Shown: in pieces, positions 1 through 64,000 of the stretch
How positions within the stretch are numbered: position 1 is the first letter of the stretch
Layout: every line of letters begins with the position of its first letter
From: Catajapyx aquilonaris
Lineage: Eukaryota
Direction of reading: 5' to 3'
Assembly: GCA_000934665.2 (NCBI GenBank)
Contig: JYFJ02001593.1
Location: forward strand, 1-64,000
DNA: 64,000 nt
The notes under the pieces: model-generated
Databases searched by the model: none
What the model was told of the DNA's origin: nothing
What the model saw: the letters and a program-made list of their open reading frames with translations, nothing else
Translations under genes and position numbers: made by a program

Positions 1-338
1 ATCCGCACCATCCCACTGCATCTTCGGCCCATTGAAGAAGGAACCGAATTCAGAATAGTTATTGAGCAAAAAAATTGAGACGTATTTTTTGGTGGTTTAA
101 ATTTTTTTGCGGCGTTTTGAAGAGGAATTAAGTAAAAGTGTAAATGGTAGGAAATCAAGTCACGACGGTGGGCGTCTGTGTTCAAAATTTGGAAGCTCTA
201 CCTACAGCAGAACTTGAGTTAGGGCGAATAAAAAAAACGCAACAAGAACAAGAAGAACAAGAACAAGTAGGAAAAATTCATTGTTGAAACATTGTTGAAA
301 TCTATGCTACGGTCTTACTTAAGGGCTATCGCCCTTAA
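1..338 (+). mobile_element. Probable Helentron/DINE-1-like non-autonomous element, 3' part (truncated by window edge)
   Basis: Short (caagaa)n microsatellite at about 240-268, duplicated cattgttgaaa, and a perfect terminal hairpin ttaagggc-tatc-gcccttaa at 319-338 followed by an A/T run. This layout is typical of HINE elements; the family call is inference. Confidence 0.45.
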
Positions 339-1080
339 AATAAATTGGCTAACACTTGGTATATGTTGAAATTTGAAACATTTAGATGCTTTTCTGGACA
401 TGTGAATTTCGATAACTTCATACTTTGTCCCAGCCATGATGTCTCATTTTGCAAAATTTATATTTTGTAAAAATGGTGTTGACTCATCATTGCCATCATA
501 ACTAAAATGACCCCTATACATTTCACCGTCACGTTTGATAATGTCCTTCACAATGATGGACTCTGCAGGATCCCAGAGAGTATATGCTCACCTCTCAATA
601 TGATGTATTTATATGATTGTCAGCTGTCTCCAGAAACCAGTTTGAAGAGTCCAAACAATCTCGCCAGATTGTTTCTTCCAAAAGGTTGGTTCTCTTGAAT
701 CTTATTGTTGGGGATAAACAATCCCTTACAATCCCTACTCCACTCTTGAACTGATCTTGGGAAATTATTGCCGGATTATCGCCGGACAATGCTCCTTCTT
801 TGGACGGGTAAACGAGCTCCACACACTTCGACTTTGTTTCACTCTCCCTGCAATGTGTAGACTGGAACTGAATCGCGAAAAGAAACATGTAGTGTTTGAG
901 TACGACGAGGAACCAATTTTTTATTTTATTTTTTGCGGTCGAGTGATCTGGTACATGATCAAAACCAGGTTCAGATGTCACTACCGGAATCGGCTTGCCA
1001 TCAGTCACCTATAGGCACGAGAGGAGGACATGAGTCACTGATCTTCGGGATGATTGTTTGCAAGCATCGCCGTACCTGAT

Positions 1081-1293
1081 TTAACCGTAGTAGTATCCTC
1101 CATAGCCCAGGCCGTATCCCAGGCCATAGCCGTAGCCCAGACCGCCGTAGTAGCCGCCATAGTACAGCTGGGGAGCAGCCAGGGTCATGGTGGCCAGGAT
1201 GGCCAGAACAAGCAGGATCTAACGAGGGCAAGAACATAGTTAAAACCAATGGGTTAAACAGACTAATGCGGATTAACTCACCAAGTACATCAT
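1081..1293 (-). CDS. Small secreted Gly/Tyr-rich peptide 1 (49 aa; cuticle-protein-like or NLP-31/caenacin-like)
   Basis: Exons 1293-1282 (MMYL, gtgagt donor) and 1218-1081 give MMYLILLVLAILATMTLAAPQLYYGGYYGGLGYGYGLGYGLGYGGYYYG*. Hydrophobic signal peptide, TATAAATA at 1394-1401, 3'UTR intron 1009-1075, AATAAA near 920-931. Confidence 0.9.
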
Positions 1294-1393
1294 CTTGATT
1301 ATAGGGTCTCCTTTCCTTCCTTCTTAGTCGCAAGTAGTGTGCTGAATCTGTGCTGTGTTGCGATCTGTGCCTGGTCCGGTGGCAGTGGGCCAC

Positions 1394-1436
1394 TATTTAT
1401 ACGGCCAGGGGCTTGCTTGCTGGTTGTCGCCCTTGG
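1394..1436 (-). promoter_or_regulatory. Core promoter of peptide gene 1: TATA box plus CCAAGGGCG (NR5A/FTZ-F1-like) site
   Basis: TATAAATA on the minus strand at 1394-1401. gtcgcccttgg at 1426-1436 is the exact reverse complement of ccaagggcgac at 3418-3428, upstream of gene 2. Confidence 0.55.
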
Positions 1437-3043
1437 TTCGATGGCCGGGCCCTCACTTCATTCCGCTGTCCTTCGAGAGCATTACACCGCGTATGTCTGC
1501 TGGGCGTTTTGTTTGGATTTTTGTTTCCGCTTTGGCCCCCTTCCCTCCCACGTGCTTTTGGGGACCACACCACTTTCGGTGGCCAGTTCAGCGACTCATT
1601 CAGCGAGGACAACAAGTATACGCACTGTACTGTACTGCCCATCACTGCTTTTTTTTTAAATGGGATATTGCATCAGCTACTGCGAGTTCTAGTTTATGAT
1701 ACGCCGAACACAAGCTGAATTTCAATTAGTTTACAGGACGAATTGCTGTAATTCAATTTCGGCTATATCACGAAGACAATATTTAGCATGTAATTGCAAT
1801 TCGTCCCCACGTGAATTATCAAGAACTTCCTGCTGTCTATGCAGTTATCAAACTTTGGACATAAAAACATGTAGCCCACTATATCATAAAAATAATGCGA
1901 ACATCCAGAATATTGCAACAATGCAATCTCTGAATGGGAATATCGCTGTGTGCCAAGACTTGTGCTAATTCTATTGGCACAAATACTTATAATCTTTTAA
2001 TGAGTCAAACAAATTCGGGTTGACATAATTCATCTCTTCATTTTGGGCAGGTGGAGCATGACGTGTGTACCGTTAGGCGAATGCGGACAGACCCCCGGAA
2101 GGTTTCCGCCCACATTAAAGCCAATAGTCAGCTGCTGCAGCCTTAGTCATGTTCCGAATATTATATTACACGAGCATCATATCTCACACATCCGAACAGT
2201 TTTATTATCCTCCACCTGCAGGACCAGTTTAGGGATGGATTGGTGGGCAGGTTTTGCAAAGTCGCCGTATAATTGAGCGGTCGTAAATCGCGTCATTACA
2301 GCCCCCGGTTACAGTAACGATGCAACTTGTTACCACTCCCAAAGGCACGCTCCTCTTCATTTTTTTATTATTTATTTTTATATAAAAAAGGTGTGTCGTC
2401 ATCAGCAGGTGTTAAAACACCGAAACACTCCGTATACTTTTGAGGTCCATCTCAATATTGAATTATTATTGGAGAATATCACACTGCGCTTATAATTATT
2501 ATATAAGACTGGTTAACATAATAAAATTATGTACAGTATGGTTTGGGTCAAGTTAATTGTAGTTTGAAAAGGTGCCATGTATGTATGGAATAATGCCCGA
2601 TCATTAAATAAAAATTTTCGGTTAAATATCATGCCTGATTGCATGACTGAAAATGATGAGAAAATTTCCGATTATGACTTTGTCCAGTTTACTATCCAAA
2701 ATCATAGATTTTCTATGAATTTGCGTTGTTGGTCTTATGATTTTTGGCAAATCGTGTCACATCTTAATGTTCAAATACACGTTTGAAAGGACAAGGCGCA
2801 ATGTTTCGTACGGTTTCGTTTAACTGCGGATCAGGATTGGATCAAGATAAAACAGTACATGTCAGTACCACACTGAACAGTTTTATTTATATTTTTTTGC
2901 GGTCAGGATGAGTGGTACATAATCAGACCAGGTTCAGATGTCACCAATCGGGAAATGGCTTCTCATCTGGAGACCTGAAAGAACAGAAAACTTGGTTAAG
3001 ACACCCAGGCTCTCATTGCATCAGCAAGAATGCTGTACCTGAT

Positions 3044-3278
3044 TTAACCGTAGTATCCGTAGCCGTAGCCAAGGCCGCTGTAGCCCAGACCTCCGTAGCC
3101 GTAGCCCAGGCCACCGTAGCCGTACCCGCCGTACAGACCACGTCCGTACAGGAACTGGGGAGCGGCCATGGCAGCAGCCAGGAGGGCCAGGACCAGCATG
3201 ATCTGAGAAGCAAACATAATTTAGCATAGTACACCCGAGTCTGCAAAAATGGGCCAACAAACTTACCAGATACATCAT
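3044..3278 (-). CDS. Small secreted Gly/Tyr-rich peptide 2 (56 aa), tandem paralogue of peptide 1
   Basis: Exons 3278-3267 and 3202-3044 give MMYLIMLVLALLAAAMAAPQFLYGRGLYGGYGYGGLGYGYGGLGYSGLGYGYGYYG*. TATA at 3362-3369, 3'UTR intron 2975-3038, AATAAA near 2882-2887. Confidence 0.9.
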
Positions 3279-6200
3279 CTTGGACTGTGATTGACTTGCG
3301 ACGGTTGACAGAAGGTTCGGTTTGTTGTGCTAACTGTGCCTTTTCGATGTCCAACACCTCGTATTTATATGCATCTCTCAAAAAGTCCTTTCTATGTCCT
3401 TTCCCTTGGCTTGTCATCCAAGGGCGACGGCCTCTTTGAACGCAACGTTGACGTAGGTCTTTGCCCCGCCGATTCTAATTCTGGACCCCCCCAAAAATAT
3501 TAAACTAAGCATTGTTACTAATAAGGTTAAGGTGCATAACTATTGAGTGGACGTCCTTGTGGCCGTTGACTTACATTTTGCTTTCATGGTTGAATCAGAA
3601 GTCTTTGTTATCTGCATGGATCTTACACCCCGCCTAAATCCTGACACTCACGGATACGAAAAAAATAAAATGAAGGTGCGATGCATGTCCTCAAGATAGG
3701 ATAGCAAGGTGCAAGTACGCCTTCTGAGAAAGGAGATGACGCAGGTGAAAACCGTGTACCGTAACATGTAATTACCGATTAGACTTTGAGATAATTGTAA
3801 GTATATAGAACAAGGAATCTTGTGTAATTTCTGTGGGTTAATTTTTTTTCCAAACAAAAATGTTCGGTGCGACATTGTTGATTGGACGTCACTTTTTAAT
3901 TGTGTGCGTCACGATTTTAGGGTGGGTTTCTTTATTAGACGAGGATACAACGGTAAAGTTATGATCCATCAAGTGTAAGGTCGGAAAAATACTTGGCAAA
4001 AAAAAAACGCAAAATCGTGAGACGGCGTGTGTCTTACATCAAATCGAGTCCGGCGACATTGAAAGCCAGTTTTTTTTTGTATGTTTCTTAAACATTTGCA
4101 GTCCCTCAAATCCGTTACTAGTGTGTACAAACTGGATCCAATCCAGAGAAAGAGAGAGCTATCTCACTTCCTATAGCCAGATACTATTATTGCCATTTTC
4201 GGGTTCGGATATATACCGCTACATGGCACCCAACTATCGCCGGAATAAAAATAGGTACAATGCCATCAGAAAGGTACCGTACAGAGATAATAACTGACAG
4301 CCTTGATATCGACGCCTTATATGTTATATACTACCGGTAGGCTGTTTGCGAAATAACATAAATCATAGCAACCCTTTAATGCAGAGGGTGAAACTGGCTG
4401 ATTTATGCTGTTATTTTCACGTGCCGTACACATCCTTTAGATTTAAAACATCAGAAACGTGCAGAAGCTGTCATCCGCAAGTTATTTTCGATATGACAGT
4501 ACAAAAACATATGCTCAAATTCGCAAGCAATCAGTTTAAAGCGAAATAATTGCAACAATGTGGCCAAACATCGATCAACAACGATGTTTTTATAGTTGCA
4601 AATTACACGTTTGGTATAGAAATACTAGAAACACCTTATTTTTGTTTTTTTGATAAAAAACAACAGAAGGCACTTATTATTTAAAGGGAAAAAAAGGAAA
4701 GATTGCAAATTGCACCAAGTCGAAGGCCAAATGGGGGTATGAAAATAAGCTGCCAAGAAATATTTTGGCAAGTTACCCAAAAGGGGCGCGGCACTCTGGA
4801 GGAGGAAGAAGAAGGCTGTGTCTATACCAAAGCATACCATTTCTGGAAGCTTTTTTTTAATTAACTTAATTATCACTCACGTCAAGTCGAATTTTATATG
4901 CCCGCCATAATCAGCAGGAGGTCTGACTTCATCGGGAAGTTTTGGCAAAAATTAGAAGAGAAGAAAAAAAACAGTTTTCGAGCGGTCACAAAGGTTGCCT
5001 CGTGGATGTAACCTGTGTTATTGCGACCTTGCCCATGACCCCATTGGCATCATCAAAACGGCGTCATTCCCACAGCATCCTCAAGGACACCATTTTTATC
5101 CGCACTAAAAAAAATCGGGCTTGAAAAAAAAATTTAAAGGAAGGAAAAATCGTACACGCCCTGTTCCGCGTGTCTTCCTCATTTTTTTTTTTGTGTGCGA
5201 CCAATGGTCACGATCACCAGACTCGTGACATATACGCACCTTCAGGCAATGATGTGTAACATATTGCCAATAAACAGATTATGTAAGGTGTAATTCCGGG
5301 TTTCACTGTCACCACCAAAATTATATAGGAGAAAAAAAAACGGTCTGAAAAAATTGGCATTAAATTACTGCCATATTGAATATGAGCAAACATTTTTCTA
5401 GTTTGATTATTTTTTGAATTGATGACAATCGAGGCATTTCACTTTGCTGACCTTTTCCAAGGTGTGTTTATTGTGTACAAAATGATCATTTCTTATGGAG
5501 GGGGGAAAATGTGTGTTGCCCTTTAGCTCTTCGTAGACCTTGGACCGGTTGTAACAGACGAAAAACTGTTTTTCCCTTCCTGTGATCTCCGCCTGCGGTT
5601 TCTTTACCTTTCACATCAGATGACCTTCTCTGGTAAAAAAAAATGGCATGCGCGCTTTTATTTTTGCACGGGGCATATCAGAGGACCCTGATCCAAAAGT
5701 CGCCATTAGCAAGGCCAATCCACTTCCACTTTTCTTCTCTTTTTATCAGGGGGATTAACACACGCCTCGGAATATCTGCTGCATTATGCAAAACTTTAGG
5801 AGGAAGGGTTTTTAAAATATTCTTCTTCCCAGTCTGTTGTATATTTACTGCCCGTAAATATATGCTAGGATCGGCACGATCGAGTTAGATCATCCCACAG
5901 AAAATATTGGCTGAATTGTAAACAAGGCCACGAGGGTACAATGATCACAACACGGAGACCATTAAAAGAGAGGAAAATAGCTCGTTTAGTCATGACAAAC
6001 AAACCGATACTATACGAGTTAGAATTAATATGAGAGTTACAATCGCGTACGCAAAGTGTGTGTACGCCTTTTATTTAAAATGGACTGGACAGGAATTCTC
6101 AAGGATTTGGCCGCACCTGTTGCCGGATTTTTCAATGGAATTCTTAGGTTCAACTCAAGCGGGGCACAAATCACAATTATGGGACAGTTAAATGAATCAT

Positions 6201-6959
6201 CCTCAGCAAATTAGCCGCGTCCGTGGAGTGTCCAGGAAGTCAACAAAAAAATTTCGGCTGCTGAAATGTCAATGTCAGCCGGTTGTCTCTTTTTTTGAGG
6301 GCGAAAAAGTGACCTCGACAAGCGTTCACATTAGACGACAGCCCGTCTTCTCAATTTGTCGGGCAATTTGTCACAAAGCTCTAAAATGGAGTGAAATTTG
6401 GGTATTTAAGAAAAAAAACATCGCACGTCCACAGTCACTATACACAAGAATTTGTACTGATTCAACCCCTTTTTTTGCGCCAATGTCCAAGTGAGAAAAT
6501 CCAGCCAAAGCACAGAAAAACCGGTCAGAGAATAATTCCGCCCTTTATAAATTTTGTGGCGAGAAGGATAAGTGTCCAGGAACAGGATGTTACGAGGTGA
6601 CGAGTGATATACTTTGCCGCAATCCGGGTGACTTTAACGGCTGGATGGAAAGTGATCGTCAGAATTCTTGGGAATTAAAAAGATCCGCATTTTTTTTGGC
6701 CTTTAAAAACAATGTTGGCATTGACTAATTATTTACCCCCCCCCCCCCCCTCCACTTTTGATTAAACCACCCTTTGTTCCCTATCATCTCTTCGCGATCT
6801 CCGAAGGCCAAGAATCAAACCCATTTGCCTCCAGGCTGCTGAGAGCAACGATAAATATAAACCCACTGAAACCTGCANCCCCTTCCCGCAAAAAAAGGAG
6901 GCGTAAAAAATTGATTGGACGAAATACTGGTTAGTGGTTTTTAAATTTAGTCAATTTAA

Positions 6960-7140
6960 ATATATATAAAGCAGAACGTTTGTATGTATGTCACGCCTAC
7001 CTAGCCCACTTCCGTACTGCTGAAACTTGGCACAAGTACTTACGTGCTACTGATTCAGGGAAAAGTCCCCAAAACTGCACTTTTTAAAGTATAAATGCCC
7101 AAAATTTAGGATTTTCTCCTTAGAAATATTGTTCAGTCGA
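6960..7140 (+). mobile_element. Possible Helitron-like remnant (5' part)
   Basis: tatatataaagcagaacgtttgtatgtatgtc...ctgaaacttggcaca resembles the start of arthropod non-autonomous Helitrons. No 3' CTAG/hairpin end identified. Confidence 0.3.
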
Positions 7141-8469
7141 CTATAACTTTGCACTGCCCAACAGTCCAACAAAAGAAAGTAACGAATTGTTGACCCCAGT
7201 TCAACTGTGAATGTGACTTATAATTATTATTGCAAAATGGGCATTTAATTTAATTCCTTCGATGTCCTCTTGAATTGTGGACACATTGTTAGTGTATATC
7301 ATAGGGAAAAAAAATCCTACAGTTGCAGCTGCAAGGTGCAGCTCAACATGCACCAACTTCTCATAGAAACCTGATACTATATTTGCAATCAAATATAAGC
7401 CATCTACCATCATAAGTAAGTCAGATTTTTTTCTTTCTTTCTTTCTTGATCTTTCTTTCTCGTAACACGGCAGGGCGTGCCTTTCGAGCCACGCCAAACT
7501 ATTCAAGGCCTCTTCTGTTGTTGGTGGCGTTCCAATTTGGCGAAATCTGAGCCTCTCTTTGATGGACCTACCCATGGGAGAGGATAGAGACAGAGAGAAG
7601 AAGAAAAAAATGTCGACCCACCCATCAAAATCCATTCAGATGTCGCCCACCTTGCAATGTCCACTGTTATCAATCACGGATTAAGTCCCCGCTGAATAAT
7701 TTGCGTCGGCGAAAACCACCCGCAGAGTAATTGGCAATCATTTGGCGAGACTATAGGGCTGTGCTAGAAGGCAGCTAGGGGTTGGCATTGGCCTTGGAGA
7801 AGGAAGCCGGAAGATATTTCCTGGAGGAACAGGAATGAACCGGGATTGTTTTTTTTTTGCTTGCAAATATATCTGCTCCAGTTTTATTTCCTTGACATTC
7901 TCAGTCGTATATGACATCACTTGTCATCCTATAGAAGGAGTAACCTGGCACGTTTTCATATACATAGGCCACCTGCTGAATCTGGTGGCCATGACTTTTG
8001 CAACAGCAGTAAAACCCGCAGGATTTACAATTAGCGACAAGAAAAAAGCGACATACACGCCTCTTTGGCAGAAATATTGGCGCTAATTTCGCAATTTGCA
8101 CATTAATCGCAGTAAGTAGGCAGTAAATTAAAGGCTGAAAAGGCCATCAGACACTTACAGCTGACAATGTAATAGTCACTGTCGAGAGTCTACGGCAGGC
8201 TTACTTTTGGAGAAATTCAATTGAAATGTACAGAACAATTTTGCGACTTTGTGGTCATTTCCGTAAACCAAGTATTAGCAGAAAGACCGCATAAATGCGC
8301 TGTTTGGCCTTTATAAAGATTGCCGATAAATCATGCGACATTCCAAAAATATGATTATTAATAATTGTGACGACTACAATGACATTGCTAGATGTTAGCT
8401 AAGCGTTCATACATTACAAACTTAGTAGCTACAATTTTTATAGATAGAATGACAGAGCACCCATATTAT

Positions 8470-8700
8470 AGTGTGTGAAGATGATGAGGATGAGGAAAAG
8501 GAGCCACACCCAATTGGGTAACTCTGATGGAATCGCCGGAAGGCACCCAATAATGAAAGAGGAATGCAGGAGGAAAGAAAAGCTCCGAGAAGGAGGATGG
8601 ATGGATATAATCGAGTAAAGGAAAACTGGTTCATAAAACGGCTGGATCGAGATAAGGATCGAGGCCCTTTCAAGCGGCTACCTCCTCAGTCGTGATTGGA
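8470..8700 (+). mobile_element. Possible degenerate RTE-type LINE 3' fragment
   Basis: Purine-rich stretch with a frameshifted ...R-W-M-D-I-I segment resembling the RGRPRRRWxDxI C-terminal motif of RTE-clade ORFs; no intact ORF. A similar weak trace lies on the minus strand at about 9925-10060. Confidence 0.25.
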
Positions 8701-10949
8701 CTGTCTTGCTTCATATACCCACGCCAATTCGCAACAAAAAAAAGTGTGCAAAAATGCGTATATGAAACAGGGAAGTGGCAGCCTTGGCCTTGCTGACCAA
8801 CCAGCAATGTCACGATGTGTCGGCCTGTTGCTCACCTGCTGACTATACCCTTTCTTTTTCTTCTTCCATTTTTTTTTTTTTGTAGTGCAGCCTATCGCTC
8901 CTCCAATTTTTTATATACGATCGCTTCGGTTGCATCGTGAGCAATTAAATCATTGCTCGATATAGGTAATGGACTGGGTTGGGATGCCGCCAATACGGAA
9001 GGAATAATCGCAAGGTTACACAATGCCGAGGTGAGAGAGAGAGAAAAAAAAAGCCGGATTTGAATATTCTATTTTGTGTACAGCTGGAATTAATGCAAGG
9101 TTTTTTTAAAAATGGGGGGCTAATGGCCATTGTTGCAATAATTGTGTTCGCTCGTATTGGACCGGCCACAAGCCTGCAAAAATGCGAGGGACATTGTCCT
9201 CGGCCAATTTTCAGCGTGTAATGAGCAGATCATGCAGCGTATTGTTATGCCTAGTGTCCTTGGCCAGAAAAGCAGGTTGGTGGACCCTATACTGACTGAC
9301 TGTCGGCAGTCTCTTTCAGCTTCCTTCTTCCTTAGCTCCCCCCCTCCAACAAAGCAGAGATCGATTTCAGCGATGGATATAACAATATTAAGGGCGTTAG
9401 CACTTTGCAAGACCTCGCCTCTCTGTACACTTCCTACCCGATTCATTACGCGGCAACCCACACACGCCATGTCGCTGCATTGTCACCGTGATCCTTGGGA
9501 TCATCTCCAACAGGGTCGGGACCTCGGTTCAGAAATCATCTGGCAATAAAAATTCTCAAGAAATAGGCTAATACGGCCCCATGTTCACAGTACAATTGTG
9601 ATGCCTATCACGGGACCTGGCTTTGATGGAAGTTGGCACAGGATTAGAATACTATTTTTTCTCTTCTTCAAAATATCTGGCGATGTTACGTGTCGCTTCG
9701 GGGCAATGGCTGTTGCGTAAACTCTCGGTATACGCAAGTTTTACGAGAGGTGCACCTGCACTAAAAGAAATTATCCGGGGTGTTATCTAACATGTGTAAT
9801 TGTGCAACTCGACAAAAAAAAATGGCGAAGCATCATTCGCAATGAATGTCCACCAGGTTTATTGTTCAGCGAAGTGTTTTTAAAAACACGTTGGAAGCAC
9901 TTGTCGTTATTGCTGTACAATACAAAGGTCTTTCCTCTTCGTTTCTGTCCCCATCTTTGTGTCTTCTATATTGGCTCCTTCCTAATTCAAAATTTCTGCG
10001 GACTTCATTGGTTGGACTGTTGCGTACTTGGCCAGTGCACCACCCTGTAGGGTCATGGCCTGACTATATTGCAGAATATGACCTCGAGTGGACAAACTAT
10101 AGGGTTATCTACCGCTGAATAATTTGTATAGGGGCCTTGGAAATTAGACCGGTTGCCGCCTGGGACCAATTACGTGTACATACCGCAATAAATTGGCAAC
10201 TTACGACTTTTAGCACGCGGGTTTCAGTGGCAGCAGCATTCAGACATTTCAGACTTCCTGCTTCCAAAATTTCCAATACTATTTTGCATCATCATTTACC
10301 AATTGAAATTGTCTCTCCTTTTTTTTGTGTGTGTGGAGATGTGTTCATAATGCTTGATCCGATGATAGAGCATGGCGAATAAAAAGATACGGAGCTGACT
10401 CATCCTTTTTATTGCAATTTTTTTTGCATAAGTACAAATTGCAGCTCTCATTAATAGATTGGACGTTAAACACGTCACATGTTCTGCTCTATGGGTTGAC
10501 GCCAGTTCGTTTTTTTTTAGTTAATGAAAAATTCATAGAGCGGTACAAATCTATGACGCCTGTCCCTCCAAGCATTGCAATCTCCCAAATATATAGGTTA
10601 GTCAGTCACTGGAAATAGTTGGCAACTTCTTCTTTTTTTTACGGTTTTCCATCCGAGTTGAGAGGGTGATCACGTTCGTGTTATGGAGCAATAATTGGCC
10701 GTCTCTTCTTCTTTTCTTTTTTTCCCCCCACCCCCTGCAAAACGGAACAGAAGAGGATGGTTGGGTGGAGACGGGTTATGTCACGAGTAGGCAGCAGTCC
10801 CTGTCCTTGGCCCTGGTCGCCTCGGGGCCGATCCCATCCCAGCTATATAAGTCATCCCCCCGGCCAGGCAAAGGCATCCGTCTCCACAGCAGATATCTGT
10901 TCAGTCTCTCTCTCGTACGTTGCTAGCAACAAACCCAAAACCGCCCAAG

Positions 10950-11159
10950 ATGATGAAGCTGGTAAGTAACCATAATATTTTCTAAAGTTCTTTTTTGGCT
11001 CACCCTGTACGATTTTTATTGTAGCTTATGCTGGTTATGGCCCTCCTGGCTCTCCTGTCCATGGCTGCTGCCAACCCCCAGTACTACGGCTATGCCTACC
11101 CAGCCTACTCCTACGGCTATGCCGCTGTCCACCCCTACGGCTATGCCTACTACGGTTAG
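10950..11159 (+). CDS. Small secreted Tyr/Ala/Gly-rich peptide 3 (48 aa)
   Basis: Exons 10950-10961 (MMKL, gtaagt donor) and 11025-11159 give MMKLLMLVMALLALLSMAAANPQYYGYAYPAYSYGYAAVHPYGYAYYG*. TATATAA at 10844-10850, 3'UTR intron 11170-11242. Confidence 0.9.
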
Positions 11160-13841
11160 ATCTGAAGAGGTCAGTATCTCCCTTCGCATATACAATTGTT
11201 ATCATTGAATAATTGCTCTAATTTGCTGTGCTCCTCATGCAGAAACGATGCTGTCGGAATGAAGACGAATCTCCCTTATTCCTTCAACAAACCATTAGGC
11301 CTAAAGGACTTTGCGGATTTCCAAACCACAAAATGGCATTACTATGATCTGGTCTCCGACTCTACCAATTTTCTTCCACTTCTGTAATATACTGTAAAAG
11401 AAAAACAGCAAAAATACCCACTGGGCAATTAAATTGTTCTTTTTAAATCCAGTGCTTTTCAATCCTGGAGGAGGGGAATCTGTTTGCATTTTCAGGAGAC
11501 GAGGAAAAGGTTCAGCCCCAAGTTTTATTTGTATAGGTATACTGAAGAAGTCTGCTCGAAATCTGAGGTTAAATCGCTCGGCGCAATGAAGAAGCACACT
11601 GCAGGAAACCTCTGGCACTTGACAGCAGCTGTGGTGTCCTCGAATGGCGGCGTCTTCCACAAGTTATATTAATTTTGCAAATACAAAACTGGCACCGTGG
11701 TGATCTTGAAATAAAAACACATTTAAAATTTATTTAACGACCGGTGGCCCTCACATTTACATTTAGCCATCTAGGACTGTTGTTGCAACAATGAAGGCTC
11801 CCATTTCAAAAGGCACCATTTATGTCAGAGAATTATTTATGTCAGAGAATTCACTAAAGCCCATTTGTTCGACTGCTCGTATAATTAAACACAACTTGTA
11901 CAGCTGTAATCTATTTTCCAATGCATATTTGGTCCTAAGATTAATCAGTAAATACCTTGTCGATAATAATCATTTCGCGACTTGATTTTAGGCACAAAAG
12001 CAACGAAAAATCAGCACTAATGAGCATCACACAGTGAGGGCCGGTTGTAAGCAAATGAAGAATTAGCTGTGTGTCATTATTATCGATCAAATAACGCTGC
12101 GTGGCCTAATTAGAAAAGTAAAGTACGGGTTTGGAAAATGAGGCCTTCAAACTTCCGACTCCACTAATTGCCTTATTAACGCAATTAAATAACCGGATAA
12201 TACCAGAGTTCGTGATTTTTTTTGCGGAAGTGACATTTTAATTAGCATGTATTTTTACCTTCAACGGGATTAACAAAATTCAACGGACTCAAACACATCA
12301 GAAATTCGTTCCCCTGACGAAATCCAGAAAAACTATAGGCGCATGATTATCACCCATTACTATATTAATGTGGAGTTCCGTTTGTCAAAAGAAATTCATT
12401 CATAATAATCAAGTCGTCAGTGTGACAAAAACATTGTTACGCGGCTGTAGTGTTTATGACGCGAGCTAATAAGGCCATGCTTTGCAAATAATCACTTGTA
12501 GAACTACTTGTTAATCTTAATGACATTTATCACCCGTCCAGAAATATAACACGGGTTTTTTTTCCTTACTTCTTGTTCAACACTTCTGTGGCCACAAGAT
12601 TGATTGGGACCACAAATAAACCGATATCCCAATAAAAAAACAAACCCAATTATAAAAATAACTGATAGTGAAGTCTATAAGTAAAAGGTCTGTATTACTG
12701 TCATTACAAGAGTTTAATACTCAATATACGGCACAATTACTTTGACGCTTACGAAATAATCGACGAAAATGTGCATGAGCTCATTCCTCCTGCAATTAAC
12801 CTGCTTTGAAAAAATCCTCACACTATTCAATAGCGTTCATTTTTTTATCATTGTATAGTCTAAAGAATAAATTGTTGGTAATTCCTTTTGCAGTAGACCT
12901 CATCAAACGTGCATTACGAAAGCATGACTTTCATCCACGAGAATACCTATGCTTCAGGCGGCTGCAGTATATTAATTAAATAATTAAGTAAAGCACTAAA
13001 ACTCCGCGAGTATAATGTCTGGATGACTATAATCCTATCCTGGATACGACACGCAGCCCCCACAACCGAACCGACACTGTGGCTGCCTTCTAGCCAGGAT
13101 ATGAAACTGGGACCAGGAAAATGAAAATGTCCGCTCGGCTGCGAAGGAGGGCTTAAACTGTGGACCAAAATGGCCAGCTGCTGCATCTAAACAATCCCAA
13201 GCATCGCAAAAAAAATAGCCGCAAAAATTCGCCAACAAATAAAAATATCAGCTGACAGTGATGCCATGAATAGGAGCCTATCAGTCTACAAGGACAACCT
13301 GATGCAGTTGCCAATAATGATAGCAATCGACTATATTATAGACTGGATACTCCTCCGCGTTACAATTATCACCGGAGTAAATGAGGGGGGGCAAAAAATT
13401 ATTACCGCCCAACCCGGAGGTTACATTGTAATGGTAATATCATCTGGGCTTCCCTCAGTTTGCGTAACAGGGTGTGGTCAATCACTGTACACCTGTGTAT
13501 GACCTTGTTGGATTACTCTATACACACGCATTATTATAATTCGCACCCATATTAGAGCATGACTTCCTGCAAGCGGAATGTTCAAGCAACATATTGGGTT
13601 AACCAATTGCTTAATAAATTATGGTTAATCTCGTACAAAAGGATGAGGTGTAAATATAATTATGGTAGCTACGTTGGTGATGTGACAATATTAAAGGGCG
13701 TATCTCCCACCCAGAAAGGTGTGGCCTTGCTGAAACCAGATTATAAAAAGGTCGTCCGGTACCCACCGGCGCATCACTTTCCAAGCTTCCCAGCTGACAA
13801 CTTTGCTCGGTTTCGCACCCTTTCAAATCAATCAATCAATC

Positions 13842-14048
13842 ATGCTGAAGCTGGTAAGTTCACTCTCATCATCTATCCAAATACAGCATGTGGAACCGAC
13901 ACTAATTGATTGGAATCTCCAGCTGATCCTCGTCATGGCCCTTCTGGCCCTGGCCAGCGCCCAGTACTATGGCTACTACGGCAGCACCTACGGCTATGGT
14001 GTGCCTTACACCTATGCCTACAGCCCTGCTGTTGCCTACTACCGTTAA
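13842..14048 (+). CDS. Small secreted Tyr-rich peptide 4 (45 aa)
   Basis: Exons 13842-13853 (MLKL) and 13923-14048 give MLKLLILVMALLALASAQYYGYYGSTYGYGVPYTYAYSPAVAYYR*. TATAAAA at 13742-13748, 3'UTR intron 14059-14120, AATAAA at 14206-14211. Confidence 0.9.
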   Translation: MLKLVSSLSSSIQIQHVEPTLIDWNLQLILVMALLALASAQYYGYYGSTYGYGVPYTYAYSPAVAYYR

Positions 14049-14965
14049 AACATCTTCGGTAAGTGCACAGACCTGCAATATGAAAGTGGTCAACTAATTA
14101 GCATCGATTAATTATTGCAGGACCATTGCTTCATCCATGACGACCCCCTGACGTAACATCAATTCGGACAACACCTTCACAAATTGTCTTCATACCTATG
14201 CTGTGAATAAAATCAAAGTTGTTCTTCAAACCTAGCCTATTATTATTCACAAACTAGCACTGAAAATGGGTTCAAAATATTGTTCGCTGCGAATGAAACA
14301 TTGGTATCGTAAAGGGTCTTTATTCCTCACTGGAAGCAACAGGAAACAACTGGGAAACAACCAATGGGCAGCGCACACTGAGGCAAGCGACGGGACAAGT
14401 GCACTTAGTGACGAGGGTTAAATGCACTGGTTCCAATTGGTTCAGTGTCGGTGAGCAAAAAGCAGCGGTTTAACACTTCTCCTTATTAACTCTTCCAGTA
14501 TTGTTATTATTACTATGTTTTCAACATTGCGCTTCGAGTGGCAGTGATCTTAAAAATGATTGTTGTGTAGCATCTTTCACGCTTTCAGCCAACAGCAAAA
14601 TGAAGCACAATACTCATGACGTCACCGCGCTATGCAAGGGAATGCGTTCTAGTCAGCACTTGAATGGCGATTATGATTTTAGTGCCGGTTTACATGTCAC
14701 CATTGTTCTAAGCTAACCCAGAAAATTTACATGCAGCTTACTTTTTTTCAGATCAAGTTCTTCAGATTTTACAAGGCATTCCTGCAAAAATTCATTTTCA
14801 AATATGTCAACTTTTCCCTTCACACAAGTCAATTATTTTTTTTGACAGCAACGCAACTTAATGAGGCAAAAATTTTAGATTTTAAAAAAATCTTAGAATA
14901 AATTCGGTCTTCAATGCAACACCTGATTATTGCAATTTAAAAAATGCCTGGATATGCACTACTAA

Positions 14966-15609
14966 CAAGGGAAGTGTCTGTAGGGCCATCGGCCAATCGG
15001 CCCGAAAATGACACTAGGGGTAAATCGCAGGCCAGAAATTCATTGGTGAAAGTAAAAAGTCGCATTAGCCAAGCGTTTTCGAGATATGGGCGACTATAGG
15101 TGCCTGGCAAACACGAATAAGTAATTATTTACTGAGCTTGTGACTATTAATTTTTCCGAATATGAAGCCATGGAGAGAGTAGGTAAGCATCGGCAGAAGA
15201 AAAAAAAGTAATACACTTCCCAGAAAGCTGTTTATTTATTCCTGTTGATTGCAAAAGGGAAGATATGCGGTGATAAACGGTGTTGGGGAAGAAGGAAAAA
15301 GAAACCGATGCTCCGAGACGAGAGAGGGAGGGGGGGAAAAAAGTCGCTTCCCGCGGACTTGAACGCGGAGACTTCGGATCATGACGCGGACGCGCTACCG
15401 ACTGAGCCACGAAGACTGTTTATAATTTCTTCTGCCGAATGCGCCCCATTGTCACCGAGCAGGTTTGCCGGGCACCTATAGTCGCCCATATCTCGAAAAC
15501 GCTTGGCTAATGCGACTTTTTACTTTCACCAATGAATTTCTGGCCTGCGATTTACCCCTAGTGTCATTTTCGGGCCGATTGGCCGATGGCCCTACAGACA
15601 CTTCCCTTG
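14966..15609. mobile_element. MITE / non-autonomous DNA transposon, 147-bp TIRs, TAA target-site duplication (PIF/Harbinger-like TSD)
   Basis: 14966-15112 and 15463-15609 are reverse complements with one mismatch seen (tgcctggc vs tgcccggc). TAA flanks both ends (14963-14965, 15610-15612). No transposase ORF in the 350-bp core. Confidence 0.9.
15343..15416 (-). pseudogene. tRNA-Met(CAT)-derived pseudo-tRNA / SINE-head-like Pol III cassette inside the MITE
   Basis: Minus strand reads GTCTTCGTGGCTCAGTCGGTAGCGCGTCCGCGTCATGATCCGAAGTCTCCGCGTTCAAGTCCGCGGGAAGCGAC then T6. A-box TGGCTCAGTCGG, CAT in the anticodon position, B-box GTTCAAGTCC within a CCGCG/CGCGG stem. Acceptor and anticodon stems are imperfect. 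Confidence 0.7.
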
Positions 15610-18600
15610 TAAGTACTTGAGGAGTTCAATAGGTGGCGGTCGGGACAAGTATACACAACGTCAAAAATATGATACATAAGTTAACCTCAGAAGATAACAC
15701 ATGATGAACCGAACAACATATCCGATGATACATGTAGAGAGTACAAACATAACACTGAAATATTTCAGATACCAGAGAGACAACTTATGGAATATAAATA
15801 GCGAATAATATTTAACTAGATGGAAGTTGATGAATTATGACAAGGAAAAAATACACCCAAGGACACATTACAAGATAAATGAAACATTAAAATCTGGTAA
15901 TTAAAATGTACAATGCTTATTTCCATAATTGGTATGCACTGATGAGTGAAATTATTATTAAATGCACCACAAATATTGAGATCATATAATGAGAAAGGTC
16001 AGTTATTAACTTCCACTTTGAACTGCCAGATATGCTTGAAACAAGTACTTACAAGCATGTAAGAATGGCACATTGGATTATTATTGGCAATATCCAATTT
16101 ACCAGATATATTCCCACAATAAAACATATTACCTGGCTACTCACACATGAACAGCATTGTCGCCTACACAGTCCGTAATCACGACATTTATTCATGAGTA
16201 AAAATGAGTGTAATAAATGAGTAATAAATTGGCTGAACATACACATTAATACTTTGGCGTGCGGGTATCTATTTCATTTGCATTGTTTTGATTTAACTTG
16301 ACAGTACTGACGCAACATGATTTTCTCCCATCAAATCGCTGCAAAAGCGTGGGATACAAAAGACACCTTGGGAAGGACAACTTGCTAAAGCACCTGAGCA
16401 ATATATACAGTATGTTCAAGACAGTTTCGCATAAGGGACTGTGACGTAACTAAGACGAAACGCTACTGGCTCCTGGTTACGCTAAATTACTGAGCTGAGA
16501 TTATTCCCTGCAACAATGCTTCAATTCAAAGCTGCTGTGAAATGTAGATAAGTAACATGCTCACTGCCAAAGTTGACATGAAATCTACCTATCTTCGATG
16601 GAATCGACAGTGTTACATGTAAGGTCAGTGTATAAACCTTTCGACACGCTCACAAACACGATGCTCTAATAGCACTTATGCTCATCATGTTCTGTGATAT
16701 TCTTTAATGACTGCTTACTTGTTAAGTACGGTAGTGCTCAGGTAAGGTGCAACTGCTGGGATCCCCTCTGCGAAACTGTGCCAGAACGTACACTGAGTGG
16801 CTGAACCTATGAAGCATCCCTAAGTGGCGAGCATGCAATGCAACACTGCGATATTGCAATAAAAGCAAACAGTCTCCAGGAAAGAACCAGCTCGGGGGCC
16901 ATCCAGGGATCGCTTCCTTTTTCTCAGGCTTGCATGCACAAATGCCATGCCAAAAACCCAATAATACTGCAGTAACAATCAATGCACACCTACTCATTGA
17001 CGCTAATTTGCTTTGGTCGTGTATAAATTCGTACATGTATAAAACCTGGCTTCAGTACAAAGACATATGATACAAATTCGGTTTTGAATTATTATTTTTT
17101 TCGTCTTCTTTTTTTAAATGCATTTGGGGCTGAGTTCGGTTAATTGTGTTAGACTATAAGTCAAATTATTTTTTTTGGCTTCTTATTTGCGCCATCATTC
17201 ACTCATCGCCTGGACAACCCGAAATATCCTTGAAACTCACCACAAATGCAACGCTCTTCCTGTACAATAACTACTTTTAAGACATCTAATCTATGCCACG
17301 GACATGCACAATTTAAAATTAGCACCTTTATTTGCTCAGACCAATTCGACGTAATGTGTGATTAAGCTGCATGTCATTTCCTACCACTGCCAGTAAACAC
17401 TTGCAAAAGTTTACCATTACTCCTCAATGAAATGACTACTGCTTCATCAAACACTTACGATTATTACCAGTCTACACAATCACTGGCTGCTTCTTTTTTT
17501 TTTTTTTCCAAAGGATATTGTAGTGTGGAAATGTGGATATTACTTGTCTTTAAAAATGACTTTCATGAGCTAGGAATATTTGCATAACCATTGCACATAC
17601 AAATTTTTAAACTGTGAATTCATGTTTCAATTCACATTTTCCATATTGTTGCATACGGTACGTCGTAATTCATTAACGAACATAATTCTGAGGACGATAT
17701 AAACTATTCCCACACTTCAAAAACTCACTGTAAATATCTGAGCGTTGCTTTGAGGCAAACTCCAAGCCTCTCACGAAAGGCAGGCATAATAATTTTTCAA
17801 ATTGCTAAAAAGGACACAAACTATTATGCTAAAACAGCTGGCAAAAAGTGTGGCTTGGCAAAAATCCATGTTACGGTACGTTGCACTCAAATGAGAGGAT
17901 AAAATATTGTGTTTCCCTACAACAATGAACAGGAGCTAGAAAATAAATAGCTTGTTCAATATGCCCAACAGTGTCAATAAATTCCTATTGTTTAGAATTA
18001 AAGTTGTCATTATTACTTTTCTTCAAGATAAAACAATGGCAGTATATTTGCCTATTCATATTGGTCAACTTTGTTGTTTTTTCAACAGTGGAACCCTTAT
18101 TTTCCATTTTATGAATCTGTGCATCAATGGCGATATCCGCAGGATAGAACATTTCCTCCACATGCATTAGCGGATCTCTTTCACGACGTCTTGGGAGTGT
18201 ACGATGCAATTAACATCAGTTGGTGCCAAATGCTCACGTAACTGATATAACATTTGATGAGATACCAAGCGGATAACTCAATTAATGCACAGGAGCATAA
18301 ACTTTGAGCAAAAATTTGTTGTTTGTGAGAGCGCTTTTTTTTTTTTGCTCCTCACTATTTTGTGGTTCCTACAACAATCCCTAGTTTTCAACAATGGATT
18401 AGAATCCTTTTAAACCTGTTACAACTGCGGCATCTTGTCGCTAACTTTTCTTAAACGGGTGTCAAACAGCTCAACTGGTCTGCATTGTGGCATTGCTCCG
18501 TACCTTCAAATTGATTATACTTTTTCGTGGTTTGATATTAGGTAGCCACAATTAATTACAGGGACAGACCTGTTGCTTTCCCACCCAAGCTCCGGAGAGG

Positions 18601-20600
18601 CTGAACCACATTTTGGGTTCATGTCAAATTTTCAAGCAACTGTTGAGACCTTGTCAGTACTTTCAGAGTGATCTTTTAATCCCCAAAAACAGCTAACGAC
18701 TAACACCAAGAATGCAGCTATATTTGTGATATGTGTCTATTCCCCCCTTTCCAAACTATGGCTGAACTTAGCCCACTTTGTCAGACTCTATGTAGACCAA
18801 AAAAAAAAAAATTGCATTCAAGTACCTATACGGCATGGAGACCATATATCGAAGCAAATTGATTAAAAATGCAATTGTCAGAGGAAAACAAGCTACATCT
18901 ATCCTACTTTGGCATTCATAATTAGTGTTCGTTGGCACACGTAACAGAGACAGAGAGATAATAATTTTTTTTGGCATGAACTGGAAATTAATTGAATTGT
19001 AGGCGTAAGAATGTGAAAAGGGGAGAAAAGAACAGCAAGTCAGACCTGGGCCATTGTGTCCATCGCACTCTCTCGAAACCAGGTCTGCTTTTCCCTCGGC
19101 AAAGTATGCGATCCCAATGCTTACACGTAGTGACTTAAATCCTCTAACTTGTCGTCCCCTCCCAAAGATTCAAATGCATTTAGTAACAGCCTCAATGAGT
19201 TTTGCGTCCCAGGATATCGTTCCTTTTTGGAGGACTAATAACAGGTTTGCAGTCAGTTACAGTCCAACTGAAGTTGGACTCAAATTCAATCCTTTCACAA
19301 CCATCGTGCAACAATTTGCTGCATAGCAGATATAAATTTCTTGGCATTATTTACCAGGTTATTGAGAAGCTGCTGGGACTCGATTGTATTATTTAAAAAT
19401 CTTCAAAGATTCCTGATTTAGTGAATGTCCAATTCTGTGGTACTGGGCAAGAGGGCACATGTTTTATATCACCAAATCAACACATATAGAACTTGGGCAC
19501 TACAGGTGCAAATAAAGATATTTGCCTGAAGGTTATTCAGTAATTATTGCTCGAGGAGCCTGAAGATATGAAAGTTTACCACAGATACTGTCCTGAGCAA
19601 AAATATTTGGATGACTGGTTGCAGGTTTGATTTATTGGAAGAGCAGAGGCAACTACGGCGTGACTAGTCACAGGTGTGGCACCACAATAAATATGCGTCC
19701 TACTACTGTATTCGCTGGCATTCCTGTGAACTCTTGATCTTTCCGGGACCAATGCAATGGCCCAGATATTTTTGCTCCGACTTAGACAGCTCCATGAATA
19801 TTGATAACAACATGTCTGATAAAGTACACAATAACAACAAGATGTAATGATGAGAGGCAACAACAGGTATCACTTGCGGTATTATCCTTGTTGGAAGCGG
19901 GATTTACAAATGGCATCACCTTCGATTAAATGTGGCACCATGCAGTGCTTCCTTTTTCCTATCTTTTTTAGCAAAGATGTTTCACTAAATTCCAACGTTG
20001 TAGCATTTTAAACCACCACTTGCAAAACTGGATGATGACAAGGATGACACCCAGGTGAACGGTACCTTTTGGCAAATAACTTTACTGCACACCAGTGCTA
20101 CGACACTAAAGATTAATATAAAAACTACAAATTGAGGCAGCGTTTTATGCATAATTTAAATTCTAATGAATAAAATGCTGCCTCCATTTGTAATTTTTTC
20201 GGTGGTCCCATGTTGCACATTTTGTTGCCTTTTTGCCTAAGACAAATGCAGTGGAAATGTCATAAATGGAAATCCGCAACTGCATTTGTCCTCATGAAGC
20301 ACAAGTGACATATCCTCTGCAGAATGATAGGCTAATAGCTATTCATATCTCAATATTATAACGTTTACTGGACTTGATGGCAATTTTTACTCCAAATCAC
20401 TAACAAAACAAATTCAGAATGCTCTGTCTCCAGTCAAATGACGTGTGCATGGAGTGACACAAGTGAGGAAGCAACTATCTTGCAGCTGATCATGATAATT
20501 CCACTGGCAATGAGTATTGTGCACTTCATGCTCAGAACCACAGAACTGCCTTGTGTTATCTGCAACCTTCGGGAGAGGCTGTTTCCGACAACGACCCTGT

Positions 20601-21682
20601 TTAATCGTCAAGTCCATCTCCCCCTCCACCCCCGCCAACTTCAACCCCAGTCCCAACTCCAACTGAAACCTGTCCATCTCCTCCCTGTCCTCCGCCCCCT
20701 GCCCCATTAGCCGCAGTGGTCAAGGAGGCCTTCCTGTACATTTGCAAGAATCCAATGGCATCGCAAGCCTCCTGCCTTTCTCCGAGGTAGCGACAGGATG
20801 CATCCTGAAGGGTCTGCAGGAACCGCCTGTCCGGCACCACCCCCATGAGGTGATCAATGTTCATCTCAGCCAGAAGCTCCAACTCCTTCCCGCTGAGCCA
20901 AGGAAGAGCAGACAGATCCTCCCTCAACTCAGAAACAAGCTCCTCAACGCTGGAGGGGATCTCAAGCTCTGGATCCATTCCATCCGCTTGGTCCAAGGAG
21001 CTCCAACTGAACAAGACATATGGCCGTATATATCAGCAGCAACACACAATCCAGTAATTGCAGGCAATGCGCTTTTTACCCAGTCTTTTTTCGCGGGTGG
21101 GGTTTAATTATATTTACAACCCTCGCCTTGTCATCGGCCACATCTGAATGAGTCGGGTGTCTTTTTTTTTTTCCTCACCACCAAGGTCGCCAAAGCCAAG
21201 CTAGAAGCCACAGTACTCACCCCCTGAGCTGCTTCGTTGGGATCCATTTCTCTTCTTCAAGTAGGAGCATCAGGACAGTGTCTGGCTCCAGGGTGCTGAA
21301 GTACTCTTCGTCATCTATCTCAGTCCCATCATACTCAAGAACGATCCGCACTGACGCAGCCTGATCCACACCCAACTTCTGCCTGGCTGAAATGGTAAAA
21401 TTCCATGAGACAACTCCCTAATTCCTGATCAATAGACACAATACCTGTCTCAACCAAGTCGCACAAACTGGAAGCCATGATGCCCTTCCTGGCGTCCCTG
21501 GTGGCATCCACCACTTTGTACGGCTTCCTCTCCTCTCCGCCCATCCCGTTCTCACAAGCCCCGTCGTCCGCCTCCCCGTTGGTCAGTTCCTCCCCTGCGC
21601 TTCCGCCTCCCAAACCCGCCTCTTCCATGCTGCTCACCCGTTCCTGACGCCTCAGCGGTGCATTCGGAGTCGATCCAGACAT
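20601..21682 (-). CDS. CIDE-N domain protein, DFF45/ICAD (DFFA / Drep1)-like
   Basis: Exons 21682-21445, 21386-21221 and 21006-20601 join in frame. CIDE-N motifs KPYKVVDATRDARKGIMASSL...IVLEYDGTEIDDEEYFSTL...LMLL..EEKW, then a helical DFF-C-like region and a Gly-rich tail. Confidence 0.85.
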
Positions 21683-24600
21683 GTTATACCACGAAGTAAT
21701 GTCGCCTCACACCATCGCCTGCCATGAAACAATCAGTTTTTTTTAAGGAACACCTGAATGACCCGGAATGTTCCAAAAATTTGGAATCCCAGGTAGGCCA
21801 CACCTACACCTTGCCAATAATTCTACCTGCATTAATTGCGACGCCGTGCGACGCCTCTTAGGAACACATTAGTGGATTCCACAAGAACTGTTCGAATTTT
21901 TTTGCCCTTTTCCAGGATTCACCCGGTATACTGACCCACCTGATAGTGTGTCACCAGTAGCAGCGTCGATTGTGGGGTAGTTGTTGGGAGGGTGGGGCGT
22001 CGGTTGGGGGGTAGGGGGGCTGTCCCTTGACGACGCCGACGACGTCTGCCTACTGCCTTCCTGACCCAAATCCGAACACTTGACAACACAGAGAATTTAT
22101 TTAGCTGCGGGTTCCAATACGGCCGGTAGATGGCAGGACAGTGCCCGCTGGCTTGCACTGGAGCACCCTCACGTGTCAGATCCAGGAACTACGACACAAA
22201 CAAAGCCGGCTTGTTCAACTCCTAAAGAAGTTGTCCTTGAAATGTACATTTTGCATTGTCTTCAAGACGTGCTGCTTCCCACCTGTTACGGGCAGCGCAC
22301 TTGCAAAAACATATAAGGACACACCCAGACCGGAAGTCGACGCAAATGACACACATTTGGGCGCATTACAAGCCATAGGGTTCAGCCTATTTTTGGCGCC
22401 ATTTACGAATAAAAGTACAGTTAATTGTTATTTCCGAGTTGCACATGATGGGGTAGTCGTAAACGCTGATTGGCGGTTTGTTGTCTGGAAGACTGCTTTT
22501 TATTGCAAGGGGGGAAGGTTGTGGTCCTCTCCCAAGAGTTGAAGGGGAGAGTGGTTTGGGTGGGTTGGTGGGGGAATGGGGAAGAGGGGATGGGGGGGGG
22601 GGGGGNGTGGGAGTCCCTCCACCCCACACACACAGTCTGCCTCTGGAGCCGGATCGAGTGAGGACCACAGGGATAACAACAAGGCTGCATTGTTGCCCAG
22701 GTGAGTCATCAACCCACACCTGTTGCAACTTATCCCAGGAAAGGAAAAAAAAAAAAGTGTGCGTCAGTCAATCCTGCGCTGTAACCTACTTTTTCCCGAA
22801 CTCCCGACCACCTTTCTATTGTTGAATGGCAACACCCACACCTTCAACCCCACCCCTGCCACCATGAGCAAAGTACAATTGTGGCAAGTACACATCGAGG
22901 GGGTTCATGACCGGATTGTTTGTCGTATCAGGCAGGAGCCATTGAAGGTACTTTTCATTTTTGTAAGTGTCGACAGTATAGTTGTTAAAACTGCAGTTAA
23001 CCTGCTTTTTGTTTGCGTGTACACTGTACACGTTCACTAACTTATAAGCGACAGGCGGAATGTCTGTCCAGCAAGATGATGTCACCAAACTTATTTACCG
23101 CAAATGACTCATTCAAGCCAAAACAGCCCACGTGCCCATTACGTGGGCGTTACCTGCAACGAGAGCCTAATTAGTACAGTACAAGTAGTCTCCTACAGTA
23201 CACCCGGCTGATGACCCTCGATATATTTTTTTTTTTAACGTAACAAATTGTGATCAATAGATCCCGTTTAAAAAAAGAGCGTGTGAAGTGCCGCACCTGG
23301 TTACAACACACAGGTTAAACGCTCGGTTAGTTACACAGGTTTTTTGGGAGAGTGAAAAATTAAAAGTATTCCTGGTCACGAGCGATTGGCCCATTTCCAG
23401 GCACGTGGGTCAATGCCTCTCTCGTGAGAGGGGCTGGAATTGAACATGGTTAAAATTAACCCGTCGTCGTACCAAAACTGTTTCCTTTTTCTCTCTCTCT
23501 CTTGAAATGTATTCCGGAGTGTTCCTGAGGGAATTCCTGGAGCTCTTATTGGCTCCATCGCATCCCCTGAAACACACAGAGGCTGCTTACTTGGGTTGAG
23601 TCTAGTCGTGTCCGACTCTCGTTTGGGAATTGTTTTCTGCAGCATCCCCCCCTCTTCCAAATAGTATCTGTCTGCCACTAAAGTGGTCACGTGCCTTGCC
23701 TTTAGGAGAGGACTCTAAACTATTCCCACTTGTCCCTGTTTCCCTCAGGACAATAAGTGGGAGAAAGTAACGTACAAATGCCATTCAATGACTTCTTTTT
23801 TTTCCACTGGAAGGCTGCTGGAGAGAAATAAGTGAGGAGGAAATCAATTCAAACCCGTGCAGCGTACATAAAATATGACATTTAGCGCTTCCCCGCAAAT
23901 CCTCATAAATTTTGCACGACTTTTGCTGTAAAAATTCAGACCAAACATACGGTCACATGTCATATGACACCAACAACACGAAAAGAGTTCCCACAGGGCC
24001 TGAATTACATTTTGCTCTCCGTGTACTCTCACAGGACTGGGTGTACATTTTCGCGCTAATTATTAATTTACATCACCCCTACCTACCCCTCTTGCATTTT
24101 CTGGCCGCGAAAATCCCGTGTGCCCATGACTTATTAAGGCGCCGAATCGGTGCCAAGGTGCACCAAGGGTTATGCAACCTCCCATAGCACCAAGTCCGAA
24201 CCGGGGAAGGTCTGAATTATTCAGACCCTAAGGCAAATACGCTTTTTCGAAAATTGCGATTTTTTTTAGTTCATCACAACATATAGGCTTCAATGCTATC
24301 TCACCATTTTAACTGCCAGTTTATGCTGGTTAGTGCCGTTTAAATTATTGATTGTTCGTCCCAATCGCTTGATTATAAACTAACCGGCCAATTTGGGCAG
24401 TTTAAATTAAATATGAGGTTTTATCAGGTGCGAATGGGGATCGAATCACTTTGGCCATTTTTTTAAAAAACAAATGAGAAAATCCATACTGGAATCATCC
24501 TTGAAGTCCGGGTGTCATGTTGTCAGTATAGTCCGGTGCTTTGTGGAGTTGTGGGTATTGGATTCCAGCTTGGGTATGCGTAACATGAATCTGGAATCTT

Positions 24601-26028
24601 TGTCATTGGACGCCGGAAGCGCCTGTGTTATGATGAAGCATGGAGTCATGTTGCATACTTGCGCAATAACTCGGGTTTGTGTGGCATTGTTTTCGTACGT
24701 GCAGCGTATCATTATTCTGGTGCACTTTGGACTCATATTGTACAGTATGCAAGAGAGAATCAGCATGTTCAACATATCTACATAAATCAGGCGTCCACAC
24801 ATGTAACATATGACGCGGATTTGTTCCCCGCAGGCCAAAGCTTATCTCCGGTAAATTTTTAAAATACTCTATTAATCACGGTTAATCCCCGACACATTAC
24901 AATAATCTGCGTAATCCAGCAGAAGCCCGATAAAATAGAAGTCAATACTAAATCAATCCTCAGTGTAATTTATAGAAAACTTCAAGGACAATTCGGGCTT
25001 AATCGATACGTGCAGGTGAAGCTTCAGAAATTCAGAAAATTCCAGGAAAATTCCGCCATAAAATATTGCAGAACGTGATAGTCACAAACTCGGGATCTGT
25101 CAATCCCACCTGCAGTACACACTTTTTTGTTTGGCACACCCTGTTGATTCAAAGAGCCCCTTGTTGTATAATAATTTGAACCGATGACCGGAGCTGGATG
25201 CACACCCTGTGTTGATCCCGACCTCCCAATGTAATCCCTCTGTAATCCTGCCCTCATTTAACGAGCCGCGTGCAGGTGCGCGTACCCACAAGAGTAATTA
25301 ACCTGATCTGACGTCACACCCGGAATCCCAAAGTGGGACTGTGCACTCTTGCAAATGAACGGATTAAACCACCCCCCCTTTTTTTCCGACCCAGGGACCC
25401 TAACCCCTCCAAAATTGAGGATTAGAAAAAGAAGAAAAAGAAAAAAAGTTTTTTGGCGCCAAACAACATGCGCACATTTAAAGGAAAGAATTTAAGGAGA
25501 CAGCCAATGGTTGGGGTGGGTGTGATTAGAGAAGGTCCAATTGAACGTCGTATTCCATTAGCGTAACTTTTGGAGAGTATTCACTCGATCCTCGGATTAA
25601 AGTCTTTGCCGCAACTGCGGGCCAGCTCGACAAAGATTTCTTTGCCAACTTTCTCTTGATTTCCGCCTAATTTAAATCCTGATCAATTTAATGCAAAAAA
25701 CAGTTTTGTTCAATATGTAGCAGAAAATGATCACGTTGCTGTTGGTTGCTAGCGGAGAAAAGGGGCTGCGTTCGAACTTTTTTTTTTTTTTTGCGACCGA
25801 AAAAATTAGCTGCTGCCTTATATTAAGTTACAAGCTTACAGGTTGTAATTAAATTGCCCGGTTATAGCTGTGGAATCAAGGTCGTGACGGGAAATCTTTA
25901 ACACTGCAGTAGGATCAACAGGACAACTTCAGTTAACTGAAGGCACTGCTCTGGAGAAATTGGGAGAAATTTATGGCTTATTACAGATTAAACTAGTTCG
26001 CAAAACCATGAGAGTGACAATCACACCA

Positions 26029-26172
26029 TTTTAATGAGGTGGCCCGCCGATTTGCCACCTAGTACTATTTTTCGCGGATAGATGGCGCACGCTTCCTCTG
26101 CACACTCCTGCCACTCTCAAGTCGTGTGGGTGATAGTGGTACTATCAGGTCGGACAAACATCAGATGGAGTG
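26029..26172 (+). repeat. Dispersed ~145-bp repeat, copy 1
   Basis: Shares ...cccgccgatt...gatagatggcgca...cctctgcacactcctgccac.ctca.gtcgtg...gatagtgg.actatc.ggtcggacaaacatc... with 61083-61230 (+) and 44799-44940 (-). Confidence 0.85.
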
Positions 26173-26248
26173 AATTAGTGAACTTGTGACTTTCTTTGAT
26201 AGGAATGATGCGAGACCGTGGCCACAGCATCGGGTAAGTGCATCGAGG

Positions 26249-28495
26249 ATGCTTCCTCTTCGGTGGTGGCCATTGCTGGCCCTGGTGCTGGTCAGGGGCG
26301 GACAAGGAGCTGAGACTGATGAAGACGAGGGCACTGATAGGACTGGCTGTCCAGGAGCTTTCCACCATAAGTGTCACTGCGATGTGGTGTCGTACGAGTC
26401 GGTGCCAAGGTTCGTGGTCAACTGCACCCAGCATGGGTTCACCTCAGCTGAAGCACTGCAGCATCTTCCGCCTCAGACGGAGGTCCTCATCTTCACTGGA
26501 AACAGGATACCGGAGCTGCACTGGAACGTCTTCGGGATGACCAGTGTGCATGAGTTGCTCAAAGTTGTCGACATGAGCAACAACCATATCCAGGAGATCA
26601 AGGGGAAAACCTATCACAAGGTATACAGGATCGATTGACTTTACTTCAAAGTTCACTTTTGCACGGGAGAGTAACTTATTACACAAGGGGGCGTTTGAAA
26701 AGTTTGCATGATTCGGCCATGCTCTCTGCCCCCACTAACTCAATTAACCAGCCACGTTACGGTTGTGTTAGTGCTCTGCATCACATAAATCCCCGGAAGC
26801 ACAAAGTCGGGGAGGTTTGGGCAAAATTACTCCCAATTTTCATGCTTGTCCTTTCATTTTGCGAATTATGGATTTTTGAATAAACTTGCAGGCGAACTTA
26901 TTTAAATGTAAACAAGGTTACTTAGAGTGAATCCGCAAAGGAACATTGGTGTAAAATCTGTAATGTCAAATTCAACTCCATATCACTGCAGTGCGAACAT
27001 TGATTTTGCAGTGTTCAATACCCAGATTAATTATTTGCTCAAGTTCAGAACCTCGCAGACATTTACATTTTAAACACTCTCATTCCTTCCCTGCACGGCA
27101 AGAAAACAATCAATATCACTTTGCAGCCACTTTCTCTTGATGAGTGTAAAGCTAGCGTCTGAGTTTTGCTTTCATCCTCTTATAGCAACTTGTTGGTCTT
27201 GTGGAGACGCCTTCCGACCAAATGTGTAGTGGCAAGTTAAATACCACCGCACTCCATTAGTGGTTTATGAAAAACAGCTTGATTCAATGCATGATAAGAG
27301 CGGTCTTAGGGAAATTTCTTGGAAGCCAAGCAAGCCAAATGGGCATGAAAGATTATCCCCCCTCACGCTGTTGGGGGGATCACATAAAACGCATAAAGTC
27401 CCCCAGGCATTTCTTCCAGCTGGATGGCTTCAAGGCATTGTGTCCCATCAATTTAGGATCATCCACTCTGAAGATGCAACATTTGAATATTCAGTAGCAC
27501 GACTTGCAAAACATTCTGCGAATCACAATTCACCTATCTGTAGTACCTTGCAATAAATCTACATCGGGAAAAAGTGTCACATTAAGTTTGTGCTTTCGAT
27601 CCCTGCAGGTGAGTCACGTGGAGCGGCTGATCCTGAACCACAACTCTCTCAACATATCCCTCTCTCGGCACCACCCACGCATATTCTCCAATTTTGCCTC
27701 CCTCCGCTCGCTGCATCTGACCAACGCCTTCGCAGATGGAAGCCACTGGAGAGTGGAGGATCTCAGGGACATCTTCCTCAACAGCAATCTAACCAAGCTG
27801 GAGAAGATCCATCTGGAGCAGAACGAGATGGTGCTTCTGGACGACCCCAGGCTCTTCTGCGAACTGCCCTCTCTCATGGACCTCCACTTGGGGGACAACA
27901 ATCTAGTAGAAGTCAAGCTTGACCTCACGTGTCTCAATAAGATCCGATATGTTGATCTCGAGAGGAACAAGATACAAACTTTGAGTCAGGACACGCTAGA
28001 CCAGTGGGACTCTTTGGCTGAAGGTACGTACCAGGTGGTATTATTTGCACATGAGACTGACCTTTACGATTTTTCACAGCTCTTACGTCTGACCAGTTCA
28101 GCGTGAACCTCATAGAAAATCCATTTGAATGCGACTGCCGCTTGCAGCCATTCTTAACTTGGCTGAACAAGACCAAAGTTGACGTGATGGGAAAACAAAA
28201 ACTTCGCTGCCACACCGGATTCCCTGAAGAAAATGCGAAGAAGCACCTGGTTGACATCAAGCACTTATCATGTCGGACTACTCCTCGGCAGCAGAGCTCC
28301 CAAGAGCCGCCAGGCCAGGCAGGGAATGCTGCGTTAGGTATCCTGATTGGGATGTTGTTTGCTGCACTTTTCATACTGGCTTACATCAAGCGAGACTCGC
28401 TAAAAGGAAAGTTGAGGCCCGTGGTTGACACTGTCACCAGACGTGTACGGTATTCAACAATCGGCAAAGTGGACGAGCCAGAGGTTGAAGTTTAA
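26249..28495 (+). CDS. Single-pass LRR membrane protein, trophoblast glycoprotein (TPBG/5T4)-like
   Basis: Exons 26249-26620, 27609-28023 and 28080-28495. Signal peptide, LRRNT (CPGAFHHKCHC...VNC), LxxLxLxxN repeats, LRRCT (NPFECDC...LRC), TM helix ALGILIGMLFAALFILAYI, short tail ending EVEV. Confidence 0.85.
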
Positions 28496-29019
28496 CATGA
28501 CTGTGGTGAAATGTTTTTTTTTACGTGAAAAAGAAAAGACAATCTAGGTGCTACAGATTTTGTAATAAATTAATATCCAGTTTTTTAACTACTGCAGTGT
28601 TTTCATTCCTGCGTGAAAGCATGTGGCAAATTACATCAAAACCTTTTCATATGCTTCCATTGTAACCAAGGTTTTTAAAATTATGTTGGACACAAAAATT
28701 AAATCAAATAACTGCACACCATTTGTGGCAAAATTAATATTTGGCTCTAGTTATTTTCATAATTTGTAGTATTCATTCCTCTGTGCACTGGTTCCAATTC
28801 GCTACATACTGCAAAGGTTTTGATAAAATATACCTGAACATCTGTGTTTTTTTCTTCCTGAAGACTTGTTCTTTAGACTTCAGAAATTCTTATGCACATT
28901 TCATTAAAATTATATTATCGGAATTATACGCACAGAGCGACACTGTAGAGTTCCAGCTCTGTAACATTTTGTATGAACATGGTTGTTCGTACAGTTGGTA
29001 GATTTCCAGATGCGAATAA

Positions 29020-32000
29020 TCACCACTTCCGCCCCTTGAGGAGGTTCGCTGCCAACTCCTCCGCATCCATAAGTGAAAGTCCAGATTCTTCCGTTTTGGA
29101 CTTCTTTTTCTTTGCAGGTTCTTTTGTATCCAACTTTCTCTTTGTGGGCCTGCAAAAGGAAGTCATAATCATCACCTAATGCATTTGACAACCACTAGTA
29201 CACATTAACTGCTAATTTAACAATTCTGCAGTAATACCATTGACCATATCACAGCAGCATTTACCTGATCGGTTCTTCTGGTTCCGATTCACTCCCATCA
29301 GATTCGTTATACACCTTGTCTGGATCAGGCAGCCAGCTCAAGTCTGGCTCTTCTCCACTGCTCTCATCACCATCGCTCTCGTCACCATCGCTCTCGTCAC
29401 CATCGCTATCATCGCCATCGCTCTCACCATAATTCTTCTCACCATCACTATACTCTTCCTCATTCTCTTCTTTCCTCCAGCCCTTAGCTTCCTTCAGCTT
29501 TTTCATCTTTCTCCTGCGTAATAAAATGGTTGATGAGTCAACGTCAACAAGTAAGAGACATCGATATTCAGGCACTTAATTGCAGATATAGGCACCCCAT
29601 AGTTTTGTTGACCTACTTCGAGTCAACGGAAACTACAGCAAGTGGCATAAAAAAACTAATTTACGGTGCTAACTTCAGGATAAAATATCAACAGAACTTA
29701 CTTGGCCCTAACTCTCTCCCGATATATCTTCTTGTCGACCTGATCTTCCTCCTGCATGACCAACTTGGCCTTCTCGATGTCAATCCCTCCCAACTCCTCC
29801 GCTTCTTTCTCGTACTCCTTTGCTGCTTGGCTCATCTTCTCTTTCGTGGCATCTATCACAGCCTACGAAATCCAGTAAAATTTATGTTAGTAATAAGCAA
29901 AACAACTGTAGACGTGTGTCATATATTTGTAATCCCACAGGTCTGACTGACCTCTCCCTCGTCATCGAAGGTGATCTTCTTGTTCAACACGATCTTCTTG
30001 TTCCTGAGCTTCTTCACAACGTCCTCCTTGGTCACAATCTTCTCTCGTTTCTTCCTTTGCTTGTTGCTCTCCCTCTTCTCCATTCCTGCCCCTTCACCAT
30101 CAAGGTCATGGTTAACTCTTCTCACCCGCAGGACGTCCCAGTCGTTATCTGAATCATCGTCCAGGTTGAAGGCGCTGGCAAAGGATGATGGCTTTTCCTG
30201 CTCCTTCTTCACCTGCATCGACTTCCTGGCCTGCTGTTCCTTCAGATGTTTTTCCCAGAAGCGAACGCGAGGAGTTGCAACCAATCCAAGTGATCTGTCA
30301 TGAAAAATTTACGCCTCATGATCTAACCATTGCAGGCGCAGAAAAAGGATAGCAAACGACGCTTCAAACCTTGAAAAACCTTCGATGTCAAGCTTCCCAG
30401 CATCAAATATTTCCTTGTCCTTCATGAGGTGCACGTATTTGACATACGCCACGAGAGCCCTCTGAGCAGATTCCTTCAGATTCACGTAGCGAGCCAACAG
30501 GGCCTCCAGTTTACGTCGGATTGACACACATTTCGAAGGGTTCACCCTATTAGGAGGATGCCAGTCAAGAAATATTCCGTGCAAGGCAATTCATAAAACC
30601 AAATGCAAATGAGCTTACTCAATCTTCTGTATAGGAATTTTCTTCTGAGCCAGCCTCTCCGCCATGGGCATCTCCTCATGAGGTAAGAGAACCAGCAGCG
30701 ATTCCCCTCCAGCCTGGAAGCGAGCAGTCCTGCCCACTCTGTGGATGTACGTCTCAGGGTCTTCAGGACAATCCATCTGCACGACCCAGTCAACCTTGGG
30801 AAAATCTGGAAAGACACGCATGGTCAATACGTACTTGCAACATCAAACAGATTCAGGTACAAACCTAGTCCTCTGGAAGCAATGTCCGTGGCAAAGAGAA
30901 CAACAAACTTCTTTCTGCAAAATTCTTCGTAGACTTCCATCCTTTTTTGCTGGTGCAGGGTGCCATACAGTCGCAATAAGCTCACACCTGGCTGCATCTT
31001 GCAAAAGGCGTCATAGATGTAACTCACCTAGAGAATGCAAAAGTGGTGTAAGTAAGCGTAGCAATTATTCAGACTGTGCTAATCCAGACGCATTATCCAA
31101 CCTGCTTGCAACTGGACAGGAAGACAATGGTCTTCTTCTTCAGGTGCTTTTTGATGAACGAGTAGAGGAGGTCGACCTTATGCTCCAACTCACATGTCAC
31201 ATAACTTTGTCTCAGGGCATCAGGAGTCGCCTGAGACGCATGTTCATGGACCGACACATACACCGGATCCTTCAATCCTAACCGAACTAGGTCCTTGACT
31301 GACTTTGTCTGAGTCGCGGAGAATAGAAGCATGCGCCTCTCTGGCGGCAGGTTTCCAACTATTCCATGGATGGTAGGCTGGAAACTTGGATCCAGGCATC
31401 TGTCCGCCTCGTCCAGCACCAACACTTGCAACGTGTCTCCGTTTAAATGCGGGTTCTGCTCCATGTGCTGCAGGAGTCTTCCCGGAGTGCAGACCAGTAT
31501 CTGGTAGCTTCCCAGCACCTCCCGTTCCTCCTTCAAGTCCTTTCCGCCCACTACCAAGCGGCAGACAAAGTCGTGGTGGGCACTCACCTTTTGAAGGACC
31601 TCGTACGTCTGCTGAGCCAGCTCTCGAGTCGGACTTACAACGAGAGCACCCAGTGAGTCCCATTGATTCCATTTCCGCACAAACAGGATCTCAAGCAGCT
31701 AAAAATCACACGCACATGTAATGAGAAACAACGAGGCTGTAACGAGAAGAGCTTACCGGAATGAGAAATGCGAGGGTCTTCCCACTCCCGGTTTTTGATG
31801 CGCCCAACACATCAAGTCCCTTCAGAGCAAGGCCGATAACCTCCCTCTGGATCTCAGTCGGCCGAACAAACCCGCTCTCCCGCAAGCCCTGCAGGGTCTT
31901 CCTGGACAACGGAAAGTCCTCAAACGTCTGAATATTGGCCGGCTCAATCTGTTAAAAATATTAAATAATTCAACTTGCCTACTAATGATTTAAACTTATG

Positions 32001-32229
32001 CAATATTTTTGTAGTCCCACAGCACCTGCTGGTATCTCTCCTGCAGCCTCCTGATCTCCTCCTCCTCCCGCTCGATCGCCTCCTTCTTCTGCTCCCCCCT
32101 CCTCTTGTACAGGACCTCCTTAGCCTTCACCTGATTCCCTCCGGTCAAATTCCTGTAGTGCGCCCTTCTTTCCTTCCGATTATTCCACATTTTTTCGGAA
32201 ACACGAGGACGAGGAGGATCGTCCGCCAT
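29020..32229 (-). CDS. DDX10: DEAD-box RNA helicase DDX10 (Dbp4), ribosome biogenesis
   Basis: Ten exons: 32229-32026, 31948-31757, 31698-31102, 31027-30865, 30805-30619, 30546-30370, 30294-29952, 29862-29702, 29513-29265, 29149-29020. Q-motif, SKTGSGKT, PTRELA, TPGRL, LDEADR, SAT, FLSSCKQV, DCPED..TYIHRVGRTAR, KKITFDDEGE and C-terminal EELAANLL. Confidence 0.95.
29361..29430 (-). repeat. 15-bp coding tandem repeat (SDGDE)n in the DDX10 acidic tail
   Basis: About 4.5 copies of ctctcgtcaccatcg encoding ESDGDDSDGDESDGDESDGDES. Confidence 0.8.
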
Positions 32230-32455
32230 CTTGCATCCGTGACGTCACGGCCAAGTTCAGGGTCGCCAACCGGCATTCGAATCAATACCGCAATATTAAA
32301 TTATTAAAATGTACCAAATATTTATGTTCAATTATTTATAATTTTATGATTGTACATTGCATGTGTACTGTTTGTAGCTTTTGTAAATGTTTCTGGCATT
32401 CCTGGAATGTTTCGGATGATAAACAAATGACTGTTTTTTTTTGAAGATGGCGGAC
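32221..32455. promoter_or_regulatory. Bidirectional promoter DDX10/TMEM242
   Basis: Divergent ATGs 217 bp apart. Both start codons sit in AAGATGGCGGAC (YY1/Pho-like). Perfect palindrome ccgtgacgtcacgg (CRE core) at 32237-32250. Confidence 0.7.
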
Positions 32456-33378
32456 AAGAAGAATCGTGGGAATGGTGTTGGGGACAAACTCGAGCCCAAA
32501 TCAGCCGAAATGGACGACGGACAGAAGTCAAAGGATGACCACCACACGCTCAAGGGTACGGCCAACCGGGTGGACCACTTGTCTTAACGATCCAGTGGAT
32601 AGATTGGCAGAAGAAAAATTAATTAGCAAACTTATTGTCCACTCAGCTGTTGCTATGCAGGCCACACCCTGAAGGCCTAAGTGGCCTTATCAGGGTGCGG
32701 CTGCAGGCTGTCATGTTTAACCAAGTACATGTAGATAATATGTAGATTATATTAATCAATATGAAAGCACTGCCTAAGATATTAGCGAAAAATAATTGCA
32801 ATAGCAACAATGGCCACACCCATGTTCCAACATATGCTTCATCCCACTGTATGCATCAAATTGTTTCTGATTTGTCTCGTTGATCTCACTTTCACAGCTG
32901 GCATGTTCCTGACGAGTGTGGCAGGCATGTCGATGCTGGGTGGGTTTGGTTATGCTGTGGCGGCTGCCAAAAAGAGCGACCCGACCCACTTCGATCAAGG
33001 TCTGTCGCCGTTTGATGCCAAGCAGGCTCGTTTGGCTGAATCTGGATCCAGTCTGGCCGCACGGGCTCTCGGATGGGGCACCCTCCTCGCTGTCACTGGA
33101 GTTGCATCGATCTCATACATCGCTTGGAAACTCATTGGAGCACAAGATGTAAATCACTTTGCAAAATTATTGGAACTTTTTTCCCTGTCCAAACGCTGAA
33201 TGCACACACTACTTATTTTATTTAGATGACTGATTTCCGCAACAAAGTCGGAGCAATGTTGCCAAGACTGACCAAAGAAGGCCCTGGAAGGACCCAATTT
33301 GACAACCTGAGTGATCTTGTCCAGTACATCATCGATGAGGATGAAAAGAACAAGAGGAACAAGAGAACTGTTGATTAA
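32447..33378 (+). CDS. TMEM242: Transmembrane protein 242 (DUF1358 family)
   Basis: Exons 32447-32555, 32898-33148 and 33226-33378. Motifs AGMFLTSVAG..MLGGFG..VAAAKKSDP..F..G, ESGSSLAARALGWGTL, DFRNKVGAMLPRL, GRTQFDNLSDL. Confidence 0.9.
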
Positions 33379-33854
33379 TTTGACAAGAGCAGTGTTGGTT
33401 TTTAAACCTGAAAAATGCGCTGCTTTTTTTTCCTTCCATTTTATTTTTAATAAATTATTAAAGTTTGTTGGTTAAAACAGAGAATGGGATTTATTTTCAC
33501 CTCTATGAGATGCTCCGTCACAAAATGTATTTATCATCAGGGGGACAAGAAACCATCGTTGACAACAAAACAAACTTATTGCCACATGATACACTTAGAG
33601 TGCGCATGAAGATTCACCAGAAAAACAAAGGCACTTCATTTTAATCCAAATAAATTCTCATTTCCCGCAACTTGTCATTTTTATACACGTAATATCTACA
33701 TAGTCTTGCACTTGTTGAATTATAAGTGACGTCAGCTACAAGTGTTAAGACACTGAGATAGGTAAATGGACGGGCTTGTAACATGGACGGACTTCGAGTT
33801 CATATCACTTTCAAACTGCTAGGAATGTCATGCGCGTGGCTTGTATTCCTTCTC

Positions 33855-36800
33855 TCACAGTATAACGCACAGCTTGGACTGAAACGGAAATCAAGTTATT
33901 ACAACCGCAAAAGATGGACGGCTGTAAATTAATTGCGGAATGTTCACTCACCTTCTTCGCACTCCCCAGCCTGCTGCTGCTGTTTGACTTGGGAGCTTCA
34001 CTCCCATCTGAAAAGCATCGCACAGTGACGGCGGATTATTAGAAACATTATATAGACTCGGGATCTTGTGTTATGGCAGGGACCCCTGTTGAGCTCAACA
34101 ATATAGTGTGACGTTAGACTAACCTTCTTTGGGTTCCTCGCTCTTATCTTGTTGAGGGGCATCACCGGCTTCTGGTGGTTCAGGTTTGGACTCTTCCTCC
34201 GGTTCCCCCTCCTTGTCCCCTTCGTCACCTGCGCCCTGCTCTCCTCCTTCCCCTTCCGGGTTGGCTTCCTCCACTTTTGTGGGAGAAGGCGTAGTGCCAG
34301 TTTGCTTCCTACGCCTCAGGCTGTTGAAGAATCGAGTTATTCTTCCCTCTGAAAAGTAAAAAATGCATGTGATGAAACACTGTTTGGCCGCAGGGTAGGT
34401 ACACCAGCATTCCCTTCCATCACCTTTCTTTGGAGTCGCATCGGTGGAGCCCGCCTTGTCCGTTTCATCTGGAAGCTCGACTGTCTCCAGTCCTTCGTCG
34501 TCCTCCTCCTTTTTGCGGGCTTCCGCCTGCTCCTCGTCCCCTGGCCCTTCTTTTGCAGGTTCCTCCTCATCATCGGCTGGCTTGACCTCCGCATCGCTCC
34601 TGGACACCAGCGAGTCCAGCTCCGTCTGCTCCTCCCTCAGCTTCTCCTCCAGGCTCTTCTCCAGCCTCTCAATCTCGGATTCCACTTTCCGGATCTCCTC
34701 CCCAGCACTGTTCAGACCCTCTCCAGGGATCTTGTGCAAAGGAGGCAGTCTTTGCAGCGGAGGAAGAGTGTTGCTTCCTGCCGACATTGCCGACGAAGGC
34801 TGGAGCACGACGAAGAACGTCATTGTGTATATAACGAAGAAGGCATCACTATATTTATACATGTTTTACAAGCAAGGTGCATCACACGAGCATATTAAAA
34901 TATAGTGCTCAGGACATAATAAGTACGTACTGACACGTGTGCTTCATTGTGTGCGGACACAGTGTAGGCTGCCCTCCTTCTGAGTGGTACATGTACAACC
35001 GTATAAGAATTGTACTGACCAAACACTGAACATACAACATGCGCGTGAAGTGTGACAAAAACACACTTTTTTTTTTTTTAATTTCTTTATGGAAGGTACC
35101 CACCTGGTCTGTTTTGGTGACTCGTCCCAATCCCCAACTGATCCTCTTCCCGCCCATGCTTTATAATTTGTGTAGTGATCAAAACTACTAAAACTACTAA
35201 TCGACTGTATACTATATAGCCAAAAAAATAAAAAGCAGTCCAAATGGATTTAGTTCTACAAGCAGCGAACCTCCATTTTGGCAGAAGTCCCGTTATGCAT
35301 CAGTAAGTTTCCTGTGGTCTCTTCAGCATCCGAGTCGCTTTGGATTGAGTCCACGTTCTTGGTGGCCACGACCATCGTGTGACAACCTCCGCAACACACC
35401 TATAATTATTGGCAATTTATGAATGTGTACGTAATTTTTTTTTTAAAAAAAAGCTGTACATTTTGATTTGCACTGACCTGGTGGACAATGTGCCCTTTGA
35501 ACCTGACTACTCTAGTGGGCAGAAACTCGTCCTTGTCTGGTTGGAAGTCTTCCTGCTCCAGGCACAGCTTCCCATGCCTCCCATCACCAAAAGTGTACAG
35601 ATGACCCCTAGTGGTCACCACAGCCGAGTGACCCTCCCCGCACGACACCTGCTCAATCCGCTGGTTCTCCAACGAAGCGACCTTGCTCGGTACCGATGTC
35701 TCGAGCACCTCAGGTCCCAATCCCAGCTGACCGTTCCGACCGGAGCCAAACGAGTAAAGTACACCACTTTCTAAGAAATGAAATAATAAGTGTTCATGCA
35801 ATGAATGTCATTTTCAATAATGAATATTACTTGAGAGGGCCAAAGTGTGTCCTCCGCCGCAGAAGACTCGCAGGATTTCCTCTTCAAAATGGACCTTATT
35901 CGCCTTTCTGCTCTTGTCCTCTGGAACACCCAACTTGCCTCCTTCACTCTCTCCGAAAGTGTACACCTGACCTCCACCTACAATAAGTCAACAATAAATT
36001 CAGTTGCCCACCTTTTATCCTAACAGTCAGACTTCTTTTTGAACAGGAATGCACAGTGTGTGGCTATGATAAGTCAGGATAAATATTATTACTCACAAGT
36101 GACCAGAGCGGTGTGGTAGTATCCGCATGCGACGTTGGCCACCTCTTCCTCCTTGCCCTCTTGACCCCACCAGGTCAGAGGTCGCGGGGTCGGACACTCC
36201 TCGACCTCGCCAAGACCTAGTTGACCTTCAGAGTTGCTGCCCCAACCGTACAAACGACCACTTACTGCCAAGTAAAAAAAATGGAATAAATATTTGGCAC
36301 CTCAGATTTGTCGTGAGAGTACCTGTGAGTGCCAGAGAGTGGTGGAACCCTGCTGCCAGCTGCCTTATGGGCTCCTCTATCCCCAGGACCAACACCGGCT
36401 GATGCTGGTCCTCAGATGAGTTGCCGGTTCCAAGCTGGTTCTCAGAGTTGCAGCCGAATGCGTACAGCTTACCTCCGGCTGGGGGAAAAAAAACAAACAA
36501 CAATGTCACCAAAATAAAAAACATTTGACATTGTTGTTGAAGGACATTGTCGGATGCTCCCGACTCACCTGTGGATACCAGAGTGTGCGCCTTTCCACAC
36601 GACACCTGTAGGATCCTCTCAGGCTTCAGAGCTGTACCAAAAAAAAATTGACATTATAGAAACTATTGTGCGTATATGAAACAATGCAAATATATTGCGC
36701 GCGACTTACACTTGAGGCAGCTTGGTTTGTTGACTGTCTTGGTATGTCCGAGCCCCAGCTGTCCCCAGGTGTTGCTGCCGAACACGAACAGCCGACCACT

Positions 36801-37889
36801 TTCTGCACAGGAACACACATACAAAAAAAGAGAAGTTGCCCAGCACCCAATGAGGAACTCAAGTTTTGCATCGATTGCACTTTTTTTCTTTTTTGCAGGG
36901 CGTAATTTCTGGATGCATTATGCACGACCGGTCTCTGGTTCAATGAACCCTCATCCCTTATACTCTCTCTCTCTCACACACAGTAATGTCCTTCAAGACC
37001 GCATATCTCAAAAGTTGTTGTTTATAGGCATTTCCTTACCCGCCACACTCAATCTCCCAAGAGAGGAAAGAGTCCAACCAACCCGCAACTTGACCTCACG
37101 TAATCGCCATCTGCACGACATGTCTGCTTTCAATGACCAATGTTTATGGCTCCCCCCTTTGTACAGTTCTGGGACATTAATAGTGGTGCAACGAGCCAAT
37201 GGCGGCAAAAGACAGTTGCCTCAGTATGACCTCCTTCACTTGAGTCATACTGAGGGAAAATTTCAATTTGAGGTCACTGTCAATTCGCAACACCATATGT
37301 CCAGCCCTGTGCAAAATATTGCAAGACATTACACGCAAATTGTCTTACTGCAAGACCGTAAGTACAGGGTGTGTGTGTACTCACCAACAAGAACAGCTGT
37401 GTGTTCGTCTCCACAGGCGACTGAAACTACAGGGTCCCTCTTGACGAAGAACTTGGAAGGAACGTTTTCGGCGAATCTGCTTCGGCCGAATGTGAACACC
37501 GCACCAGTTTCTGCAAACAGCACATTATTATTTAATTATTAATATTTTGAGATTCGTTTGTTTGTGTGTGCAGAGTGTTTAAGGCGACGTGGCGTCGTGC
37601 GCACTGTTTCGCGAAAACTATCCGGGCTTGTTATTATTATTTATTGAGGCCGTCGATAGTTCGACCCGAGTAAAATGCGGAGGCCCCCCAGCATATTGCT
37701 GGTGTTTGTCTGCATTATTCATGGATTAAGCACGCTCGGACACCAAGTCACATCGAACCATCTACACGTCTTTTCTATACTACGCAAAAATAAAAGACCT
37801 TTTGCTGTGTTTGCGACACCCCCTAAATCCATACCTTGCAACTCGTCGTTTTCTGCATTAATATCCATATTGCGCAACATGAACTCCAT
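33855..37889 (-). CDS. RPGR: Retinitis pigmentosa GTPase regulator homologue (RCC1-like repeats, acidic region, CAAX)
   Basis: First exon ends at 37835 (start ATG 37889, 37880 or 37868). Then 37510-37385 (ETGAVFTFGRSRFAENVPSKFF...VACGDEHTAV), 36802-36710, 36631-36569, 36478-36323, 36264-36097, 35977-35831, 35770-35478, 35399-35271, 34799-34424, 34348-34124, 34007-33952 and 33878-33855 (SKLCVIL*). Confidence 0.9.
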
Positions 37890-40800
37890 ATCGGCACTCC
37901 AAACAGTGGCTCTAATTAAAATTAAAAAAAAAAAGGTTGGATAATCCGCCGATAAGTTCCTGATAAAGAAAGTGCGCAATTCTATTCGAGCCAACCAAAA
38001 GTAGAATTGTTGGGCCACATTCAATTGTTGCGGTTGTTTATAGCGACGTAAACAACGCATTGCTCGACAACAATTTATTGTTGCCTTTTTTTCATTGTTG
38101 GGAGTCCAAAGTAATTTTCGGGGTTATTTTCTGCCAACATGAGCGTAATTCATCTTCGTAATCCCCCCTAAGGCTTTCCCGATTGATTGATTGATAACTT
38201 GTGCCCCTCCCACTTAAACAGTCAGGGTCATGCATCAGGCCAACAGGTTAATATACATTGTATTTTAAACCAAAGTCTTCACCTCGCAAATGTTGACGCA
38301 CAAAATCGTTTTGCTTTGCGGATTACATGCTTTCCAACCCCCTATCATTCAGTGCATTGCAAAATAAAAGAGATTCGATCGACTTTTAGCAAATGTGAAT
38401 CGATTTTTTTTGCGATATGTGCACTGCAGGCAAACACACATGTGCTCAAACCGGGGTGTTTTCTAGCTACTTACAAAAATGAACGTCCTTTTTTTACTGT
38501 GTGTGTGTGTGTGATGGTCAACACTCTCTAGAGAATAAGCTTGGACTTCATGTGACGTGAGTGAGCAACAAAAGAATTGGCGGAATGCCCTCCCCCTCCC
38601 CCAACCCCACAGCAACCCCCTCTTTTCTGCAAATCGACCCCGTCTTCTCCATGAAACCAACGTCCCTCATTCCGTCAATATCCGGATATTGCAGGGGGGA
38701 AGATTACTATCTACTATAGACAAAAACTAATCCATTATTAAACGCTATTGGGCCGGAGCATCGTTACGTCAAATTCTCAACTTTTTTTTTGCCACACCGA
38801 GAGATTTTTTTTTTTGTGCGAATTGTTGTGCTCTTTGGGTTGGATTTAGAAACGTGCTTCTCTGGCTATCAATCATCTGGTTGTTGGATCGATACGTCGA
38901 AAAATGTATATTCTTGGTGCGTTGTTGGTCAAAGGTTAGTCAATAGGAATTATTACGCTATACATTGTTGTGAACACTTTCAACTATATCTAATCGTACC
39001 GTTTTTGGCGGGGAAAAACTGCAATTTCACCTTTCAAAACGGTTGCATAATTTGCTTCCTTTTTTTGCCAATTGAAAACCTCGACAGGTCTTATAATAGA
39101 GGCTGATCGATACGGAGCAAGGTGATTGATGGGTTAGATCACACTATTTGGCTATAGCTTTTGTGGGGAAGTAAAATCAAGATAAGAGCTTTTATAGGAA
39201 CTAACTAAACAATGTAGCATATCGTTGTAATTGCAGAAAAATGGCGCGTCCATTCAAAAAAAAATCGATGAGAGCGTTGAACTCTCGGGAGGGGAGAATG
39301 AAGAAACAAAAAGGCGGCAGGTGAATGGCACGATTGTAATTCACTTGTGGACGTCCTCCACGCAATCATTCCAGGTGACAGACTGGTTCTATCCATGTAG
39401 CTTGGTTTGTACGCATACTTAAAAAGCAGGCTGCCGTGTTCGCATTACAAAGTGTCGTAAACACGAGTCGGATACGGTTAACACGAGCATCAAATTGCGC
39501 GTACTAATTATGTTTCGCATTATGCGAAGTGCTTCAAGTTCACTGTCATTCCGCGCGGAATTTTAGTGCATTTATTTGTATGATTCCGGCCTATACATTG
39601 TTTTAACAGTACGTCTATAGCTCCACAGTTGCATGAGATAAAAATAATCGAAGCTCATCGATACGCGCTCCCATTTTTATTCGGGCCCGATTGCAGGTTT
39701 GCAATCTGTGACCTTCACCATACTTTTTTTGGAGGTTGGCTTATTGTGTACTGACCTGGTATCTCAAAGTCGTCCATGTTTGTCCCTTGGTTTCTGTCAC
39801 CATTCACAGCACATGAGGAGGAAGAACGTGTTTGTCCATGGGTGCCTTCGAGCAGAGTCTCCTTTCGCAGCAGGTACTACAACCCTGCTGTTGGCTTCTT
39901 CTCTGCTGCATGCGCCGCTCATGTATACCGCGGCTCTTCTATAGACAGTCTATATATATGCTACACACACACATGTAACGCCTACCCACAGAGAGGGGGG
40001 AAGACCTTAAAAATTTTAAAGACTCATCCGTTCAAATCAGCGTTACATTTTCCCCGTTGAATCACTTGGGGGCTGTAATGGTCATTACGTTGCATGTGTG
40101 ATTGACCTCTCTGGAAAATCCACGATGGTTGAAAATCCATGGAATCAGGGTTGATTCCCACAAGCATCAATATTGCACTTTGGATCGCATGACATCACTT
40201 TTTCCGGTCCAGTTTTCGCCATATTTTGGTTTAAATAATGAACGTGATGTCAAATTGGACAAGGACATACATGTCACGTTTCCTGAATATCTCCGCACAG
40301 GGTGCTTCACAAAGGCGGCACACCAGCACAACCTACAAATGAAACGGCATTGTCCACAACCTTTTTTTTTTTTCCTTCTTGAAGAGTCTATAACAAGATG
40401 TGGTGAAAATATATATACCTCTTATCTCCCAGTTGCGGATTTGGAAAATGCAGGTCGGAAGGAAGCTCGTGGCGCCGCCAACCGGATTTAAAGCCCTATT
40501 TTTTTTTTACAGGTGGAATGGCACCCACGCAATCATGAAAACAAGTTTTGTTTGGATCGATTTGATCGATCAGGAAAAAGGCTATTTAGGCCCACCTGCT
40601 GGGGGAAGTCTAATTTGGTCGAGCCAGAGGGCGGTCGAGTTGCCTTTAAGGCCGACGACACACCTGGTCCCGGGTTGAACTTTCCAGATGATAGATGGCG
40701 GCAGAGGCTATAAGTCTCACGATTCTGGACTATAACAAAAGGTCAAAGTTGGACTAAAAGTCACCGGGAAATATATTGCTGTTTTTTTTTTTTGCTATTA

Positions 40801-42356
40801 ATAATATATATTGAAACCGATCGGTTGGGGCAGTTTTGCAAAGGTTTCCTTTGTAGGCATGTTTTCCTAACGACAACGACAACAACAACAACGGGCCATA
40901 TCAAAATCAGGGACCGACCTTTGAACGTCTATAAAAACAAAATGTGTATTCCGGGTACACAAGTTGTGCTAAAAAATGCAAATTATGTACCGTATATTAA
41001 GTTAGTTTCTGTACACAAAATGTGTATTCTTCATGTAGAGTGTGTACCTGCGTACAAAGAATAACACACACCCGTTGTGTATGTAGGCCTAATTTTAGAG
41101 AGTAAGGGAGGACAAAAATTGCAGATATTTCGTGTAATTACTTCGCATTTTACCAATGGTTCAGCTGTAATTGGCCAATAAAATCAAGATAATGCCTGAC
41201 ATTTTGATGAAATTACATCCAATAAAAAGACCATTTTACGTAATACTGGTGATTTGGCAAGGTTCTGCAGGTTATGTCGTGTTTATTAGTATACCAAGAA
41301 TTTTTGCACTTTTCGTGAGCAAATTGCCTGCAGGGGTATACGTATAAAGAGTGAGATAAAAACTTTTTTTTTTGACATGTTTTCCTGCAGCTTGCTTTCG
41401 GAAGGCTTGTAATTTATATCACTCTGAGGTCCGAAAAGACACGCAAACGTTTGGCCTTTTCCGAAAAGGTTAGTTTGCAAAGGGGGGGAGGGGGGTTCGA
41501 TATCCTTTGCAACACGTCGGCCGTTTGATCCTCGAAAACTGATTAAAAGCAGTGCCCATAAACTCGGATTAAAATCTGGAAAGTTGGCTCCCTGCTCATG
41601 ATGCTTTTAATGAAGATGAAAGCGGGAGTTAATGCGGGAGAAAAAATGTTGTAATCTAATAATTGAGGAAGGTATATATGCACATATCTTTTTGTATACA
41701 AAGACTTTGTGTCAACAACTTTTTTTTATTTATTTACTCTGCTACTTCACCTCAATCAGTACTCGTTGAATTAATGCGATACAATAATTATTACAACATT
41801 TATATCGGGAATGGCACTCGTTTTTTTTTAAATGGAGTAAATACTGAATACAATGACTGGCATTATTTTTTTTTCGAGGGGAAAAAAACAAGTGTGGACG
41901 ACATAATTACATTATGTACACTATAGCATTTGAATAGTTGTGCAAGATTTACTATAAAAGCTGGCTAATCACTCACTTTCGCTCAGATAATTTCTTTTCC
42001 AAAATTTTAAAAATATATGCACAACTCAAACTTTTTAGCATATCTTTAGGAGCAAGGGTGGTCCCAAATGATGACAGTAACAAGTGCATATGACCAGCAC
42101 GCACTTTGCGCCGAATTTCAAAATAAAAATACAGCATACTTGTTGTACCAAAGATGCATGCCTCTTTACACCACACTTTCCAGCCAGGCACGTACCAGAG
42201 TACAAAAATAAAATTTGACATATCCGCAGTACACCGAAAAAAAGCTGCCTTTACCTCCATTGGTAAAACAAGATAAGTCCATACGTATGAGCTTCTTCAT
42301 ACAGGCATTGAATAATATTTTTTTTTCTAAAAAAGTCCATCAGCACATGAAGTCAA

Positions 42357-43187
42357 TTAGTTGGAAGTCCCGCAGAGACAGACCCTGGACTGCAGGGACT
42401 GGCTTGAGGACTGTTGTGGCTGCCTGCGAGTCACGTACTTCTGGTGGAAGTTGACAGTGTTCCTGTAGTCCGGTTCGTACACGTCCGGGATGAGCATTCC
42501 CAGGGCTGCGTTGGGCAGCATCCGGACGCTCTCGTGTCCCGTCAGCCTCCGCTCGTACTCCAGAAGCTGCCTGAAGAACCCATGGTTGGGTCTGATGATG
42601 GGTCTTCTGGCCTTCACGTGGTAGTAAGCCCTCCTGAGACTCATCCCTTGGTGCTTGATCAGGTAGGCCAGGCACAGGGATGCTGAGCGACTCACTCCGG
42701 CCACGCAATGGACCAGCGTCTTGCCTCCTGAACGACGTACTTCCTCGATCTTATCCGCAACTGGTTCCATGTACGGAGACAGGAGAGCGTACGGGGAATC
42801 CTCGACTTCAACCTTCACATACTCCACCTGAAAATTGATCATGATTGTTATGGCCCGGTAATTTGGGACATGGGTCAGGGCTATGCTAAATATATAAGTG
42901 AGTGAGTAAAAAAGCAGTGGTCGAATTTAGTGGGCCAACAGCACGCACGTAACTGGACTCGATCCAGCAAGGTTCAGAAACCCTGTGTGTGCACGACTGA
43001 CGACGCAATTAATATACATACTGACCTTGTCAATGGGAAGATTGGGCAGCTCGATTGTTGCGTTGACCACGCATGTGACACCCAGCTCTCTCAGTTTTGA
43101 TGCCTTGACTGCCCTGGCCGAACACAGGTACAGGCAATCGGTGATCTCTGCCACCTGAAGCATTATGTTGTTCTCCTCTGGCTTCAT
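42357..43187 (-). CDS. Atypical dual-specificity protein phosphatase (DUSP14/18/21-like)
   Basis: Exons 43187-43026 and 42827-42357. AEITDCLYL, VTCVVNAT, catalytic VHCVAGVSRSAS, AYLIK, IRPNHGFFRQL. An acceptor at 43228-43229 implies upstream, possibly coding, exons. Confidence 0.9.
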
Positions 43188-44798
43188 CCCGGTGCTGCTG
43201 TTGCTGCTCCGGTTGTTCAGACCCCTCCTGATGAACAACACACAATGGTCAGAATTACTACAATGTGAGGATGACAACCGGTTAACGTACTTTGGGTGTA
43301 TCTGGGTGCTACACACACCCATGACTAGCTACCATACACTACAACCAGGAGTGGACAGCTGTGTCCATGCCGTCGACCAAACTTCTTTCAAGTTTCGATT
43401 GATTCCAATTTTGCCAAGGCCCGATTCAAATCTGCTCATTTATTATTCATCCGGCCGTGAACTTATTTGCCTGGCCTTGTCCTTGCCCGTCATACATACG
43501 TTTCCTATTTACCTGTCATAGTACACAATAATAGGGCCTCTATACAAAACTCACAGTCCGAGAATCCAGCTCCGATAGAACCCGTAGGAATCATCTCTCT
43601 CCGGGGGCGTAGCCGGAGTGTTGTAGAGAATCCTCTTGTGCATGATGCAAGCCCCCCTCAGTCTGATGAGTCACAACAGATTCGCCAAAGTGATGTTGCC
43701 TGAAGGACTGTGTAGGCAGCAGTGTGTTGGTTTAGAAGCAGCTACCCTTTGCCTTGGCTTTCCTTTTGGCGCGCATCTCTCTCTTTTTACGTAACCAACT
43801 TGTAACGCCCTCTCCTACGCCAACCTTAACTCACTTCCAGCTTACTCTACGCATCGAAAAACATTTCGCAATCTAGGTTGCATGACCCATTTCGCTCTTA
43901 TTTTTTTTTGCACTAAGCGTGTGTCTATATACAGGCGTTATTTGCGAGATTTACATAAGAACGGACGTTGGGTTACCTAATCGGATTCGACTTAAACTTA
44001 CAGGGGATTACACTGATTTATGCTGTGTTTACTTTGTAGTGCTGCCCAACAGAACCATGCTGCACCAACACTGCAGGACAAACATATTTACATAATGGAA
44101 ACAATGCAATTAATGCGTTTAAAAAAAAAATAGACAACAATGTTACTAAAATGGAGCAGACTTGGAGGCGTCGGCAACTAGTGATGATGGCGTCCATTTC
44201 TTTTTTTACAAAGTCATGCGTCATGGCGGGAATCCCGCAATTAGCTGGAGATATCCATCAAGAATCAATACCCGGTCTATATAAAAAAGTTCAATCCGTT
44301 ATGGCCACTTCTTTATACTCTTTTTTTTTTAAATCCATCAAGGTCGTTCAGGTCAAACCTGTAAGATGTCAGACACTTTTTAACTTCTTACCAAGAAAAT
44401 TGGCGACGGTGCGTGACAATATCATCAAGAGTGAACCTAATTAACAAAATATTGCGGACTGATAACCTTTACCTATAGTTTAATTAGCAAGTACCATGCC
44501 AGAGTTTAATCTTCTTGGCACAGAGTTTCCGGGCAGCGTGCGAAAAGTCACGTAAGAAGACGCTGAACAGAGCGAGATTCCGCAAATACTTTGTAAGTTT
44601 GCCCGGTAAACAATTCGCGTCTTGAAACACTAAAAAAAAAAAGAGAGAAGGAGAGAGAAGGATCGTCCGGCGGATGTGACGTCAACACTCGAGGAATTTA
44701 GAACGCAGCACTCGAAGTTAAATCTGGAGAACAGCAAATGGCAAACACTTTCTTTCCAATCATATATCGGGTCAGCGAGTTCGTGTGCTTTGATTTTC

Positions 44799-44940
44799 TT
44801 ACGCGCAATCTTTATGTTTGTCCGGCATGTTAGTACCGCTATCTCTCGCACGACCTGAGGGTGACAGGAGTATGCAGAGGGAGTATGCGCCATCTATGCG
44901 TGAAGAATAGAACTTCTTGGTAAATCGGCGGGCACTGTCA
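44799..44940 (-). repeat. Dispersed ~145-bp repeat, copy 2 (inverted)
   Basis: Reverse complement reads tgacagtgcccgccgatttaccaagaagttctattcttcacgcatagatggcgcatactccctctgcatactcctgtcaccctcaggtcgtgcgagagatagcggtactaacatgccggacaaacat..., matching the other two copies. Confidence 0.85.
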
Positions 44941-47900
44941 TACTGATTATACAGGTTTTGGCCCAATTTTGGCAAATAGTCTCGAATAAATCCCTGGTAG
45001 TCCATGGAAGTCCGGAGTATTCCTTCCGTGCCAGGTTTTCTTCTAATATTATTTACGAGCGCGTGTTTTCTAAGGTCGTAAGGAACTGCAGACGGCGTTG
45101 CCAACCAGACTCGGGCCGTCGGGACAAAAAAATGTCAGGTAATCAGTACAGCACATGACGGAAGGGACACCTTGAAGTTGCAAACACGCGAGCCAAGCAG
45201 GTTGACTCAGACCGAAATGAAAAAAAAAAATTCGAGCACACCCGAAAATCAAGTCGTCAGACCAAGTTGGCATCGTGGCAAAATTTAACGCCGTTTTATT
45301 TCAGGAATATTCAGTTTGGATGTGACACCTACAGAAATTAACATACCTCGAATACACGCCAAAGTTGGACAGAATTGGCTGAAACGGCAGGCAGATTATT
45401 TATAGACAAAATTGCTGCAATGAGTGAAACAAATTGACATGATTTTTTTTTTTAAACTTGTCTTCTTTCCCGTTCGTTTCCGAAAAGGGAAACGTGGTGA
45501 CCTAGGCAGCAATGGGAAAGTCGCTCAAAATACTTTCTGAGAAGGTGCTCAGAGCGACTAGTGTTGCGAGTACACCTGGACAATGCCAATGACAATGGCA
45601 GCACCGCCTGGCATCTTGTCAAATGCCTCTCTGACACTTTCAGAACACAATTGGAATGTTCGCATCGCACCAAACACATCAACAATAACCGCGGATTGTC
45701 ATGTTTTGCTGCTCATAAATTTATTTTCCCACGCACCAGAATACGCCAAAACCCACACACACTTTACAGTATATGTATGCGCAAGGAGTGAGTCACTTGT
45801 TGCCTGGAATGCTGCCAACAATGCGAGGCTGCAAAATGTTGGTTGAGGCAACAATGCATAGCAGATACTTGCAAAGTGGCGTTTAATTAAATCGGAATTA
45901 TCATTGCCACGCATACAGGCTGTGGAGTGAAGAAAAAGTATAAACAATGTACCATTGTTAGAAAGCTTATAATGGCATGCTACGATCGTGGAAATGTCAA
46001 ATGGTTAAGTTTGCAAACATGACATTTTTTTGTTTGCAAAATGTTCGCAATTTGTCCTGCCTTGAAACAAGCTTGGTTCCCCCGCTCGATACCTGTTCGC
46101 AAATTATTACCGGCACACAAACTCGCCCAATGTTTGCATGCAAACTTTATTTGGGCGAATAAAGTGGCTCGAATGTTTTGGGGTCAGAGGGTCAAGTGTA
46201 TTTCTAGCATTTGAGCGGCCTAATTAAAATCCGCGGACGGATAATAACAATGCAGATTTTTGTGACCGAACCAAACATGCACGGAATTGTTCAGTCTAGC
46301 AACCTGTTTTAAAAAAGAGAAGCTTTGAGCAAGGATGATTGCTAGAGTGAACAAGTTGAGTTACATGTGCAGTTTTTTGGCGGGGTGTGAAAGGAGAGTG
46401 ACGTGTGTGGGTGCAGCAAATGGGGCTTACGTGCCTTGACCTTGTGGGTCTGATGAATCACGCGAGTGTAATCAGAGAGAGTCTAGCTTTAGTAAAAGGC
46501 TAGAGGCGATCTATGATGGCGTGGCTTCAACTCGTTTCCAGGACGGTGGACATCCGGAACGCGTGTCCGGAACTACGCCTATTTTATATTCGGACACTAT
46601 ATGCAAAAATATGTACTATTTGCTGATGTTGAGCGAACCCGTTTGCCAAGTTTTTGGCCCATCATCCAACTTGGACGTTAGTGCAATAGGCCCCTAGCAG
46701 TTGGCGCATAGCCTGTCCCTCTGTACACTACTGCCACTCTCAGGGAGAAAGCAGTACTACATGCACGTTGGTGATGAGCCACCGCGCGGACAAAGTCCAC
46801 TAGGGCGCTACTCTGCCCTCTCATATTGTTGAAATTGGGAAAGTGAAAGCTACAAGTATGATCATCAATCGCCTAATAATAAACAATATGTATATGATGG
46901 TAGCATATAACATAGATTATAGCATACCTAGGGGATTGTCGATAGTAGTTGAATCCCTTCATATACTTGAGACATTATTGGCAACCCTGCTGGTCACCCG
47001 CTGCCTCAATTGGCTTGTTTACATCACGTGACCAGCAGGGATGCCAAATGTTACATATGAGAATGTGCAGGCGGTCTGGGCAGTGTTGTCAAATTCTTGA
47101 ATGTTTTGTTTAAGTAAGAAAGGTGCGCTAACCTTAAAATCCAAAAGGTAGTTGATGCAGTGGTTTTGCAGGGCAGATGTAATTCTCTGGGTGGTTGTGT
47201 GTCGGTGGGTAGGCGTCGGAGTGTGGCCGGACGGTAGGCGTCGGTGGAAGGCGTCGCTGCGCTCGGGCTGTGTGTGTGGGTGGGGAAAAGGAAAGAGGGG
47301 TGGTTGGCGTCGTTAGGAGGACGGGGACTNNNNNNGGGGGGGGGGGGGGGGGGGGGAAGCAGAGTGCGCCCTTTGCCTTGGGGCATTCCAATTCCAATCT
47401 GTACCTGGCACTACTAACTGCTCTTGGGTCAACCATCACGCCAAAAGGAGTAAAGCACATCTGCATTGCTCCAATGCATCATCGGTACTGGGTGGTACAG
47501 TACCAAATAGGTCGTGTACACACATGTGTGCAACAATCGCTTCTCTAACAAAACTTAGACCAATCTGTGCAGTAACATTTGAGATTATCCCACAGGAAAA
47601 ACTCCATTATTACTAAGAAGCAATTAATCCAAAGCGATTAATTACCAGTTGACACCTAGGAACAACAGGGGCGACACCTCATTTCTCTTCGAGTTCGACT
47701 CATTCAGAGTGTGAGCAGCTGTTAGACCCACACAAAAAAAGGGCAACAACTACTAGTGAATGAGAAACGTTTCTTCTCGGAAGGTGCTCACAAAAAAAAG
47801 TATGGTTAAAAAAAAAAAATCTGGGCCTGCGTCCCAGATACGCGATCCATTCCTGAATTAAAAAATAGACCCAAGGGCCACCGAAATAGAGTAAGTGCCT

Positions 47901-48564
47901 GGAGCTGCTATCCACAGGAATGACACACAGAAAAGAAAAAAGGATCAGTTATTTTTTCCAGGAAATTTCAAGAAAAATCGCGGATGTTTGCACGCCCTAC
48001 ATTTGTTGTTATTGTTTTGTTTAGGATATTTTTTACGCAACAGGCCCATCCATGGCGATGACCAGCAGGCGCGGTTATGTCATAAACAAAACAATCGGAT
48101 TTAGAAATGCAGTGGACATTACGCCATGTTTACGCAAAAAATATTGGCAGCTCCGGAGGCAAACGGAGACAAAAATATTAAAAATGATCCAGCTTGTTTG
48201 GCAAGGATCTGGCCGGAAAATGCGGTCGTTTCCCTCCGCTGCCAACTAGATGTACGTGCCTGCAAATGCATTAAAAATTCAGGACGTTAACGGTCAAAAA
48301 CGTCACATGAATACTGGCTAAAGGGTCAGACCCGGTCGCCAATTAACGCCGCATTTAATGATGGACGTGACAGGCAAACATGCTGGAGATGACAACCAAA
48401 ACCGTTTGTCCTTCAATGCGCCAGAAAATATGTTTCAGTCGCTAAAATTGGCACAACATTACGTGAAAAGCACATTGCTGTGTACATTTTAAACATTTTT
48501 ATGTCCACATTTTTTTAAACAACAACATTTGCATATCTTATTGCTGATGAGTGAGCAACAAAAG

Positions 48565-50176
48565 TCATATCCTGAGATCTCCCAAGCGCACAACGATGTC
48601 GTTTGGAGCCAGCATCTCCTTCAGGTGGTTGATCAGATCAGGGTTCAGGTACTGATTCAGCACCTGTCCGTTGAAGTACACGTCGGACAGCTCGGGTCCG
48701 AAGAACTTGAAGACCACGGAGAGTATCATAGGGGTCAAGCAGTTTCCTTCGACGTGGAGGTGACGCAGTTTGGACATTGGGTTGACCCTAAGGACCTTGC
48801 GCAACACTGAGTCCTCCAGTGTCCGGTCCTGGAGAAGGGTCAGTTCCTGGATGTCCAGGCAGTGACGAGTTACGTAGGACAGGTGCGTCGAACGAAAGGA
48901 GTTGAACATGTCGATTATTGCGAGGTACGTCAGGTGTCTGAATGGTTGACGTGAGGAGTAGTGTGAGTCGAGGCAGGGTTTCAGGACGCAGTTGATCACT
49001 TCCAGGTGTTCCAGGTGGGTCAGAAGGCTTCCTATTTGTACCAGGTCAATCCCGCCGCATTCGACCAGGCTTAGCTCCAGCAGGTTTGGCAGAGCGTCGT
49101 CGCCGATGCTTCGAAAAGCGACGTCCATTTCGTCGATGTCCAGTAGCGTCAGGTCGGTCAGATTCACAAACGCGTCACTGATGCACAATAGTTGTTGCAC
49201 CGTCGACTCCAGAACTGACAGCTTCTTAAGGTGCTGGAAGGGCCTGAGCAACGAGAGGTCGCCGCACTTGTCCACGTCCAGTTCCTCCAGGTAAGGAAAT
49301 GCCCTGGCCACGCTGTCCAGATGTTGCGTACCCACAACAATGCGGGATATCCAGGCCCAGTCCTCGTTCTCCAGGCTGTACTTCGGGTCGCAGAAATCCA
49401 AGCTCCTCAGCCGGTACGGTCCTTTGCATTGTTGCAGGAGAGGAATAAGCAGCTGGCGGCCCATTATTAGGTAGTCCAGCTGCGGAACAGTGTCCAGTAT
49501 GTAGTGGACATCAGAGGCGGATGTTCCAGGGTACAGGATGGTGACTCGCTGGAGGTTGCAACAAGCAGCTAGTGTCACTGGCTGGTTCTGCGACAGTCCC
49601 CACTGGAACTGGAGGTTTGTCAGTAGCGGGCAGTGGTAAGCCAGTGACCGGATGAGGTTGGCGTCGTCCGTAACATCAAACAGCTCCAGGCTGAGGAACC
49701 TGTTGTCAACCATCCAGTTAGTGGACAACATGTGATATTAAAGTAGGGTGCTAATGAGAGTACCTGAGTCTGGAAAGGTACGGCAGTGAAGCGACAATGA
49801 GTTTTGCCCTATCAGCGTCTTCTCCAAGACAGATCCGAACCCTGAAGTGCGTGAGTCCGGATATCCTCCAGAGGTTGTCCAGCATGAACCGGACGGTGTA
49901 CTCGTTGTCTCTCTCTGAGAGCGTGAGGTGGGTGCATCTAGAGCAGATGGCCTGGCTGAAGTCGGCGCCCATGTGTCTGAAGGTCTTGTGCTGCTGAACC
50001 AGGGCCTTCATGTATTCGTTGGCCACGCTGTTTGGGATCAGCTCCACAATGTCTTCCACGTGCCTGTCGCATCCGAATGAAAAGTCTTGTTCCAGGCAGC
50101 ATGACTCCAGGACGAAGTTCACCAGGCGATTGACGCTTAGGACCTGCAGCGTCGGAGGTCTCTTCGGTCGCGGCAT
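48565..50176 (-). CDS. LRR protein with N-terminal BC-box/Cul2-box-like motifs (paralogue A, ~515 aa)
   Basis: Exons 50176-49764 and 49699-48565 (64-nt intron, phase 2). MPRPKRPPTLQVLSVNRL...LIPNSVANEYM, then degenerate LxxLxL repeats (HCPLLTNLQ, FPYLEELDV, LPNLLELSL). Confidence 0.8.
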
Positions 50177-50964
50177 CACTGTAGATATAGTGAAATGTTA
50201 GTGCACATAACAACACTGGAGCAAACGAAGCATTGGTCATTACCGATTCTTCCTTGTGTGTCTTCTGGTCTGGTAATTGAATATTGAAGTCCTGCAGTAA
50301 GTAGTGTACTCTAGATGCAAGCAGAAAATTTGAGAGCTGAGCTAACACGTGGCAGCCATCGCTTGGCAATGCAACAATGCCACCAAAAACACAATTAGTC
50401 AACAATGAATTACTGATATTTGTTAGAGCAATTACCTATTAATGAATCGGGCTGAAAAGTGCAGCATGTTACCTGCACATAAGTGATAGAAAAATTAAGT
50501 CAAAAATGTCAGGATTTGCCAATTTTTGCACCAAACATGAGCTTAATTATAATGCACATGGTGTACAATGCTGTGGAGTGTAATTGTGATAATTAGCATG
50601 CGCAGTTGCGGTTATCTTCTGCAGGTGCTTCCTTAACTGCACCAGGCTAAAACAAGCATCACTGAAATCAATACCGTTCTCAACGGGGCACTTTTAAAGA
50701 GGCCAGGTATATGTTTTATTGCGAAAACCAAATCTCATCATTACATTACTCGATTCATTACCACAAAACACCAAAATTGTTTCACAGACAAATCCTACAT
50801 GAATGACATTCAGCAAATTGTCATTCATGTGTCATACCATCTTGTCCCCTTACCCATTAAAAAGTATTTAAAAAAGGTATAAAAAAGGTATAAAAAAATT
50901 ATTTGAACAATTTGTCTCATTTAATGGACATGAAGGAGTTTCTTCTCCCCGTCAGAGCCCACAT

Positions 50965-52503
50965 TCACGGCCCAAAGAATGACAGCCCCACCCACATGCG
51001 TATGCGATACGGAGCAATCATCCTCCAAACTTCCTTCCTGGTGCTCTTCCTCAACTTCATTAATTTGCCGTCAAAGTACACCTCTGACAGGCTACTCCCA
51101 AAGTAATCCACCACCACGGACAGGATGCTGGTGGTCACAGAGTTGCTCACCAAGTTCAGGACTTGCAATTGAGTCATGGGATTCAGCCGAAGCAGCTGGT
51201 GCACACCACAGTCGTTCCAGGCATCGGCTATCACGCGAAGGTATGTTATGCTCTGGCAATGGGAGAGCAGGTAGGTCAGGTGTTCCCGTCTAATATTTAT
51301 ACGGTAGTCAATGACGGCGGCATGCGTCAGATGTTGGAATTGACTGCCAGTGTCTCGTGGAACATCAAAAACCATGGTGCACTTGGACAGCAGCAGGTGC
51401 TCCAGGTTCTGGCACAGTGAATTGATCTGAGCTAAATCAACGCTGCAGCACTGGTAGAGGGTCAAGCTGGTCATTTTGGGAAGGCTCCTGATGCCTCCAA
51501 GCATGCTGCTCACATTGTTGATGCCATTGAGTGACAAGTACACAAGTTGTGAAACTACAGCTTCAGCCAGCCCAAAGACCCTTCCTGCCGGTGGATTCAC
51601 AATAGACAGCATCTTCAGGCCTGAGAAGCAGTTGACCAAAGAGGCGTCATCATAATGAGACACTTGGACCTCCTGGAGTTGCGGAAAATGCTGTGCAAGC
51701 GAGGCCAACTGTTCGGCACCTATCACAATGGGGTACACAGATGCAGGAAGTGAGTACGTGTTGTTGCTAAGGAGGTCCTTGTCGTCACACAGTCCCAGGC
51801 TCTTCAGTTGGTACACACCCTGGACGTGTTCCAACACCTGAGTTACCATGTTGGGAATGAGGATCAACCGCTCCAGTTGTGGCACAGTGTCCAGGACATG
51901 CAGGATGTCCTCAATGCACTCTTTCTCACAATAGATGGTCATGAACCGCAAGTTCAGACAGCCCCCAAGTGTCACCCCCCCGTTTGGTTCGGACTTCCAC
52001 TGCATGCGAAGCTCCTTCAGGTACCGGCAATGCTCCACTAGATTTTGCGTTAGCTTGTGATAATTCACGATTTGAATGCCTATGAGATCCAGTGACTCCA
52101 AATGGCCGAGACACGGCAGCTGCGTGATGACAGCATCAATCTTGTTCAACATGCTTATGTAGCTCCCCACGTGCAGGTGCGTTAGTCCTTTCATCTTGTA
52201 CAGATTGTCCAGAACGAGTCCCACAACAGTTGAATCTCGAAATGCCACTTGCAAGAGCTCAAGGCGAGTGCAGCCTGGACAAATAGCATCACTGAAGTCA
52301 ATGCCACGGTACTTCTTGCCGGTGGCCTCCTTCAAAAGCATCTCCATGAACATGTTGGCCCTGTTGATGGGCATACAACTGGCGTATGACTGGATGTCCT
52401 GCGAGTTTCCTTGAGGATGCCGTCGACATGCATCTAGCAAATTCTTGACGAGTGCTTGCAAACTGAGGTCCACCAGCAGTGACGGTTTCTTCCGCAGTGG
52501 CAT
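50965..52503 (-). CDS. LRR protein with N-terminal BC-box/Cul2-box-like motifs (paralogue B, 512 aa, single coding exon)
   Basis: 512-aa ORF collinear with paralogue A; shared blocks DFS.AIC..CT.L, LDNL....GLTH, LDTVPQL, IV.G...L.S.A..FP.L, DL.QI.SL...LEHL, F.HLT..A.ID, LR.NPM..L..L, ILSVV...FG..LS.VYF.G. Confidence 0.85.
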   Translation of the reverse strand: MPLRKKPSLLVDLSLQALVKNLLDACRRHPQGNSQDIQSYASCMPINRANMFMEMLLKEATGKKYRGIDFSDAICPGCTRLELLQVAFRDSTVVGLVLDNLYKMKGLTHLHVGSYISMLNKIDAVITQLPCLGHLESLDLIGIQIVNYHKLTQNLVEHCRYLKELRMQWKSEPNGGVTLGGCLNLRFMTIYCEKECIEDILHVLDTVPQLERLILIPNMVTQVLEHVQGVYQLKSLGLCDDKDLLSNNTYSLPASVYPIVIGAEQLASLAQHFPQLQEVQVSHYDDASLVNCFSGLKMLSIVNPPAGRVFGLAEAVVSQLVYLSLNGINNVSSMLGGIRSLPKMTSLTLYQCCSVDLAQINSLCQNLEHLLLSKCTMVFDVPRDTGSQFQHLTHAAVIDYRINIRREHLTYLLSHCQSITYLRVIADAWNDCGVHQLLRLNPMTQLQVLNLVSNSVTTSILSVVVDYFGSSLSEVYFDGKLMKLRKSTRKEVWRMIAPYRIRMWVGLSFFGP

Positions 52504-54431
52504 CTAGGCACAAAAGCAGAAAGTCTGAGCATTAACCAGTAGTACGCAAGAGGTCAGTACCATAATCCACTCTACGCTAGAACTATAGCCAACGACAGCT
52601 TATGCACGTCTAAAAGACAAAATAATATTTAAAAACGTCTTTCACACCATAATAAAAAACCAACTACAGTATAATTAATACCTTTGTATGATACAGTGCT
52701 TTAAGATGATTAAGAATTCAACCTATGACCAAGGTTGTGACCACAAATTGAAATGCTGCACTGGACACTCTTTCCTTCTTTGTTGACCAGGCATACACAA
52801 GCTCACTTACATGGTAACTGGCTGGCCGAGAAATTGACGGTGGAAACAAATTAATTTAAGCTAATTTAATAGCCTTGTTACCGCAGAAACATTGTTGGTC
52901 ACACTTCGAATCAACCAGAGGCAAACAGATATTACAACATATTCAGCAAAACTGCACTGACATCAAAAGTCATTAATTGTTCTTCATATTAACTATTAAC
53001 AGTAATTGTTACCCTTGTAGGACACAGTACTCGTACAGAATATCTACAACATGTATTTAAAACTGCAGCGATAACTAATTAACGCTAACTAATTAACCTG
53101 GTGCCTGACCTCTTTCGTATGATCCTGCTGATATGGATATGAAATTCCATCGCTGAGGTTCGTTGCACATTGACCAATTTGTGTATACAGCATTCTGGCT
53201 TCAGACACTGAAATAAAAACAGCAGATTAAAAGATGGAAAGGTGTTAATTTGCATTACGAAAAATGATCGATTCACCATCACTCACTTCAGGTATCCGGA
53301 TCAGATCAACCGAGGTGTACAGCCACGTATTTGTTGCCTGTAAGGACACTTACCGCTTAATTATTCCACAACACACGACTGTGTACGGCCAAGAAATCAA
53401 AGACAAAACTCCTGTTATGATCTCTTTATTCTTATCCTTTGACTTTGAATAGAGAGAATTATTTTCCATGCTTCACATGGCAGAAAGCAATTTTCTCCAC
53501 ATTAACAAAATGTTGCTTTACTTGCACTTGTACCACAAATTATTATTATTATCATTATTAGTAATCACTCTGTAAATTGCAACCAATAGATCATTACTCT
53601 GGAAAAAAACAACAACAACAATACTTTGCAATAATATGATAATGAACAGCACAATGCAAACAAATCACATGACTCGTGTAATACAGTGTTAAAGCAAATT
53701 TAAAGACAGGATGGATAGCACCATGTTACATAGCATCCTCATTACTCATCACATGCATGAAAGAATAACACAGGCTGTCTGAAAAATACGGCACACACCA
53801 TACTTTCCATCCACCCTGTAGTCCGAGAGAGGATTCATAAAGAATAATGGAGTGAAACAGGTAGATGCAAAGAATAGACTGGTCCCCTAAAGTATCTTGC
53901 AGCAAAGATATGCACTCTTTTTTTTTTTCCCCTTCATAAATATCTCAGTCCTGACAGCGAAATAGGCAATATTGGCAAGTTGTGGAAACTTGCTGGTCCT
54001 CTCACGGGGCTAATGTTAGGCCACGAAGAAAAAAAAAAATTTACTAGTTCTTTCCTTGAGAGGTGGGAACTTCATTCTGAGGTGAAACATGAACCCTGAT
54101 GAAGCTCCAGCAGCGCCACAAGTAATGGCAGGAGGGAAAAAGTAGTCCCCAGAAGGCGAAATAAGCATTGATTAGTACGTATTTATGGCAATTTTGAATT
54201 CGTTCTATGTACAATTTATATTAATTCAATTGGTTCGTATTTCTTTTCTCTGTACATATTATTTAATATCTTCAAATCACGTCCTAATGACAGGTGAATT
54301 CCAGCCGCTGCCTTTCACAAAACTTGCTCAACAAACCGCAACGGTGTAAATAGCGAAGGAGGTAAAAACAGTGCGCCTCCAACTTCAAACGAAGCGAACA
54401 AAATGATAACCGAATAATCTGTGACCACAGA

Positions 54432-56363
54432 TCAAACTGGAGTCCCTATATCTGGGTCTCCTAGCCCATCTTGCTGCCTTATGGTGATGCTGTTCTGCCG
54501 GGTGTACAATTGTTGCTGTTGCTGCTGCAGCTGCTGGCTGGACAACCTCCTGGATGACTTTCTTGGGCACACCTGCGAGGGAGTTGGGGACGGAGAGGAA
54601 GACGATGGGTGGAGGGAAGCTCCTTCTTCTCTCTCTTCCTTCTTTGCTCCATCTTCGACCAATGGAGTCGCTTCCCTCTCAGGCGTCACTTGACACACAT
54701 GCTGTTGAAATAGTGCATTGGTAATTAAACATTGGTACTGAAATAGCTCTTTAAAAACAATTTTTAAACCAAATGCATCTCACAGAATCCAGTTTTCTGG
54801 TCTAATCACGATACGTCAGAGTTTGACATGCCAAGAAGCCAAGTTGGCAGTTCCCATCAGATCCTGGCATCCCCTCACAATGGCCTCGTAAAAAAAAAAC
54901 CAAGTTCTTTTACCTTAGATTCTTCTGTCCGCTCTACCACCACTGGTTCTGGCTCTTTGGCAACGGCCTCGGGAGAGGACCCCACCACATCCTCTTCTTC
55001 TTCAGCGTCACTCCCTGACCTGCTCCTGTACGACTCTGGTGTCCTTGGGCCAGTTGGAGTAGGCCCCATTGGGTCACACTGGATCTGGCCGACTTCCTCC
55101 TCCTCCTCCTCTTCTGCTTCGAGCCCATTCAGGACTGCCCCCCATTCCCCCTTCCCTCCACCCACCTCTGGATCAAAGAATGGGTAGGTCCCTCCAGACC
55201 CGTCCCAATCCTCCCCGTCGCTGTCCGGCTGTACGTAGCGAACCTCCAGCCTCACTTCGCCCTCTTGATTGGAGAGCAGCTCCACAGCTTCTCGATGACA
55301 CGCTTGCCTCAGGTCCACTCCATTCACGGACAGAAGGGCATCTCCTACGTGGAGTTCTCCCGACCTGGCGGCTGGGCCCTTGCGGTGCAGCTCGGACACT
55401 AGAATTGGGATGCCGTGTTCACGACCCCCAGTGATGGACATGCCCAGACCTGACAATTTCAGCAGCAATAATTTAGTGTCACTTTGCAATTGCCACAAGT
55501 TCAATATCAGTTAAACTGCATGAAAGCATTGTGATGCAAAACTTTTTGTCAAAGCTTCCTACAACATGACGTTGCAATACCACAAAAAAGGCTCTACATG
55601 CATGATGATTTATATTACGCCTTGTTTAACATACAATATTCACGAAGGAATCTAATAATTTCTTCACTTGGTGCCACGTCTCTAGATATATAGAAATAAA
55701 CATGTTGAATAGCATCACCTGTGTTCTTAGCGTGATATGGCTATAAATCCAATTGGCCTTCCTTTCACGGAATAGATAGTTTCCCAACCTTTTAATGGCT
55801 ACCTGTTCCAACTGACCTTCCTCTGCGTCCTTCCTGAGGCAGACTTCCCTCTTGAGCCCAGAGGGAGGTGACTTCTCTTGTGCCTTCCTCCTGCTGCGAC
55901 ATGCCCTCACAACCGTTTTGTGTCGGTGCAAGTGTATCTCCGCCTCCAGCTGCGCCCACAGTCGATCTCGCAACTCAGGTCGCATGTGGTGTCTCCCCAG
56001 CAGCTGGATCTGCTGGATCCTCCCAGCCAGCTCCTTGTCCAGGTAGCGTGCAGCCAGACGCGCCCCGCAGGCTTCCCCATGCAGGGCCAGGAGGGCTTTC
56101 CTCAGCGATGCATTCTCCGATCTAAGCTGGGCCGACTCGCACCTCAAGGTCTCCTCGGCCAGTCCCTTACGCTGCCTCTCGTCCAGTTCCGACTCTAGCC
56201 TGCGTTTAATCTGGGCTGTGTTGTCCGGCTGCTGCTGGTTCCTCCCCAACACCTGCAGCTGGGCTGTGTGGAGGTGGACAACCATGCTGTGCAGCTCTTT
56301 TTCCAGGACTGCCTGACGAGCACGTGCGTCCACCAGTTCAGTCCTCAAATGGACCAGCTCAGC
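54432..56363 (-). CDS. GOPC: Golgi-associated PDZ and coiled-coil protein GOPC/PIST, 3' exons (5' exons outside the window)
   Basis: Exons 56363-55817, 55449-54914 and 54701-54432. [72 protein letters not shown]...[14 protein letters not shown] did not find the N-terminal exons within the window. Confidence 0.93.
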
Positions 56364-59300
56364 CTGAGGAGGAGAGAATTATGAAAATTTATGAATAAGA
56401 CATAAATAATTAAACCAACATCAGTAAAACTACACTGCATGAACATTGCTGACTTTTTATTTATTAATTACCTAAGTGTCGAATGCTCTCAGCATGCAAA
56501 TGTATCGTTATGAAGAAAAATACATTCCGATTACGGTTTAAATTAACCACAAAGTATTTCTGTGTATAACTTCTGGTGTATAACATACAGAAACAAAGAG
56601 TAAATTCCCACCAATTGCATGTTCTGCACAAGGCAATCATGCAATGTAATGACAAGAAATGTACGGTTTCAGTTTGCCTGTCTGGTAAGCCTGTAATTTT
56701 TGGCATACACTTTTTCCAAGACCATTTCCCCTGTAATTTTATGTCCTTAATACCGCACTAAACAAGCTACACATTTTCATATGTATACCTTTCGATTCAG
56801 AATTGAGCGCAGAGTTGCATCTGTGAACATCAGCACTTAACACCTCTGATAACCATTAAAATAATCAAGTTAGTGCCAAAAATCACTATCAATTTCATTT
56901 CCATGTAATCACACTTATAAACTGTAGAGATGACATATTCTAAAATTTTGTCCCCGCCTTTGTGATTTAATTCCCCTATTCGTACACACCTTCGCCAAAT
57001 GTTTCGAGGAACATGACGCAAACGAGGTTATCAATACTCTCGATATAGAAATGCATCCCTGGATGACGCAAAAACAAGCACGACCCTTGACAGTTATTTT
57101 CCCAGAATTTCCTGTACTTCCGTCTCTCTTTTTTTTTCTTTTTCATTCCAAAAGTACCCCCAGTATTAACTCGCATGGTTTACTTCAAAAATGTACTTAG
57201 CATCCAGAGAATGTTCTCATGGCCCGACGCTGACACGAGACATGCAGCTGCTGACAACTCCAAGGTTAACAGAGCCTTTCTGGTCAATTTACCTGACGTC
57301 CAGACAAATAAACTTGTTGCACCACAAAATGGGTAAGGTTACCCAAGTTCTGCGCTAAACCTGGGAGCCAAAGAGGACAATTATAATTACGCCCAAAATA
57401 GTTGATGACACCCAAGGCGCCACAAATCAGACGTTTGCCAATGTGCCAGTCCGTCAAGAGCATTCCTCTCCAGTGTTTACGCAGCAGGATTCCTTTCCCT
57501 GTGGTGCTGTTATGCCACAGCTAGGAAGGAAACGCGTTACCTAATTCAGACCAGACAGGCACCAGTCTCAAAATCGACCAAAATTAGCTACTTCTTGGTG
57601 GGCTATCCAAATAAATCAGGGAGATATTGCCAGCCCAGATGTCAGCGACTTATTTCCACTTCACTCAATAATTATACAGATCGATGTGGTCAGCAACCCG
57701 GCAGACACAGCTAGAAATAGATTCGGGGATCGTAAAAGGTGTTTACAACTGAGGGTATAATTTGGCTTTTCCGCACTTTGTTGCTGTTTTTTCTCTCTGA
57801 CCGCCGATTCCGGCAACTGCATCACCGTCTGGCTGGGGTGAGCACATACAGTATATGTCAGGAGGACCTTCGAATTTTGAAAAAGTGGCTATACCTGTAC
57901 ATCTCTGGCTCCTGGAACGATGTCAAGGCCGTTTTGTGTCTGTACCTGCTGGGATCTGATTTCGGGGCGGCGAAGTTAAAAGCGTTTCATTGGCACCGGA
58001 AGCCGCATGTCGCCAGCACCAAAGTTAGCAGAAAGGGTAACAGAAATAAAGGGGAGAGACATATAAAAATAAAATAACTTTAATCGGGCCCACAAAACAC
58101 CGCAATCTAAACCTCGGCAAAGATAAGGCAGTATAATTTTGCGAATTTATACATACTGCAAAAAGTGCCTTCCAGGGAAGTGTCTGCATTCTTTGGGTGA
58201 TGACAGCCGATACTAATCTCTGCTGACATTTCGACACTGACCTTCCTCGGATTTGCGAGACTAATCTCTACAACTGACGTGTGGCCCTCAATAATATAGT
58301 TGAAGGATATCCGTGAACGTCGGCACATATTTGTTATTGAAGTACTCATTAAGGATTTCGCGGGTGATAAAACTGGGGATTCCGAATAAGCTAGAGGCCC
58401 AGTAACGAAATAAGCGCGCAATGGGTCCACCACACCCGATCTTACAGAGTCAAGGTTGGCCCATTAAAAGCGACTTGAACAAACAGGGTAAATACACCGT
58501 TTGCTTCCTTTTTAATTGCACCCCTCCCGGTGGACAGTCCTTGACCATATTCAGAGAGTGACAGCTACACTTTCCGTTTCATACTCCAAGGTCAGTCCTT
58601 TAGGAGGCGGAAGGGGTCACGACCTGTTAGCACATGTCACTTTGAACTATATACGCCGAAATGCCCACAATCAAAAATAAGCTGCCCGATAAGGTGATAT
58701 CAGGTTTTAGTGTCCAGATCCGCCAAATCGAATACCGAACAAATAATAATTTGAGCTATACTTGAACGGATCCGATTAATTGAAAAGCCAAGAGCTCATT
58801 ATTAAGGACCACCCTGCGCTGAATGAATCAGGTTTCAACGGACAAAAATTCGTCAGTATAGGAGCTAGACTGAACCAGTAGCTTTTTTATATATATATCT
58901 GACCTTTCCTTTTTCTGCCAGCTCGACCTTTTGACCCTGGCCCTTCAACCGGCTCTGAAGGCAGGCTGTCTGCTTCGACCACCCTAGTTTCACCATCCCC
59001 ACCACCACCACCACCACCACAATTCCATTTTTGGTCCAACAGCATCAACAAGCAAGGGCTCCAGGCCGTTGACTCACACTCCCATCGGAAAAGGATCACT
59101 TGAGATATCTCCACAAGTTTGACCTTTGACCCGCTTCCTATATACGCACACATTCGGACGCAACCCTTGGCATAATAAAAGTATATTACTCGATTCGACC
59201 GCTGTGTTTGTTATTCTAATGACTATAACCCAGGCTATGAAACAACAACTCATTTCCCCCTGTGGTGAGATCACTGATCAGTAATGATCATATGTATTGC

Positions 59301-59725
59301 TTGTGCCACGAATTCTTTTCGAGTGAACCCGCATCCTTCCGGAGGTGACCCCCCTGTGAATGTCCGAGTGTCCAAAAAGTCCTTCCTGAGGAGGCAATGG
59401 CACCTTGGCAGTGCTTCAGGATCCTTGAGCCTCCAACCCCACCACCACCATGTAAATAAGCCCACCCTCTCTCTCTCTCTCAGCCAAGCCCAGCATCCCT
59501 GTGTTGTCTGAGTGTGTTGGGACACAGTTGAAGTCTGGCAGGCACAGAGGAAGGTCCTGCACCACCATATCTGGGAGGAGTGTGATGATGAGCCGGCGCC
59601 GGGCATCATCCAGATAGGCTGCGGCTCTTGAGTCACGTGCTTCTTTCAACTATATAATATACAAAGACGTCTTTTCTCTCTCTCTGTGGGATCTCTCCTT
59701 CTGTTGCTTTTCTTCCGGAGAGTGA

Positions 59726-62700
59726 ATGCCAACAATGCAGTGCTTCCGGTGTCGGAGGTGGGACGGTGGGTGCGACAATGGGAGGAGGGACAGGTGTGCA
59801 CTCGCGGTTACAGTGATCTTCATGTGCTGTGTCCAGCGTGTGTGGACAGCACCGGCTGCCGACGCGGATCCGGCGTCGGGAGCGTCGTCGTCGTCGTCGG
59901 GGGCATCCGGGGTGCCCTCGTGGTCCTACGCGATCTCACACAGCAGCAGGCAGGTCAGTCAGAAATAGTTGCTGGTGCCATAATCGCAGCTTATCTCGAG
60001 GTCCTGAACCTTTTCTGCACTGGATGCAGCTAGTTTTTGCACTCCTTTTTACCACTCAAACTACGTAATGTACATAACACAAGAGACATGTTCACTCCAG
60101 AAACCAGCACGAATGAAAGCAACAAGTACTCACTTTTGGAGTGTTGCTGGAGAAAACAATTTTTTTGAACAACTGTGCTTTGGTTTATTGGACATCCGGA
60201 CAAGTACGCTCGTATGAATCAGAAGGAAATTTATACTATCCGGATCGGGAATCGAAATCAGGACATCGGAGGTGGTATGGCACCACCTTGAAAATGTGGA
60301 CAGACAGTGAAAGCTGCTAATATACAGAATAATGCAAAGTATGACAGATTGTAATTAAAATGCATCGGGTATCTCACACAAAAAAAAAACAGGTTGGCCA
60401 TCACTCGTCAGTGCATAATATAAACGCACATGCACTCAAACCCGTAATTAAAACGTCGGCTCATAAATGCAGCGTGTCAAGACAAACTGGTTCACCAAGT
60501 GCTGCATGGAACGAGCAGCTAATGCGGGGGAAAAAAATGATTCAATGGAACTATAGCTTCTTTTTTCGGACAGCGACCATGTGCATCTCACTCGTAGGGC
60601 CTCTCATTAACATAATTAAACTGTCAAGTGATGGGTGACAGCAGCCTGTGGAGTCGTCGTTATAAAATGTTGCATGCGCGGGTGGTTAAGGAAAAACAAA
60701 CATGTTGCGTAACAGATAACTTCCTGGGTGTGCTTGCCACTCGAAACATAACCCATCATCACATCATTACCATCACCTTCAATGATCTACACCAGGTTAA
60801 CACTTTCGATCAACTCCTCCCAAAACGCGCCAAAACGAAGGTTAACATGCACTGAAAATATTTTCCACGTGAAATGAACGCCTAATTGCACAGTATAACA
60901 CAATTTAATGAGCCGTGCATTTTTTTTAAATACCTACATTGGTTAAATGATTAAATTAATTACGTGTGTCTGGAGTCTATGTCGCACCATACAATGGAAA
61001 AAGTAATAAATAAATAAATAATGAGCAGTGTCTCTTAGTCAAATATTATCACAAGTGAACCCGTTGTCAATTTGTCAAACAACTTTAATGAGAATGCCCT
61101 CCGATTTACCACGTAGTTCTACTTTTCACGGATAGATGGCGCACACGCCCTCTGCACACTCCTGCCACCCTCAGGTCGTGCGAGAGATAGTGGCACTATC
61201 TGGTCGGACAAACATCCGACGGAGCGTATAAGCCTATTATGAGAAAAATGCTGAAAGTTGGTTGATATAATCATGCAGAAGCACACACCAGCCTCTCAAT
61301 TTGGTCCATTAATTTGTTCATTAGTTGAGCAGTAATTGCAGTTAATTCTGGCTGAATATTAAATGTTGTTTTTAAAACTCTGCAGCAGCATACATAATGG
61401 AGCGTGTCCCTGAACTAGTCTGCGTTCAATCTACTTTTTTTTCCCCCGTCTTAACTCATCCCATTCATAACTTGGGGAGTGACGTGTAACGAGCACTTTT
61501 CCAAAACACCTATTTCCGGGGTGTGTGTGTGTGTATGGCGGGGGGTAGACATGTGGCAAATGGAAAAGGCATTCCTGGGCACGGAATCCCACCTGCTGAA
61601 GCGTCGGAAGAACAAAATGCTCCAGAAATAGATGGTTCCAGGGGGGGATGCGGCTCACAGCATTTGCGATGTGCAACCGGCTGCTTCGCATTTAAGGAGA
61701 TATATTTTTTGCGCGGCCCACGCACCAATTTTCGCCCACCCCTTTTTGGTCGAATATTACTGGCGACACTCTATTTATAGAATCTTGGGGGAGGGGTGAA
61801 AGAGTAAATTACGGCGGATTATTTCAACAGCGCGGGGATGTCTTACTAATGACTCGCCCAAATGCATTGCCGACAAATCACTCGCGAGTTGGCCCACCTC
61901 GCTCTGGCAACAACCCAAAATTGCGGACAAAAAGAGTCGTTAAATAGGCAGGAAAAAAGAGCACACAAATTAGCCTCTGGCTCTTTATACGTTTCCCTCT
62001 CAGTTTGGCGGTCAATTAAATATATTGTACGCTCAAATTGGTGGCAGGCCCTTTTATTGTGGTGTCTATACAAACACGCGAGATGCGGTCCGAAGAAAAT
62101 TTTCTGGATTGGGCGGGCTTACACAATCTGATGTTTCGTAACCCTTGTCACGCCCTCTAAATTTTAGATTTATCAACATTTCCTTCTTGTACCGACTGCG
62201 ATAAACGCCTCGTTTACACATGTACGGAGCTGATAAGAGTTGAGTATGACAAGAGACGCCGGAGGGACACAGGCCCTCATGAGGTCATTTCAAACATTTG
62301 CGTGCTCTGGAGGACGACAATTTAAAGAACGCTATACATATGTTGAAGTACGCATTAATCTATCACGTAAAATGCAGGCACGCACTACATATTTACCTTC
62401 ATGATTTCCTGAGTGGGATATAATAGGAAACGTATGAATTCCCGCTAGAAACTTCGGACAAGGACACAGAAAAAGGAGCCTATAATAATCTAGACCCTAA
62501 ATATTTACACTCGTACCTCAAGACTCGTCGGGTCCGACGCCTTGTCCCAAATTAAAGGGTAAGTTCACAATCAAGGACCAGGGTTGAGCAAAAAAAAAAA
62601 AAAAAACTCCGTCGCGTGTAGCCCCAAACATGACAAGATGTGGTAAAAAAATATATATAAAAAACTAGCAGCAGATCTGACTACTGTTTTGAAACAAAAA

Positions 62701-63568
62701 ATAATTCGAGCTCGACACAAAAATTTGCAGAGTGGCAGATTAGTTATGCATGAACGCAATGCTGGAAAAGTAGCACCGCATAAAAACCATCTTATTAATT
62801 TAATGAATCGCCGTAATTCTCTAAATCGATGTATAGTTGTGCGAAAAATATTAATTGCGGCTGAATGTGTAACAAAAGTAGTCATTGAATCGTGAAGATA
62901 AATCACTGTTTGCTCTCATTCAATTTGTCAGGGCATTACATCCATCACGATTTACTGTAGCAAAATGTACCACAAGCTGTACGTGTGAAGCCAGGCCCTT
63001 TTATTTATAAACAACAAAGCCATAAAATGACGAGTTGGTGCAGTGATTATCGAAGGTCAAGAGCACTTGACGAAAAGAGCAAGGCTCGAGTCCCTATATG
63101 AAAACACCGGCGAAATGAAAGGCGCAACTAATTATTCTCATAATAATTTCAGCCTTCATGTGTATATCAACTGTGTATTGGTAACTAAAGCAAGCCAAAC
63201 AAAAACTGTGTGCCCCTGGCTAAGGAAAAGTAGCGGCGCCAAGCAGACGTCTGGTGTCAATCCTAATTAATAGGTTTGCTTGGCTGTTAACAAGCCAGAC
63301 AGTGGGCGGAACACAATGGTCTTTTTGAAAGGCGTCTCTCTCTCCAGCTCATTTTCTCCATATATTCTGACAGGGGGTGTCGTCGCTCCAGGCGTCCCTG
63401 GCGTCGGTGGAGGAGCGTCTGAGAGGAGTGGACGCGGCCCTGAGTCTGAGGGTGGCCCCACGACTGGAACTGGGCCTGGAGCAGCTGGGAAGGCGCCTGG
63501 AAGCACTGGAAGCCCGCATGTCCAGAGGGGATGCCCTCCTGGAAGTCAGGCTCCTCAAGATCAACGAG
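59726..63568 (+). CDS. Nested antisense gene in the GOPC intron: signal-peptide-like segment plus coiled coil (partial; possibly fibrinogen/angiopoietin-related)
   Basis: TATATAA at 59651. Exon 59726-59953 (...CALAVTVIFMCCVQRVWT-APAADA...SSRQ, gtcagt donor) joins in phase 0 to exon 63374-63568 (GVSSLQASLASVEERLRG...LEQLGRRLEALEARMSR...LLKINE, gttcgt donor), which has heptad Leu periodicity. Confidence 0.6.
61083..61230 (+). repeat. Dispersed ~145-bp repeat, copy 3
   Basis: ctttaatgagaatgccctccgatttaccacgtagttctacttttcacggatagatggcgcacacgccctctgcacactcctgccaccctcaggtcgtgcgagagatagtggcactatctggtcggacaaacatccgacggagcgtata. Confidence 0.85.
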
Positions 63569-64000
63569 GTTCGTCCGATTGGTTTGTCCAGAAGAGATAC
63601 ACAGGAAGACCCAAGGGCGTTTGCCAAACTAGATCTCTCTCTATAGCCAGACGCCGTAACCTCAGCTGCCACTCATGTGGTTACGGCTATAGGTCACTCC
63701 CTGGTCTGAAATAATTCTATGACGTCTCAGTTGCAAAGTTAATAGGCGCTTTGCCACTATTGGTCATTTGTGCATTGCACTCCCAGTGCAACCTTATGCT
63801 ATTTGTGTAGCAGAGGCGCCTTGCACTCAAAAATATCGCACTCATTGCACTTCTTACATTGCGTCATTTGCCAAGAATTTCAGGTACAACAGATGGGGTA
63901 CAGAAATGATCAGATATTTGAGAGCAATAATTACCACCTTTCCTATGAACACACTAGTCAATAATGAATCAGGTGGAAATTAAGAAAATGCATGCATACA

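What the first reader, a model, noticed from the sequence alone, without database searches (positions are those of the whole stretch)
900..14220. Cluster of four hidden 45-56 aa secreted Tyr/Gly-rich peptide genes with predicted pyroGlu N-termini and amidated C-termini
Seen: four paralogues in two divergent pairs (-,-,+,+). Each has a 4-codon first exon, a signal peptide and a mature region of about 28-37 aa starting at Q (APQ, APQ, NPQ, SAQ). Three end in YYG*, one in YYR*. Established: N-terminal Gln cyclises to pyroglutamate, X-Pro dipeptides are removed by dipeptidyl peptidases, and a C-terminal Gly is the PAM amidation donor. Nematode NLP-29/31 and caenacin antimicrobial peptides have this Q-start GYGGY design, as do low-complexity arthropod cuticle proteins. 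Inference: a co-regulated family of processed epidermal peptides acting as antimicrobials or as Tyr cross-linking cuticle components. They fall below normal ORF cut-offs, so they are probably unannotated.
Basis: partly seen in the sequence, partly recalled or inferred. Interest (0 to 1): 0.8.

Follow-up and report, generated by a model that had tools for sequence, protein, structure and literature searches.

The report
Cluster of tyrosine-rich secreted peptide genes
Four tiny, real genes encode secreted, almost charge-free tyrosine-rich peptides that most resemble the insect NPLP4 and low-complexity cuticle-associated peptide genes, so the cluster is genuine but probably of a known kind.

Summary
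Four paralogues (-,-,+,+) share one micro-gene plan: TATA box, a 12-nt coding first exon, a 63-69 nt phase-0 intron inside the signal peptide, one exon for the rest (45-56 aa in all), and a second intron 5-10 nt after the stop. They are under purifying selection: dN/dS is 0.13 for A-B and 0.28 for C-D. Contigs of one public run show the 3'UTR intron of gene C removed and a poly(A) tail on gene D.

Unnamed relatives from other organisms keep three features: a Gln start after exactly one X-Pro dipeptide or directly after A-x-A, no Asp, Glu or Cys, and mostly 11-12 aromatic residues.

An N-terminal pyroGlu is well supported. Amidation is possible for three genes but is not conserved, since relatives end in R, KK or GR.

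The antimicrobial reading is weak: the peptides are uncharged and the promoters have no kappaB-like sites. The gene plan matches insect cuticle-protein genes. The design matches silkworm NPLP4: clustered, a YYX end, and induction in the epidermis at the moult. Homology to named NPLP4 could not be tested. My verdict is a new member of a known kind, of moderate-low interest.

The parts
905..1401 (-). Gene A, whole unit from the TATA box (1401..1395) to just past the AATAAA signal (930..925)
1282..1293 (-). Gene A exon 1 coding part, 4 codons (MMYL), followed by a GTGAGT donor
1081..1218 (-). Gene A exon 2 coding part with stop: rest of the signal peptide, AP, then a Gln-start 29-aa Gly/Tyr peptide ending YYG
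   Evidence: the loose end at 1219 reads exon-1 letters directly joined to exon 2
1009..1075 (-). Gene A 3'UTR intron, 67 nt, donor 5 nt after the stop (predicted)
   Evidence: the position is conserved in B, C and D and in relatives
2862..3369 (-). Gene B, whole unit from the TATA box (3369..3363) to just past the AATAAA signal (2887..2882)
3267..3278 (-). Gene B exon 1 coding part, 4 codons (MMYL)
3044..3202 (-). Gene B exon 2 coding part with stop: signal peptide, AP, then a Gln-start 37-aa Gly/Tyr peptide ending YYG
2975..3038 (-). Gene B 3'UTR intron, 64 nt (predicted)
10844..11730 (+). Gene C, whole unit: TATA box 10844-10850; poly(A) signals ATTAAA at 11428 and AATAAA at 11710
   Evidence: contigs of X1 cover 11070-11895
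10950..10961 (+). Gene C exon 1 coding part, 4 codons (MMKL)
11025..11159 (+). Gene C exon 2 coding part with stop: signal peptide, NP, then a Gln-start 26-aa Tyr-rich peptide ending YYG
11170..11242 (+). Gene C 3'UTR intron, 73 nt, GT..AG
   Evidence: joint 11167 to 11241 (cut +2), skips 73, one contig of depth 25000
13742..14230 (+). Gene D, whole unit: TATA box 13742-13748, AATAAA at 14206, poly(A) addition near 14230
   Evidence: a loose end of 22 A behind 14230
13842..13853 (+). Gene D exon 1 coding part, 4 codons (MLKL)
13923..14048 (+). Gene D exon 2 coding part with stop: signal peptide ending ASA, then a Gln-start 28-aa Tyr-rich peptide ending YYR
14059..14120 (+). Gene D 3'UTR intron, 62 nt (predicted)

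Best explanation
These are four real paralogous micro-genes of a small-peptide family. Each yields a secreted, cysteine-free and almost charge-free peptide of about 25-37 residues, of which about 30-42% are tyrosine.

Shown here: the gene plan, selection on the reading frame, splicing of the 3'UTR intron of gene C and polyadenylation of gene D, and conservation of the peptide design in other organisms.

Inferred processing: signal peptidase cuts after a small-x-small site. Where an X-Pro dipeptide remains (A, B, C), a dipeptidyl peptidase removes it. The exposed Gln then cyclises to pyroGlu. The C-terminal Gly (A, B, C) may be converted to a Tyr-amide, and the C-terminal Arg (D) may be trimmed.

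Inferred function: like insect NPLP4 and other tandem low-complexity secreted proteins made by cuticle-forming epithelia, the peptides are exported in bulk into an extracellular matrix, most likely the cuticle. There their many tyrosines would stack on and bond to chitin and proteins, and would serve as sites for oxidative cross-linking. They are not receptor ligands or cationic membrane-active antimicrobials.
For: Gene reality:
- All four genes have a 12-nt exon-1 CDS, a phase-0 intron of 63-69 nt, a TATA box at -91 to -108, and a second intron 5-10 nt after the stop. A, B and D have AATAAA 151-158 nt after the stop; C has ATTAAA at +269 and AATAAA at +551.
- dN/dS is 0.13 (A-B) and 0.28 (C-D), while intron 1 is only 41/63 and 39/63 identical.
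- GC3 is 0.76-0.78.
- Run X1: 98 contigs were laid, 63 of them at 99% likeness or more. One contig (depth 25000) lacks exactly 11170-11242 with GT..AG ends. A 22-A loose end lies behind 14230. Exon-1 letters are joined directly to exon 2 at 1219.

Secretion: the 10-residue hydrophobic maxima have mean Kyte-Doolittle scores of 3.06-3.58 within a 17-22 residue pre-Gln part.

Family design: in 18 peptides (4 from the window, 12 database proteins, 2 loci) the Gln start follows X-Pro (14) or A-x-A (4). None of the 18 has D, E or C. Y+F is 11-12 in 15 of 18. All 3 metagenome relatives have a GTGAGT donor 7 nt after the stop.

Cuticle-type gene plan: in Anopheles CPR genes, 86% of intron-bearing genes are interrupted in the signal peptide, the first-exon CDS has median and mode 12 nt, and 93% have a TATA box and INR (PMC2259329, passages). 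[quoted passage not shown]

NPLP4 likeness: the silkworm has six NPLP4 genes in one narrow region, all ending in YYX, with ESTs from epidermis (PMC3032748, passages). Six NPLP genes rise with 68 cuticle-protein genes in moulting epidermis (PMC2848646, passages). Drosophila Nplp4 is 64 aa (PMC3334604, table row).
Against: - No tissue, stage or infection data exist for these genes. The kind of run X1 is not on record.
- No chitin-binding or other Pfam family is hit.
- The peptides are far smaller than typical cuticle proteins.
- NPLP4 itself has no established function (PMC3969275, PMC3032748).
- Homology to named NPLP4 was not shown. Three database searches returned no named relative, and I could not obtain an NPLP4 sequence to align.
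- The arthropod origin of the window is only tentative. The DDX10 exon is 58-63% identical to insects, a brine shrimp, a tick, a sea spider and even a chytrid.
- A test for Y-x-Y periodicity, which would be expected of a chitin-binding aromatic face, was not significant.
- The 12-nt first exon could not be found in the DNA held for two relatives.
Confidence: 0.5

Rival explanations
1. Epidermal antimicrobial peptides of the nematode NLP-29/caenacin kind. They would be secreted on wounding or infection and act on microbes.
For: The composition and tandem clustering resemble the glycine- and tyrosine-rich nlp and cnc genes, which lie in small clusters and are induced by fungal infection (PMC2453101, abstract and passages; PMC3409374, passage). 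The contigs over gene C have very high word depth. Blocked termini are common in arthropod antimicrobial peptides (recalled).
Against: The mature peptides have no acidic residues. Their only basic residues are one internal Arg (B), one His (C) and one terminal Arg (D), so they are not cationic. None of the 4 promoters has a kappaB-like site and GATA sites are not enriched; this is a weak test. No nematode NLP/CNC protein was returned by the HMMER scan or the word search. The only nematode lead was an Atlas cluster at 0.83, below the 0.9 line.
Confidence: 0.12
2. Components of another tyrosine-cross-linked secreted matrix, not body cuticle. Candidates are eggshell (chorion or vitelline membrane), peritrophic matrix, or an adhesive, cement or silk-like secretion.
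For: Gene B has a weak sub-threshold match to Chorion_1 (E 0.028, 14.8 bits against a cut-off of 22.3). The nearest Atlas clusters are labelled 'vitelline membrane protein Vm26Ab-like' and 'cuticle protein 16.5-like' (0.86 and 0.79, leads only). GYR/YLP-type tyrosine motifs also occur in eggshell and peritrophic proteins (PMC2932725, abstract).
Against: All scores are below the thresholds. No expression data exist. Silkworm NPLP4 ESTs come from epidermis, ovary and prothoracic gland alike (PMC3032748), so the tissue is open.
Confidence: 0.13
3. True signalling peptides (hormone or neuropeptide-like), as the name NPLP4 suggests. The pGlu and amide ends would protect a ligand.
For: pGlu and amide ends are typical of neuropeptides. 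Drosophila NPLP4 was found by peptidomics of the nervous system, and its transcript responds to dFOXO (PMC3969275, PMC3032748, passages).
Against: There are no dibasic cleavage sites and no conserved core other than composition. The C-terminal residue varies (G, R, KK, GR). The paralogues diverge strongly in the mature part. Veenstra judges that NPLP2-4 more likely do not give GPCR-activating neuropeptides (PMC4237046, passage).
Confidence: 0.08
4. Soluble tyrosine stores. The peptides would be broken down before tanning to supply tyrosine, which is poorly soluble as a free amino acid.
For: Tyr is 30-42% of the mature peptide. Blocked ends would protect it in haemolymph. This is inference only.
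Against: Nothing here speaks to turnover. Known insect tyrosine stores are conjugates and dipeptides (recalled), not 3-kDa peptides.
Confidence: 0.07

Closest known systems
Insect NPLP4 (neuropeptide-like precursor 4) genes: Drosophila Nplp4, Sarcophaga NPLP4, silkworm NPLP4A-F
   Same: Very small precursors (Drosophila 64 aa; PMC3334604). Several paralogues lie in one narrow region and end in YYX, and there are ESTs from epidermis (PMC3032748). Six NPLP genes are induced at the moult (PMC2848646). The window genes are 45-56 aa, clustered, and end in YYG (three) or YYR (one).
   Different: Sequence homology was not shown here. No named NPLP4 came back from three searches, and none could be fetched for alignment. 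X = R is not among the silkworm end residues. The window's organism has no close named relative, so it is probably not from the orders where NPLP4 is described.
Arthropod cuticular and low-complexity secreted protein genes (CPR gene plan; tandem arrays of Gly/Pro-rich secreted proteins; GYR/YLP-motif proteins)
   Same: A 12-nt coding first exon that splits the signal peptide, and a TATA box (PMC2259329). Tandem arrays, no Cys in the mature protein, and conserved tyrosines (PMC2932725).
   Different: No R&R consensus, GYR or YLP Pfam match. The peptides are only 26-37 residues long. The second intron just after the stop is not a described cuticle-gene feature in the passages I read.
Caenorhabditis NLP-29 cluster and caenacins (CNC)
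   Same: Gly/Tyr-rich small secreted peptides from clustered paralogues, first named neuropeptide-like and expressed in epidermis (PMC2453101, PMC3409374).
   Different: No detectable relationship. The window peptides are uncharged. Induction by infection is unknown here. The gene plan and the TATA promoters are of the arthropod cuticle-gene type.

Membership tests
Insect NPLP4 | Very small precursor with a signal peptide (Drosophila 64 aa) | tested here: met
   The precursors are 45-56 aa, with a hydrophobic core of mean KD 3.06-3.58 in a 17-22 aa pre-Gln part. SignalP was not available. The size comparison is from PMC3334604.
Insect NPLP4 | C-terminal YYX (X = L, V, I, G), as stated for all silkworm, Sarcophaga and Drosophila members aligned in PMC3032748 | tested here: met
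   A, B and C end in YYG. D ends in YYR, and R is not among the listed residues.
Insect NPLP4 | Paralogues clustered in a narrow region | tested here: met
   Four genes lie within 13.3 kb and no fifth is in the window. Further expressed paralogues lie outside the window (loose ends).
Insect NPLP4 | Detectable sequence homology to a named NPLP4 | tested here: inconclusive
   No named relative came back from the word search, the HMMER profile scan of 1.84 billion representatives (2 hits) or the profile word search (23 hits at E <= 1). No NPLP4 sequence was obtainable for direct comparison. Low complexity weakens all of these searches.
Insect NPLP4 | Expression in epidermis, rising before the moult | not testable with these tools
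   Only one run of unrecorded kind holds the stretch.
CPR cuticular proteins | R&R consensus (Pfam PF00379) | tested here: not met
   hmmscan of the 4 exon-2 products at E <= 10 gave no PF00379 hit.
GYR / YLP motif proteins | Match to PF02756 or PF02757 | tested here: not met
   Neither appeared at E <= 10. Cornman's wider motifs (PMC2932725) were not available to test.
PF22861 GEO12453p1-like (Atlas lead) | Match to the Pfam model | tested here: not met
   The Atlas scores of 0.86 and 0.77 are below the 0.9 line, and there is no hmmscan hit at E <= 10.
Nematode NLP-29 / CNC antimicrobial peptides | Sequence relationship to nematode nlp/cnc genes | tested here: not met
   None was returned. 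One nematode peptide cluster appeared at Atlas score 0.83, a lead only.
Nematode NLP-29 / CNC antimicrobial peptides | Induction by infection or wounding in epidermis | not testable with these tools
   No expression series is available. None of the 4 promoters has a kappaB-like site, but this is weak and uses an insect-type motif.
Chorion_1 (PF01723) | Score at or above the gathering cut-off | tested here: not met
   Gene B scores 14.8 bits against a cut-off of 22.3 (E 0.028). The other three genes give no hit.

The most novel reading that the evidence does not exclude
The window shows one cluster of a widespread micro-gene family that is missing from named protein records. Its members would make termini-blocked, completely uncharged peptides with a near-fixed quota of 11-12 aromatic residues, whatever the length (25-37 aa) or the spacer chemistry (Gly-rich in A and B; Ala/Pro/Ser-rich in C and D). 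Such peptides would act not as conventional structural proteins but as small diffusible 'sticker' molecules. They might condense (coacervate) or plasticise the nascent cuticle and then be locked in by tyrosine oxidation. The conserved intron just after the stop codon would be part of their expression control.
Probability: 0.15. Interest if true: 0.6.

Novelty: new member of a known kind. Interest (0 to 1): 0.33.

Why it matters
Genes this small, with a 12-nt first coding exon, are easily missed by gene finders. All 12 family-like relatives I found in a 5.8-billion-cluster protein collection are unnamed, and most are mis-called ORFs that read through the intron acceptor. If the family is the counterpart of insect NPLP4, the window gives a clean four-gene example outside the well-studied insect orders. 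It comes with explicit processing predictions (pGlu start; amide or trimmed end) that mass spectrometry can test. It would also bear on an old ambiguity, namely whether 'neuropeptide-like' Tyr-rich peptides are signals, antimicrobials or matrix components. If it is only one more low-complexity cuticle peptide cluster, the finding is ordinary annotation.

Tried and rejected
- Whole genome: none is held, so the family size and the annotation status could not be checked.
- RNA runs: no RNA holder is listed. The only holder (X1, 0.24 of 344 sampled words) has no recorded kind. No joint for intron 1 of B, C or D was among the rows shown, and 95 of the piece rows were not shown. Parts without cover are not used as evidence.
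- Pfam: there were no family hits. Only Chorion_1 (B) and SGP (D) appeared, both below cut-off.
- Word search with gene C alone: no candidate.
- Profile scan: 2 hits. One of them (P0121, a 426-aa snail protein) I judged spurious, because only its signal and Gly-rich N-terminus match.
- Of the 23 hits I read 14. Twelve are family-like. P0130 is not family-like, and P0132 has a different design. The 9 unread hits include two annotated by a source as ribosomal protein L33.
- The search for related loci: the first alignment was too diverse. The second gave 601 pattern matches, none confirmed by tblastn.
- DNA pattern scan: only 3 of 88 loci are family members. The other 85 encode unrelated low-complexity ORFs.
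- First exon in relatives: no 4-codon first exon was found in the 1.1 and 2.2 kb held upstream in L004 and L044.
- Promoter motifs: kappaB 0 of 4. FTZ-F1, EcRE half-site, E74 and GATA sites are at or below background. No 7-9-mer is shared by all four promoters.
- Y-x-Y periodicity: not above shuffles in any of the 13 peptides tested (fractions 0.09-0.97). Adjacent Tyr pairs tend to be fewer than in shuffles.
- Exon 3 of A and B as coding sequence: rejected, because the frames are not conserved (read by eye).
- Rfam and tRNA scans of the window: nothing found.
- Earlier findings of this scan: nothing relevant.
- Papers not held: Cornman and Willis 2009, Li et al. 2009, and Baggerman et al. 2002. 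The four supplements of PMC3032748 that are held as text contain no NPLP term.
- Taxon: not resolved.

Full report
**What is there.** The region holds four small genes, here called A to D. A and B lie on the minus strand and C and D on the plus strand. The two pairs point away from each other, with about 7.5 kb between the promoters of B and C.

| Gene | Strand | Exon 1 CDS | Intron 1 | Exon 2 CDS with stop | Protein |
|---|---|---|---|---|---|
| A | - | 1293..1282 | 63 nt | 1218..1081 | 49 aa |
| B | - | 3278..3267 | 64 nt | 3202..3044 | 56 aa |
| C | + | 10950..10961 | 63 nt | 11025..11159 | 48 aa |
| D | + | 13842..13853 | 69 nt | 13923..14048 | 45 aa |

- Exon 1 always carries four codons (MMYL, MMYL, MMKL, MLKL) before a GTRAGT donor.
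- Exon 2 carries the rest of a hydrophobic signal sequence, then AP, AP, NP or SA, then a Gln, then a Tyr-rich tail ending YYG (A, B, C) or YYR (D).
- The Gln-to-end parts are 29, 37, 26 and 28 residues. Each contains exactly 11 Tyr. A and B are 45-46% Gly. C and D have 14-15% Gly and use Ala, Pro, Ser, Thr and Val as spacers.
- A six-frame scan of all 64 kb found no fifth member.

- Every gene has a TATA box 91-108 nt before its ATG.
- Every gene has a second intron of 62-73 nt, starting only 5 nt (A, B) or 10 nt (C, D) after the stop codon.
- A, B and D have AATAAA 151-158 nt after the stop. C has ATTAAA at +269 and AATAAA at +551.

**Are they real genes?** Four lines of evidence say yes.
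- Selection. Between A and B, 41 of 48 aligned residues are identical, with dS 0.77 and dN 0.10 (dN/dS 0.13). Between C and D, dN/dS is 0.28. The first introns are only 41/63 and 39/63 identical.
- Codon use. It is strongly biased (GC3 0.76-0.78; TAC, GGC, CTG and GCC are preferred) in a window whose GC is 0.38-0.50.
- Transcripts. One public run (X1, kind not on record, held as contigs) holds 0.24 of the sampled words of 10880-14230.
  - Laid on 900-14300, 98 contigs fitted, 63 of them at 99% likeness or more.
  - One contig of depth 25000 skips 73 bases with GT..AG ends at 11167/11241 (cut +2). That is exactly the predicted 3'UTR intron 11170-11242 of gene C.
  - A contig ending at 14230 runs on into 22 A, 24 nt after the AATAAA of gene D.
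  - At 1219 a contig continues with the exon-1 letters of gene A joined directly to exon 2. Its 5'UTR differs from the window, so it may come from a close paralogue.
  - Another contig joins B-type exon 1 to A-type exon 2 with seven other letters between, and loose ends at 1168 and 1178 read other family-like tails. These show further expressed paralogues outside the window.
  - The tool warns that contig depth cannot rank genes, so I claim only presence, splicing and polyadenylation.
- Relatives in other organisms (next section).

**Relatives.**
- Pfam gives nothing above threshold.
- A word search with gene C found nothing.
- A HMMER profile of the four exon-2 products against 1.84 billion representatives gave two hits at E <= 0.001. 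One of them (P0122, 73 aa, from a 2.7-kb metagenome contig, 'hypothetical protein') is a clear relative.
- A profile word search gave 23 proteins at E <= 1. I read 14 of them and 12 are family members. All 12 come from metagenome or run assemblies and none carries an informative name.
- Several of these are bacterial-style ORF calls that read through the intron acceptor (...F-Q) into exon 2.
- A DNA pattern scan of metagenome contigs gave 88 loci, of which 3 are family members. In all 3, exon 2 is preceded by a ...TTTCAG acceptor, and the TAA stop is followed after 7 nt by a GTGAGT donor. The intron just behind the stop is therefore conserved between species.
- I could not find their first exons in the 1.1-2.2 kb held upstream.

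**The conserved design.** I compared 18 peptides: 4 from the window, 12 proteins and 2 loci.
- Every one starts its mature part with Gln followed by Tyr, Phe or Leu.
- In 14 the Gln is preceded by exactly one X-Pro dipeptide behind a small-x-small site. In 4 it follows A-x-A directly.
- None contains Asp, Glu or Cys.
- Basic residues sit almost only at the very end. The ends are R (12), GR (1), KK (2) and G (3).
- Y+F is 11-12 in 15 of 18, although the length ranges from 25 to 37.
- Ten of the 18 belong to one close subfamily, so these counts are not independent.
- A test for Y-x-Y periodicity was not significant.

**Processing (inference from established enzymology, recalled).**
- Signal peptidase does not cut before Pro, so a cut after the small-x-small site leaves X-Pro-Gln. 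Dipeptidyl peptidases that remove X-Pro are known from insect pro-peptides, and an exposed Gln cyclises.
- The family-wide rule 'one X-Pro or none' is hard to explain unless Gln is the mature N-terminus.
- Amidation is chemically possible for A, B and C (a C-terminal Gly) and for the relative ending GR. It is not a family trait.
- Silkworm NPLP4 proteins end in YYX with X = L, V, I or G (PMC3032748). The conserved element is the YY, not the donor Gly.
- With pGlu and an amide, peptide A would carry no charge at all.

**What it works like.** The gene plan is that of insect cuticle-protein genes.
- In Anopheles CPR genes, 86% of intron-bearing genes are interrupted in the signal-peptide region. 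The first-exon CDS has median and mode 12 nt, and 93% have a TATA box and INR (PMC2259329, passages).
- Cornman describes tandem arrays of very low-complexity secreted proteins without Pfam domains, and calls the absence of Cys a hallmark of cuticular proteins (PMC2932725, sections 6 and 9).

The closest named kind is NPLP4.
- The silkworm has six NPLP4 genes in one narrow region of chromosome 11. All end in YYX, and there are ESTs from epidermis, ovary and prothoracic gland (PMC3032748, passages).
- Six NPLP genes are up more than 4-fold in moulting epidermis, together with 68 cuticle-protein genes (PMC2848646, passages).
- Drosophila Nplp4 is 64 aa (PMC3334604, table). Its product, the 'YSY peptide', has no known function (PMC3969275, passages).
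- Veenstra considers NPLP2-4 unlikely to be GPCR ligands (PMC4237046, passage).

I therefore read the cluster as NPLP4-like, matrix-directed Tyr-rich peptides, confidence about 0.5. The steps from 'secreted peptide' to 'cuticle component that is cross-linked' are inferred and not shown.

**Rivals.**
- Antimicrobial (about 0.12). This rests on likeness of composition and clustering to the nematode nlp-29 and cnc genes (PMC2453101, PMC3409374). Against it: the peptides are uncharged, no relationship was detected, and none of the 4 promoters has a kappaB-like site, which is a weak test.
- Another tyrosine-cross-linked matrix such as eggshell (about 0.13). This is kept alive by sub-threshold Chorion_1 and 'vitelline membrane-like' leads.
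- A true signalling role (about 0.08).
- A tyrosine store (about 0.07).

**Membership.** The size, the YYX end and the clustering of NPLP4 are met. Homology is untested, because no named NPLP4 was returned and none could be fetched. The models for R&R, GYR, YLP, PF22861 and Chorion_1 are not met. The organism is probably an arthropod, but the only marker searched (a DDX10 exon) is 58-63% identical to many arthropods and to a chytrid alike. No whole genome is held.

**Verdict.** This is a new member of a known kind, with interest about 0.33. The boldest reading still open is a widespread, unnamed family of fully uncharged 'sticker' peptides with a fixed aromatic quota (probability about 0.15).

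Noticed in passing
window 14960-15112 and 15463-15615: A pair of 153-nt inverted repeats, 99% complementary, with 350 nt between them, just downstream of gene D. It looks like a foldback or MITE-like element. The middle contains a stretch that looks tRNA-like by eye, but ARAGORN finds no tRNA in the window.
   Followed up: partly
window about 935-1008 (gene A) and 2895-2974 (gene B), minus strand: The third, non-coding exons of A and B share long identical blocks, including a run of about 17 bases, and are about as conserved as the coding exon. The reading frames are not conserved, so this looks like a 3'UTR control element. C and D do not share it.
   Followed up: partly
window 1168, 1178, 1209-1219 and 3265-3282 (loose ends of run X1): Contigs that fit only partly read other family-like tails and a different 5'UTR, so more expressed paralogues exist outside this window.
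   Followed up: no
protein P0132 (99 aa, marine catalogue source): It starts with MMKL and a signal sequence. It then has an acidic X-Pro/X-Ala pro-part and a Gly/Tyr/Arg-rich stretch followed by G-K-R, a classical amidation and dibasic site. This is a related-looking but differently processed precursor design.
   Followed up: no
window 48565-49737 and 50965-52503, minus strand: Two neighbouring long open frames (390 and 512 aa) with similar leucine-rich sequence and no Pfam family at E <= 0.001. They are possibly a lineage-specific tandem pair.
   Followed up: no
window 26174-28495, 31093-31698, 32786-33199, 35406-36653, 42357-42926, 54875-56378: The rest of the window holds ordinary animal genes in pieces: an LRR protein, DDX10 helicase, DUF1358, an RCC1-repeat protein, a dual-specificity phosphatase and a PDZ protein. 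None is related to the peptide cluster.
   Followed up: partly
genes A-D, mature parts: All four window peptides have exactly 11 tyrosines, although their lengths are 26-37 residues and the spacer residues differ. Most relatives have 11-12 aromatic residues.
   Followed up: partly
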